Virus record (IMG/VR): IMGVR_UViG_3300011006_000550
DNA length: 20,000 bases
Strand: one strand, 5' to 3'
Origin: an uncultured virus (IMG/VR IMGVR_UViG_3300011006_000550)
Taxonomy: Duplodnaviria; Heunggongvirae; Uroviricota; Caudoviricetes
Below, piece by piece: positions 1 to 20,000 of this stretch. The notes below the pieces were generated by a model. The model saw nothing but the letters and a program-made list of their open reading frames with translations, made no database searches and had not been told where the DNA came from. Positions within the stretch are counted from its first letter, which is position 1, and every line of letters begins with the position of its first letter. Position numbers and translations under genes: made by a program.

Positions 1-201
1 TGCTTCCTTAGCAACGTTGCCGTTCATTCGGAGCAGACGCTGGGCAATCCGTTTGCAACATGCTTCGTCAAAATGAGAATCGTCGGTGATTCCTTCAAGT
101 TCTGCATCCAACTCTGCGTTAATGGTCTCTTCGCTTAGCACTGTGATGCGTGATTCGCCATACTGTGCCTCTACTAATGGTCTGAGTGATTCTCTGTCCA
201 T
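1..201 (-). CDS. Hypothetical protein, N-terminal part (runs off the window start)
   Basis: ATG at 201 (minus) opens a frame with no stop to position 1: MDRESLRPLVEAQYGESRITVLSEETINAELDAELEGITDDSHFDEACCKRIAQRLLRMNGNVAKEA. Not in the ORF track. Confidence 0.7.
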   Translation of the reverse strand, partial: MDRESLRPLVEAQYGESRITVLSEETINAELDAELEGITDDSHFDEACCKRIAQRLLRMNGNVAKEA

Positions 202-251
202 GATGTTCTAATTTCTAAGTTAATATTGATGATTTCAATGTTATCCTTTAG

Positions 252-324
252 TGGCGGGAAGCGGACTCGAACCGCTGACCTCAAGGCTATGATCCTCGCA
301 AGCTACCAACTGCTCCATCCCGCG
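252..324 (-). tRNA. tRNA-Met (CAT), initiator-like but atypical; no encoded CCA
   Basis: Reverse complement CGCGGGATGGAGCAGTTGGTAGCTTGCGAGGATCATAGCCTTGAGGTCAGCGGTTCGAGTCCGCTTCCCGCCA folds as a cloverleaf; anticodon CAT; T-arm AGCGG-TTCGAGT-CCGCT; 1:72 unpaired (C.C). Confidence 0.9.
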
Positions 325-410
325 ATATTGCGCCCCACACTTGGGGCTAAAATTTAATGAAAGGAGGGCCTTCACAGGCGTTATTTTTGAATAAATATAC
401 TAATTTTCTG

Positions 411-442
411 CAAAAATATGAATAAAAAATGTATAAAACAAA
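411..442 (-). promoter_or_regulatory. Bacteroidetes-type promoter for the tRNA-Met and leftward gene
   Basis: Minus strand: TTTG (442-439), 20-nt spacer, TATTTTTG (418-411) followed by CA; matches TTTG-N19-21-TAnnTTTG. Confidence 0.65.
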
Positions 443-452
443 TATTTTTGCG

Positions 453-460
453 TATTTTTG
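453..460 (+). promoter_or_regulatory. Bacteroidetes -7 element upstream of terL
   Basis: TATTTTTG followed by CA just before ATG 470; a second TATTTTTG at 443-450; no clear -33 box. Confidence 0.5.
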
Positions 461-469
461 CACAAAAAT

Positions 470-2173
470 ATGAATATAATGGAGAAGTTTTCAGGATTAA
501 AAATGCCCGATGGTGAGCCAATTCTGACTCAGGAATATATCAACTCCCTCCAACAGCAGGCTATAGCAAAAAAACTAAGGAATGCTTACGTGCCGCAAGC
601 TGGAGGTCAGGAGAATATGCTCGCTATTGACGTGGATATTCTGATATGCGGAGGAAGCCGTGGAGGATCGAAGTCTTTCTCCCTTCTCATGGAAGCCCTC
701 AAGGACATTCTCAACCCCGATTTCCATGCTGCCGTGTTCCGAAACAACAAGAAGGCGATGGAGAAACTGATACGAGACTCCCGCAAGCTCTATTCTCAGT
801 TCGGCACCTACAACAAGTCGCAGTCGGATATGACCTGGAACTTCACGGCTGGAGGTACGCTTGGCTTCTACTATCATGATGACTCCGACGATGATTTCAA
901 GGAGCGTTTTCAGGGACAGGAATATGCCTATATCGCCATCGACGAGATCACGCATATCTCTTATAAGAAGTTCAAATACCTCACCACCTGTAACCGTAAT
1001 GCCTACGGCATTAGAAACAGATTCTGGGGAACGTGTAACCCTGATCCGCGTTCTTGGGTTAGACAGTTCGTTGACTGGTGGATCGACAAAGACGGATATA
1101 TCGATCCCGCAAAAGACGGTAAGGTACGCTATTGCTTCATGAAGGGTGAGCGCATCAATCAGATTGTCTGGGGTGACAGCAGACATGAGGTTTACCTCAA
1201 ATGTAAAGACGATATTGATGAACTCTGGAAGCCTGAGTTTGATGCCCTCGGACTCGATAAGGAGGAGACGATGGTAATGTCTGTGGCCTTTGTCCGTGCA
1301 GACCTCGCACAGAACCCAATGCTGCTTCTTTCTGACCCGTCCTATCTGTCACGACTGGCTCAGCAGGACAAAGGCCAAGTTCTACGCGACCTCAAGGCAA
1401 ACTGGAATGCCTCGGAGGCTGGCGACGATATGATCTCATACGACGAGCTGGAATCGATATTCTCAAATCCGGCTCAGTATGGTGACGGCAAGCGACGGTG
1501 TACGGCCGATATTGCACTTGAAGGTGGTGATAACCTCGTCATGTACCTGTGGATCGGATGGCATGTGGCAGACTTCTGCTGCATCAACGTAAATTCCAAG
1601 ACCGCTGTGTCGGTCATCAGAAGGAAACTAAGGGAGTGGGGAGTGGCAGAAGAGGATTTCTGCTATGACTATCAGGGTATCGGACAGCTTGTGAAGGGAT
1701 TCTTCCCAGAGGCCATACCGTTTAACAACCAGTCCGCTCCCATCGCAGAAGACGATGATGACTACGAGGGCGTGAAGTATCTCTATAAGGACCTCAAATC
1801 GCAATGCGCGTACATTATTTATCGTAAACTCAAGGAAATGGGACTCTCATTCGAGGAGAATCTTCTCGATACGAAAGTCTCAGGAAACGGCTACGAGGAT
1901 ATTCTCTTTAGGGACGTTCTGCAGAAGGAACGTATGTCGCTCAGACGCGATCCAGATACGAAAGACAAGGGCTTCTGTCTTATGCCCAAGAAGAAGTCGA
2001 AACTGATTGTAGGACACTCACCTGACTGGTGGGAATCTCTGTATTTCCGTGCTTACTTTGACATTGCCCAGCCCGTTCAGCTCAACATTGAGAATGACTG
2101 GATGCTTGGTGCCGAAATGGATATGGATATGGTCGAAGACGATGATTTTGATTATGAAATGGATTTTAATTAG
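470..2173 (+). CDS. terL: Terminase large subunit
   Basis: Walker A-like GGSRGGSKS, Walker B YIAIDE, TCNP coupling motif, RNase H-like nuclease start TADIALEGGD, late SPD motif; followed by portal. ATG 470 preferred because TTG 458 lies in the promoter box. Confidence 0.92.
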   Translation: MNIMEKFSGLKMPDGEPILTQEYINSLQQQAIAKKLRNAYVPQAGGQENMLAIDVDILICGGSRGGSKSFSLLMEALKDILNPDFHAAVFRNNKKAMEKLIRDSRKLYSQFGTYNKSQSDMTWNFTAGGTLGFYYHDDSDDDFKERFQGQEYAYIAIDEITHISYKKFKYLTTCNRNAYGIRNRFWGTCNPDPRSWVRQFVDWWIDKDGYIDPAKDGKVRYCFMKGERINQIVWGDSRHEVYLKCKDDIDELWKPEFDALGLDKEETMVMSVAFVRADLAQNPMLLLSDPSYLSRLAQQDKGQVLRDLKANWNASEAGDDMISYDELESIFSNPAQYGDGKRRCTADIALEGGDNLVMYLWIGWHVADFCCINVNSKTAVSVIRRKLREWGVAEEDFCYDYQGIGQLVKGFFPEAIPFNNQSAPIAEDDDDYEGVKYLYKDLKSQCAYIIYRKLKEMGLSFEENLLDTKVSGNGYEDILFRDVLQKERMSLRRDPDTKDKGFCLMPKKKSKLIVGHSPDWWESLYFRAYFDIAQPVQLNIENDWMLGAEMDMDMVEDDDFDYEMDFN

Positions 2174-2181
2174 TATAGTGT

Positions 2182-3852
2182 ATGACAAAAAGCTTAGATT
2201 TTAAAGAAATCCTTGTGCGCAATCCTGTATACAAGGTGTTGCCAAGCGACTCAAATCTGAAATTTGAGACGTATCAAGGTGTTGACATGTCGGAGCCTGA
2301 CGATCCGCTGAAGCTGCAAGTTTATACGCAGTCGCAGATGCTTCGTGAGTATTATCCTTCAGGTCACAATATCAATAATCCGATTCTGTACCCTGACGTG
2401 TGGAAGAAGGCACCAGTGCCGGGAAAGCCTAACAAGGCACGCTATTTCCGTCAGCCTATCACGCGCGTCTCTCTTGCTTTCCAGCGTATCATCAAGATCA
2501 AGGCCAACGTCCACATCTGCGGAAACGATGCTCAATTTGAGCTTGCATCACCCGAGAGAGACGAGAAGAAGACGCTGAAAGATACATTGTCACTGCTTGA
2601 GTTCAAAGAGGGCTGGCTCACGATGGGAATGGAAGAGCGTCTGTATGATGCTGTCGATTCCATCCATACCGTATCTGATGCGGCCATCGTAGGTTACTTC
2701 GATGATGAAGGGGAACCACAGGCGAGGGTATTCTCTTTCATCAACGGCGATAAGCTCTATCCGCATTACGATTCCATCACTGGCAAGATGAAGCTCTTCG
2801 CCCGCAAGTACCGTGATCTTGATGAAGACGGAAAGAGCACGACCGAGTGGGTAGAGGTGTGGGATAACAAGTATCTCTACCGTTACAAGCGCGACATCAA
2901 CAGCAACGAACTCATTGAGAAATTCAAGGGCTTCTTCGGACTTGGTGGATTCAAGATGGTTGGTGAGCCAGTAGAACACGGATTCCCGTTTATTCCCGTA
3001 GCCTATCATGTGAACACCGAAGGTCCTGTGTGGGCTTTCTCTCAGGACACCATCGAGAAATACGAGGAGGCAATGTCTTACTTCTTCGAGAACAACAAGG
3101 CATACGCTTTCCCGATCTTCTATGCCAAGGGAAAGGGCGTGAAGATTCAGGGCAATATGAACGGTGCCGTCAAGGCCGTTGCCATCACGGACCCGAAGGG
3201 AGAGGCTGGCTTCTTGAATCAGGCCGATGTCTCTGCATCCTACAACACCTTGCTCACGAAGCTCTACGATCTGATTTACGAGCAGTCCTTTGCCGTCAAG
3301 CCGCCCGAATTGAAGTCCGGCGATCTGCCAGGCGTAGCCGTCAAGCTGCTTTTCAGCCCTGCAATAGAACTGGCCATCGGTGGCGTTGCCCACTATCAGG
3401 ACTTCCTTGAGCAGTGTGTCCGCATTGTCAAATACGGATGGGGATATAAGATCAACAAGGCCGCTACGCTTATGACATTGCCTATCAAGTCATGGTTTGA
3501 GCCGTATATCCATCAGAATGATTCAGAGCTGATGCAGAACCTCCGCATCGGTGTGCAGGATGGGTTTATCTCCAAGCAGACGGCATCTGAGCGTGCATCG
3601 AAGTACACCAAGAATGACGAGACAGACCGCATCCTCAAGGAATACAAGCAGATGCAGGAACTTGACCTTCTCTTTGAGACCAAGAAGAAGAAGGCCGAGG
3701 TCGAAGCAGAGATTGAAAAAGAGAAAGCCATTGCCAAGGTCAATCCGAAGCAGGGTAATGTCCGCACAGGAAACGGTCGCAACCGCACCACCGACGAAAA
3801 CGGTAACCACCCTGGCGAAAACAACTGGGATGATTGGGACAAAAATCACTAA
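2182..3852 (+). CDS. Portal protein (SPP1 gp6-like)
   Basis: 556 aa directly after terL; HGFPFIPVAY and SGDLPGVAVKLLF segments resemble SPP1-type portals; charged C-terminal tail. Confidence 0.8.
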   Translation: MTKSLDFKEILVRNPVYKVLPSDSNLKFETYQGVDMSEPDDPLKLQVYTQSQMLREYYPSGHNINNPILYPDVWKKAPVPGKPNKARYFRQPITRVSLAFQRIIKIKANVHICGNDAQFELASPERDEKKTLKDTLSLLEFKEGWLTMGMEERLYDAVDSIHTVSDAAIVGYFDDEGEPQARVFSFINGDKLYPHYDSITGKMKLFARKYRDLDEDGKSTTEWVEVWDNKYLYRYKRDINSNELIEKFKGFFGLGGFKMVGEPVEHGFPFIPVAYHVNTEGPVWAFSQDTIEKYEEAMSYFFENNKAYAFPIFYAKGKGVKIQGNMNGAVKAVAITDPKGEAGFLNQADVSASYNTLLTKLYDLIYEQSFAVKPPELKSGDLPGVAVKLLFSPAIELAIGGVAHYQDFLEQCVRIVKYGWGYKINKAATLMTLPIKSWFEPYIHQNDSELMQNLRIGVQDGFISKQTASERASKYTKNDETDRILKEYKQMQELDLLFETKKKKAEVEAEIEKEKAIAKVNPKQGNVRTGNGRNRTTDENGNHPGENNWDDWDKNH

Positions 3853-3855
3853 GCT

Positions 3856-4407
3856 ATGGATATAAACGTATCATCAAAACTTAATAAGATAGCCCGTAAC
3901 TACAAACTGACTCCTGAACAGCTTGCATTTGCCGATCTCGTTACGCAGGGATGGCCGGAGGAGGATGCTTGGGCTGTGGCTATCAGAACAGGCACAACGA
4001 CATGGAACCGCACGGCATTGAAGGCCGAGGTGGCGAAGTTGCTGGCATCGGAACAGGTGCAACTACGCATTTCCGAAAACAAGGAGGTGCTGCGACAATC
4101 ACAGATAGAGAAGATACAACAGGACATGAAAGACAATGCAGACGAACTTCTTGAACTGGCAACGAACAAGGAGAAGAAACTCATTGAACTGCAGTCCATC
4201 CTCAAAGACCTCAAACCCGGTTCCACCGAGTACAACAAGGTCAATGACCAGATCATCAATATCTCACGAATGAAGCAGAACGAAGTCAAGACGGATGACA
4301 AGACCATACACTATTATCTTCCTGTGTCATATCCGAAGGGCTGTCAGGACTGCCTTTATTCACGTTGCGACCAGTGCAAATACAAGAAGGAATCGGAAAA
4401 CAAATAA
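3856..4407 (+). CDS. Probable terminase small subunit-like HTH protein with C-terminal Cys cluster
   Basis: LTPEQLAFADLV...EDAWAVA...AKLLASEQVQLRISE resembles the TerS N-terminal HTH pattern; helical middle; CQDC-x4-CDQC at the C-terminus. Confidence 0.5.
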   Translation: MDINVSSKLNKIARNYKLTPEQLAFADLVTQGWPEEDAWAVAIRTGTTTWNRTALKAEVAKLLASEQVQLRISENKEVLRQSQIEKIQQDMKDNADELLELATNKEKKLIELQSILKDLKPGSTEYNKVNDQIINISRMKQNEVKTDDKTIHYYLPVSYPKGCQDCLYSRCDQCKYKKESENK

Positions 4408-4436
4408 CTTCAACGCTATCTTTGTCATATCAATAT

Positions 4437-4470
4437 GAGGGGAACCACTCGCGAGAACAGTTCCCCTTTG
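4437..4470. terminator. Hairpin between convergent operons, probable terminator
   Basis: GAGGGGAAC (4437-4445) pairs with GTTCCCCTT (4460-4468), between convergent stops at 4407 and 4472; only a short U run. Confidence 0.55.
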
Positions 4471-4471
4471 A

Positions 4472-4888
4472 TTATATACTTATTTCTTCAAACCGCCATT
4501 GACTACGGCCCTTTCTGTTATGTTTGCGGATAATGTGTTTCATCAGTTTTCGCCTTAAAGGATAGTCGTGCTGTCTCTGCGTGATAAAGCTCTTGACCTC
4601 AAGCATCACATATTCATTTGTCTCACAGTCAAAATAGATGAAGTCTGGAGTATATCGGGCCTCACGCTCTTCAATGACCTTTTTTTCTATCCGCTTAACC
4701 TTTGTCTTGAGTTGCTTTTCTACAACAACAGTCTCAGCCAGTTCGGGGATGATTAGAAAATGATTATTGCTTCTGTGAAGACCACGTATAAGCCCAGCAT
4801 CCTCTAATACGCCATACTTCTGTTCAACCACTTTCTCTATCTTAGAGTCGTAGCTTCCTTGCTTTTGGGCACCAAATTTATTTGTCAT
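4472..4888 (-). CDS. DUF1064-like PD-(D/E)XK endonuclease
   Basis: NKFGA...YDSKIE N-terminus, YTPDFIY...LEVKS catalytic motif, DYPLRRKLM tail. Confidence 0.75.
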   Translation of the reverse strand: MTNKFGAQKQGSYDSKIEKVVEQKYGVLEDAGLIRGLHRSNNHFLIIPELAETVVVEKQLKTKVKRIEKKVIEEREARYTPDFIYFDCETNEYVMLEVKSFITQRQHDYPLRRKLMKHIIRKHNRKGRSQWRFEEISI

Positions 4889-5082
4889 AGAAGTTTCTTT
4901 CTAAGTTTGGTAATGGTTTCACAGATTTTCCCCAACTGCTCTGATACCATTGTATCATTGCACACGGGGACGAAGTTAGGCATTTCCGTTCCGTTCTCGA
5001 TGGCACAGCAGATATTGTCAATGGTGTCACAAACTCTGGTATGGTCCTCGATAATCTCAATGACATTCTTCTCAATTTCCAT
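4885..5082 (-). CDS. Hypothetical protein (65 aa, MEIEKNVIEII...)
   Basis: Packs into the operon, overlapping both neighbours (ATGA overlap with the nuclease start). Confidence 0.6.
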   Translation of the reverse strand: MEIEKNVIEIIEDHTRVCDTIDNICCAIENGTEMPNFVPVCNDTMVSEQLGKICETITKLRKKLL

Positions 5083-5662
5083 CGCTGCCTCCCTTCTCTT
5101 CCTGTTGTGAATCGGCAACCGTCTTCGACATGTCAACGATAATTGCCTTGGATTCCTCTTTGGCTTTCAATTCTTCGAGAATCTTGTCATCCTCGGCCTT
5201 CTCCTCTGGGGTCTCTGCATTTTTTCTCAATGCAGTCTGACGTTCTATCAAGGCTTTCAGGGCGTTGCCTTTGTCGGCATAGTAGATACTGTCACCCTGT
5301 ACTGTGGTGTCTGTCATCCACATACCGAACAGGTGGGCAAAGTCGGCGATGCTCTCATACTCAGGCTTGCGTTTCTCCTGAGCCGCAAGCAGGGCCAGAG
5401 GCAGAACACGGTCTATATAGAGATAGACACCAGTGTTACAGCAGAACTCAACACTCCAGATCTGACTGATGGCCTCCACTTTGATATAGGGCAGACCGCT
5501 ACGTGTCAGCTGTTTCTTTACTTCGGGGTGAATGTCCTTGTCTTCACGGATAGACTTCAACTGTTTCTTCGTCAGCGTCTTCGTGTACTTGAGGACGGTG
5601 TAGTTCCCCACCTGAATCTTTTTGCCAAAAGGCAATACCAGAATTTCTTGTTTCTCTTCCAT
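5072..5662 (-). CDS. Hypothetical protein (196 aa)
   Basis: Starts 1 nt after the helicase stop; protein-like composition. Confidence 0.8.
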   Translation of the reverse strand: MEEKQEILVLPFGKKIQVGNYTVLKYTKTLTKKQLKSIREDKDIHPEVKKQLTRSGLPYIKVEAISQIWSVEFCCNTGVYLYIDRVLPLALLAAQEKRKPEYESIADFAHLFGMWMTDTTVQGDSIYYADKGNALKALIERQTALRKNAETPEEKAEDDKILEELKAKEESKAIIVDMSKTVADSQQEEKGGSDGN

Positions 5663-5663
5663 G

Positions 5664-7187
5664 TTAATCGTCTTCTTTTATGAATGTTCCTTTTTCTTCC
5701 TTGTATTCAATCTCCATGTCGGCAGTACGGATGACGAAGGGCTGACTGAGCCTGTCCTCGTTACAGCCGTAGATGATATAGCGGTAGCCCTCCTTGAAGT
5801 GCTTCTTGCCGAAACCGAACCTTCCCATCGTTTGGCCGAAGAGTTGTCTTGACGGCATATCGACATCGTTATCCTTGCAGAACTGCTCGAGACTCTTATA
5901 CAGATCCTGTGTGGCGATGGTAACGGATTCCTCATGCAAGGCACCTGGCTCTTTGCGCATACGGTATGAGTTGATCCATGCAAGCACGGGATTCATCTGT
6001 AACTGCGCAAGAAGGATCTGTCTTCTGTTACCCTCAGACGAAGGGAACACAAATTTTCTACGCTTCAACTCCCTGCAGCCTCTCAGGATCCAGTTGAAGA
6101 TACCCGGGTATTCTTCAACAAGCTCCCGTGACAAAGCAGGATTCTGTCTGTCCTTGGGTATCGTGATCTCAAAGGTGATGAATTGCAGCCTGCGGATGAA
6201 GCCAAGACTCTGATCGTCGGAGTAGGGCAGCTCGTTCAAGTTGAAGATAAGGAACGGGATATTATAATTCTCCTTCACGTCCTCACCCAGTTTCCTGTCC
6301 GTGACACTCTCACCGCTCACGATTCTCTTGAATACACCAGTGCGCTTTCTGCCAAACGTCCGTTGGTCCGAGTCCGAAGACCAATTAAAGATAGCCTCAC
6401 GCAGCAGCCTACGCGCACGCATACCCTCGTCACCCGTTGCCGTCAAATCATCATAGTCAAGGCCAGAGATCCTTTCCTTGCCGAAGATGCCGATGGCAGT
6501 ATCATAGATCGTGCTCTTGCCGTTAGCACCGGCACCAAGAAGGATAAGGCACAGCTCTATCTTCGAGGCGTTCTTACCCTCATAGGAGTTATAGACAGTA
6601 CCACGCTCCATCAGTCCCAGACCAAGGAACATCTGCAGGATCAGGCGTGAGTTCTTATCCGGCAGAACCTCATGCAGAAAATTGTTCCACTTGTTACACT
6701 TCGCATTCTCCTTATACTCGTAGGGATGATAATATGTAACATGGAACTCTGGGCTGAAAGGAAACAGCATGTACTTTCTCAGGTCCAGCACACCGTTCTT
6801 GAAGGCAATGAGATCATGCCTCGGCAACAGAGGGTTATAGTAGCGGATGATGTCGATGAAGTACTTCTTGCATATTCCCTTATCACCGATCATAGGCACC
6901 ACCCTCAGATGCTCAAGCAACAGGTCATAGGCTGTGATAATCAGTTCCTCACGGATGGCAACATATATCTTATCGTCATAGAGGTAGAAGCTGCCATCAT
7001 AGAACTTGATGTCACAATCCTTTGCAAGCATCCTGATCTTCTCGATGAAGTCAAGTTTCAGATTCTGGAACTGCTCGGAGGTCCTGTAACCCCAGCGGCC
7101 CTTGAACTTCTCGAAATTGAAGTCACCATTGGAGCAGAGCCTCAGCAGCCCGCCGTAGATCTTATCAATAACTGTACTGTCTCTCAT
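5664..7187 (-). CDS. D5/P4-family (SF3) helicase, no evident primase domain
   Basis: D5_N-like LIAFKNGVLDL...FSPEFHVTY; Walker A GAGANGKST; NELP...GFIRRL motif; winged-helix-like C-terminus. Confidence 0.85.
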   Translation of the reverse strand: MRDSTVIDKIYGGLLRLCSNGDFNFEKFKGRWGYRTSEQFQNLKLDFIEKIRMLAKDCDIKFYDGSFYLYDDKIYVAIREELIITAYDLLLEHLRVVPMIGDKGICKKYFIDIIRYYNPLLPRHDLIAFKNGVLDLRKYMLFPFSPEFHVTYYHPYEYKENAKCNKWNNFLHEVLPDKNSRLILQMFLGLGLMERGTVYNSYEGKNASKIELCLILLGAGANGKSTIYDTAIGIFGKERISGLDYDDLTATGDEGMRARRLLREAIFNWSSDSDQRTFGRKRTGVFKRIVSGESVTDRKLGEDVKENYNIPFLIFNLNELPYSDDQSLGFIRRLQFITFEITIPKDRQNPALSRELVEEYPGIFNWILRGCRELKRRKFVFPSSEGNRRQILLAQLQMNPVLAWINSYRMRKEPGALHEESVTIATQDLYKSLEQFCKDNDVDMPSRQLFGQTMGRFGFGKKHFKEGYRYIIYGCNEDRLSQPFVIRTADMEIEYKEEKGTFIKEDD

Positions 7188-7644
7188 TTATTTTCTGTGT
7201 TACATTTTTCCACAACTTACCATTTTTGATTCTTCTTATGATAGTTGGATCAACTGAGTATTTTCGAGCCAATGACCTATTAGAAGATTTCTTATCATTA
7301 TAGATGGAAATGACTATTTGTTCTGTCAATTTACTCCTGCCATTATTCTCCCCTATGGCAGATCTACCACGAATGACCCTGTCATGTACATTATCGGAGT
7401 GGGTGCCAACACAAAGATGATTCGGATTGATACACTCTGGATTGTCGCAATTATGTCTTATGACATATCCTACAGGTATTTCCCCATTAAATGCCATATA
7501 AACAAGTCTGCTTAACGCAACAACATGTCCTTCGACTTTTATTACAGGGTAACCGCGATCCTTTGCTTTGTGAGAGGTACATAACCAACAACCTCTATCT
7601 GTTTCCTTGTAACTGATCTTTCTTCCTTTAATCGTCAAATCCAT
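7165..7644 (-). CDS. HNH (homing-type) endonuclease
   Basis: CWL...GYP...RLVY...VIRHNCDNPECINPNHL..GTHSDNVHD core, then GENNGRSKLTE and an HTH tail. Confidence 0.9.
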   Translation of the reverse strand: MDLTIKGRKISYKETDRGCWLCTSHKAKDRGYPVIKVEGHVVALSRLVYMAFNGEIPVGYVIRHNCDNPECINPNHLCVGTHSDNVHDRVIRGRSAIGENNGRSKLTEQIVISIYNDKKSSNRSLARKYSVDPTIIRRIKNGKLWKNVTQKINERQYSY

Positions 7645-7660
7645 ATCTTTTGTTTTAATG

Positions 7661-7746
7661 TAGGGGAGGCAAGGATCGAACTTGCAACCTAACGTTCACG
7701 ACGTTGCTCTACCAGTGTCAGACTACCGACTTATAGCTACTCCCCG
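7661..7746 (-). tRNA. tRNA-like gene or pseudo-tRNA (nominal anticodon GTG) with a hairpin inserted in the D-loop
   Basis: Reverse complement C-GGGGAG-TA-GCT-ATAA-GTCGG-TAGT-CTGAC-ACTGGTAG-AGC-AACG-TCGTGAA-CGTT-AGGTT-GCAAG-TTCGATC-CTTGC-CTCCCC-T-A: 6-bp acceptor stem and perfect T-arm; aberrant D and anticodon arms. Confidence 0.7.
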
Positions 7747-7753
7747 TACCGTT

Positions 7754-8041
7754 TTAATATTTCTTGAAAAGGAAACTCCTAAACTCAACATCCTTCATGT
7801 TTGTGAGATCCGAAATGAGGAATGCCTGACCTATCAACAGAAAGATGTTGATACCAGGCACAAACGCTAATGGAAATGTTACGATGAGTTTCCACAGCGG
7901 GAACTTCACCTTATCGCCCTTATTCCAAGTACCATCCCAGCTTTTGTTATCTTTCGTATGATAGGAACGGAAGAAGATCACCCACCACAGATACAATGTG
8001 ATGAAGATAATCAGATAGTAGAACAGAATGGCCCAGATCAT
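7754..8041 (-). CDS. Small membrane protein (two hydrophobic segments)
   Basis: MIWAILFYYLIIFITLYLWWVIFF and LWKLIVTFPLAFVPGINIFLLIG; ATGA overlap with the SPFH gene stop. Confidence 0.75.
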   Translation of the reverse strand: MIWAILFYYLIIFITLYLWWVIFFRSYHTKDNKSWDGTWNKGDKVKFPLWKLIVTFPLAFVPGINIFLLIGQAFLISDLTNMKDVEFRSFLFKKY

Positions 8042-8868
8042 TTCCCAATCACTTTTGAAACGTCAAGAATCTGGCCGTTGCCTCCCATGATGACAGGCAC
8101 CTTGCCATCCCATTTCTCAATGAAGTCCTCTTGGATGATCATCGGACTCAGAGAAGCCGCAATAGTCCTATTATAGTAAGCCTCAGCATCGGCCTTGATC
8201 TTCATGGCCTTAGCATTACCCTCTGCCTTTGCAACGGCAATCTTCGCGTTAGCCTCAGCCTCCTTTACCTCGTTCTCAGCCTTCAAGGCACTCTGAATGG
8301 CAGCGTTCTTGGCATCGATCATAGATGTCAGAGACGCAGGAGGCGTGATCTTACTTGTGAACTCCTCAACGATGAAGCCCTCAGCCATCAGCGATTTCTC
8401 AAGACGTGCCCTAACGTCTCTCTCGAAGTTCGCACGGTTAGACATGAGTGAGTCAGACGTATAGCTGTTGGCGCACGTTCTGTATGCCTCGTAGATACAG
8501 GTCTTGATGTACCCGTCTTCAAGCTCCTTGATGTCAACACGGTATTTCACGTAGATGTCGCAAGCCTTCTCGGGATTGATACGATAAGCAATGGTAGGAT
8601 CCATTTCAAACAGAGAGGCATCCTTGGCATTCACCTTGATAGTCTCATACTGCTTGCGCTGAGTGAATGTAGGATAGGTGAACACGGACGTTGAAAACGG
8701 GTTATAGAACACCCAGCCCTTACATGTTCCCTCAACAGCTCCGTAGTCCTGAGTGTCAGAACTCCACTTGTGGAACTTAACACCAACCTCACCACCGTCA
8801 ACGACGGTACACGATGTGAAACTCAATGAGGCGACAACCGCCATCATCATAAAAATCAATTTCTTCAT
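8038..8868 (-). CDS. SPFH/band 7/prohibitin-family lipoprotein
   Basis: Signal peptide with lipobox-like FTSC, GEVGVKF, Ala-rich coiled coil EAEANAKIAVAKAEGNA, terminal IEKWDGKVP. Confidence 0.9.
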   Translation of the reverse strand: MKKLIFMMMAVVASLSFTSCTVVDGGEVGVKFHKWSSDTQDYGAVEGTCKGWVFYNPFSTSVFTYPTFTQRKQYETIKVNAKDASLFEMDPTIAYRINPEKACDIYVKYRVDIKELEDGYIKTCIYEAYRTCANSYTSDSLMSNRANFERDVRARLEKSLMAEGFIVEEFTSKITPPASLTSMIDAKNAAIQSALKAENEVKEAEANAKIAVAKAEGNAKAMKIKADAEAYYNRTIAASLSPMIIQEDFIEKWDGKVPVIMGGNGQILDVSKVIGK

Positions 8869-8901
8869 GTTTTTAAATTTTAATTAGTAAATATGGTATA
8901 A

Positions 8902-9618
8902 TCACCAGTTGAAAACTCTCGCCCAGAAACCACGATTGTTAAGACGCTCTACTTCATCCTTGCCCTCCTGCCATCCAGTCTCGGCAATGCTGAGCTTATC
9001 TCTCAGACGCTTAAGTTCATCCTCCATCAGCTTGTTTGACTGATTCAACGTGGTATTCTTCTCACGCAGATCACGATTGTCACCCTCCAGACGCTTCAAC
9101 TCGGCAGCATACTTCTCGTTGCAAGCCTTCACGTCAGACAGATGATCTTTCAGCTCCACCTTCTCCTTGCAAATCTGGTCGTTGACTTCATCAAGAAGAC
9201 GAACCTTTGCCTCCAAGACACGCACCTGAGAAAGTGTAGGACGTACACGCTTCTTTACCACCTTGAACGGCAGAGGACCCTTGGTGTTCTTACGAGCCTG
9301 AACATTCTCCGTCTCTATACCCTTATAGTTCTCATCCGCCTTGATGGTACATGTCTTTGCATCATACACAAGACCATTGGCCTTTAACGTATCGAAGAAA
9401 ATCTTCTTCTCCTTCTCGGTAGCATGACGCGCAAAACGCATATCAGTACCCGAAGGAGCATCCGATTCACAATACATCGTCAGACCACAGTAGAACACAC
9501 CTTCACTACCCTCTGGCACGGTACTACCAGAAAAACGCTCTCCAGTCAGAATACGGATATTACCATAACCGCTGACAATCACATCACCTTTCTTGAAAAT
9601 CCTGTCTTTGCCTATCAT
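8902..9618 (-). CDS. Hypothetical coiled-coil protein with C-terminal amphipathic tail
   Basis: Heptad-rich C-terminal half ending RGFWARVFNW; ATG 9618 overlaps the upstream TGA. Confidence 0.75.
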   Translation of the reverse strand: MIGKDRIFKKGDVIVSGYGNIRILTGERFSGSTVPEGSEGVFYCGLTMYCESDAPSGTDMRFARHATEKEKKIFFDTLKANGLVYDAKTCTIKADENYKGIETENVQARKNTKGPLPFKVVKKRVRPTLSQVRVLEAKVRLLDEVNDQICKEKVELKDHLSDVKACNEKYAAELKRLEGDNRDLREKNTTLNQSNKLMEDELKRLRDKLSIAETGWQEGKDEVERLNNRGFWARVFNW

Positions 9619-9836
9619 AAGTCGGCCCTCCACATTTTATTTTTAACTTCTTCGTAATCTTCTACCACGTCTATGCTATGGCCACTGTATTCAATAGTGG
9701 TGAAGCGAGGCTTAACGCCCCAGGACAGATGAGTCTCTGGATTAGCATAGACCGCTTCAATAGAGTCAGTCCTGATCGACAGCTTTTCACCATCGCTCAG
9801 AGCAGTCACTTCAATGAATCCCGCCAGATCAACCAT
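9615..9836 (-). CDS. Small hypothetical protein, FlbD-like pattern
   Basis: FIEVT...LSIRTDSIEAV...TTIEY...IDVVEDYEEVKNKM resembles the FlbD/SwrD family by eye. Confidence 0.55.
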   Translation of the reverse strand: MVDLAGFIEVTALSDGEKLSIRTDSIEAVYANPETHLSWGVKPRFTTIEYSGHSIDVVEDYEEVKNKMWRADL

Positions 9837-10464
9837 TCTTCAATAACTCAATGGCTTTCTCCAGAGCCTCATTGACCACATCAGCACGCAGACAACGCTC
9901 GAACTTACGGCCCTTAGCCACCTTCTCACGCTCTGCCCTGTAACTCTCCAGCAGCTTGATACAACGCTCCTTCGTCATCTTCGACTCAGGCACAAGAGTA
10001 TCTATGTGCAAAGGAGCAACACGCATGAAGTCACGCACTCGAAGATCATCAACGGCCATACGAATACCCTTCATGCAATCCGTCAGCTTCTTGCACGTTT
10101 CCTCAGAAATACCAAACTTGATGTCGATAGGATTAACATACCGCTTGCCGTCCATACCATACATACTACCGTCGGCAAACCTGAAATACATGCCGGTACC
10201 AGTAGCAGTAATCTCTACCTGATGCGATACCTTGATCCTGTTTAGATACGTGTCTTCCACCTCATGAAGCATACACTCAGGAAAACACAGAATGAAATCC
10301 TCGCCCTTATAGCGAACGTAAACCTCATAACCGTAACCAAGGAACTTCTCGATCCTTCCTACAGCATGAGTCAGATTCAATACAACTAACTTGTCAGGCA
10401 TCTGAACCTTAGCCTCGTCTGCATTGAAACCGCAAAGATCACCTTTCCTAAATTTCGGGTCCAT
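9829..10464 (-). CDS. Hypothetical protein (211 aa), first gene of the minus-strand operon
   Basis: ATG start, PKFRKGDL N-terminus typical of small phage proteins, 8-nt overlap with the next gene. Confidence 0.75.
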   Translation of the reverse strand: MDPKFRKGDLCGFNADEAKVQMPDKLVVLNLTHAVGRIEKFLGYGYEVYVRYKGEDFILCFPECMLHEVEDTYLNRIKVSHQVEITATGTGMYFRFADGSMYGMDGKRYVNPIDIKFGISEETCKKLTDCMKGIRMAVDDLRVRDFMRVAPLHIDTLVPESKMTKERCIKLLESYRAEREKVAKGRKFERCLRADVVNEALEKAIELLKNG

Positions 10465-10646
10465 CTTTGGTTAGTGAACGAACTTGAACGATATTTATAG
10501 ACCTTTTCAGAACTTCTGTCACCAGTAAACCCCTGATAACCAGCAAATTCCGCCACACAAAACAACGAAATTCACGATTTCTGGATTTCCTGGCCCCAAG
10601 ACGTTACAATCTATAGTACCTATCTATATCTAACCAAATTGCGATG

Positions 10647-10654
10647 CAAAGATA
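10647..10654 (-). promoter_or_regulatory. Bacteroidetes -7 element for the leftward operon
   Basis: Minus strand TATCTTTG followed by CA, ~180 nt upstream of ATG 10464. Confidence 0.65.
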
Positions 10655-11430
10655 CAACTTTTCATTAATATCATTCACTATTTATACAAAAAGTGCATAT
10701 TTATTAGGATTTTTTAATGAACGATATTTTTTCTACACTCTGAGATCGTTAAGAATGATGAACGATTTCGTGACATCTGACGAATTGTTAAAACGGCCCA
10801 AAAATTCAGGAAAAAAATAATTTTGAGGCGACCGCCGCCACAAATCTCGTGCCAAAAAAGGGGGTGTAGGGGGTATTTTAAGGGTATTAAAGAGTATTTA
10901 ACACTCTCTGCAAAAATTCATTAAAATTTGCTGAAATAGCCCTATTTTACACATATTTAACACTATTCCCGATATTATACCTAATAATGTAGGCTGGTTA
11001 TTTAATATTTTTTAACTTTATTTCTTTGGTTTAACAAATTTTTAGGATTCGCGCCACCATGTCATGGTAATTTATTTTTACGCCACATTGTCATAAGATT
11101 TTTCTTTACATTATGATTGATTTATATCAAGTATGATTATACATTTATGCAATAACCTTCTGGAAACGCCTTTAAACAGGGGATTTCATAAAATTGAATA
11201 TGCAATAATTTTGCGTTCCGAAATAAAGATTCTTTACACTTGAAATGTCAATATTTAATCATTATTTAACCTATAATAACATTGTCGGATTGTGCGCCCA
11301 CACATCACGATTTTGTAAACATAATTTAACTAACATGGTCGTAACATTAAGTAATATTTAGTTGTGTGCCTACACAGGCCCTTTGGGAATGCCTTTGTAC
11401 AGGGCATTATTTTGTAAATATATTTCACTA

Positions 11431-11461
11431 TTGCAAGTATGGAATTTATTTCGTAACTTTG
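11431..11461 (+). promoter_or_regulatory. Bacteroidetes promoter for the rightward module
   Basis: TTG (11431-11433), 20-nt spacer, TAACTTTG (11454-11461), ~80 nt upstream of ATG 11544. Confidence 0.65.
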
Positions 11462-11543
11462 TACTATAAGAAATGAATATTTAACCACTGCCAAACGGGG
11501 AAACGCAGCGCACCACAAAGGAGCGGAACAGCCCGAAAGATTT

Positions 11544-12158
11544 ATGTGTACATTAAACGAGACCTTAAAGAAGGTAGGAGAAAACGCCAAAGGTAGTGTC
11601 AAGGTAGAGAAAATGAAGGCCGAAATTGCCAAGGTTGCAGCCAGGTATTACGCACCTTATCGCCACGCTCTTATTAGTGAGTTGTTCAAGGGTGCCAGTG
11701 AGGACGAACTTAAGGCAGAACTTGCAGCCTTTGACGCTGACACCAAGAACGGCACACAGTTAGTTATCATCGCAGCCGACACCAAGGTGAACGCAAACGG
11801 ACAACTCACAGATGATGAGGGGAACATTCTCGAAAATGCAGTATCTTTCGCCACCGTGATTTCTACCAACAAAGACGGTGAAATCACAAAGGAGCGTCAA
11901 GTGTTCCGTGTTCCCTACATCGCAGACACCGACCAGCGTAACAACCGTATTGTTGCCTACTGGGTGCGTTTCCGTGAGACGCGCGAGGAGTCATTTGCTG
12001 CAGCCCGTGCCGCCAAGGTTGACTCTATTAAGAAGGAGTTGCAGCCGTTGTCCGTTCAGGTTGAAACATTCACCAAGTACAACGTGCCCGTACCCGCTGA
12101 ACTTTCAGAGAAGGTGGATGCTCTCAAGGCTGAACTTTCAAAACTGGGTGCGGAATAA
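11544..12158 (+). CDS. Hypothetical protein (204 aa), first gene of the rightward module
   Basis: Lies between promoter and terminator; biased codon use (CGT, AAG); helical C-terminus. Confidence 0.85.
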   Translation: MCTLNETLKKVGENAKGSVKVEKMKAEIAKVAARYYAPYRHALISELFKGASEDELKAELAAFDADTKNGTQLVIIAADTKVNANGQLTDDEGNILENAVSFATVISTNKDGEITKERQVFRVPYIADTDQRNNRIVAYWVRFRETREESFAAARAAKVDSIKKELQPLSVQVETFTKYNVPVPAELSEKVDALKAELSKLGAE

Positions 12159-12185
12159 ACGCAGACGGAAACAGACGGAAAAGAC

Positions 12186-12216
12186 GAAGGTAGGGAAATT
12201 CCTACCTTCTCTTTTT
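12186..12216 (+). terminator. Intrinsic terminator
   Basis: GAAGGTAGG-gaaatt-CCTACCTTC followed by TCTTTTT, 27 nt after the stop. Confidence 0.75.
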
Positions 12217-12243
12217 GTGCCCTGTCTTTCCAGGCCCTAAGAA

Positions 12244-12303
12244 ATCCCCTGACGAGTCTTTGAGAATTAAGACGAAACCACAGATCTGTTCTGTGGTCGG
12301 GAT
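12244..12303 (+). ncRNA. Type I hammerhead ribozyme
   Basis: Stem I ATCCC (12244-48)/GGGAT (12299-303); core CTGACGA (12249-55); stem II GTCTT/AAGAC; GAAA (12274-77); stem III CCACAGA/TCTGTGG; GTC triplet 12296-98 with predicted cut after C12298. Confidence 0.93.
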
Positions 12304-12343
12304 AATCCTTTTGTGTTTTTCCTCAGTGTATTGTCCGGCTGAG

Positions 12344-12404
12344 CGAACGGACTGAACGATTTGAACGAACGAACGATGAATAAGAGTGAACGATTGATGA
12401 ACGA
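12344..12404 (+). repeat. Cluster of (T)GAACGA direct repeats
   Basis: TGAACGA at 12353, 12362, 12387 and 12398, plus overlapping GAACGA at 12367 and 12371. Confidence 0.75.
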
Positions 12405-12408
12405 GCGA

Positions 12409-12729
12409 ATGATGTTTGTCACAAGACGTGGCCAGTCTGCTGAGATTCAGAGAAAGAACTGGCTGAGAAGACTTAGAACAAAGAGGTCTGCCGATCCCGA
12501 AGGATGGGTGACTGCAAAATTTGTTGGTCAGATGGGATTTACAAACTTTAATTTTTGTGCACATTCATGGAGAGCTATCAAGATGGAAGCCAAAATTATC
12601 GCTTCACTTCAACATGAGCCTATCGAAGTTTTGGATGCAAATACACTGATTCCATTATTCATATGTCTTCCTTGCTTTGATTCGCGTGAAGATATTATTT
12701 CATACACAGAACGTGCATTTCAGAATTAA
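12409..12729 (+). CDS. Hypothetical protein (~106 aa)
   Basis: Open frame between the hammerhead and the structured region; the longer N-terminus in the ORF track is a translation of GAACGA repeats, so ATG 12409 is preferred. Confidence 0.5.
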   Translation: MMFVTRRGQSAEIQRKNWLRRLRTKRSADPEGWVTAKFVGQMGFTNFNFCAHSWRAIKMEAKIIASLQHEPIEVLDANTLIPLFICLPCFDSREDIISYTERAFQN

Positions 12730-13401
12730 GTACGATAACACAGAGCACAGGCGCAAGCCTGTAATGTGGCTCACCTCATGGTGAACGGTTGCAAGCCCGT
12801 GCAAACAACATTCAAACGGTGAAAATGTAACGTGGAGGGGCGCAAGCCATAGCCACTACCGCACAGAGAAACCGAGCGACAACGAGCGTTTTGAACGACT
12901 TCCAGCTAATTACTTGATTTTTGTCGCCAGTGGGAGTATTGCAGCCGACCGGCGGGGTGAAACTAAAGTCCCGCAAGCCCCGCAAGGGACGAGTGACTGT
13001 TACAAATCATATTCTTAGATTATTTCTCCCGTGAGGGAGTACGATAATAACGGATAGCTACTGTCCGAGAGCGACTTGAGCAATCAAGTACGATGAACGA
13101 GTGAGTTTATCGTGGTGGTTCCCGCCAAGAGTACGAAAGCACATTTAATCACTTTAGGATGCTACGCAGTATGCAGGGCTTTGATGGTCAGGCAGCTGGC
13201 AATGAAAGACATTAAGGGTGCAAGACCCATAGCATAAAGAACGGTTTGACAGTACGATTCATAAAACTGCCACACGGAACGGTTGCAAGTAAAGAGGCCC
13301 GAAAGGGGACTTGCAGGAGAGAACGAGTACGATAACAAAAACGAAGTTCCGGAGACTACGGGAGAGAGCAGGGAAACCTGCTCTCTCTTACTTTCAACCA
13401 A
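12730..13401 (+). ncRNA. Large structured non-coding RNA candidate, family unassigned
   Basis: No credible ORF; many GNRA-capped hairpins (ACAGGC-GCAA-GCCTGT 12747-62, CCC-GCAA-GGG, CTCCC-GTGA-GGGAG, CCC-GAAA-GGG, GAGAGAGCAGG-GAAA-CCTGCTCTCTC); long-range helices 12911-19/13082-90, 12923-27/13071-75, 13275-80/13346-51, 13284-90/13309-15. Confidence 0.75.
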
Positions 13402-13419
13402 TTAAAAACAAGTACGATT

Positions 13420-13629
13420 ATGATTAAGAGAATTGCTTTGCATCTTATCGCCCTGGTGGTACTGATGCCGTGTATGTTGGTGTTTAATATCAGCGAGAAG
13501 TTATGGGTAAATATCCTTGGACTGATTTATTGTTGCTATTTGTACATCATCCTGAACGAGAGCGATGCAGCCAAGCGTTTTGTTCGTCGTTACTACCATG
13601 AGATCCTCCGTTTGCAGAACATGTTGTAG
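13420..13629 (+). CDS. Small membrane protein (69 aa), array gene 1
   Basis: Two hydrophobic segments; the TAG stop begins element 1. Confidence 0.75.
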   Translation: MIKRIALHLIALVVLMPCMLVFNISEKLWVNILGLIYCCYLYIILNESDAAKRFVRRYYHEILRLQNML

Positions 13630-13686
13630 TTTCTCTGATTTTTGTGGCAGAAGGCTGCAAAAATCGCTCACTTTCAACCACTAAAA

Positions 13687-13794
13687 ATGAACAATATGTA
13701 TTACGTAGAGATTGACAACGGAGAGAGATTCTATTTTGGCGACGATTTCAACGCTGCCGCAGTGTTCAACCATGCCGTGAATGACAGGCATTAG
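13687..13794 (+). CDS. 35-aa peptide MNNMYYVEIDNGERFYFGDDFNAAAVFNHAVNDRH
   Basis: Not in the ORF track; fills the space between elements 1 and 2, and its TAG is that of element 2. Confidence 0.65.
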   Translation: MNNMYYVEIDNGERFYFGDDFNAAAVFNHAVNDRH

Positions 13795-13844
13795 TCTTCT
13801 TTCGGCCATTGTATGGCCGAGCTATTAACCAAAGTACGATTATT

Positions 13845-14048
13845 ATGACAGACAGAAAATTTGAGCATCTTACTGATGTGGTTGATTTCTTCAGTTGGAA
13901 GCAGTTCGACGAGAAAGAGAGGTTTTCTTTGAGTGAGGACCAGCGAAGACAGCTTACCGAGGTACGCGACGAACTCGAAGACTATTCGAGGTCTGGCGAT
14001 GCGGTTGCAGATCTTTGGCTTGAATGTGCGAACGAGTTGCTGAATTAG
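13845..14048 (+). CDS. Hypothetical protein (67 aa)
   Basis: ATG 13845 after element 2; TAG in element 3. Confidence 0.75.
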   Translation: MTDRKFEHLTDVVDFFSWKQFDEKERFSLSEDQRRQLTEVRDELEDYSRSGDAVADLWLECANELLN

Positions 14049-14094
14049 TCTCTTGGAGCCTGTTGGCTCCGCTTATAACCAAAACTTACATGAT

Positions 14095-14355
14095 ATGAAA
14101 AGAAATGCTTTACTTAGGACGAGTGCTATCTTCAAGTGTATTGTCACATTCAAGAACGGCACTCACGCAGTTATCAGAATGACCATTGACATGGTAGCGA
14201 AAATCACGTATGAGTTCAGGGAGTTTCAGCGTAACATCTTCTCAGAGACATGGCTTCTCTGGGTGAGCGCAACGGAGATTCTTAACATCACAGAGATTCG
14301 TTCTTGCAAGTTCATCAACGAAAACACTGGTGTTGAGTTCCTTACGATTGATTAG
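14095..14355 (+). CDS. Hypothetical protein (86 aa)
   Basis: ATG 14095 after element 3; TAG in element 4. Confidence 0.75.
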   Translation: MKRNALLRTSAIFKCIVTFKNGTHAVIRMTIDMVAKITYEFREFQRNIFSETWLLWVSATEILNITEIRSCKFINENTGVEFLTID

Positions 14356-14404
14356 TCTTTTGGGAATCTTGCATGATTCCCGCTATTCACCAATATTCAA
14401 GAGT

Positions 14405-14830
14405 ATGTTACAATCAGAGTTTTACGACAGGACGCACGTTACTCTCTCAGCAGAGCAGTACGGCGAGGTAGAGAACATCTACAACAGGTGTCAGATGGAT
14501 AAGGACGAGTTCTGCAGGCTGTGGCTTGAGAATCGTGACAACAAAATCATCAAAGAACTGATGGACCACATCATGAACACCGAAAAGAAGTTGTATTTTG
14601 CAAAGGAAAAAGCTGCCAAATGCGACAAAGCGATTAATGACGAGCGCGAAAAATGTAAGGAGCACATTGAGAGCCTTGGGCGCAAGGTCGTTGCGAACAT
14701 CGACGATGAAACAAAGTTATACGATGCCATTGAAGAGGAGTTCACGCTTGATTTCATCATCAAGGTCAAGTTGCAGGAAAACATGGATCTCGATCTGCAC
14801 GAACGGCAGCACCTCATTGAGAAACTTTAG
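14405..14830 (+). CDS. Hypothetical protein (141 aa, MLQSEFYDRT...MDKDEFC)
   Basis: ATG 14405 after element 4; TAG in element 5; coiled-coil middle. Confidence 0.8.
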   Translation: MLQSEFYDRTHVTLSAEQYGEVENIYNRCQMDKDEFCRLWLENRDNKIIKELMDHIMNTEKKLYFAKEKAAKCDKAINDEREKCKEHIESLGRKVVANIDDETKLYDAIEEEFTLDFIIKVKLQENMDLDLHERQHLIEKL

Positions 14831-14874
14831 TCTTCGCAGCCGAACGGCTGCACTACAACCAAACTATCAGAATT

Positions 14875-15171
14875 ATGAAATATATGGCAACGTTTGATGC
14901 TTGGAAGTTGGGAACTTTCGACATCATTTTGGAAAAGTACGATGCAGATTGCTGTTCTCACCCAGGCCCGTGTGACTTGGATTGTGAGCGAACGATTAAT
15001 CTTGATTATGTCAAAGAACAACTCAAGGAAATCACCTCTGAGCAGATCCGTCAGGTCTTGATAGACTATGGCCTTGAAGATGCCGACGAGAAAGACCGCA
15101 AGCAACTTGAGACGTATATTGTCTGGCTTGCAGCGGGTGACATCATAGACGGGAACTGTACTGAATGTTAG
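14875..15171 (+). CDS. Hypothetical acidic protein (98 aa)
   Basis: Between elements 5 and 6; CCSHPGPCD motif. Confidence 0.8.
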   Translation: MKYMATFDAWKLGTFDIILEKYDADCCSHPGPCDLDCERTINLDYVKEQLKEITSEQIRQVLIDYGLEDADEKDRKQLETYIVWLAAGDIIDGNCTEC

Positions 15172-15233
15172 TCTCTATCGGGCAGTGCCCGACTATAAAC
15201 CAATTTAACTTATTATTAGAGGAGATATAGTTT

Positions 15234-15686
15234 ATGAAAGAAACATTTTGCCCTTACTGTGGTTCTGAGAATATTACTATTCAGGCTACAGACCTTTTAG
15301 AGTGTAATGATTGTAAAGAGTTGTTTACTCATGAAGATGTAGAACATAATATTCTTCGTGATAAAATCAGCAGCATCTGCTCTGCTTTCGAGGCAACTGA
15401 GGATAATCCCATTAACTGTATCAGGGAGGATGCTATGGAACTCCACATAGAAGGCATTACAGAAGCAGCACAGGGACTTTCTGAATCAGAGAAGCCACAG
15501 GTAAGCACTGTTTTCCATGATCCGGAAGGAATCGTGTGGATTACCTTTTTAGAATATCCTTTTGGGGGGTCGCCTTGTAACAGTGAACCAATGGAACTTG
15601 ATAGTATTTCTATCAATGATTCTCTGAAAGAAATTCTGTCGTGGCTTGAAGAAAACCTGAGTGTCAACGCTCTTGGAAGATGTTAG
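15234..15686 (+). CDS. Hypothetical protein with N-terminal zinc ribbon (150 aa)
   Basis: CPYCGS...CNDC; between elements 6 and 7. Confidence 0.8.
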   Translation: MKETFCPYCGSENITIQATDLLECNDCKELFTHEDVEHNILRDKISSICSAFEATEDNPINCIREDAMELHIEGITEAAQGLSESEKPQVSTVFHDPEGIVWITFLEYPFGGSPCNSEPMELDSISINDSLKEILSWLEENLSVNALGRC

Positions 15687-15731
15687 TCTCTATCGGGCAT
15701 TCGCCCGAACTATTCACCAATATTTTTGATT

Positions 15732-15899
15732 ATGGAATTTGTTCACACAGAAATCAAGGAGCATCCTCTACGAGATTGTTTAATGTTGTGGATTCCAGAG
15801 CTTCCTTTTGTGCCTCCTTTGTTTGGAACAAAGAAGGAATTAGAAGAAGCGAGAGTATTTGCAGAACAAAAAGCAGAGGATTATCTTAAAAGTCACTAA
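15732..15899 (+). CDS. Hypothetical protein (55 aa, MEFVHTEIKEHPLRDCLMLWIPELP...)
   Basis: Not in the ORF track; ATG after element 7; ends in TAA with no element following. Confidence 0.65.
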   Translation: MEFVHTEIKEHPLRDCLMLWIPELPFVPPLFGTKKELEEARVFAEQKAEDYLKSH

Positions 15900-15910
15900 A
15901 TCATTGAGAT

Positions 15911-16069
15911 ATGGCACAGAAGAAAGTAGAATGGTATTGCTTTACCGACAACAAGGATTGGGGCCGTTTTTTCATTGGCAAGGCCAGTACGAAAAGGGAG
16001 GCCGTTGACATGGGCAAGGTAGCGAACAAAGGTAAGTTCGTGGTTGAGCCGCGTCGTAAATGGAAGTAG
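15911..16069 (+). CDS. Small basic protein (52 aa), paralog of 16125-16289
   Basis: MAQKKVEWYCFTDNKDWGRFFIGKASTKREAVDMGKVANKGKFVVEPRRKWK; TAG in element 8; not in the ORF track. Confidence 0.8.
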   Translation: MAQKKVEWYCFTDNKDWGRFFIGKASTKREAVDMGKVANKGKFVVEPRRKWK

Positions 16070-16124
16070 TCTTTAAATTGCGCAATCGCCGATTGCGTAA
16101 TTACTCTAACCAATTCCATAATAT

Positions 16125-16289
16125 ATGAGCAGAAATTATCACTACGAGTATTTTGCCTATACTGACAATTTGAATTATGGCCGTGTGTATCTTGGCCAGG
16201 CACGTCAGCGTTGGTATGCACAGATGATTGCAAAAAAGGCAAACAAAGGATGCTATGTCATAGAAAAGCATCGTGTGTACGAAAATTAG
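16125..16289 (+). CDS. Small basic protein (54 aa), paralog of 15911-16069
   Basis: MSRNYHYEYFAYTDNLNYGRVYLGQARQRWYAQMIAKKANKGCYVIEKHRVYEN; TAG in element 9; not in the ORF track. Confidence 0.8.
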   Translation: MSRNYHYEYFAYTDNLNYGRVYLGQARQRWYAQMIAKKANKGCYVIEKHRVYEN

Positions 16290-16334
16290 TCTCTTGGCTT
16301 CCACTGAGAGGCCGCTATGTTTCACCAACAAATT

Positions 16335-17234
16335 ATGAAGAATATGGAAAGAAGAGAAAAAGTTAATGCCTTACGAGAGTTAGCTGTACGCTCTGGCCGC
16401 AACATTAGCATGGATCCCGACAGATGGGGAGAGCACATGCTTGACAGCCTTGAAAGCAGTCTTGACAAATTCCTTTCGCAGATTCCTGACGAGTTGAAGG
16501 ATGAAATGGAAGATGCCTACATTGAGAAATACAAGGAATGGCTTTACGCTCAGAGCCGGTGCTTCTCTCAGATGATTACAGGTGCAGGAGGCTGGACTCC
16601 TGCCGTGCATCGCAGACATGAGAAGACGAACGCTGCCGAACATGCTGCCTATGAACGGCTTCAGACTTGGGCAGAGAGAGTCATCAAACGATGCAACCGT
16701 CAGGAACGTCTCACGGGATGGGCCGAAGTTGAGCGTCTTCAGGAGAAGATAGACAACCTTACGAGATCTCAGGAAATGATGAAGGCCGCGAATAAGATTG
16801 TTCGCGACAAGAAACTGGCCGAGGTCGAGAAGGTTGACGAACTTGTTGCACTCGGATTCCGTGAAGAAGTCGCCATTGAAATCCTGCACCCTAAGTATGA
16901 TTGGATGCAGCCTGGATTTGCTTCTTACAGTTTGACCAATAACCTTGCTAAAATCAAGGATGCAGAGGCGAAGATGAAACGTCACGCTGCAATGGCAGAG
17001 AGAGCAACAGAAGGTGATGAAGTCCACGAATATGAGTGGGGAAAGCTCGTTGTTGCGTTTGGTGACGAACGCTACCGCTTCATTTTTGACGGCAAGCCTT
17101 CTCAGGAAATCATCAATCTGATGAAGTCGAACGCTTTCAAGTGGAGTCCCGCCAATTCTGCTTGGCAGCGTCAGATCACTACCAATGCAAAGTACGCCGT
17201 GAAGCGTATGATTGAGGAGCTTAACAACATGTAG
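16335..17234 (+). CDS. Phage/plasmid early-type protein with DUF3560/polyvalent-protein-like C-terminal domain
   Basis: SRCFSQMITG motif and C-terminal RFIFDGKPSQEIINLMKSNAFKWSPANSAWQRQIT, a pattern I recognise from DUF3560-type proteins. Confidence 0.6.
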   Translation: MKNMERREKVNALRELAVRSGRNISMDPDRWGEHMLDSLESSLDKFLSQIPDELKDEMEDAYIEKYKEWLYAQSRCFSQMITGAGGWTPAVHRRHEKTNAAEHAAYERLQTWAERVIKRCNRQERLTGWAEVERLQEKIDNLTRSQEMMKAANKIVRDKKLAEVEKVDELVALGFREEVAIEILHPKYDWMQPGFASYSLTNNLAKIKDAEAKMKRHAAMAERATEGDEVHEYEWGKLVVAFGDERYRFIFDGKPSQEIINLMKSNAFKWSPANSAWQRQITTNAKYAVKRMIEELNNM

Positions 17235-17285
17235 TCTTTTGTCCCGCCTTGCATGGTGGGACGCTATTAACCAATTCTACAGATT

Positions 17286-17582
17286 ATGATGAAGATATTA
17301 TCAAAGGACAATTTCAGCTTCTTTGAAATCAAGGAAGACTGCAGGGAGAATTTCAATGAGGTACGTTGGACGGACCTCTCTGACTTCCACAAGAACGCTC
17401 TGATTTGGATCGGCGATGCCATACGTGGCGATAAGTCGCAGCATTTCTGGTGTAACGGCTGCTACTGTTGGTATGTTGACGAGAAGCAGAGCCATGAGCA
17501 GGGTGTATGGATGACACAGAACGGCATAGCCATGTTCGAGGACATCACCGAGAGAAAGCTCTATCGCATCGAGTTCGTTTAG
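17286..17582 (+). CDS. Hypothetical protein (98 aa)
   Basis: Between elements 10 and 11. Confidence 0.8.
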   Translation: MMKILSKDNFSFFEIKEDCRENFNEVRWTDLSDFHKNALIWIGDAIRGDKSQHFWCNGCYCWYVDEKQSHEQGVWMTQNGIAMFEDITERKLYRIEFV

Positions 17583-17644
17583 TCTCTGAGGGAGGGGACA
17601 GATTGTACCCCTCCTTGCACATTTAACCCCTAATTTTATAGAAT

Positions 17645-17977
17645 ATGGAACAGACAGCAGTTGTTACCGATGCTCAGCGCATCAATCAGATTACCGGCCG
17701 TCCTATGGCCGATTGTGAGAAACAGGCTCAGCAGATCGCAGAGTGCATCCGTGAAATGTCCTCTCGCGTCGTTGAGTTCTACTACATGAAGAAGGATGGA
17801 ACGAAGCGTCAGGCTTTCGGCACGTTGCAGCCGGAGGTGATTGTGCCTCTTATCAGCAATGCGCCCGAGCGCAAGCCGAATCCCGACCTCGTGACGTACT
17901 ACGACACCGAGGCACAGGGTTTCCGTTCATTCAAGAAGGTGAATTTCGTGGAGTACGTTAAAGTCCCTGAAGCATGA
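17645..17977 (+). CDS. WYL_2/DUF2693 Sm-like SH3 beta-barrel protein
   Basis: VVEFYYMKKDGTKRQAFGTL...VTYYDTEAQGFRSFK signature. Confidence 0.8.
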   Translation: MEQTAVVTDAQRINQITGRPMADCEKQAQQIAECIREMSSRVVEFYYMKKDGTKRQAFGTLQPEVIVPLISNAPERKPNPDLVTYYDTEAQGFRSFKKVNFVEYVKVPEA

Positions 17978-18117
17978 GCGGTTTTGTAAAGAATGCCTGG
18001 GCCTTCTTCCTCATGATGCTCTTGTTTGGTGTGTACACCATTCCGATTATCGTTGCCATCGGGATTGTTGCTCTGCTCATTGCGAGATACAAGCCCGAAT
18101 GGTTCAACAGAGTGTAG
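17974..18117 (+). CDS. 47-aa membrane peptide, paralog of 18169-18312
   Basis: MSGFVKNAWAFFLMMLLFGVYTIPIIVAIGIVALLIARYKPEWFNRV; ATGA overlap with the WYL_2 gene; TAG in element 12; not in the ORF track. Confidence 0.8.
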   Translation: MSGFVKNAWAFFLMMLLFGVYTIPIIVAIGIVALLIARYKPEWFNRV

Positions 18118-18168
18118 TCTTAAGCCGTGCAAAGGACACGGCACCATGATTCACCAATCTTTTACAAA

Positions 18169-18312
18169 ATGACAGAAATAGCAAAATTCGCCTGGACTTT
18201 GGTCCTTGTAATCTTCTTTGTAGGTATGAAGGCTTTCATCATTCTCTTGGTGATTTTAGCCCTCATTGCAGTACTCTACATCATCAATCCTGATTGGTTT
18301 AAGCCGAAGTAA
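18169..18312 (+). CDS. 47-aa membrane peptide, paralog of 17974-18117
   Basis: MTEIAKFAWTLVLVIFFVGMKAFIILLVILALIAVLYIINPDWFKPK; stop overlaps element 13. Confidence 0.8.
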   Translation: MTEIAKFAWTLVLVIFFVGMKAFIILLVILALIAVLYIINPDWFKPK

Positions 18313-18365
18313 GTCTCAAGCCGTGCAAAGGACACGGCACCACCAACCAATTAAATTTTACGAAT

Positions 18366-19361
18366 ATGAAACATGAAGATTTTAGAATCCGCTACAATGA
18401 AATCATGTTCGACGAGCGCGACGTGATTAAGTCATTCTTAGAGCGTCAGGCCGACATTCGCTATGGTAAGCAGATGTGGGAATGGTGCCTTAACAATGTT
18501 CAGGTGATTGCCGTCAATGGTTCCCTCTATTATTGTTACGAGATTTTCCTCGAGGATGGCGATGTGAAGTTTAGGATGAAACCCGCAATCGATTGGCAGG
18601 GAGAGACAGAAGTTTGGGAATGTTCAAATTTCGCTCTTGGTGAGCTTTCAAAGATTATCGATGCTCTGCCTGAGATTGAGAAGATCATCCGTACCAATGC
18701 AGAATCTGACTTGAAGGAGTTCTGCAAGGATTGTTCTGTCAATCTCGAAGGTGAAGAGTTCCGATGGGAGGTGGGCTGTGCTGGGTACGAAGTCCAGGAG
18801 ATTGCCATTGACAACAAAGGCGACTTGAATTGCTTAGTCATGCACACAGATTCCCTTGGCAAAAAGACATTCCTCCAAGTCGATCACTTTGACTTGGATA
18901 TTACTCAGAAACTCCGCGACCATGTGCATGTTGTCATTCTGCATCGAAGCAAAGAGTATAAGAAGTTGATGGAGTTACTTGAGAAATTCGATAATCTCCG
19001 TTGCGACTTTGAACACCCTGATTACTTCATCACACCTGTCGGTACAGACCTTACTTGCATGGTTCTTTCTGTTTACAGGAATGCAGATGAGCTGTATGTA
19101 TTGACAGACCCAGGCGAGCGCATTGGCGATACATTCCTCTTTAAAGAGAAGGATTTGAAAGATTGTAATCTTGCCATCTGTATTGAGGCCGTCAAAGACA
19201 TGTTGCCTGTGAAGATGATGACAGTCACTGTCTCTGAGGTACGCTCTCGTATTATCGAAGTCGAGGCAGATGATTTCAACGAAGCGAAGAAGAAGGCCAA
19301 AGAGGTGCTTGAAAAAGAGCCTCTTAATGACGGCGATTCCAACGGAATCCAATTCCTTTAG
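18366..19361 (+). CDS. Hypothetical protein (331 aa) with C-terminal DpnD/PcfM-like domain
   Basis: C-terminal MTVTVSEVRSRIIEVEADDFNEAKKKAKE matches the DpnD/PcfM pattern by eye; TAG in element 14. Confidence 0.7.
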   Translation: MKHEDFRIRYNEIMFDERDVIKSFLERQADIRYGKQMWEWCLNNVQVIAVNGSLYYCYEIFLEDGDVKFRMKPAIDWQGETEVWECSNFALGELSKIIDALPEIEKIIRTNAESDLKEFCKDCSVNLEGEEFRWEVGCAGYEVQEIAIDNKGDLNCLVMHTDSLGKKTFLQVDHFDLDITQKLRDHVHVVILHRSKEYKKLMELLEKFDNLRCDFEHPDYFITPVGTDLTCMVLSVYRNADELYVLTDPGERIGDTFLFKEKDLKDCNLAICIEAVKDMLPVKMMTVTVSEVRSRIIEVEADDFNEAKKKAKEVLEKEPLNDGDSNGIQFL

Positions 19362-19415
19362 TCTCTCGGGAGCCGTGCACGGCTCCTACTATTATTCACC
19401 AAAATTCAAAGTAAT

Positions 19416-20000
19416 ATGATAAAGATAGACACTTACGAACTTGCAAAGGAAGTTCAGAAGATTGAGATCAGAAATCTCGTTGAAGCAGTCAAATCCTATG
19501 GTGGCAGAGTCACGTTCTGTGATATGGATGCCGTTGATGGAGAGCAGACTGCTGACGTTAATGAGAGGGCTTGCGTCATGGTAAACGTTGACAACGTAGG
19601 CCCTATCGATGTCTATATCAATTCCGTAGAGGTCGATGATGATTCTCACCTCCATATCAGAGGCGAGTACAAAGACGATTTCGGAGAGTACGACATCGAC
19701 GCGACAGATATTGCCGTCGGCCACATCGGATTTATCACAGATCTGATTCCTTTCAAGAAGGGAATGAAGAAACTCTGGCTTCGCCTTGGTGTTGAGGTTG
19801 ACGCTACAGACGAAGAGGTTGAGGACATCATCGAGAACAAAGGCAGCTGGGGCAGATTCAGCATCCAGCAGATTATCGAGGATGGCCGTTTCAGACTGTC
19901 GGGACTTACCGTAGTGCCGGAGGAAACCATCGAAGATTTCAACAAGGAAGAAGGCTCTCAGTTTGAGGTCAAAGATGTAGAGTACGATTACAAGTCATAA
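19416..20000 (+). CDS. Hypothetical acidic protein (194 aa)
   Basis: ATG after element 14; TAA at 19998-20000. Confidence 0.8.
   Translation: MIKIDTYELAKEVQKIEIRNLVEAVKSYGGRVTFCDMDAVDGEQTADVNERACVMVNVDNVGPIDVYINSVEVDDDSHLHIRGEYKDDFGEYDIDATDIAVGHIGFITDLIPFKKGMKKLWLRLGVEVDATDEEVEDIIENKGSWGRFSIQQIIEDGRFRLSGLTVVPEETIEDFNKEEGSQFEVKDVEYDYKS

Follow-up and report, generated by a model that had tools for sequence, protein, structure and literature searches.

The locus described here raises the question of how a promoter, self-cleaving ribozymes, a large structured RNA and an array of small genes punctuated by a recurrent element could belong together on one strand of phage DNA. The window, that is, the whole stretch of 20,000 nucleotides analysed, comes from an uncultured virus (IMG/VR IMGVR_UViG_3300011006_000550), and an original prediction had proposed that its parts form either an RNA-directed processing, splicing or antitermination system for early genes or an integron-like platform for cassette shuffling. 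Our analysis confirms the observations behind that proposal and partly supports its interpretation. In this regard, the components co-occur in synteny across the family: more than 30 related contigs share one fixed leader order, in which the promoter, gene 1, the terminator, ribozyme A and an optional open reading frame are followed by a twister-P5 ribozyme, the structured RNA and the element-punctuated array (Table 1). A strand-specific AGUACGA motif had been overlooked.

The best explanation of the region is that it constitutes the start of a long early operon of accessory genes in a temperate tailed phage of rumen Bacteroidales. The window encodes a terminase, a portal protein, a D5-type primase and an HNH endonuclease, and the PHROG hits of a complete relative of 75.6 kb comprise two tyrosine recombinases, a repressor, RecT, SSB and NinB, with no RNA polymerase gene among them. 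The closest GenBank phages are temperate phages of Bacteroides, Phocaeicola and Parabacteroides; a host search among 401 genomes sampled from one Bacteroidales family gave no true match.

Table 1. Positions of the features of the locus, counted from the first nucleotide of the window.
Feature	Position	Strand	Remark
Bacteroidota-type −7 promoter box TAACTTTG	11454–11461	+	83 nt upstream of gene 1
Gene 1, 204 aa	11544–12158	+	no family
Canonical intrinsic terminator	12186–12215	+	10-bp stem and T-run, directly 3′ of gene 1
Type I hammerhead (ribozyme A)	12232–12303	+	core motifs and three stems
117-aa gene	12376–12729	+	arginine-rich N-terminus
Twister-P5 (ribozyme B)	12739–12800	+	5′ edge of structured RNA
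Structured non-coding RNA, about 630 nt	12763–13403	+	covariation
Linker GAGACUA, invariant	13352–13358	+	between two covarying helices (9 and 12)
Terminal hairpin of structured RNA and UUACUUUCAACCAA tail	13360–13403	+	before first array gene
Array, 17 small genes	13420–20000	+	
phrog_15742 and phrog_14450 hits	14405–15171	+	
phrog_6744 and phrog_19458 hits	16335–17234	+	
WYL_2 family hit	17645–17977	+	
Elements 1–5	13627–13681, 13792–13832, 14046–14082, 14353–14393, 14828–14862	+	
Elements 6–10	15169–15203, 15684–15720, 16067–16113, 16287–16328, 17232–17274	+	
Elements 11–14	17580–17630, 18115–18157, 18310–18350, 19359–19402	+	

The promoter, the gene and the terminator that had been read at the head of the region are all present. 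On the + strand, TAnnTTTG, which we take to be the Bacteroidota −7 box, occurs between 11207 and 15720 only once, at 11454; the word TAccTTTG is conserved in the rrn leaders of Bacteroidales. Gene 1 keeps its position in relatives with a sequence identity of just 16–23%, and a similar hairpin with a T-run is present there as well. Since no second box follows on this strand from 11454 to 15721, and since the T-run ends only 12 nt before the hammerhead, the region reads as one transcription unit.

The hammerhead, which had been called complete, indeed has the core segments CUGACGAG, CGAAAC and GUC together with stems I, II and III, which corresponds to the general definition of CUGANGA, GAAA and an NUH cleavage triplet joined by three helices. 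In the seven loci that carry it the core is invariant and the three stems covary through compensatory substitutions, even though the best Rfam match (RF03152, 29.3 bits, E 0.12) stays below the gathering score of 56.3; no other hammerhead family matched in Rfam at E up to 5. Cleavage is predicted after C12298 of the GUC triplet. A second ribozyme, previously unnoticed, is a Twister-P5 (RF02684) that covers model positions 1–58 of 58 and scores 43.5 bits (gathering score, 37.6); its predicted cut falls between U12762 and A12763, as placed by the Rfam alignment and by twister biochemistry. Ten loci of relatives (2 of 8 and 8 of 20) exceed the gathering score at the same site, and a looser twister-P5 motif precedes the anchor by 250–570 nt in 25 of the 28 loci with 600 nt or more of upstream sequence. 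The upstream slot, filled by the hammerhead in the seven loci mentioned, holds by motif a twister-P1-like sequence in 13 rows of our locus table; the one that was checked against Rfam scored 53.4 bits (E 1e-10) and did not reach the gathering score of 67.2.

Between both ribozymes stands the short open reading frame of the original prediction, whose conservation had been missed: the 117-aa product is 49% and 38% identical in two relatives. GAACGA repeats (12354–12404) precede the start codon and contain it, the product gave no family or fold match, and the gene is missing from the shorter leaders of two other loci (L135 and L199).

The non-coding region of about 670 nt (12730–13419) is structured, as had been supposed, and it opens with the Twister-P5. 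In the RNA that follows, a variable 5′ part precedes a conserved 3′ domain (12999–13401) with 12 helices and an invariant 15-nt loop (13145–13159). Double changes affect 33 of the 62 pairs of this domain, the share of paired cells is 95.6% (shuffles, 80.8%) and the covariation score amounts to 0.442, as against 0.175 in shuffles and 0.06–0.11 in slid controls; on every measure, none of 500 shuffles reached the observed value. The RNA matched no Rfam family at the gathering score, nor at E up to 5 over 11000–20000, the models of ROOL, GOLLD and other described large RNAs included, and it had no match in GenBank phages. GOLLD and ROOL are large, ornate, phage-associated RNAs with families in Rfam, and the RAGATH approach finds RNAs near twister and hammerhead ribozymes. 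Our RNA resembles these as a heavily covarying non-coding RNA of several hundred nucleotides that adjoins self-cleaving ribozymes in phages of gut or rumen bacteria, and it differs from GOLLD and ROOL in that it escapes Rfam, is fixed at the operon head and has a 3′ end in common with the junction element. The expected hairpin and CAACCAA tail are present, matching the hairpin-plus-tail half of that element, and the hairpin (helix 12) shows double changes in 8 of its 13 pairs.

In an RNA library, contig depth was 12.9 over gene 1, 14.5 over the structured RNA (of which one contig spans 12788–13366) and 2.5–4.9 over the array. These figures come from a single run on a related strain, in the form of assembled contigs that are blind to RNA ends, with low depth and possible DNA carry-over. 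DNA contigs of relatives have a flat depth (13.3 and 142.5).

An element had been assigned to 14 of the 16 junctions between the 17 array genes, and our counts agree. The strict pattern TAGTCT-N18-48-ACCAA has 11 matches, all on the + strand (13792–19402), where 0.25 would be expected by chance, and none of 200 shuffles reaches that number; together with three variant copies, at 13627 (TAGTTT), 17580 (tail AACCCC) and 18310 (TAAGTCT), they occupy all junctions between the ATG-initiated frames except 15897–15911 and the overlap at 17974/17977. The element is built of a stop codon joined to (A)GUCUYY, 0–9 nt, a variable hairpin and ..AACCAA. RCTA, formerly given as one of its general features, has to be dropped, being found by eye in 8 of the 14 window copies and in 23 of the 72 distinct family copies (CTA follows the hairpin in 27 of 72).

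When 76 distinct copies were folded, 72 gave a hairpin of at least five pairs, with stems averaging 9.1 pairs and a mean z of −3.9 against shuffles. In 65 of the 76 copies it is the sense strand that gives the more stable fold, in 9 the antisense strand, and 126 of the 694 stem pairs (18%) are G-U. This strong sense-strand bias, together with the G-U pairs, indicates that the elements are signals in RNA and not in DNA; in line with the covariation of the 3′ domain, it bears out the idea that both elements and large RNA are structures at the RNA level. On the gene-end side, 67 copies have 60 open bases upstream in the frame of the element's TAG (28 and 30 for the other two frames), and (A)GUCUY abuts the stop codon regardless of which codon is used (UAGUCU, UAAGUCU, UGAGUCU). 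On the gene-start side, the tail stands 11–12 nt from the ATG in 26 copies.

These findings point toward a processed early operon whose gene boundaries are marked by RNA-level modules that double as crossover points, a reading to which we assign a probability of about one half. Host RNA polymerase would start at the one host-type promoter, transcribe gene 1 and partly read through its terminator. Ribozyme A (a hammerhead here, a twister-P1 in many relatives) would then sever the gene-1 message by self-cleavage in vivo, and Twister-P5 would make a second cut, leaving a 5′-hydroxyl end on the structured RNA, which may accumulate as a stable species; the cassette-gene array would continue on the same transcript. 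Each boundary module would consist of two halves: (i) a gene-end half, in which the stop codon is fused to (A)GUCUYY and followed by a stable hairpin of free sequence, and (ii) a gene-start half, made of ..AACCAA, mostly 5–16 A/U-rich bases and the AUG. Most likely, the hairpin insulates and stabilises the upstream cistron, as a block to 3′ exonucleases or a mark for processing, and the tail serves as leader or translation-start signal for the next one, a role suggested by its spacing and by a similar motif in a cultured relative.

A parallel is offered by phage T7, whose early genes have RNase III sites between them, with a hairpin left on the 3′ end of each upstream message to stabilise it. 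The elements likewise are hairpin signals between cistrons of one early transcript; unlike the T7 sites, they have conserved single-stranded flanks, and their average stem of 9.1 pairs is shorter than RNase III requires. A plain stabiliser hairpin, however, leaves two features unexplained, namely the contact between (A)GUCUY and the stop codon and the exact complement of the core within the RNA. Ribozyme activity, in turn, is predicted from motif and fold, with the hammerhead and the slot-A twisters below the Rfam gathering scores.

The combination of parts, for which no described system had been known, is less unprecedented than claimed, since two of them appear in published work (PMC3088659; PMC2839356). 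Perreault et al. (2011; PMC3088659) describe clustered hammerhead (and twister) ribozymes that flank genes in prophage operons, and propose that these divide long phage transcripts into shorter messages. Like them, our ribozymes are intergenic and belong to an operon of a temperate phage with many accessory and anti-restriction genes. Unlike them, they occupy two fixed leader slots only, one filled by either of two classes, and frame a large structured RNA, whereas the gene junctions bear an element that is not a ribozyme.

The core complement, already pointed out in the original prediction, allows a different role for the structured RNA. It may dock, in trans or over long range in cis, on every boundary through pairing of its linker GAGACUA with UAGUCUC/U, and direct a cut, mask the stop codon or couple termination to the next start, thereby governing the whole array. 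The linker is kept in all 32 loci with enough sequence and in the more distant L141 while its flanking bases vary; it connects two covarying helices, is the only GAGACTA on the + strand of the window and belongs, like its partner, to an invariant stretch of 7 nt. Furthermore, 65 of 69 copies have a C or U at position 7 of the element, as pairing with G permits, the elements of L145, which has no linker, retain TAGTCT only partly, and the structured RNA is the best-covered part of the RNA library. We nevertheless consider such guidance unlikely. Seven bases are few, a given 7-mer arising by chance in about 1 in 40 domains of 400 nt; both partners are invariant, so that linker and core show no covariation; and the extension to position 8 gives a weak test, with fits of 17/19, 21/39 and 4/9 in three groups. 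RNAalifold, moreover, pairs the GAGA of the linker with the 5′ end of its own domain (helix 1, whose invariance makes covariation uninformative), the proposal fits no known mechanism, and neither RNA ends nor chimeras came to light.

Alternatively, the head RNA could remain tethered to the polymerase, as the put RNA of HK022, and render it resistant to termination over more than 10 kb, past the hairpins and the successors of the gene-1 terminator, with the ribozyme cuts releasing the RNA from upstream ribosomes and Rho. Consistent with this idea, a strong terminator separates the only promoter box from the array, the small open reading frame has an arginine-rich N-terminus, and the RNA lies close to the beginning of an array of about 11 kb that carries the elements and is closed by a recombinase beside the lysogeny module, an arrangement that recalls the lambda PL operon. 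It is distinctly unlikely, however, as the RNA lies downstream of the terminator that most needs to be passed, the element hairpins lack T-runs and are terminator-like in only 2 of 14 cases, leaving little to antiterminate, library depth drops about 3- to 6-fold past the structured RNA, and the arginine-rich frame is absent from some relatives that keep RNA and elements. Antitermination through a boxA-like site, as first envisaged, does not hold either: the boxA shared by Bacteroidales rrn leaders, GTTCTTTGA (59 of 71), has no copy on the + strand of the window, and it is a different sequence from the element tail, which discards the element as a boxA mimic.

A third possibility is that each element acts as promoter and/or terminator, with one transcription unit per cassette, in the manner of the PeSLs of T4-type phages, which Arbiol et al. 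(2010; PMC2839356) present as recombinogenic intergenic stem-loop cassettes. Both are repeated stem-loops between small non-essential genes, with indels and replacements between relatives at the modules, and three junction tails of BI-TP1, a cultured relative, have TTTG a few bases before the ATG. This arrangement seems to us highly improbable here: TAnnTTTG occurs in 1 of the 14 window elements and the Sigma-70-type matches of the window lie elsewhere, which rejects a host-type promoter, a T-rich tail in just two speaks against a canonical terminator, and the sense-strand folding with its G-U pairs again speaks for RNA rather than DNA signals. Besides having neither host-type promoter nor T-run terminator, our module differs from the PeSL in that the stop codon belongs to it, its structure is on the sense RNA strand and its phage is a temperate one of Bacteroidales, not T4-like. 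PeSL cassettes of T4-type phages are reportedly also treated in work by Comeau et al. from 2014.

Apart from the hits in Table 1, no family was found for the array genes, and their content changes between relatives at the elements, which agrees with the original expectation. In natural variants, one cassette is precisely deleted between two elements with 25 identical bases in common, five cassettes are skipped or replaced between two elements (1,483–1,547 bases), or 271–278 bases are inserted after one element; genes in the order A,B,C,D in the window stand as A,B,D,C in L128. Junctions, which make up 15.7% of the region, contain 18 of the 28 clusters of homology-block ends (p = 8e-9), although breaks between genes are to be expected in a gene mosaic of any kind and this enrichment does not single out the elements. 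All five long relatives carry a tyrosine recombinase of 324 aa, the only recombinase of the array, at its distal end; the gene reads in the direction of the other array genes and has its own stop codon within an element. That this conserved Xer-like enzyme recombines the elements as folded single strands is scarcely credible, however much the direct repeats, with their variable folded centre and conserved ends around promoterless cassettes, recall an integron and exact single-cassette deletions are known: the recombinase (from relative G002) scores 31.6 bits against an integron-integrase cut-off of 265 (TIGR02249) and has no attI-like site beside it, the window itself has no integron-type recombinase, TAGTCTY and AACCAA are not complementary and give none of the inverted R″/R′ core sites of attC, it is the coding strand that folds preferentially, crossovers are spread over several positions inside the elements, and the exact deletion has the identical bases on both sides that homologous recombination needs, in a phage that encodes RecT.

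In the reading as a processed early operon, the RNA-level gene-boundary modules are also tied to this turnover. As the module is repeated from one junction to the next, recombination at it would allow these temperate phages of rumen Bacteroidales to add, remove and reorder the cassettes of their early operon.

The small genes of the array, 17 open reading frames in all, are separated by a new boundary element, in which the core is fused directly to the stop codon and is followed by a variable hairpin and an AACCAA tail. In its strict form (TAGTCT, 18–48 nucleotides, ACCAA) the element occurs 11 times between 13792 and 19402, always on the plus strand, where chance would give 0.25 copies; with the variants at 13627, 17580 and 18310 it occupies 14 of the 16 junctions between neighbouring genes, just as the original prediction had it. 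Folding of 76 distinct copies shows that the element is an RNA-level structure. At least five pairs form in 72 of them (mean 9.1), the fold is far more stable than in shuffled sequences (mean z −3.9), and the more stable fold is the sense one in 65 copies and the antisense one in nine, with G-U pairs accounting for 126 of the 694 pairs in the stems. The stem sequences themselves differ freely from copy to copy. The RCTA described earlier after the hairpin stands for some copies and fails as a general rule, a UAGU/RCUA lower stem being found in only 23 of 72. Element hairpins with differing stems share the loop CUUGCAUG (window 14353 and 17232, and several relatives), and one hairpin, GCAGCC-GAAC-GGCUGC, turns up in four phages at junctions that differ. 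No tRNA-like genes were found in the junctions.

Judging from the reading frames of the same 76 copies, the TAG of the element serves as a working stop codon: the 60 bases upstream are all open in its frame in 67 copies, versus 28 and 30 in the other frames. Where a gene ends in TAA or TGA, the core directly adjoins that stop (TAAGTCT, TGAGTCT); what is conserved is therefore (A)GUCUY abutting the stop codon. The next ATG mostly follows the AACCAA tail by 5–16 nucleotides (11–12 in 26 of the 76 copies). In more distant relatives the hairpin and an A/U-rich ..UUAAC.. tail persist without the core, and three junctions of a cultured temperate relative, Bacteroides phage BI-TP1 (L462, 15500–17460, minus strand), carry a hairpin with a UUCACC.. 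tail behind it. This makes the tail half the older and more general part, and the core a clade-specific addition. In BI-TP1 the tail reads UUCACCC-UUUAAA..UUUG a few bases before the ATG, and neither ribozyme-like motifs nor clusters of the octamer AGUACGA(U/C) were found in that region. The tail half is most likely a leader or translation-start signal. The Bacteroidales hosts of such phages largely do without Shine-Dalgarno-led initiation. When viral contigs were searched with loose single-element patterns, the matches listed were only chance single ones, and none of the loci among them had three elements or more.

Several known identities were considered for the element. It matches no Rfam family, and a known small ribozyme was rejected on that ground and because a single hairpin flanked by two short conserved stretches would seem insufficient for one. 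The integron-like platform put forward in the original prediction is not supported, judging by the lack of complementary conserved ends, as attC sites would have, and by the score of the array recombinase (31.6 bits versus 265, integron-integrase model). A tail mimicking the host boxA was ruled out, as GTTCTTTGA, shared by Bacteroidales rrn leaders (59 of 71), occurs 0 times on the plus strand of the window. A canonical terminator is unlikely, with a T-rich tail in only 2 of 14 copies, and a host-type promoter was ruled out by a −7 box in 1 of 14.

Upstream of the array, the relatives always show the same order of components, in agreement with the co-occurrence and synteny expected from the original prediction: a first gene of 168–217 amino acids (gene 1 in the window), a hairpin and T-run terminator, a first ribozyme (slot A), sometimes one or two ORFs, a second ribozyme, the large structured RNA and the array. 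Anchoring on a conserved stretch of the large RNA gave 33 metagenome loci and six true viral loci among 30; the latter come from a 16-mer scan of viral contigs, in which neighbouring motifs accompanied only six of the 30 hits (five duplicates of earlier loci and one new). The terminator after gene 1 is canonical, and the hammerhead proposed behind it is complete, with a full core at 12232–12303 and, across seven related loci, three stems with compensatory substitutions around a fixed core; its Rfam score in the window is 29.3 bits, below the threshold of 56.3. Slot A is a hammerhead in seven loci and, by motif, a twister-P1-like sequence in 13, the one tested against Rfam giving 53.4 bits (E 1e-10; gathering score of 67.2 not reached). 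Since two unrelated ribozyme classes fill one slot, we argue that selection may keep the cut itself.

Two features of this leader had been overlooked. The supposed non-coding region opens with a Twister-P5 ribozyme (12739–12800) above the Rfam gathering score, and the 117-aa ORF between the ribozymes is a conserved, real gene with an arginine-rich N-terminus. A twister-P5-like motif lies 250–570 nucleotides before the anchor in 25 of the 28 loci with at least 600 nucleotides upstream, Rfam confirms twister-P5 at gathering in eight loci of one set of 20 and two of another set of eight, and the two ribozyme slots are kept in more than 25 phage contigs; the distant relatives L136–L145 gave no Rfam match at gathering. 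Between 11454 and 15721 the plus strand holds no host-type −7 box, and the hammerhead starts 12 nucleotides past the T-run of the terminator, from which we infer that the large RNA and the array are made by read-through from the gene-1 promoter. The second, predicted cut would set the 5' end of the large RNA.

The large RNA is a genuine structured RNA. In a covariation alignment of 21 distinct sequences of its 3' domain (window 12999–13401), the consensus fold comprises 62 pairs in 12 helices, with 95.6% of cells paired (80.8% in shuffles), 33 pairs changed on both sides (22.8 in shuffles) and a covariation score of 0.442 (0.175 in shuffles). None of 500 shuffles matched the observed value on any of these measures, and sliding the partners by 1–3 columns lowered the covariation to 0.06–0.11. 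An invariant 15-nucleotide loop, AUUUAAUCACUUUAG, at 13145–13159 (plus strand), whose closing helix covaries in all five pairs, is a candidate site at which a partner RNA or protein could dock. The large RNA matches no Rfam family, and the locus holds a new, strongly covarying structured RNA family of several hundred bases. Contigs from a close strain in one RNA library have a depth of 12.9 over gene 1, 14.5 over the large RNA and 2.5–4.9 over the array, and DNA contigs of relatives are flat across the region; this profile is consistent with a stable, abundant RNA species, though it comes from contigs, which cannot show ends. The RNA contig ends at 12788 and 13366 were rejected as RNA ends because both coincide with strain-variation boundaries.

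The octamer AGUACGA(U/C), also missed originally, is heavily enriched (nine copies of GTACGAT versus 1.55 expected), and GTACGA is strand-specific in the window, with 14 copies on the plus strand and 0 on the minus. It is packed in the leader RNA (window 12730–13840, plus strand, and the leaders of L126, L128, L131, L135 and L144), with 0 to 15 copies per leader among eight leaders. In three relatives it replaces the GCAA loop on stem P1 of the twister, and it also directly precedes some start codons. AGUACGA is a linear motif and not a loop motif. A loop-specific (T-loop-like) module was rejected for AGUACGAU, for which 268 contexts included 29 within loops and 57 flanking a hairpin on its 3' side, compared with 15% and 14% for random G positions. 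Six GAACGA repeats follow the hammerhead (12354–12404, plus strand), partly within the start of the 117-aa ORF, and are kept in L126, L128, L131 and L135. A second sequence common to the Bacteroidales rrn leaders (L223–L302), AAGTAGTACAAG, lies about 30 nucleotides downstream of GTTCTTTGA, in the form GTAGTACAA in 55 of 71; it agrees with the phage AGUACGA motif at six of eight positions.

The core complement that the large RNA had been said to carry is indeed present. The linker GAGACUA, the exact complement of UAGUCUC, sits between two covarying helices, directly before the terminal hairpin of the large RNA. It is kept in 32 of 32 loci with enough sequence, the next base varying. The more distant L141 has it too; L145, with an element core that is only partly preserved, does not. 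In 65 of 69 copies the seventh position of the element is a C or a U, either of which could pair with G. The fit past seven nucleotides is weak, and nothing covaries between linker and element because both partners are invariant. On these sequence grounds we give a probability of roughly 15% to the reading that the ~630-nucleotide, ribozyme-released RNA would act as a trans-acting guide, its GAGACUA seed pairing with the stop-overlapping UAGUCUY core at every gene boundary.

Gain and loss of cassettes take place at the elements. Contigs of related strains show deletions, skips and insertions relative to the window with breakpoints at elements, and gene order differs between the window and L128, in line with what was originally proposed. 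Related strains lack, exactly, one or the other of two adjoining paralogous 47-aa genes; the element hairpins flanking the first share 25 identical bases on either side, and homologous recombination between identical hairpins, in a phage that encodes RecT, would produce such exact deletion. Between the elements at 14828 and 16287, 1,483–1,547 bases with five genes are skipped or replaced; 271–278 bases are inserted after the element at 17580, and the inter-ribozyme ORF is replaced by 241 other bases. In a BLAST comparison with all related loci, 34 of 53 block ends fall in junctions, as do 18 of 28 distinct block-end clusters (p = 8e-9; junctions cover 15.7% of 13401–20000), bearing in mind that selection against broken genes puts breakpoints between genes in any mosaic.

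The window is a fragment of a tailed phage, and its genes from 11544 onward all lie on the plus strand. An AT-rich (32% G+C) divergent control region at 10465–11543, with several short repeats and 68–74% identity in relatives, separates the minus-strand replication genes from gene 1; on these grounds it is probably an operator or origin region. In L126, L131 and L135 the counterpart of the tRNA at the matching place is a tRNA-Met (ARAGORN). The primase as query retrieved 27 related loci at 29–88% identity, and the closest deposited phages are temperate phages of Bacteroides, Phocaeicola and Parabacteroides (primase identity about 30%).

Coordinates of features in the window and in long relatives
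Feature	Coordinates	Strand
tRNA, anticodon CAU, adjoining the terminase gene	252-324	-
Large terminase	458-2173	
Portal	2182-3852	
D5-type primase	5664-7187	minus
HNH endonuclease and SPFH protein (encoded in window)		
Gene 1 (204 aa)	11544-12158	+
Large structured RNA	12763-13403	+
Linker GAGACUA	13352-13358	+
Array of 17 small genes	13420-20000	+
Two tandem 47-aa membrane-like mini-genes, the element behind each having the same 25-nt hairpin	17974-18117, 18169-18312	+
324-aa Xer-like tyrosine recombinase	G002:C1:57975-58949; counterparts in G003-G006	

Of the relatives, G002 is complete, at 75.6 kb with terminal repeats, and encodes two tyrosine recombinases, a repressor, an anti-repressor, RecT, SSB, NinB and ArdC- and RadC-like genes, with no RNA polymerase among its PHROG hits. 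Its element-bearing part runs for about 11 kb from the large RNA to the Xer-like recombinase gene, a layout resembling the leftward early operon of lambdoid phages. In five of five long relatives this recombinase closes the array, reading in the same direction as the other array genes, and its stop codon belongs to an element; a larger integrase (410 aa) is convergent with it. Sequencing runs in which parts of the region occur carry the label of cattle or goat gut metagenomes, and the host is named here as Bacteroidales only. A search of 401 sampled genomes of one Bacteroidales family gave just three marginal matches of at most 40 nucleotides each. A DNA search of GenBank phages gave no match to the region or to the large RNA, peptide patterns found no relatives of the gene 1 protein, and for neither gene 1 nor the 117-aa ORF did a protein atlas yield anything usable.

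Large ornate phage RNAs and the early-mRNA processing sites of T7 are among the closest described things. So are the ribozyme-flanked genes of prophages (PMC3088659) and the PeSL cassettes that T4-type phages carry (PMC2839356). The locus has its logic in common with all four systems and belongs to none of them.

The role of self-cleaving ribozymes in phages is a long-standing question, and the architecture of this locus is unusually clean for addressing it. In the element one sees a way in which Bacteroidales phages may label, at the RNA level, where genes end and begin, and also a site of cassette exchange in a region with ArdC-, RadC- and WYL-type genes in relatives. If the guide reading were true, a single phage RNA would guide cleavage, or link termination with re-initiation, along an entire shuffling array of anti-host genes, and would represent a bacterial-virus counterpart of guide-RNA-directed RNA processing.

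Follow-up and report, generated by a model that had tools for sequence, protein, structure and literature searches.

Does a short unpaired segment at the end of a large structured phage RNA serve as a docking site for a motif repeated between the genes of its operon, or is its complementarity to that motif a coincidence? The question arises in a 20,000-nt stretch of DNA from an uncultured virus (hereafter, the window), in which an original prediction, made from the sequence alone, recognized an octamer ahead of the first gene of an array whose complement recurs along that array, and proposed that this one site could pair, mutually exclusively, with any of the recurring elements. We find that an early cassette operon opens with a conserved leader RNA, folded and headed by a ribozyme, and that positions 13346–13401 form its 3' junction. 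The flagged stretch consists of the 3' strand of a helix (P-alpha), an 8-nt unpaired linker, a covarying terminal hairpin (P-term) and a G-poor tail; such a tail regularly precedes each gene of the array.

The phage and its ribozyme-headed leader

The window comes from the genome of a Bacteroidales phage that is LoVEphage-like. The source virus is a gut or rumen phage, and its nearest named relative is LoVEphage, whose terminase is 49% identical and whose gene order is that of the window, but without connectors (as we call the recurring elements), GTACGAT or ribozyme. The locus itself runs from a terminator-like hairpin through a ribozyme, the gene for a small basic protein, a twister and a covarying leader of about 620 nt to at least 15 small genes, each closed by one shared motif (Table 1); in relatives, a terminator-like hairpin likewise lies just ahead of the first ribozyme. 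In the window, that ribozyme is probably a hammerhead: the predicted fold of its 72 positions (12232–12303) shows stems I–III together with the hammerhead core letters, which match those of two crAss-like phages. Its only Rfam match, RAGATH-1-hammerhead, scores 29.3 bits (E = 0.13), under the gathering score of 56.3, and the RAGATH matches listed comprise this hammerhead and one chance-level match of 18.4 bits elsewhere. In the phages G003 and G002, a twister-P1 occupies the place of the hammerhead, and homologs of the Twister-P5 that heads the leader are present in L114 and L115. The small basic protein (P0001) is 48% identical to an ORF at the equivalent place in the relative L210, and searches for it placed it in neither a Pfam nor a PHROG family and gave no Atlas match of use.

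Table 1. Coordinates of the features discussed (window numbering).
Feature	Position	Strand	Remarks
Intrinsic-terminator-like hairpin and T run	12186–12209	+	10-pair stem, tail TCTTTTTGTG; after 204-aa gene 11544–12158
Probable hammerhead ribozyme, three-way junction	12232–12303	+	core CUGACGAG ... CGAAAC ... GUC
Small basic ORF P0001, 117 aa	12376–12729	+	between the two ribozymes
Type-P5 twister ribozyme heading leader	12739–12800	+	43.5 bits vs. gathering 37.6, E = 3e-6
Structured leader body	12801–13345	+	GNRA-capped hairpins, GTACGAT motifs, invariant blocks
P-alpha, 5' strand (CGGAAC)	13275–13280	+	pairs with 13346–13351
P-beta hairpin, 13283–13289 with 13310–13316	13283–13316	+	encloses small GAAA-capped stem
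P-alpha, 3' strand (GUUCCG)	13346–13351	+	G13351 is base 1 of the octamer originally noted
Invariant single-stranded linker GAGACUAC	13352–13359	+	complementary to (K)UAGUCUY
P-term hairpin, 13360–13372 with 13377–13389	13360–13389	+	GAAA loop
G-poor tail ACUUUCAACCA ... GUACGAUU ahead of first ATG	13390–13419	+	similar tails precede other array genes
First array gene, 69 aa, hydrophobic	13420–13629	+	C-terminal RRYYHEILRL is conserved; some relatives lack the gene or have another in its place
Connector 1	13627–13681	+	TAGTTTCT, 13-pair hairpin, tail ACTTTCAACCAC
Connector 2	13792–13832	+	TAGTCTTC
Connector 3	14046–14082	+	TAGTCTCT
Connector 4	14353–14393	+	TAGTCTTT
Connector 5	14828–14862	+	TAGTCTTC
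Connector 6	15169–15203	+	TAGTCTCT
Connector 7	15684–15720	+	TAGTCTCT
Connector 8	16067–16113	+	TAGTCTTT
Connector 9	16287–16328	+	TAGTCTCT
Connector 10	17232–17274	+	TAGTCTTT
Connector 11	17580–17630	+	TAGTCTCT, tail ends AACCCC
Connector 12	18115–18157	+	TAGTCTTA
Connector 13	18311–18350	+	stop TAA then AGTCTCA; motif shifted one base relative to stop
Connector 14	19359–19402	+	TAGTCTCT

Connector-based probes led to three phages (G002, G003 and L210), each of which carries the leader together with its linker. A loose connector pattern returned mostly chance matches (among 80 fetched loci, only G002 and G003 were real), and a loose leader pattern gave 69 chance matches and no homologs in genome contigs. 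With a profile of the first array gene, viral contigs yielded known loci only and genome contigs none; the search with the 204-aa neighboring protein gave no related loci, a second cassette probe no new phage, and the last viral scan three additional chance matches (L220, L223 and L224). Nothing resembling the leader or the first array gene was found in the GenBank phage collection.

Covariation across the homologous leaders supports the fold. For the structure as a whole, the share of paired cells is 94.7%, versus 82.6% in shuffles, and none of 500 shuffles reached the observed value; the 3' domain contains 59 predicted pairs, 19 of them with compensatory change. All six pairs of P-alpha have changed on both sides, with 100% of cells paired (16 sequences), whereas P-beta has compensatory changes at three of seven pairs (100% paired) and P-term at seven of 13 (93% paired). 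Farther upstream, 13026–13039 folds locally into a GNRA hairpin, and compensatory changes give its stem six variant forms (including CUCCC/GGGAG, CUCGC/GCGAG, CUUGC/GCAAG and CAGUG/CACUG), with ACGGGAGAG staying the same. The unit 13346–13401 has the strong hairpin originally ascribed to it (−26 kcal/mol, z = −5.0), followed by the tail ACTTTCAACCA, which also follows connector 1 (13669–13679).

The octamer was placed and read correctly: 13350–13359 is cGGAGACTAC, with GGAGACTAC at 13351–13359 and a minus-strand match to TAGTYTYY, TAGTCTCC, at 13351–13358. Its first base, however, belongs to a helix. Position 13351 is the only variable position of the octamer (G, A or U among leaders), and as column 154 of the alignment it covaries with its helix partner, column 68 (UA in 12 sequences, CG in three and AU in one). 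Because G13351 is paired within the leader, at most 7–8 nt are free for docking, so that of the 8-bp docking site originally proposed, a free and complementary segment of this length stands and position 1 does not. The segment that follows, GAGACUAC(G), is unchanged in 16 of 16 distinct homologous leaders, with the flanking helices changing by compensation, and its GAGACUA is predicted to be unpaired with a probability of 0.57–0.96. The prediction thus withstood the refuting condition named with it, that homologs would keep the array elements but lose or vary the AGACTA site: GAGACTACG is retained in all 16 distinct leaders, including the most divergent, that of L210, to which a connector hairpin led and not the leader itself.

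A search of the leader for a conserved cis partner of the linker found none. A long-range helix suggested by RNAalifold (ACUACG/CGUGGU) was set aside, as it never varies, overlaps the search probe and retains only four pairs in L210; the leader block GUGG...CCCG fits a local hairpin instead.

Connectors and their complementarity to the linker

The window contains 16 copies of TAGTYTYY where 5.28 are expected, a number reached in none of 200 shuffles. Twelve of these lie on the plus strand (13627–19366), each overlapping the stop codon of a small plus-strand ORF, and downstream of each core come a hairpin, a C/A/T-rich tail with an ACCAA-like end and, 5–30 nt on, an ATG. As originally noted, the complement of 13351–13358 matches the cores of 12 connectors, and two more connectors, with the cores TAGTCTTA (18115) and AAGTCTCA (18311), are variants. 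The accompanying observation, that C/T changes at positions 5, 7 and 8 account for all variation among the 12 cores, is correct for the window; the wobble argument built on it fails for position 8 in relatives, in which that position is A or G in 28 of 100 connectors.

Across 14 loci, 83 distinct connector units occur at ORF stops. In 17 of them the stop is TAA or TGA, and AGUCU nevertheless stays beside the hairpin; among 81 TAGTCT connectors, the base before TAG is T (51), G (27) or A (3). The motif proper of the connectors is K-UAGUCU-Y or, after TAA and TGA stops, a shifted AGUCU. A scan for promoters and terminators did not account for the connectors: T-rich tails follow the hairpin in two of 14, and a sigma-70 type scan, which does not model Bacteroidota promoters, found no recurrent promoter at them.

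Among 100 distinct AGTCT connectors, six contiguous pairs with the linker are possible in 21, seven in 55 and eight in 24, and the duplexes predicted between the linker and all 14 connectors in the window range from −7.9 to −13.0 kcal/mol. In 12 of 14 minimum-energy folds the connector core is unpaired; the competing stem between TAGT and RCTA that the original prediction invoked is marginal, forming in two. In dinucleotide-preserving shuffles (5000 each), a match as good as that observed arose within the 56-nt unit in 0.9% of cases for the 8-mer, 1.9% for the 7-mer GAGACTA and 4.8% for the 6-mer, and within the 648-nt leader in 1.4%, 5.3% and 19%, respectively; because the match was chosen after looking, these figures are optimistic. 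The match between linker and connectors thus exceeds chance only nominally.

Explanations for the invariant linker

The explanation that we place first, although at somewhat less than an even chance, is that the leader itself has in the linker a core element specific in sequence, whose complementarity to the connectors is coincidental. Twisters self-cleave, and cutting of the transcript by the twister would leave a leader with a defined 5' end. The linker might be a junction engaged in a tertiary contact, or one bound by RNA polymerase or another protein, and through it the leader could set the stability of the operon, read-through or translation of the first gene. The 7-nt complementarity would be a coincidence of two purine/pyrimidine-rich conserved motifs, perhaps helped by the letters ACUA, which are common to the linker and to the RCUA that follows many connector hairpins.

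Several features agree with a leader-intrinsic role. Other unpaired stretches of the leader (AACGAA, CAGG and ATAAAGAA) are likewise invariant, so a junction that never changes is nothing unusual here and does not call for a partner elsewhere. The one variable position of the octamer tracks its helix partner and not the connector cores: Position 8 of the core is T in 11, C in three and A in two connectors of leader class G, and T in 41, A in 17, C in six and G in one of class A, and of the 18 AGTCT cores in L210, where position 1 of the octamer is G, eight carry a purine (A or G) at position 8. Moreover, since T precedes TAG in 51 of 81 connectors, the duplex is not extended to the C of the linker in most cases. 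Against a leader-intrinsic role, the linker shares a 7-nt complementarity with the conserved motif that is most abundant in its own transcript, is among the few stretches that are both invariant and accessible, lacks a conserved partner within the leader, and is present in all three phages to which connector-based probes led.

These last points are what an anti-connector guide would account for, an explanation that we consider a real possibility, if one well short of even. By this account, the free GAGACUA(C) pairs with (K)UAGUCUY at gene ends, one connector at a time, whether within its own transcript (nascent or complete) or in trans, and so marks gene junctions for processing, read-through or re-initiation. 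The 7-mer complementarity, with its shuffle chance of 1.9–5.3%, and the seven or eight contiguous pairs available in 79 of 100 connectors are both consistent with such a guide, as are the stability of the predicted duplexes, the unpaired state of both partners and the invariance of the linker between two helices that are themselves supported by covariation. In addition, that AGUCU keeps its place whatever the stop codon suggests a signal in its own right, which needs a reader. However, the linker and the AGUCU core are both fixed, hence there is no covariation between them, and the flanking positions do not track the cores. Eleven variant cores have a central mismatch that breaks the pairing (TAGCCT in nine and TAATCT in two; TAGTTT, found in five, is wobble-compatible), and stray copies within the array coding regions are not avoided (AGTCT, 35 observed vs. 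38.9 expected; TAGTCT, 7 vs. 4.4). Seven base pairs would also be short for a chaperone-free contact over 0.3–11 kb, we know of no prokaryotic precedent for so short a guide, and the match was picked after the fact. The more specific proposal, that a twister-trimmed leader uses the linker as an operon-wide guide that directs cutting, read-through or re-initiation at each junction, we regard as slightly less likely again. A trans-acting hammerhead, with the GUC of the connector as its cut site and the linker as an arm, was set aside on inspection by eye: the linker offers GAGA against GAAA in the Rfam hammerhead consensus, and no CUGAUGA-like strand precedes P-alpha.

The linker might also share its origin with the connectors, its ACUAC being the counterpart of their RCUA and the 3' domain of the leader an overgrown connector; one protein or nuclease would then read both, and the complementarity to UAGU would derive from a weak closing pair, UAGU/RCUA. 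The terminal unit of the leader is indeed a hairpin and tail just like those of a connector, RCUA follows the hairpin in 10 of the 14 connectors of the window, and relatives recombine at the tails: in L133 the leader is followed directly by a homolog of the second array gene, the first being absent, in L119, L120, L123 and L126 an unrelated first gene comes right after the conserved leader tail, and 13391/13392 runs straight on into 13552 or 13656 in two DNA contigs. (One RNA run and one probable-DNA 'metatranscriptomic' run, examined as contigs, do not cover 13232 to 14571.) But the conserved linker is 8–9 nt long (GAGACUACG) and not 4, ACAA replaces RCUA in many connectors of relatives, the UAGU/RCUA stem is rarely the predicted fold, and in L210 some 200 nt separate the linker from the first ATG, which makes it part of the leader core. 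A common origin is thus improbable.

Less probable by far is a signal at the DNA level, in which AGACTA and TAGTCT are inverted repeats for a recombinase or nuclease that inverts or moves cassettes. The cassette content of relatives differs exactly at connectors, and an HNH endonuclease gene is present at 7165–7644. Nonetheless, the joints observed in four runs are all skips, with no change of strand, gene order and strand are constant in all long relatives, and the position of the linker between two RNA helices with compensatory changes argues for selection on RNA. Finally, the suggestion that the region derives from a group I intron, AGACUA being a P7 strand and ACGGGAGA/TCTCCCGT (13358–13365 with 13025–13032) a P3, has next to no probability: AGACUA/UAGUC was originally likened to the P7 pairing, but no group I intron is among the eight matches listed for 10400–20000 (E up to 10), ACGGGAGA forms the 5' strand of the covarying P-term, the supposed partner lies at the local GNRA hairpin with its own compensatory changes, and no interrupted gene is seen.

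Comparison with known systems

If the linker truly pairs with the connector motif, no phage operon before this one would have been shown to be punctuated under RNA guidance, with the docking logic of tracrRNA or Dscam applied to the messenger RNA of a bacterial virus. The anti-repeat of tracrRNA pairs with every CRISPR repeat of the array transcript and directs its processing into units, through a far longer duplex that is cut by RNase III with Cas9. The candidate guide considered here, in contrast, has 7–8 nt, lies in cis, heading the transcript that it would guide, and has no known nuclease.

Processive antitermination offers another comparison, its leaders including lambda nut, which acts with N, and HK022 put. 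As in those systems, a structured leader heads a long early operon, there is a hairpin after every gene, and a gene for a small arginine-rich protein (P0001) lies just upstream; the connectors, however, are without the T run of intrinsic terminators, and P0001 is without a family match. The locus also resembles RAGATH RNAs, in that a conserved, non-coding, structured phage RNA directly adjoins a twister and a hammerhead, but no Rfam family covers 12801–13419 at E up to 10.

In Dscam1, a single conserved upstream site is complementary to a motif repeated in each unit of an array, one pairing forms at a time, and the pairings persist through sequence turnover between species (PMC7430681). Dscam acts in spliceosomal introns, where it chooses exons, whereas the ORFs of the phage operon are all complete from start to stop codon, with none split, and no intron family matches; the phage linker and core are, moreover, invariant, and the duplex would be of 6–8 bp.

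The PeSLs of T4-type phages are composites of terminator and promoter that form short stem-loop repeats between small, variable early genes (PMC4122927). The hairpin-and-tail half of 13346–13401 is such a unit, 14 units occur in the window, and gene gain, loss and swapping in relatives end at the repeats. Unlike PeSLs, the connectors are seldom terminator-like and show no recurrent promoter match in the sigma-70 type scan, and in the abstract of that work the AGUCU motif and the long structured leader have no counterpart. Likewise, the accessible text of the literature on phage twisters and hammerheads, LoVEphage, RAGATH and Bacteroides boxA/NusB does not describe this leader or its connectors.

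The role of self-cleaving ribozymes and their neighboring structured RNAs in phages could be studied at this locus, which is a compact, conserved test case. Even if no pairing takes place, the leader is a large structured RNA that is still undescribed, and mutagenesis would naturally begin with its invariant junction; the connectors, for their part, are a tool-like standard part for gene cassettes of Bacteroidales phages. As a separate observation, the connector tails show a weak likeness to boxA in a comparison with one Bacteroidota rRNA leader (L219).

The junction at the 3' end of the leader

The leader, i.e., the folded RNA that follows the Twister-P5 ribozyme and precedes an array of small genes, ends in a real feature: an invariant, unpaired junction of eight nucleotides, followed by the hairpin-and-tail unit that is standard in the array. 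As originally observed, GGAGACTAC is present at 13351-13359, the hairpin of the unit at 13346-13401 is strong (-26 kcal/mol, z -5.0), and its tail, ACTTTCAACCA, is the same as that of connector 1, the connectors being the 14 intergenic units of the window with a TAGTYTYY-type core. Comparison of 16 distinct leader ends (RNAalifold on 14 sequences, pair counts on 16) places the stretch between two helices with compensatory changes. In P-alpha, 13275-13280 pairs with 13346-13351; 100% of cells pair, six of six pairs change on both sides, and there are four forms (CGGAAC/GUUCCG, a UCCCAC/GUGGGA type, and those of the related loci L125 and L210). In P-term, 13360-13372 pairs with 13377-13389, and 7 of 13 pairs are compensatory. 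Taken over the entire structure, the share of paired cells is 94.7%, compared with 82.6% in shuffles and about 50% with one strand slid. The sole cis helix proposed by RNAalifold for the linker, ACUACG/CGUGGU, was set aside, being invariant, overlapping the search probe and reduced to four pairs in L210.

The linker, GAGACUAC (13352-13359), is the eight bases that separate these helices, and together with the following G it is identical in all 16 leaders. The octamer's first G, G13351, ends the 3' strand of P-alpha; 12 leaders have A at this position, three have G and one has U, always matching the partner in column 68 (UA 12, CG 3, AU 1). Because G13351 belongs to P-alpha, the externally pairable part is GAGACUA(C), not GGAGACUA. 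One relative (G003) carries an insert of about 100 nt within the P-term loop, and L210 has about 150 nt rich in GTACGA between P-term and the first ATG. From these positions, the linker and P-term are part of the core of the leader, whereas the tail is the usual sequence ahead of a cassette gene. A second exact GGAGACTAC in the relative G002 (locus L115, 4912-4920), inside an ORF between two twisters, is probably due to chance; the regular linker of this locus lies at 5826.

Connectors within the array

The connector cores are as originally described: the window has 16 copies of TAGTYTYY where 5.3 would be expected, a count that none of 200 shuffles reached; 12 of the 16 lie on the + strand within the array, and two more cores read TAGTCTTA and AAGTCTCA. 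Each core overlaps an ORF stop; behind it come a hairpin, a G-poor tail with an ACCAA-like end, and the next ATG. Among 151 stops in 14 loci (143 distinct contexts, some spurious ORFs included), 87 (83 distinct) have AGTCT within 11 nt; 66 of the distinct cases read TAGTCT, and 17 have a TAA or TGA stop with the motif shifted by 2-6 nt. Because the motif is kept beside the hairpin at TAA and TGA stops, the signal is AGUCU next to a hairpin, with the stop tucked in when it is TAG. Adding L210 gave 100 distinct connectors from 15 loci. The base preceding the T of TAG, i.e., position three of the last sense codon, is T in 60, G in 30, rarely A (10) and never C (0/100), so that the connector motif reaches into coding sequence (K-UAGUCU-Y). 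The first base after AGTCT is C in 46, T in 49, A in 3 and G in 2, and the second is T in 60, A in 26, C in 12 and G in 2; variant cores are TAGCCT (9), TAGTTT (5) and TAATCT (2).

Only 2 of the 14 window connectors resemble intrinsic terminators, and a promoter scan saw no recurrent sigma-70-type promoter at them. Whole-cassette differences between relatives fall exactly at connectors; L133 lacks the first array gene, an unrelated gene takes its place in L119, L120, L123 and L126, and in DNA contigs from two runs the leader tail is joined to points farther on. L124 differs from the others some 165 nt upstream of its linker, with ATAGTCTT in place of AGTACGAT, which places a connector-like core within the leader. 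The rRNA leader of a Bacteroidota genome (L219, 1218-1228, - strand) reads GTTCTTTAACA, presumably its boxA, and connector tails (CTATTAACCAA) are only loosely like it.

Readings of the linker

We tentatively favor the reading that the linker is a core element of the leader's own fold, or of a contact with a protein or polymerase (nut and put leaders are the familiar background), and that its complementarity to connectors is coincidental. Shuffling the 56-nt unit yields complementary 8-, 7- and 6-mers in 0.9%, 1.9% and 4.8% of cases, and shuffling the 648-nt leader in 1.4%, 5.3% and 19%; nominally this is unusual, but for a match spotted by eye it is not compelling.

A somewhat less probable, still substantial possibility is that the linker truly pairs with any one connector core, as originally proposed. 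Loss or free variation of the site in homologs, which would speak against such docking, was not seen in any of the 16 leaders. The linker is predicted to be unpaired (0.57-0.96), and we found no conserved cis partner for it in the leader. Duplexes of -7.9 to -13.0 kcal/mol are predicted to be possible with 14 of 14 window connectors; the minimum-energy folds leave the core free in 12 of these 14, and 79 of 100 connectors allow seven or eight contiguous pairs. Against this, or neutral to it, linker and cores are both unvarying and there is therefore no covariation; core position 8 is independent of the leader's base (A or G in 8 of 18 L210 cores); most connectors have U just before TAG, and U does not pair with the C of the linker; 11 variant cores would have a central mismatch versus 5 that are wobble-compatible; and neither TAGTCT nor AGACT is avoided within array genes. 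The two RNA-labelled runs consist of contigs, and these leave the site uncovered. The connector's own UAGU/RCUA stem, suggested as a competitor, forms in 2 of 14 folds and is absent from the others; many relatives have ACAA in place of RCUA after the hairpin. If pairing does occur, the linker would be functionally like the anti-repeats of tracrRNA or the docking sites of Dscam.

A shared-module origin of linker and connectors is unlikely, and that their letters are a DNA-level signal is very improbable. The suggested group I origin was rejected as having almost no chance of being correct: there was no such intron among eight matches with E up to 10, the proposed P3 partner lies in a local hairpin (13026-13039) whose stem is compensatory in homologs with ACGGGAGAG unchanged, and the other P3 strand, ACGGGAGA, is the 5' strand of P-term, itself with compensatory changes.

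Genomic setting, relatives and ribozymes

The window also holds portal, primase/helicase and HNH endonuclease genes (PHROG matches), and its terminase shares 49% identity with the terminases of Bacteroides phage LoVEphage and kin. LoVEphage shares the tRNA position upstream of the terminase, with eight tRNA genes there. A 1-kb AT-rich gap precedes the + strand block, and about 620 nt after the twister hold no credible ORF.

Coordinates of features in the window and of the first-ribozyme site in two relatives
Feature	Position	Strand	Remark
tRNA-Met gene	251-324	-	directly upstream of terminase
Terminase	458-2173		PHROG match
204-aa gene	from 11544	+	first of block after AT-rich gap
Terminator-like hairpin	12186-12209	+	after 204-aa gene
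Hammerhead (first-ribozyme site)	12232-12303	+	29.3 bits, E 0.13, below Rfam gathering; canonical three-way fold
First-ribozyme site, G003 (L114)	13308-13371	-	type-P1 twister
First-ribozyme site, G002 (L115)	4236-4299		type-P1 twister
Basic ORF, 117 aa	12376-12729	+	between hammerhead and twister
Twister-P5 ribozyme	12739-12800	+	score above Rfam gathering
GTACGAT	12730, 13039, 13088, 13252, 13327, 13412, 13834, 14937, 19982	+
Small ORFs (at least 16)	13420 to window end	+	array

A scan with the connector pattern gave mostly chance matches, but also genuine arrays in two phages: G002 (75.6 kb with terminal repeats) and G003, both ordered as terminator, twister-P1, small ORFs, second twister, GTACGAT-punctuated leader and array. 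A conserved leader block far from the linker, used as probe, yielded 17 metagenome loci; a second probe added L138, and one from the conserved connector hairpin added L210, whose leader is the most divergent. Nothing similar to the leader was found among GenBank phages or in one genome per prokaryote species, and a literature search at abstract level found no paper on it; this covarying, twister-headed RNA is previously undescribed.

The place directly after the terminator-like hairpin, taken by the hammerhead in the window, is occupied in G003 and G002 by a twister of type P1 (53 bits, E 2e-9). This change of ribozyme class at the same place suggests selection for the cut itself rather than for the RNA family. 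Twister cleavage would leave a 5'-hydroxyl end on the transcript. Two 151-nt contigs of an RNA-labelled public run (X22) are identical to window 12414-12564 and 12728-12878, the latter crossing the twister uncut; they may be DNA carry-over and hence no evidence of transcription.

The small protein between the ribozymes has no family match; it is 48% identical to that at L210 2994-3302, with an arginine/lysine-rich N-terminus, and in L210 its frame extends into the twister. Within the array, the gene at 17645-17977 encodes a protein with a WYL_2 Sm-like SH3 barrel (Pfam E 7e-18), a possible nucleic-acid binder; most of the other array genes lack a family assignment.

GTACGAT, a candidate multi-copy binding motif, occurs nine times against 1.55 expected, and none of 200 shuffles had as many. 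Among the relatives it lies within hairpin loops, after hairpins and immediately before the first ATG, and in G003, G002 and L138 in the twister stem loop. GAACGA-like runs, resembling GTACGA in letters, occur at 12345-12410, close behind the first ribozyme and ahead of the start codon of the small ORF; G003, G002 and L210 have them in the same place, and in the window they are also found in the upstream AT-rich region (10465-10760). In L138 (reverse strand, about 6680-6880 of the oriented locus), a leader module of about 95 nt, reading AATAACGG ... GTGGTTCCCG ... GTACGA, is tandemly duplicated; judging from this one relative, module duplication is how the leader grows.

Follow-up and report, generated by a model that had tools for sequence, protein, structure and literature searches.

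The gap in the early operon of this uncultured, rumen-type phage holds a conserved structured RNA encoded on the + strand. Its 5′ boundary is, as judged from sequence, a bona fide twister-P5 ribozyme, some 20 relatives keep the pairing of two of its modules through compensatory changes, and it is where the word AGUACGA is chiefly found in these phage genomes. Coordinates are those of the window, the whole stretch of 20,000 nucleotides that was analysed, and the features discussed below are collected in Table 1.

The gene-free region

The gene-free stretch noted in a sequence-only reading is real and covers 12730 to 13419: the stop codon of the upstream orf occupies 12727-12729 and the next ATG is at 13420. 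Just two orfs are found within the gap, both on the minus strand (57 and 79 aa), and neither has a match in PHROGs or Pfam. The + strand folds at -215.4 kcal/mol (z = -3.1), and none of 20 shuffled sequences folds as well. The minus strand of the gap also has a z of -2.55, so folding energy alone cannot name the strand; the + strand was assigned because of the twister, the covariation and the G.U pairs, which are common in modules B and C. At least six GNRA-capped hairpins had been reported, and seven were counted by reading the sequence.

The earlier interpretation of the gap as one ornate RNA of an unlisted family holds insofar as this is a real conserved structured non-coding RNA region, most of it without an Rfam family. 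It does not hold for the first 62 nt, which are known, nor for the unity of the fold: the region is modular rather than a single compact ornate structure, with conserved blocks and spacer stretches that differ by up to hundreds of bases between relatives. Since the Twister-P5 match exceeds the gathering threshold, the earlier proviso that a strong Rfam hit would make the RNA a known one applies to those 62 nt only, the rest being without a match. No Rfam family matched modules B and C, and no match other than twister was better than E = 0.67 in an E-value scan of 12650-13700. ROOL and GOLLD, which the earlier reading had named as examples of large ornate phage RNAs, gave no match at the gathering threshold, nor at E up to 10 on the same interval, and Rfam scans of relatives returned nothing besides twister and hammerhead matches. 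A blastn search of 12650-13450 against GenBank phages gave no match, and no published description of such an RNA was found.

Table 1. Features of the gap and its surroundings, by position in the window
Feature	Coordinates	Strand	Remarks
Terminator-like hairpin and T-run	12186..12209	+	10-pair stem, tail TCTTTTTGTG; 3′ of gene 11544-12158
Hammerhead ribozyme, type I layout	12244..12303	+	predicted cut after C12298 (GUC/G)
Small orf, 117 aa from ATG 12376	12376..12729	+	Arg-rich N-terminus
AGTACGA copy 1	12729..12735	+	overlaps last A of stop codon
Twister ribozyme, type P5	12739..12800	+	Rfam RF02684, 43.5 bits against gathering 37.6, E 3e-06 (whole window); P2, 12739-42 with 12765-68; P1, 12748-52 with 12757-61; P3, hairpin 12771-12784; P4, 12786-88 with 12797-99
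GNRA hairpin	12748-12761	+	GCAA cap
Module A, variable 5′ domain	12801..13002	+	length and content vary among relatives; holds the next two hairpins
GNRA hairpin	12839-12848	+	GCAA cap
GNRA hairpin	12979-12988	+	GCAA cap
Module B, conserved core	13003..13159	+	covariation, 21 relatives; in order, invariant AU-rich stretch, hp1 13026-39, hp2 13051-67, hp3 13075-88, hp4 13090-13113, hp5 13114-26, second invariant AU-rich stretch; motif copies at 13038, 13087 and 13130
GNRA hairpin	13026-13039	+	GUGA cap
GNRA hairpin	13075-13088	+	GCAA cap
Linker	13160..13194	+	insertion of about 70-100 nt here in several relatives
Module C	13195..13360	+	many invariant unpaired bases; hairpin 13216-28; hairpin H2 13244-13273 with motif copy 13251 in loop; helix Pa, 13275-80 with 13346-51; helix Pb, 13284-90 with 13309-15; motif copy 13326 in junction
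GNRA hairpin	13298-13307	+	GAAA cap; inner hairpin of module C
GNRA hairpin, terminal, 13 pairs	13360..13389	+	GAAA cap; no T-run after it, not called a terminator; followed by the phage's usual AACCAA-type leader
AGTACGA copy 7	13411..13417	+	ends 2 nt before ATG of membrane-protein gene
69-aa protein gene	13420..13629	+	hydrophobic N-terminal part, basic C-terminal tail
AGTACGA copy	13833..13839	+	after intergenic hairpin, 5 nt before ATG 13845

Ribozymes, modules and RNA-library contigs

In an alignment of 15 twister sequences, P2, T1 and T2 are invariant and 100% pairable, compensatory changes are found in three of the five pairs of P3 and one of the three pairs of P4, P1 also covaries, and the conserved core bases are all present. 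From the cleavage site of the twister family, the cut is predicted to fall between U12762 and A12763. Twister-P5 occupies the same place in 11 relatives with scores of 39.7-49.9 bits (L083, L084, L085, L092, L100, L105, L108, L112, L119, L142 and L144).

A second ribozyme, a predicted hammerhead, lies about 460 nt upstream of the twister. It scores below Rfam gathering (RAGATH-1-hammerhead 29.3 bits, E 0.032, against 56.3; Hammerhead_1 19.6 bits against 34); in the alignment its core is complete (CUGACGAG, CGAAAC, GUC) and stems I-III are formed. Relatives have a second ribozyme at the same upstream place: L084 a hammerhead, and L083, L085, L091, L030, L096, L100, L105 and L143 a twister-P1 of 39-55 bits. 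With the hammerhead upstream and the twister downstream, the Arg-rich orf is placed between two self-cleaving ribozymes, and a terminator-like hairpin stands 5′ of this cassette. The orf has no family match and no named relative in the atlas, and single-protein searches with the two upstream proteins found no related loci. The Bacteroides -7 promoter consensus is matched three times on the + strand of the AT-rich region 10465-11560; neither the gap nor the interval from the terminator to the hammerhead contains a match. With a single small gene bracketed by two ribozymes, one of which sets the 5′ end of a large conserved RNA, the twister and hammerhead ribozymes of bacteria and phages are offered a concrete processing role that can be tested.

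Downstream of the twister, the modules are conserved in about 25 metagenomic phage relatives. In module B, 97% of cells are paired and 12 of 33 pairs show compensatory change; in module C, the figures are 94% and 12 of 24. None of 500 shuffles scored as high for either module, and pairing drops to 28-48% in slid controls. A model of module B, R1, matches 27 of 60 sources. In module C some 59 columns around a junction of several helices are invariant, and many of these are unpaired. The two G.U hairpins that the sequence-only reading had placed at 13051-13067 and 13090-13113 have the right coordinates, and both are kept by compensatory changes in the 21 relatives. Its five long-range helices fared unevenly. 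Compensatory change is seen in all five pairs of CGGAAC/GTTCCG (helix Pa) and in four of the six pairs of TGCAAGT/ACTTGCA (helix Pb). Two of the five, TACTTGATT/AATCAAGTA and GTCGC/GCGAC, have no support beyond the window's closest relatives and compete with the local hairpin 13075-13088, which carries covariation. In place of GGCAG/CTGCC, relatives have a local hairpin, TGGCAG...CTGCCA, which in the window has one mismatch.

The RNA-library data consist of contigs, not mapped RNA ends. In run X1, a 604-nt contig equals 12788-13366, and runs X3 and X7 have contig pieces inside the RNA. Contig depth in X1, a poor measure, is 14.5 on the RNA compared with 2.5-4.7 on downstream genes. In X1 and X3 no contig falls on 12159-12787, and in X1, X3 and X7 none falls on 13419-13519; the uncovered part shows nothing. 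Contigs of two studies end at 12788, a position 25 nt downstream of the predicted 5′ end; seen in RNA runs alone, this is a weak hint only. In X2, a 151-nt contig (12728-12878) crosses the predicted twister cut uncut and could be precursor RNA or DNA, and pieces at 12242-12278 carry unrelated loose ends.

The AGUACGA word

The most unusual feature of the region, a strand-polarised AGTACGA word, was missed by the earlier reading. AGUACGA occurs 12 times in the window, always on the + strand, against 1.6 copies expected, and none of 200 shuffles reaches 12. Seven of the copies are in the gap, at irregular spacings of 309, 49, 43, 121, 75 and 85 nt; of the five beyond the RNA, three or four are within coding sequence. 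In three other genomes, this RNA accounts for 8 of 16 (G002), 10 of 17 (G003) and 17 of 20 copies (G004), with 2-6 copies per strand for reversed-word controls. Across 31 related locus entries, the word is found in 195 distinct contexts on the + strand and never on the minus strand. Because copy 1 is 5′ of the twister cut, it would stay on the upstream mRNA; its counterpart in relatives is within the twister P1 loop, where the word sits in 7 of 15 distinct relatives. The arrangement of copy 7, AAGTACGATTATG, recurs in several relatives.

Time and again the A-G of the word supplies the two final pairs of a hairpin and leaves UACGAU as the 3′ tail, and the word belongs to the covarying stems hp1, hp3 and hp4. 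Soft pairs in motif-adjacent hairpins are G.U in 21 cases and A.C in five, and this excess of G.U indicates that the signal is read as RNA, not as duplex DNA. A hairpin ending just 5′ of the motif is mildly enriched in the RNA family (24-34% versus 19%). Display in loops is not above chance: stems of 5 bp or more enclose 23% of copies and 24% of positions chosen at random in these regions. Hairpin loops, namely those of twister P1, H2 and, in several relatives, the terminal hairpin, hold about a quarter of the copies. The copy at 13087 is buried, its ACGAU being paired within hp4, and this pairing covaries.

The word is retained unevenly at fixed sites, three being occupied in 6-8 of 20-21 relatives and two others in 18-20 of 21. 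Such turnover of copies with their overall number kept would fit selection on copy number. Degenerate copies at homologous sites (AGAGCGA, AAAACGA, TGAACGA, AGTAGGA) keep ACGA, not the palindrome, and no alternative palindromes were seen. A pattern search for three copies returned 81 loci, mostly unrelated coding repeats or membrane-protein genes with three in-frame copies; because the pattern demanded exact copies, this set is unusable for measuring conservation of the motif.

Other gut and rumen phages have the same word after a hairpin at gene junctions. In G007, 12 of 20 copies follow a stop codon by 31-38 nt and precede an ATG by 28-37 nt, and in both G007 and G008 the orientation of copies follows the direction of transcription over 6-25 kb. 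Motif arrays adjoin a small membrane-protein gene in other phages. In L031, L040 and L053, arrays with a spacing of 14-18 bp are about 100-150 bp from iteron-like direct-repeat DNA and AT-rich repeats. The host does not appear to use the word: the 10-mer is no more frequent than background in either of two Bacteroidales bins in which a relative occurs (two copies in each; reversed-word controls three and one).

Several candidate readers of the motif were set aside. A WYL_2 Sm-like protein (17645-17974) is encoded in four of ten motif-bearing records and is absent from one that is 100% complete, and the Arg-rich upstream orf has relatives in only 7 of the 31 locus entries. Neither a NusG NGN domain (NusG-type antiterminator) nor sigma70 region 2 was found in any of five records; a search for T7-type RNA polymerase was likewise negative in all five, but it is uninformative because no control genome matched either. 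A kink-turn at hp3/hp4 was dropped because the G-A of the motif is paired inside the covarying hp4, and complementarity of UACGA to the anticodon loop of tRNA-Thr(CGU) or to 16S rRNA extends over five bases only.

Possible functions of the RNA

We tentatively favour, at less than even odds, the view that the RNA, once released by a ribozyme, serves as a multivalent decoy or platform for the reader of the hairpin-UACGAU signal. The operon transcript would cut itself at the twister site into an upstream mRNA that keeps a 2′,3′-cyclic phosphate and a downstream RNA of some 650 nt that starts with a 5′-OH. The latter would end near the 13360-89 hairpin or continue into the membrane-protein mRNA. 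Ribozyme processing of polycistronic transcripts has been suggested (PMC6765202). In the least certain part of the scheme, the released RNA would act as a multivalent decoy or loading platform for a factor that reads hairpin-UACGAU(AAU); a protein could be that factor, and so could a further copy of the palindromic word itself. In this phage the signal stands 2-5 nt before two start codons, and related phages have it at almost all of their gene junctions; the RNA would thus set the level of factor that is free for motif-bearing early mRNAs, with a control logic like that of CsrB/CsrA and no sequence relation to it.

Counting against a decoy are that no reader was found, that the motif, unlike that of CsrB-type sponges, is not displayed in loops above chance, and that the phage has few target copies outside the RNA and no host use was seen. 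Also against the scheme are the copy buried in hp4 and the X2 contig that spans the predicted cut. Conservation is highest not in the motif but in hp5, the module C junctions and both AU-rich stretches, which the decoy idea leaves unexplained.

A broader proposal, which is possible and rather more doubtful, is that hairpin-UACGAU(AAU) is a post-transcriptional "address" across many Bacteroidales phages and that the RNA in the window is its extreme, a ribozyme-released multivalent hub that times early expression. Gene junctions would carry the address once each, and the small membrane-protein gene would have it as arrays alongside and as in-frame copies within. The hub would act by gathering or titrating the reader, a role that could fall to a nuclease, to other copies of the palindrome, or to the small membrane protein, always present, through its basic tail. 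We know of no described counterpart of a phage regulatory system of this kind.

It is unlikely that the RNA is only a long structured cis-acting 5′ leader, with the twister uncoupling the upstream cistron, that controls the stability or translation of the membrane-protein gene and later genes, for example by hiding or exposing the start region or by ligand sensing in module C. Such a leader would accord with the lack of a terminator-like site between the RNA and ATG 13420, with the membrane-protein gene as conserved downstream neighbour in 19 of 31 locus entries, with a motif copy abutting its start codon, and with the richness of module C in invariant unpaired bases, as in riboswitch-type leaders. 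However, a different gene follows the same RNA in L091/L116, L092, L135, L143, L147 and L150, some 650 untranslated nucleotides would be very long for a gene of 69 codons, X1 contigs are deeper over the RNA (14.5) than over the gene (2.5), although depth is a weak measure, and the accumulation of the motif is left unexplained. We give still less credence to hairpin-UACGAU being the cleavage signal of a sequence-specific phage or host endoribonuclease at gene junctions of the early operon, which would leave mRNAs protected by 3′ hairpins; the gap would then be a cluster of sites, chopped into small hairpin RNAs or competing for the nuclease. Related phages keep a constant layout at junctions, from stop codon through hairpin and motif to an ATG some 30 nt further on; this, the hairpin 3′ arm ending in the A-G of the motif and the preference for G.U over A.C would suit a cleavage site read as RNA, and these operons apparently already employ two self-cleaving ribozymes. 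Against cleavage, PADLOC, Pfam and PHROGs found no nuclease candidate and no defence system among the neighbouring proteins, cutting at the motif would dismantle modules with conserved multi-helix structure, and the second X1 record has a contig unbroken over five motif copies, so at least part of the RNA is uncut.

The remaining explanations are improbable. A-GUAC-GA is a purine-flanked palindrome, so its copies might pair with each other within or between RNAs, making a multimeric scaffold or gathering motif-bearing transcripts. The self-complementarity of GUAC is evident from the sequence, RNAalifold pairs the first with the last motif copy so as to close module B, part of the copies are in hairpin loops, and the terminal loop of s2m, which has GAGUACGAU, has been proposed from experiments to dimerise through its GUAC (PMC12291111). 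Yet four base pairs are weak and not displayed in loops above chance, degenerate copies preserve ACGA instead of the palindrome, the Rfam s2m model has no match, and a GUAC:GUAC helix is invariant, so that covariation cannot test it. We put no more weight on modules B and/or C being undiscovered catalytic or ligand-binding RNAs, such as a further self-cleaving class, with the motif secondary. Self-cleaving ribozymes do cluster with each other and near phage genes (PMC5737381 and PMC6765202), the invariant unpaired bases of module C surround a multi-helix junction, and module C repeats at 13279-89 an 11-mer of the window's twister, ACGGTTGCAAG (12785-95); but no Rfam ribozyme or riboswitch model matches the modules, and RNA contigs cross both of them intact. 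Least probable of all is a DNA-level signal (iterons for the D5-type primase-helicase that the phage encodes, operators, or phage-polymerase promoters), the copies of which would collect in a tolerant non-coding stretch. The arrays of L031, L040 and L053 near iteron-like repeats and the distance of about 30 nt from motif to start codon in G007, plausible for a promoter, would agree with such a signal. The word being part of covarying stems, the bias to G.U pairs beside it, its tracking of transcription direction, its irregular spacing in the window and the want of a sigma domain in five records all speak against it.

The RNA is a new family for rumen and gut phages, with about 25 relatives and two covarying modules ready for a covariance model. 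AGUACGA links it to the junction signal of many uncultured Bacteroidales phages, so that finding the reader would explain how their early operons are organised, and an RNA tag paired with its reader could serve as a compact tool in Bacteroides.

Comparison with known systems

The CsrB/RsmZ sponges use numerous short motifs to titrate an RNA-binding protein that acts at start regions. The window RNA shares with them a non-coding, hairpin-rich nature, the repetition of a single short word, placement of the word right at mRNA start regions (13411 and 13833 here), and turnover of individual copies with the total number kept. There is no sequence relation (PrrB_RsmZ model 14.7 bits against gathering 44), the word is GGA in the sponges and AGUACGA here, loops are not enriched here, and the large conserved domains of the window RNA have no CsrB counterpart. 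ROOL and GOLLD have a similar size (about 650 nt), many helices and a phage and rumen setting (for ROOL, PMC5737381), from which the window RNA differs in lacking an Rfam match and in having a modular build with long variable insertions, a 5′ ribozyme and a repeated word. The s2m element of coronaviruses and astroviruses, 40-odd nt long, shares the 9-mer GAGUACGAU with its purine-flanked GUAC, short enough for coincidence; in s2m this GUAC is part of the terminal loop and has been proposed to form kissing dimers (PMC12291111), whereas most phage copies are outside loops, and its covariance model has no match at E up to 10. Type III toxin-antitoxin (ToxI-like) RNAs differ in their tandem near-identical repeats and adjacent endoribonuclease toxin gene: in the window, Tandem Repeats Finder gives only a 9-nt array of 2.3 copies, and the neighbouring proteins have no PADLOC match. 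Intergenic hairpin connectors of phage gene cassettes share the junction seen in related phages (stop codon, hairpin, word, leader, ATG), but the window has its copies gathered in a single non-coding RNA, not distributed among junctions. The twister family RF02684 itself covers less than a tenth of the region; like the bacterial twisters described in PMC6765202, the one in the window is among phage genes and near another self-cleaving ribozyme.

A structured RNA in the rightward gene block

The gene-free gap at 12730-13419 very probably encodes a conserved structured RNA of the phage early operon, with a twister ribozyme that looks functional as its 5′ boundary. The window, a phage fragment (its nearest record, a 19.7-kb IMG/VR contig, has a completeness rating of 26%), has genes for a large terminase, portal, D5-type primase-helicase, HNH endonuclease and SPFH protein; a 305-aa protein weakly matches a DRT-associated PADLOC model (E 4e-4). 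An AT-rich stretch (10.5-11.5 kb) divides genes that run leftward from a block of small rightward genes starting at 11544. The gap falls within this block, after an orf that ends at 12729 and before a 69-codon gene that begins at 13420. The divergent region (10465-11560, GC 0.30-0.35) contains three plus-strand matches to the Bacteroides -7 promoter consensus, the last of them 90 nt before the ATG at 11544.

Several claims of the sequence-only reading are borne out. The only orfs of the gap are two on the minus strand (57 and 79 aa), neither with a family match; seven GNRA-capped hairpins were counted where at least six had been claimed; both G.U-containing hairpins (13051-13067 and 13090-13113) are present; and none of 20 shuffles folds as well as the plus strand (z = -3.1). 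The minus strand folds nearly as well (z = -2.55), and energy alone therefore cannot decide the strand.

Plain similarity searches with the gap and the upstream proteins found no relatives. Searching for three spaced AGTACGA words retrieved 81 loci, three of them true relatives, and a search built on aligned downstream membrane proteins added two more, distant ones. A 17-base pattern of the conserved core retrieved 4 viral, 61 metagenomic and 40 genome-bin loci, including about 27 metagenomic and 2 genome-bin true relatives. Both bins are of roe deer origin (rumen and abomasum) and bear the labels Prevotella sp. and Bacteroidaceae, which points to Bacteroidales hosts, binned contigs being weak host evidence.

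The RNA is modular. In module B (21 distinct sequences), 97% of cells pair, 12 of 33 pairs have compensatory changes and none of 500 shuffles reaches the observed score, while partners slid by one to three columns pair in 32-47% of cells. Its covariance model matches 27 of 60 sources and finds five loci outside its training set (L091, L119, L143, L172, L176), with no match in 30 unrelated loci or in the more distant L030, L086, L087, L102 and L131. In module C (20 sequences), pairing holds in 94% of cells, and compensatory changes affect 12 of 24 pairs, including 5/5 in the outer helix. Among five long-range helices proposed earlier, CGGAAC/GTTCCG and TGCAAGT/ACTTGCA stand as the nested helices of module C. 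Of the others, TACTTGATT/AATCAAGTA and GTCGC/GCGAC are confined to the closest relatives and compete with a covarying local hairpin of module B (hp3), and a local hairpin stands in place of GGCAG/CTGCC in relatives.

Coordinates and strands of annotated features (window positions unless a locus is named)
Feature	Position	Strand	Remarks
tRNA gene	252-324	-	49.7 bits; anticodon CAU in alignment; adjoins terminase gene
Terminator-like hairpin	12186-12209	+	just 5′ of hammerhead
Hammerhead candidate	12244-12303	+	permissive scan of 10400-12760; 29.3 and 19.6 bits, below threshold
Type-P5 twister ribozyme	12739-12800	+	Rfam, 43.5 bits; gathering score 37.6
Module A	12801-13002	+	length and content vary between relatives
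Module B	13003-13159	+	five local hairpins between two invariant AU-rich stretches
Module C	13195-13360	+	two nested helices, two hairpins, many invariant unpaired bases
305-aa protein	16317-17231		PHROG matches: phrog_6744 (unknown function), phrog_19458 (annotated primase)
In-frame AGTACGATAAT copies (two or three), Ser-Thr-Ile-Ile	L074 1272-1490; L008 1560-1760; L086 2501-2700; L087 2501-2700

Ribozymes and RNA libraries

The sequence-only reading could assign no family to the RNA, which holds for the modules, as the Rfam release searched has no match to them, but not for the twister-P5, a known family. Besides the twister, a permissive Rfam scan of 12650-13700 gave nothing better than E = 0.67, so that, within the reach of covariance models, ROOL, GOLLD, group I/II introns and the other classes of ribozyme are excluded. 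The hammerhead candidate has a complete core and three stems despite its sub-threshold scores, so that an arginine-rich orf of 117 codons (12376-12729) is flanked by two predicted self-cleaving ribozymes. In eleven relatives twister-P5 scores above threshold at the same position. Twister-P1 was found upstream in eight loci (39-55 bits, below that model's high threshold of 67.2), and a hammerhead upstream in one relative (L084) as in the window. A ribozyme pair (twister-P1 or hammerhead, plus twister-P5) is therefore a conserved feature, which in relatives encloses variable small genes. Twister stems P3 and P4 covary, and P2, T1 and T2 pair in every sequence.

The twister is predicted to cut between U12762 and A12763. 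Such a cut would leave the P1 hairpin on the upstream mRNA and the remainder at the head of the downstream RNA; the excised mRNA of the arginine-rich orf would be about 464 nt long and would carry a 5′-OH and a 2′,3′-cyclic phosphate. An 11-mer of the twister P4/loop, ACGGTTGCAAG (12785-12795), recurs at 13279-13289, at the start of the module C inner helix, which may reflect an old duplication or point to a twister-like fold.

Seven RNA-library runs contain 6-13% of the sampled words of the window, and contigs of four runs, derived from relatives, were mapped onto it. A 604-nt contig of one run (X1) corresponds to 12788-13366 at 90-95% identity, and runs of two other studies (X3, X7) have contig pieces inside the RNA. 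Contig depth, which is not true abundance, is 14.5 in the RNA, 12.9 in the gene at 11546-12158 and 2.5-4.7 in downstream genes. The X1 and X3 contigs both end at 12788, 25 nt within the predicted 5′ end, and one X2 contig spans the predicted cut site uncut; what the contigs attest is presence, and continuity over five copies of the motif, not ends, strand or true abundance.

The AGTACGA word in this and other phages

The window has 12 copies of AGTACGA, all on the plus strand (1.6 expected; 0/200 shuffles reach 12), seven of them between 12729 and 13417; no other 7-mer in the gap is nearly as common. No minus-strand copy was found in the fetched locus of any relative. Over three whole records, 8/16, 10/17 and 17/20 copies lie inside the RNA, compared with two to six copies per strand of the reversed word, so the word is not a genome-wide Chi-type signal. 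Its consensus extends to AGUACGAU-A-A, U being absent before the word, and degenerate copies retain ACGA, not GUAC. At fixed sites the word is present in 20/21, 18/21, 7/21, 8/20 and 6/20 sequences; it also occupies the P1 loop of 7 of 15 distinct twisters. In module B hairpins hp1 and hp3, its A-G forms the last two stem pairs and UACGAU trails as a tail, the ACGAU after hp3 doubling as the 5′ arm of hp4. Stems enclose word copies no more often than random positions (23% vs 24%), while a hairpin ending just 5′ of the word is slightly more frequent than chance. A tandem duplication of the 94-nt module B unit (hp2-hp5) in L084 / L070 (reverse-complement coordinates 1501-1687) lifts the motif count of that RNA to 17.

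Gut and rumen phage contigs that lack the gap RNA have an array of five to eight copies at 14-18-nt spacing, adjoining a small membrane-protein gene, followed by one copy per gene junction along 6-25 kb on the transcribed strand. Forward and reverse copies number 25/11 and 29/3 in two whole phage records (G007 and G008), against 1-7 for reversed-word controls. In G007, 12 of 20 copies lie 31-38 nt past a stop codon and 28-37 nt ahead of the next ATG, directly 3′ of a hairpin that has the A-G of the word as the end of its 3′ arm. At most junctions of one-directional operons in both records (L193, G007:12500-21000; L194, G008:34500-48000), the order is nearly fixed: stop, about 31-38 nt with the hairpin (3′ arm ending A-G), UACGA(U)AA, 28-37 nt, ATG.

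In several phages the word occurs two or three times in frame within the membrane-protein gene itself, where it reads Ser-Thr-Ile, the one frame that contains neither a stop codon nor a string of polar residues; selection at the nucleotide level seems to dictate the Ser-Thr-Ile-Ile peptide, with the caveat that most such loci were retrieved by the exact motif. In three unrelated-looking loci (L031 1700-1830, L040 1690-1800, L053 1540-1690), the array lies about 100-150 bp from iteron-like DNA (AT-rich 13-mer repeats and four direct 15-16-nt repeats) and may be an origin or control region. Alternate copies at L053 1353-1450 are loops of 5-bp hairpins (CCCGA...TCGGG, CTGGA...TCCAG), the clearest loop display among the cases seen.

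Possible functions and known systems

The RNA concentrates a word that, in this phage group, stands at start regions and gene junctions. The preferred, though tentative, reading is therefore that the RNA might be released by a ribozyme and act as a multivalent decoy, or a loading platform, for a putative reader of the hairpin-UACGAU signal. Several points tell against it: a search for the reader found none, the word copies are not loop-displayed, targets are few in the window phage, and the strongly conserved non-motif parts are left unaccounted for. A purely cis-acting leader is a rather unlikely alternative, and a hub for nuclease processing is more doubtful still. That the modules are further undiscovered catalytic or ligand-binding RNAs is improbable. 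A DNA-level signal is very improbable; soft pairs in 18 junction hairpins comprise 21 G.U and 5 A.C, so that these hairpins are read as plus-strand RNA rather than duplex DNA.

The literature on twister, hammerhead and phage RNAs did not describe the gap RNA or the word, although the supplementary motif lists of the 2017 survey that defined ROOL (PMC5737381) may hold a related motif; a search strategy of that survey was proximity to ribozyme-associated genes. A 2019 review (PMC6765202) notes that bacterial hammerhead and twister ribozymes have been suggested to process polycistronic transcripts, and that it may be significant that they lie near phage genes. Literature matches for the word itself were limited to primers and the coronavirus s2m element, the loop of which shares a 9-mer with the context of the phage word; s2m has been proposed to form kissing dimers, a likeness in favour of self-association of the phage RNA through the GUAC palindrome, which is nevertheless quite unlikely.

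Follow-up and report, generated by a model that had tools for sequence, protein, structure and literature searches.

A hairpin element with conserved single-stranded flanks follows 14 of the 16 plus-strand gene ends between 13,420 and 19,402 of the window, the whole 20,000-nt stretch of rumen phage DNA that we analyzed. The same element is carried by at least 13 other phage contigs, and 91 distinct copies from 12 sources were collected. We tentatively read it as an intercistronic "punctuation" signal for RNA processing and stability, and most likely it marks a cut or protection point on a long mRNA. It would thus be a cis-acting RNA signal at the cistron boundaries of a ribozyme-headed phage operon of small accessory genes.

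The sequence-only reading had described fourteen stop-anchored elements, 13 opening with TAGT(C/T)T and one with TAAGTCT, and a recount of the 16 gene ends bears out this tally. An in-frame TAG opens TAGTCT in 12 copies (13792, 14046, 14353, 14828, 15169, 15684, 16067, 16287, 17232, 17580, 18115, and 19359), while single copies carry TAGTTT (13627) and TAAGTCT (18310). The orthologous copy of element 1 in L119 carries AGTCT where the window has TAGTTT. As also described, the two internal genes lacking an element end in TAA (15887) and TGA (17975). The features of the locus are as follows.

11454..11461, plus strand: candidate host-type promoter -7 box, a motif that we take to be of the Bacteroidota promoter type, upstream of the first operon gene (11544-12158)
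12186..12218, plus strand: terminator-like canonical hairpin and T-tract after the first operon gene (hairpin-plus-T-run test)
12232..12303, plus strand: hammerhead-like match, sub-threshold (29.3 bits, gathering 56.3, E 0.13)
12739..12800, plus strand: Twister-P5 ribozyme in the operon leader (43.5 bits, gathering 37.6)
13351..13405, plus strand: head element before the first array gene; conserved hairpin and ACC box, AGACT replacing AGTCT
13420..20000, plus strand: gene array, 17 small co-oriented genes with elements between them
13627..13681, plus strand: element 1, after gene 13420-13629; TAGTTT variant core, long hairpin, AACCAC box; MFE -14.2, z -2.33
13792..13832, plus strand: element 2; TAGTCT, hairpin, GCTATT, AACCAA; z -3.07
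14046..14082, plus strand: element 3; z -3.30
14353..14393, plus strand: element 4; TTGCAT loop; z -2.81
14828..14862, plus strand: element 5; z -3.90
15169..15203, plus strand: element 6; z -2.31
15684..15720, plus strand: element 7; z -4.04
16067..16113, plus strand: element 8; 12-bp stem including G.T pairs; z -4.78; reverse complement 4.7 kcal/mol weaker
16287..16328, plus strand: element 9; z -1.14; hairpin register ambiguous, as the core may become part of the stem
17232..17274, plus strand: element 10, after the 299-aa gene; TTGCAT loop; z -3.59; compensatory double change relative to L127
17580..17630, plus strand: element 11, before the WYL_2 gene; AACCCC box variant; z -1.89
18115..18157, plus strand: element 12; z -2.42
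18310..18350, plus strand: element 13; TAA stop whose last A is shared with AGTCT; z -2.57
19359..19402, plus strand: element 14; z -3.54

The array encodes a WYL_2 protein, a zinc-ribbon protein, two 47-aa membrane-protein paralogs, and a 299-aa protein (PHROG 6744/19458). The head element is kept in 5/5 aligned loci, and its AGACT is the reverse complement of AGTCT. Over the whole window and both strands TAGTYT is not enriched (23 versus 18.5 expected; 31 of 200 shuffles reach 23), so the signal lies in placement rather than frequency. The 5.8-kb array contains 12 of the 13 plus-strand TAGTCT words, each of these 12 forming an in-frame stop. A twin record (G001) holds 11 forward and no reverse matches to TAGTCT-N10-40-ACCAA, with 0/0 for a backwards control. 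In G002, the box stands at 10 of 13 array genes versus 5 of 66 other genes. The elements are nearly restricted to one operon, and in 301 genomes of the proxy host family they occur at chance level.

The full element reads AGTCT, 3 nt (sd 1), a hairpin of free sequence, R-C-N-A-T-T, [A/C]ACC[A/C], 13-18 nt, and GAAT-ATG. Its anatomy thereby extends past the first reading to include the [A/C]ACC[A/C] box, the fixed distance to the next ATG, and the start context. AGTCT usually provides the AG of the TAG stop, but the stop codon is not the conserved anchor it had been taken for: the conserved word is AGTCT, which in relatives stands after TAA or TGA or inside the reading frame. AGTCT lies 3 nt from the hairpin in 53 of the 91 copies, 4 nt in 15, and 2 nt in 14 (sd 1.0). 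By a longest-open-frame heuristic, the stop lies 5-7 nt from the hairpin in 62/91 and from -45 to +34 in the others. Since the AGTCT-to-hairpin distance is held even with the stop elsewhere, the ruler runs from word to helix and not from stop to helix. The same heuristic places the stop at least 5 nt downstream of the A of AGTCT in 10/91 copies, of which at least one and probably three are wrong-frame calls, with the window copy at 18116 among them.

On the 3' side, the hairpin-to-ACC distance is 6-10 nt in 78/91 copies (full range 3-24 nt) and the ACC-to-ATG distance is 13-18 nt in 76/91. The start codon is preceded by G(-4) in 68%, A(-3) in 86%, and T(-1) in 90% of the 91 copies. About 13 conserved nucleotides surround the free helix in short tracts of about 8 and 12 nt, stems measure 6-13 bp in an element of 35-55 nt, and the flanks of the hairpin remain unpaired. 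RCTA (GCTA or ACTA), reported as the usual sequel to the hairpin, is indeed present in 8 of the 14 window copies, a smaller share than "usually" implied. The 4-bp closing helix proposed between TAGT and RCTA, with its pyrimidine bulge, is not supported: it forms in the MFE structure of only 2/14 copies, plus one partial case, and the pairing position is T in 38% of the 91.

All 14 window copies fold as hairpins with MFE values of -9.5 to -18.3 kcal/mol. Their z scores against dinucleotide shuffles range from -1.14 to -4.78 and reach -2.3 or lower in 12/14. Across the 91 hairpins the plus strand holds 67 G.T pairs and 5 A.C single mismatches, as compared to 14 G.T pairs and 27 A.C mismatches on the reverse complement, in agreement with the earlier remark that non-Watson-Crick positions are mostly plus-strand G.T. 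Of the two strands, the plus strand gives the better fold in 60 cases and the poorer one in 21, with 10 ties. This large excess of G.T over A.C shows that the hairpin acts in a plus-sense single strand, almost certainly mRNA. Covariation is present in the aligned copies as well. Among 11 hairpin families, 20/93 stem pairs are altered on both sides and 3/93 are ever non-standard, the percentage paired being partly built in since hairpins were chosen by folding. In the TTGCAT-loop family (15 members) 7/7 pairs covary, with a score of 1.014 versus 0.298 when shuffled (0/500 shuffles reach 1.014) and no more than 0.313 with the partner shifted along. Compensatory changes keep the hairpin, and loops vary between families. 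Combined, strand asymmetry and covariation support the original proposal: what is under selection is a fold of the plus strand (RNA or ssDNA) rather than a dsDNA site.

The element matches no RNA family in the Rfam library. It is not an ordinary terminator either, as had been argued: 2/14 elements pass a lax hairpin-plus-T-run test. Weak, factor-dependent, or non-canonical terminators after each gene would be in line with a GC-rich hairpin directly 3' of the stop codon and with the T-rich tail of those two copies. We nonetheless consider this reading very unlikely, as 12/14 elements are without a T-run although the locus has a canonical terminator, the array offers no more than one internal host-type promoter box to restart transcription, and the conserved single-stranded words would go unexplained.

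The elements sit in one long operon that forms a single transcription unit: host-type -7 boxes precede the first gene, the elements themselves contain no host-type promoter, and the array holds just one -7 box. Twister matches occur in the leaders of all six arrays with leader sequence (the window, L126, L140, L144, L257, and L251). Twister-P5 exceeds the Rfam gathering score in the window and L251, and the other four leaders give only twister-P1 matches below gathering (best E-values 1e-9 to 8e-5). RNA cleavage is accordingly already a feature of this transcript. Processing of polycistronic transcripts has been proposed as a role for bacterial twister and hammerhead ribozymes near phage genes (PMC6765202). 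A 189-letter contig from an RNA library spans element 1 (13557-13744); if it represents RNA, some molecules are uncut at this element.

Twister and hammerhead-like motifs in the same transcript, together with the conserved nucleotides enclosing a free helix, could also be taken to mean that the element is itself a small ribozyme of a new self-cleaving type, or that RNase P cuts it as a mark resembling a tRNA minihelix. R-C-N-A after the helix and the ACCA box presumably resemble a tRNA 3' end. Only a slim chance attaches to this idea: there is no conserved tertiary or outer pairing for a catalytic core, loops are family-specific, the linker between ACC box and helix is variable, no Rfam ribozyme matches the elements at E up to 5, and ARAGORN finds no tRNA-like element here.

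Under our preferred reading of RNA processing and stabilization, the 5' half (AGUCU, 3 nt, and the free-sequence hairpin) would close the upstream cistron. The 3' half (R-C-N-A-U-U, [A/C]ACC[A/C], 13-18 G-poor nt, and GAAU-AUG) would serve the following cistron as an unstructured leader, the host presumably not using Shine-Dalgarno pairing. A host endoribonuclease of the RNase Y or RNase G type, or some phage factor, would cut the polycistronic RNA within the single-stranded conserved flanks, a set number of nucleotides from the hairpin base. The hairpin would then block exonucleases, and each small gene would obtain its own stable, separately translated message. Two cut positions are then about equally likely: one directly behind the G of AGUCU, 6 nt ahead of the hairpin, and one in the A/U/C-rich linker on the hairpin's 3' side. 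In those of the ten late-stop copies where the stop does lie beyond AGTCT, a cut after AG would strip the stop from the upstream message.

RNase Y and RNase E/G score above curated cut-offs in 5/5 Bacteroidales genomes with relatives of the 299-aa array protein, which serve as proxies and may not be the phage's own host; RNase J is above cut-off in 0/5. Established RNase Y sites (S. aureus saePQRS; B. subtilis cggR-gapA and glnRA) are intercistronic, as here, with a purine or G before the cut and structure a fixed few nt on. As described in PMC5449607, the S. aureus enzyme depends on a double-stranded structure and cleaves at a point 6 nt upstream; in the modal class of our element, a G likewise stands 6 nt ahead of the hairpin. 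For B. subtilis, sections of PMC11780869 describe a preference for cutting after G, stabilization of the product by a downstream hairpin, and an influence on cleavage from the AU-rich sequence that immediately follows this hairpin. Our element shares both the importance of hairpin structure and the A/U-rich stretch just 3'. The B. subtilis hairpin shields RNA from RNase J, and given that no RNase J was found in the proxies, this 5'-hairpin shield against a 5' exonuclease is not directly transferable. Known RNase Y sites are also single and lack a strong sequence word, whereas here a near-invariant pentamer and two boxes recur at every gene boundary of one operon. The known sequence preference of RNase Y is loose, which sits uneasily with a nearly invariant AGUCU, and confinement to one operon is not obviously expected of a general stability device.

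The T7 early operon offers a phage parallel: RNase III hairpin signals lie between most genes of a polycistronic message, and cutting there by the host nuclease releases stable mRNAs for single genes, each retaining its hairpin. The signals of T7 are long, irregular duplexes with similar stem sequences, whereas here the stems vary freely in sequence and are shorter than classical RNase III would need, and the conserved parts are single-stranded. REP/BIME and SPRITE-type repeats also place hairpins just past stop codons, and REPs are able to stabilize upstream cistrons. These are, however, sequence-conserved copies across a bacterial chromosome, unlike free stems in a single phage operon.

Relatives of the array differ in gene order, and homology blocks break at the elements. 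Among 131 element pairs with at least one homologous neighbor, both neighbors are homologous in only 10. Hairpins belong to the same family in 15/69 pairs in which the upstream gene alone is homologous, compared with 1/52 for the downstream gene alone and 52/2536 for neither. Box and leader follow the downstream gene (5/52 pairs versus 49/2536 background). To judge from these comparisons, the hairpin appears to move together with the gene before it, and the leader box with the gene after it, although a longer conserved tract on the hairpin's 3' side may alone account for the former linkage.

Linkage of box and leader to the downstream gene would suit a translation device, in which the hairpin shields each start region against the coding RNA that precedes it and the ACC box and G-poor leader act as a Shine-Dalgarno-independent enhancer, or in which ribosomes re-initiate across the hairpin after the stop. 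The regular ACC-to-ATG distance, the start context, and the concentration of the box at G002 array genes point the same way, as does the head element, which has no gene upstream and retains hairpin, box, and leader. We regard this as an unlikely account, though one to be taken seriously. It explains neither AGUCU nor its fixed 3-nt distance to the helix, a distance that is constant where that from stop to hairpin is variable. The 5' core does not pair with the start region (duplex energies of -1.89 cognate, -1.91 non-cognate, and -1.64 and -2.07 shuffled), which argues against unmasking by a terminating ribosome.

The plus strand is the non-template strand too, and the element could be a transcription signal, either stabilizing a pause of RNA polymerase through its hairpin or loading an elongation or antitermination factor, once at every junction between genes. 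Such a signal might be ops-like (Bacteroides) or nut-like, keeping polymerase resistant to terminators or Rho, or coupled to ribosomes. Read-through has to be provided for, given the canonical terminator between the first gene and the array, and the N-terminus of the operon's second protein is rich in arginine, a feature conserved in L144. Against this, A or C follows ACC where the usual pause consensus has G, and the hairpin-to-ACC distance spans its full 3-24 nt. In its favor, the commonest class (35/91) places the hairpin's end 9-10 nt ahead of the final C of ACC, a spacing that matches the hairpin-dependent pause geometry given for B. fragilis capsule leaders in PMC11685472. Bacteroides opsX pause sites (UpxY recruitment) share the phylum, a nascent-RNA hairpin, and a conserved stretch ~10-14 nt on, near a start codon. 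There, one ops site per operon leader is recognized by an adjacent-encoded NusG paralog, and known systems as a rule load once per operon, whereas here each gene has its element and no NusG-like or known antiterminator family appears in 20 window proteins (Pfam), 25 (PHROGs), or 76 G002 proteins. Overall, we doubt that transcription is the target.

If the element serves RNA processing, the shared boundary sequences may double as seams for gene swapping between related phages. Seams as the primary function, through cassette exchange by short homology (PeSL-like) or a structure-specific single-strand recombinase (attC-like), seem improbable. The variable gene order, the halting of homology at elements, and the RecT-like annealing protein, exonuclease, and array-terminal tyrosine recombinase of G002 would fit, but the conserved tracts are short, the asymmetry between strands and the association with stop and start codons speak for a role in expression, and any repeated boundary can yield shuffling as a by-product. 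The elements are not integron attC sites, a site type raised earlier: their flanks are not mutually complementary like R boxes, no integron integrase is present (the G002 recombinase scores 31.6 bits versus a cut-off of 265), and they are tied to the next gene's start-codon context. attC sites are 57 nt or longer, above the range of our element. Integron attC arrays and DUF1874 motif arrays (PMC5737381) resemble our array in their co-oriented, promoterless small genes, strand-specific hairpins after each gene with structure kept over sequence, and reshuffled cassettes. PeSLs of T4-like phages, composite stem-loop and promoter motifs in small-ORF arrays, are implicated in shuffling in part of PMC4122927 and provide a precedent for repeated stem-loops between small accessory ORFs in plastic, modular regions. 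PeSLs have sigma-70-type promoter hexamers at fixed spacing and a terminator, whereas our elements have no host-type promoter or T-tract, and their words flank the hairpin at helix-measured distances. Within the window, elements 12 and 13 have an identical hairpin, the latter after the paralogous small membrane-protein gene.

The element recurs with a single architecture: AGTCT, a spacer of about 3 nt, a hairpin of free sequence, R-C-N-A-T-T, an [A/C]ACC[A/C] box, 13-18 nt and GAAT-ATG. Within the array of small co-oriented genes (13420-20000, plus strand), it follows 14 of the 16 plus-strand gene ends between 13,420 and 19,402, with in-frame TAGTCT at 12, TAGTTT at one and TAAGTCT at one. These counts agree with the sequence-only reading of this DNA, as do the two gene ends of the array that lack an element, TAA at 15887 and TGA at 17975. 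In the twin viral record of the window (G001), TAGTCT-N10-40-ACCAA occurs 11 times forward, and zero times in reverse or in a backwards control.

Relatives were fetched with a 299-aa array protein (window 16335-17234). The same elements were present in one of the five viral contigs fetched (L119, the complete relative G002) and in 11 of the 26 metagenome loci. Copies were collected from the window and 11 loci by requiring AG[TC]CT, a hairpin, an [A/C]ACC[A/C] box and ATG; 107 candidates gave 99 with ATG, 95 distinct and finally 91, after four rows (window 9732, L126 6573, L144 1041 and L140 20006) were removed by hand, as these were mis-registered or fell within coding sequence or outside an array. 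The invariance of AG[TC]CT in these 91 copies is built in, since it was a selection criterion. Without this filter, 13 of the 14 window copies have AG[TC]CT. When candidates were sought by their hairpin, box and ATG only, 99 of 168 had it within 12 nt, many of the other 69 being coding-region false positives or variant pyrimidine-rich cores.

Spacings and flanking letters are well kept among the 91 copies. The third letter of AGTCT is T in 93%, and the hairpin, 14-30 nt long in 88, begins 3 nt later in 53 copies, 2 nt later in 14 and 4 nt later in 15 (sd 1.0). The two letters directly 3' of the hairpin are R (80%) and C (86%), followed by N, A (71%), T (65%) and T. ACC lies 6-10 nt from the hairpin in 78 copies and 13-18 nt from the ATG in 76, the stretch from hairpin to ATG is nearly free of G, and the start context favors G at -4 (68%), A at -3 (86%) and T at -1 (90%). 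The element may be a translation device, a reading we regard as unlikely. The idea that the 5' core pairs with the start region of the following gene, to be unmasked by a terminating ribosome, was rejected, as cognate pairs did no better than non-cognate or shuffled ones.

The element had been described as anchored on the stop codon, which holds in so far as TAG overlaps AGTCT in 60 of the 91 copies; the stop is nonetheless secondary to the spacing between AGTCT and the helix. The stop lies 5' of AGTCT in 21 copies and at least 5 nt downstream of its A in 10, of which at least one, and probably three, are wrong-frame calls. The late stops include those of four ORFs (73-116 codons) just past AGTCT and that of a 191-codon ORF within the loop. 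Stops were placed heuristically, by the longest open frame, and a few frames are misassigned (e.g., window 18116). As the stop position varies across copies, the distance from AGTCT to the helix is the conserved quantity, and the stop tends to lie as late as possible before the element. In G002, TAG ends 6 of 13 array genes, as compared to 12 of 66 genes elsewhere.

The hairpin folds in all 14 window copies, with z <= -2.3 against dinucleotide shuffles in 12. Across the 91 hairpins there are 67 G.T pairs versus 5 A.C single mismatches, and their reverse complements give 14 G.T and 27 A.C; the element acts as a plus-sense single strand, bearing out the earlier proposal of a plus-strand fold. 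The claim that structure is kept while stem sequence is free was likewise upheld, with 83 distinct hairpins among the 91 copies. A MAFFT seed alignment put stems out of register, so covariation was counted on 11 gapless families of equal length, which hold 45 of the 83 hairpins. Of 93 stem pairs in these families, 65 are invariant, 20 changed on both sides, 5 show one-sided wobble changes and 3 are ever non-standard. Covariation among aligned copies and homologs, the check that the sequence-only reading had called for, is seen at all 7 pairs of a family of 15 hairpins sharing a TTGCAT-type loop, with a score that no shuffle reaches and no slid register comes near. These counts carry the caveat that the hairpins were picked by folding. 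In a position-defined comparison, all AGTCT-type loci compared have a hairpin at the junction after the 299-aa gene; its stems are of several kinds and include a double compensatory change between the window and L127.

Different stems do share the TTGCAT loop, as had been noticed for one pair of copies; about 15 hairpins with entirely different stems have a loop of this type, including those with loops at window 14369-14374 and 17241-17246. This loop type, with its TTGCAC and GTGCAC variants, contains the palindrome TGCA, and CAAAGGA and TTCG are further recurring loops. A closing helix of TAGT with RCTA around a pyrimidine bulge had also been proposed. It appears in the minimum free energy fold of only 2 of 14 copies and is unconserved: among the 91 copies, the letter facing the A of TAG is a T in 38%, an A in 31%, a C in 21% and a G in 10%, and the flanks of the element are unpaired.

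The array is preceded by an operon leader with its own RNA features. Three -7 boxes on the plus strand, which we take to be host-type (Bacteroidota) promoter motifs, lie at 10818, 11206 and 11454, upstream of the first operon gene (11544-12158); one more lies inside the array (15721, plus strand). The features that follow the first gene are:

12186-12218, plus strand: canonical terminator-like hairpin and T-tract, separating the first gene from the remainder of the operon
12232-12303, plus strand: hammerhead-like match (RAGATH-1 hammerhead, 29.3 bits, gathering score 56.3, E 0.13)
12376-12729, plus strand: second operon gene, 117 aa, arginine-rich N-terminus
12739-12800, plus strand: Twister-P5 ribozyme (43.5 bits versus a gathering score of 37.6), directly after the stop of the second gene
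13351-13405, plus strand: head element, conserved, before the first array gene

Given the terminator, expression of the array seems to need read-through. The hammerhead-like match lies just 3' of it, and its conserved core letters line up in the alignment. Neither of the first two operon proteins has a family in Pfam, PHROGs or NCBIfam, or a usable Atlas match. The N-terminal stretch of the 117-aa protein recurs at 65% over 43 residues in the locus L144, directly after the L144 twister; an RNA-binding peptide is one possibility for this protein. The window holds 35 copies of the hexamer G[A/T]ACGA against 17.5 expected (sd 4.1), a number reached in 0 of 200 shuffles, and 32 copies are on the plus strand. 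At 10476-13839 (plus strand) there are 24 copies, partly as tandem runs at 12354-12404; these hexamers could serve a regulator or an RNA-binding protein as binding sites.

Twister matches occur in the leaders of all six arrays for which leader sequence is available, one or two at the same place in relatives. Twister-P5 exceeds its gathering score in two (the window and the viral contig L251), and the other four have twister-P1 matches below gathering only (best E-values 1e-9 to 8e-5). Downstream, a non-coding stretch of ~640 nt (12763-13405, plus strand) is strongly folded (MFE -204 kcal/mol, z -4.2, 0 of 20 shuffles), has no match among Rfam families, ROOL included, and is partly covered by a 604-letter RNA-library contig mapping to 12788-13366. 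In the head element at its end, the stem sequence is conserved as well (window, L126, L129, L140 and L144). AGACT, the reverse complement of AGTCT, stands beside the hairpin in the place of AGTCT, and a 7-nt stretch there is the complement of the TAGTCTC/T core that the junction elements carry. No role is established for the twister and hammerhead ribozymes that lie close to phage genes in bacteria (PMC6765202). Here ribozymes head an operon whose gene boundaries carry a second structure-conserved RNA mark, so programmed dissection of a phage polycistronic message becomes directly testable at one locus.

Known classes were compared with the element. As the sequence-only reading had it, these are not ordinary terminators: even a lax test (5 T in the 8 letters after the hairpin) is passed by only 2 of 14, and a role as weak terminators is highly improbable. 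Its suggested Rfam search, with families including twister, twister-sister, pistol, hatchet, hammerhead and the RAGATH motifs, matched no element at the gathering score, nor at E up to 5 over 10400-20000; in relatives, the only overlap is a chance-level Histone3 match (E 0.13). That the element is itself a ribozyme, or a mark for RNase P, therefore has a very low probability in our estimation, the twisters of the leader notwithstanding. As in attC arrays, co-oriented promoterless cassettes are each followed by the site, but an integron attC site was rejected, since the 5' AGTCT+N3 and the 3' R-C-N-A-T-T are not complementary, unlike the R''/R' boxes of attC. An integron integrase was rejected too: the recombinase at the array end of G002, tested there as the window ends before the corresponding position, scores 31.6 bits on TIGR02249 versus a cut-off of 265. 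The elements resemble PeSL in lying between small ORFs of a plastic region, at shuffling breakpoints. A PeSL-type promoter cassette was set aside with only the one presumed host-type -7 motif in the array, a phage-specific promoter type being possible; sigma-70-like sites number 22 versus 15.8 +/- 4.4 expected, with none at elements. A host-wide repeat of the REP/BIME kind is incompatible with the diversity of hairpins (83 distinct in 91 copies) and with chance-level occurrence in 301 genomes of the proxy host family.

The elements coincide with breaks in gene order. Homology blocks between window and relatives end at elements, and gene order differs; homologs of 14405-14830 and 13845-14048 are adjacent in opposite order in L126 and L129. 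Pairs of elements from different loci were then sorted by the homology of their neighboring genes.

Linkage of element parts to neighboring genes. Same box/leader means the same box and the same first five leader letters.
Upstream gene only homologous: 69 pairs; same hairpin family 15; same box/leader 2
Downstream gene only homologous: 52 pairs; same hairpin family 1; same box/leader 5
Neither neighbor homologous: 2536 pairs; same hairpin family 52; same box/leader 49
Both neighbors homologous: 10 pairs; same hairpin family 2; same box/leader 4

From these counts, the unit of exchange consists of box, leader, ORF, AGTCT and hairpin, with the seam between hairpin and box. The elements mark seams for the exchange of anti-defence-type genes between rumen phages; those of G002 include an anti-restriction-like protein and RadC. 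That serving as recombination seams is their primary role (compare PMC4122927) is very unlikely in our view, given the plus-strand asymmetry of the stems.

What is observed is a plus-sense single-stranded element in which a conserved word keeps its distance from a helix, at the cistron boundaries of one operon that also has self-cleaving ribozymes. For its function we tentatively favor intercistronic RNA processing and/or exonuclease blocking. Within this processing reading, about equal weight falls on a cut on the 5' side of the hairpin and on a cut or exonuclease barrier on its 3' side. Among worked-out cases, the operon-maturation sites of RNase Y come closest. In S. aureus, RNase Y requires a duplex, and its cut falls 6 nt upstream of the duplex (PMC5449607); in B. 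subtilis, a cut after G is preferred, the hairpin stabilises the product and an AU-rich tract just beyond the hairpin matters (PMC11780869). In the modal class, the G of AGUCU likewise stands 6 nt 5' of the helix, and the RNase Y-type feature of a purine or G with structure a few nt on is present as G, TCT, spacer and helix. RNase Y and RNase E/G exceed the cut-off in all five proxy Bacteroidales genomes, which stand in for the host and carry 46-52% identical relatives of the 299-aa protein; RNase J does so in 0 of 5. Against processing, one RNA-library contig bridges element 1, a cut after AG would take the stop away from a minority of ORFs, and the element is almost confined to a single operon. 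The RNA came from one metatranscriptome run, as contigs covering 6% of sampled words and carrying no ends, strand or level, so that uncovered parts are uninformative.

A more specific proposal, which we hold to be unlikely, is that the elements are sites of a dedicated sequence-and-structure-specific RNA-cutting system. Such a system would recognise AGUCU by its set spacing to the helix and chop the ribozyme-released transcript into single-gene messages, some of which would end exactly at the stop codon, the sites doubling as cassette-exchange seams. Candidate cutters would be a host nuclease of unrecognised specificity, the RNA itself, or an array protein such as the conserved, Sm-like WYL_2 as guide. 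If true, such dedicated cutting would be a bacterial-virus counterpart of mitochondrial tRNA punctuation. A putative transcription pause or factor-loading site (compare PMC11685472) is unlikely. The hairpin-dependent pause/ops geometry, with a hairpin end ~10-14 nt before a conserved position, is found in the modal class only (35 of 91), and no NusG-like family was found among the window and G002 proteins scanned.

Hairpin signals between cistrons are a kind already known from phage early operons. What is new is the variant, a free helix with invariant unpaired words on either side, which are placed at stop and start codons, and its tie to operons headed by twister. At about 55-65 nt, the element is a compact and portable module for gene boundaries, suited to the expression of many small genes under a single promoter in Bacteroidota, where, to our knowledge, little is known on the expression of internal cistrons. 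It is undescribed in the full-text literature searched; prior cataloguing, e.g., among the 224 motifs of PMC5737381, is possible.

By its Pfam and PHROGs gene content, the window is a tailed-phage fragment, with an HNH endonuclease and:

458-2173: large terminase
2182-3852: portal
5664-7187, minus strand: D5-type primase/helicase

A tRNA-Met gene (251-324, minus strand) adjoins the terminase gene. The twin record G001 (19.7 kb) is rated 26% complete. G002 (75.6 kb, direct terminal repeats, complete) is a temperate siphovirus-like phage with a tape measure protein, repressor, anti-repressor, RecT-like protein, exonuclease and tyrosine recombinase, the last being the integrase at which its array terminates. 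The host is probably a rumen member of the Bacteroidales, since Shine-Dalgarno sequences are absent from start regions and the closest cellular relatives of the 299-aa protein (46-52% identity) lie in Bacteroidales genomes, including a sheep Prevotella MAG. A genome-contig search with the 299-aa sequence alone returned zero relatives; with an alignment it returned 80 loci, the nearest being these Bacteroidales, and AGTCT elements occur in none of the six inspected.

A first scan by DNA pattern (TAGTCT..CTATTNACCAA) gave 116 loci with one match each, and the nine with the most relaxed matches were element-free; a stricter pattern found arrays in two more viral contigs, L239/L251 and L257, and perhaps in L252. 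Window 13400-19500 had zero blastn matches in the GenBank phage collection, and the 301 proxy-family genomes gave 46 matches, similar to the backwards control and unclustered. With chance level in these genomes and no GenBank phage match, the element is restricted to a narrow, uncultured phage lineage.

Two relatives without AGTCT elements, L117 and L118, carry matches above the gathering score to c4-2 RNA, a P1-type antisense RNA family, 5' of the 299-aa gene (5297-5374 and 5340-5416, respectively). Around 299-aa homologs in the Bacteroidales genome contigs L153 and L158, distant arrays have GC-rich hairpins directly after stops, followed by C/A-rich leaders, with AGTCT missing; the hairpin habit is therefore broader than the conserved words. 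Beyond its array, G002 has two more AGTCT-hairpin elements, at 68996-69053 and 3205 (L125, L122), one of which has a box and start codon and lies between exonuclease and helicase genes.
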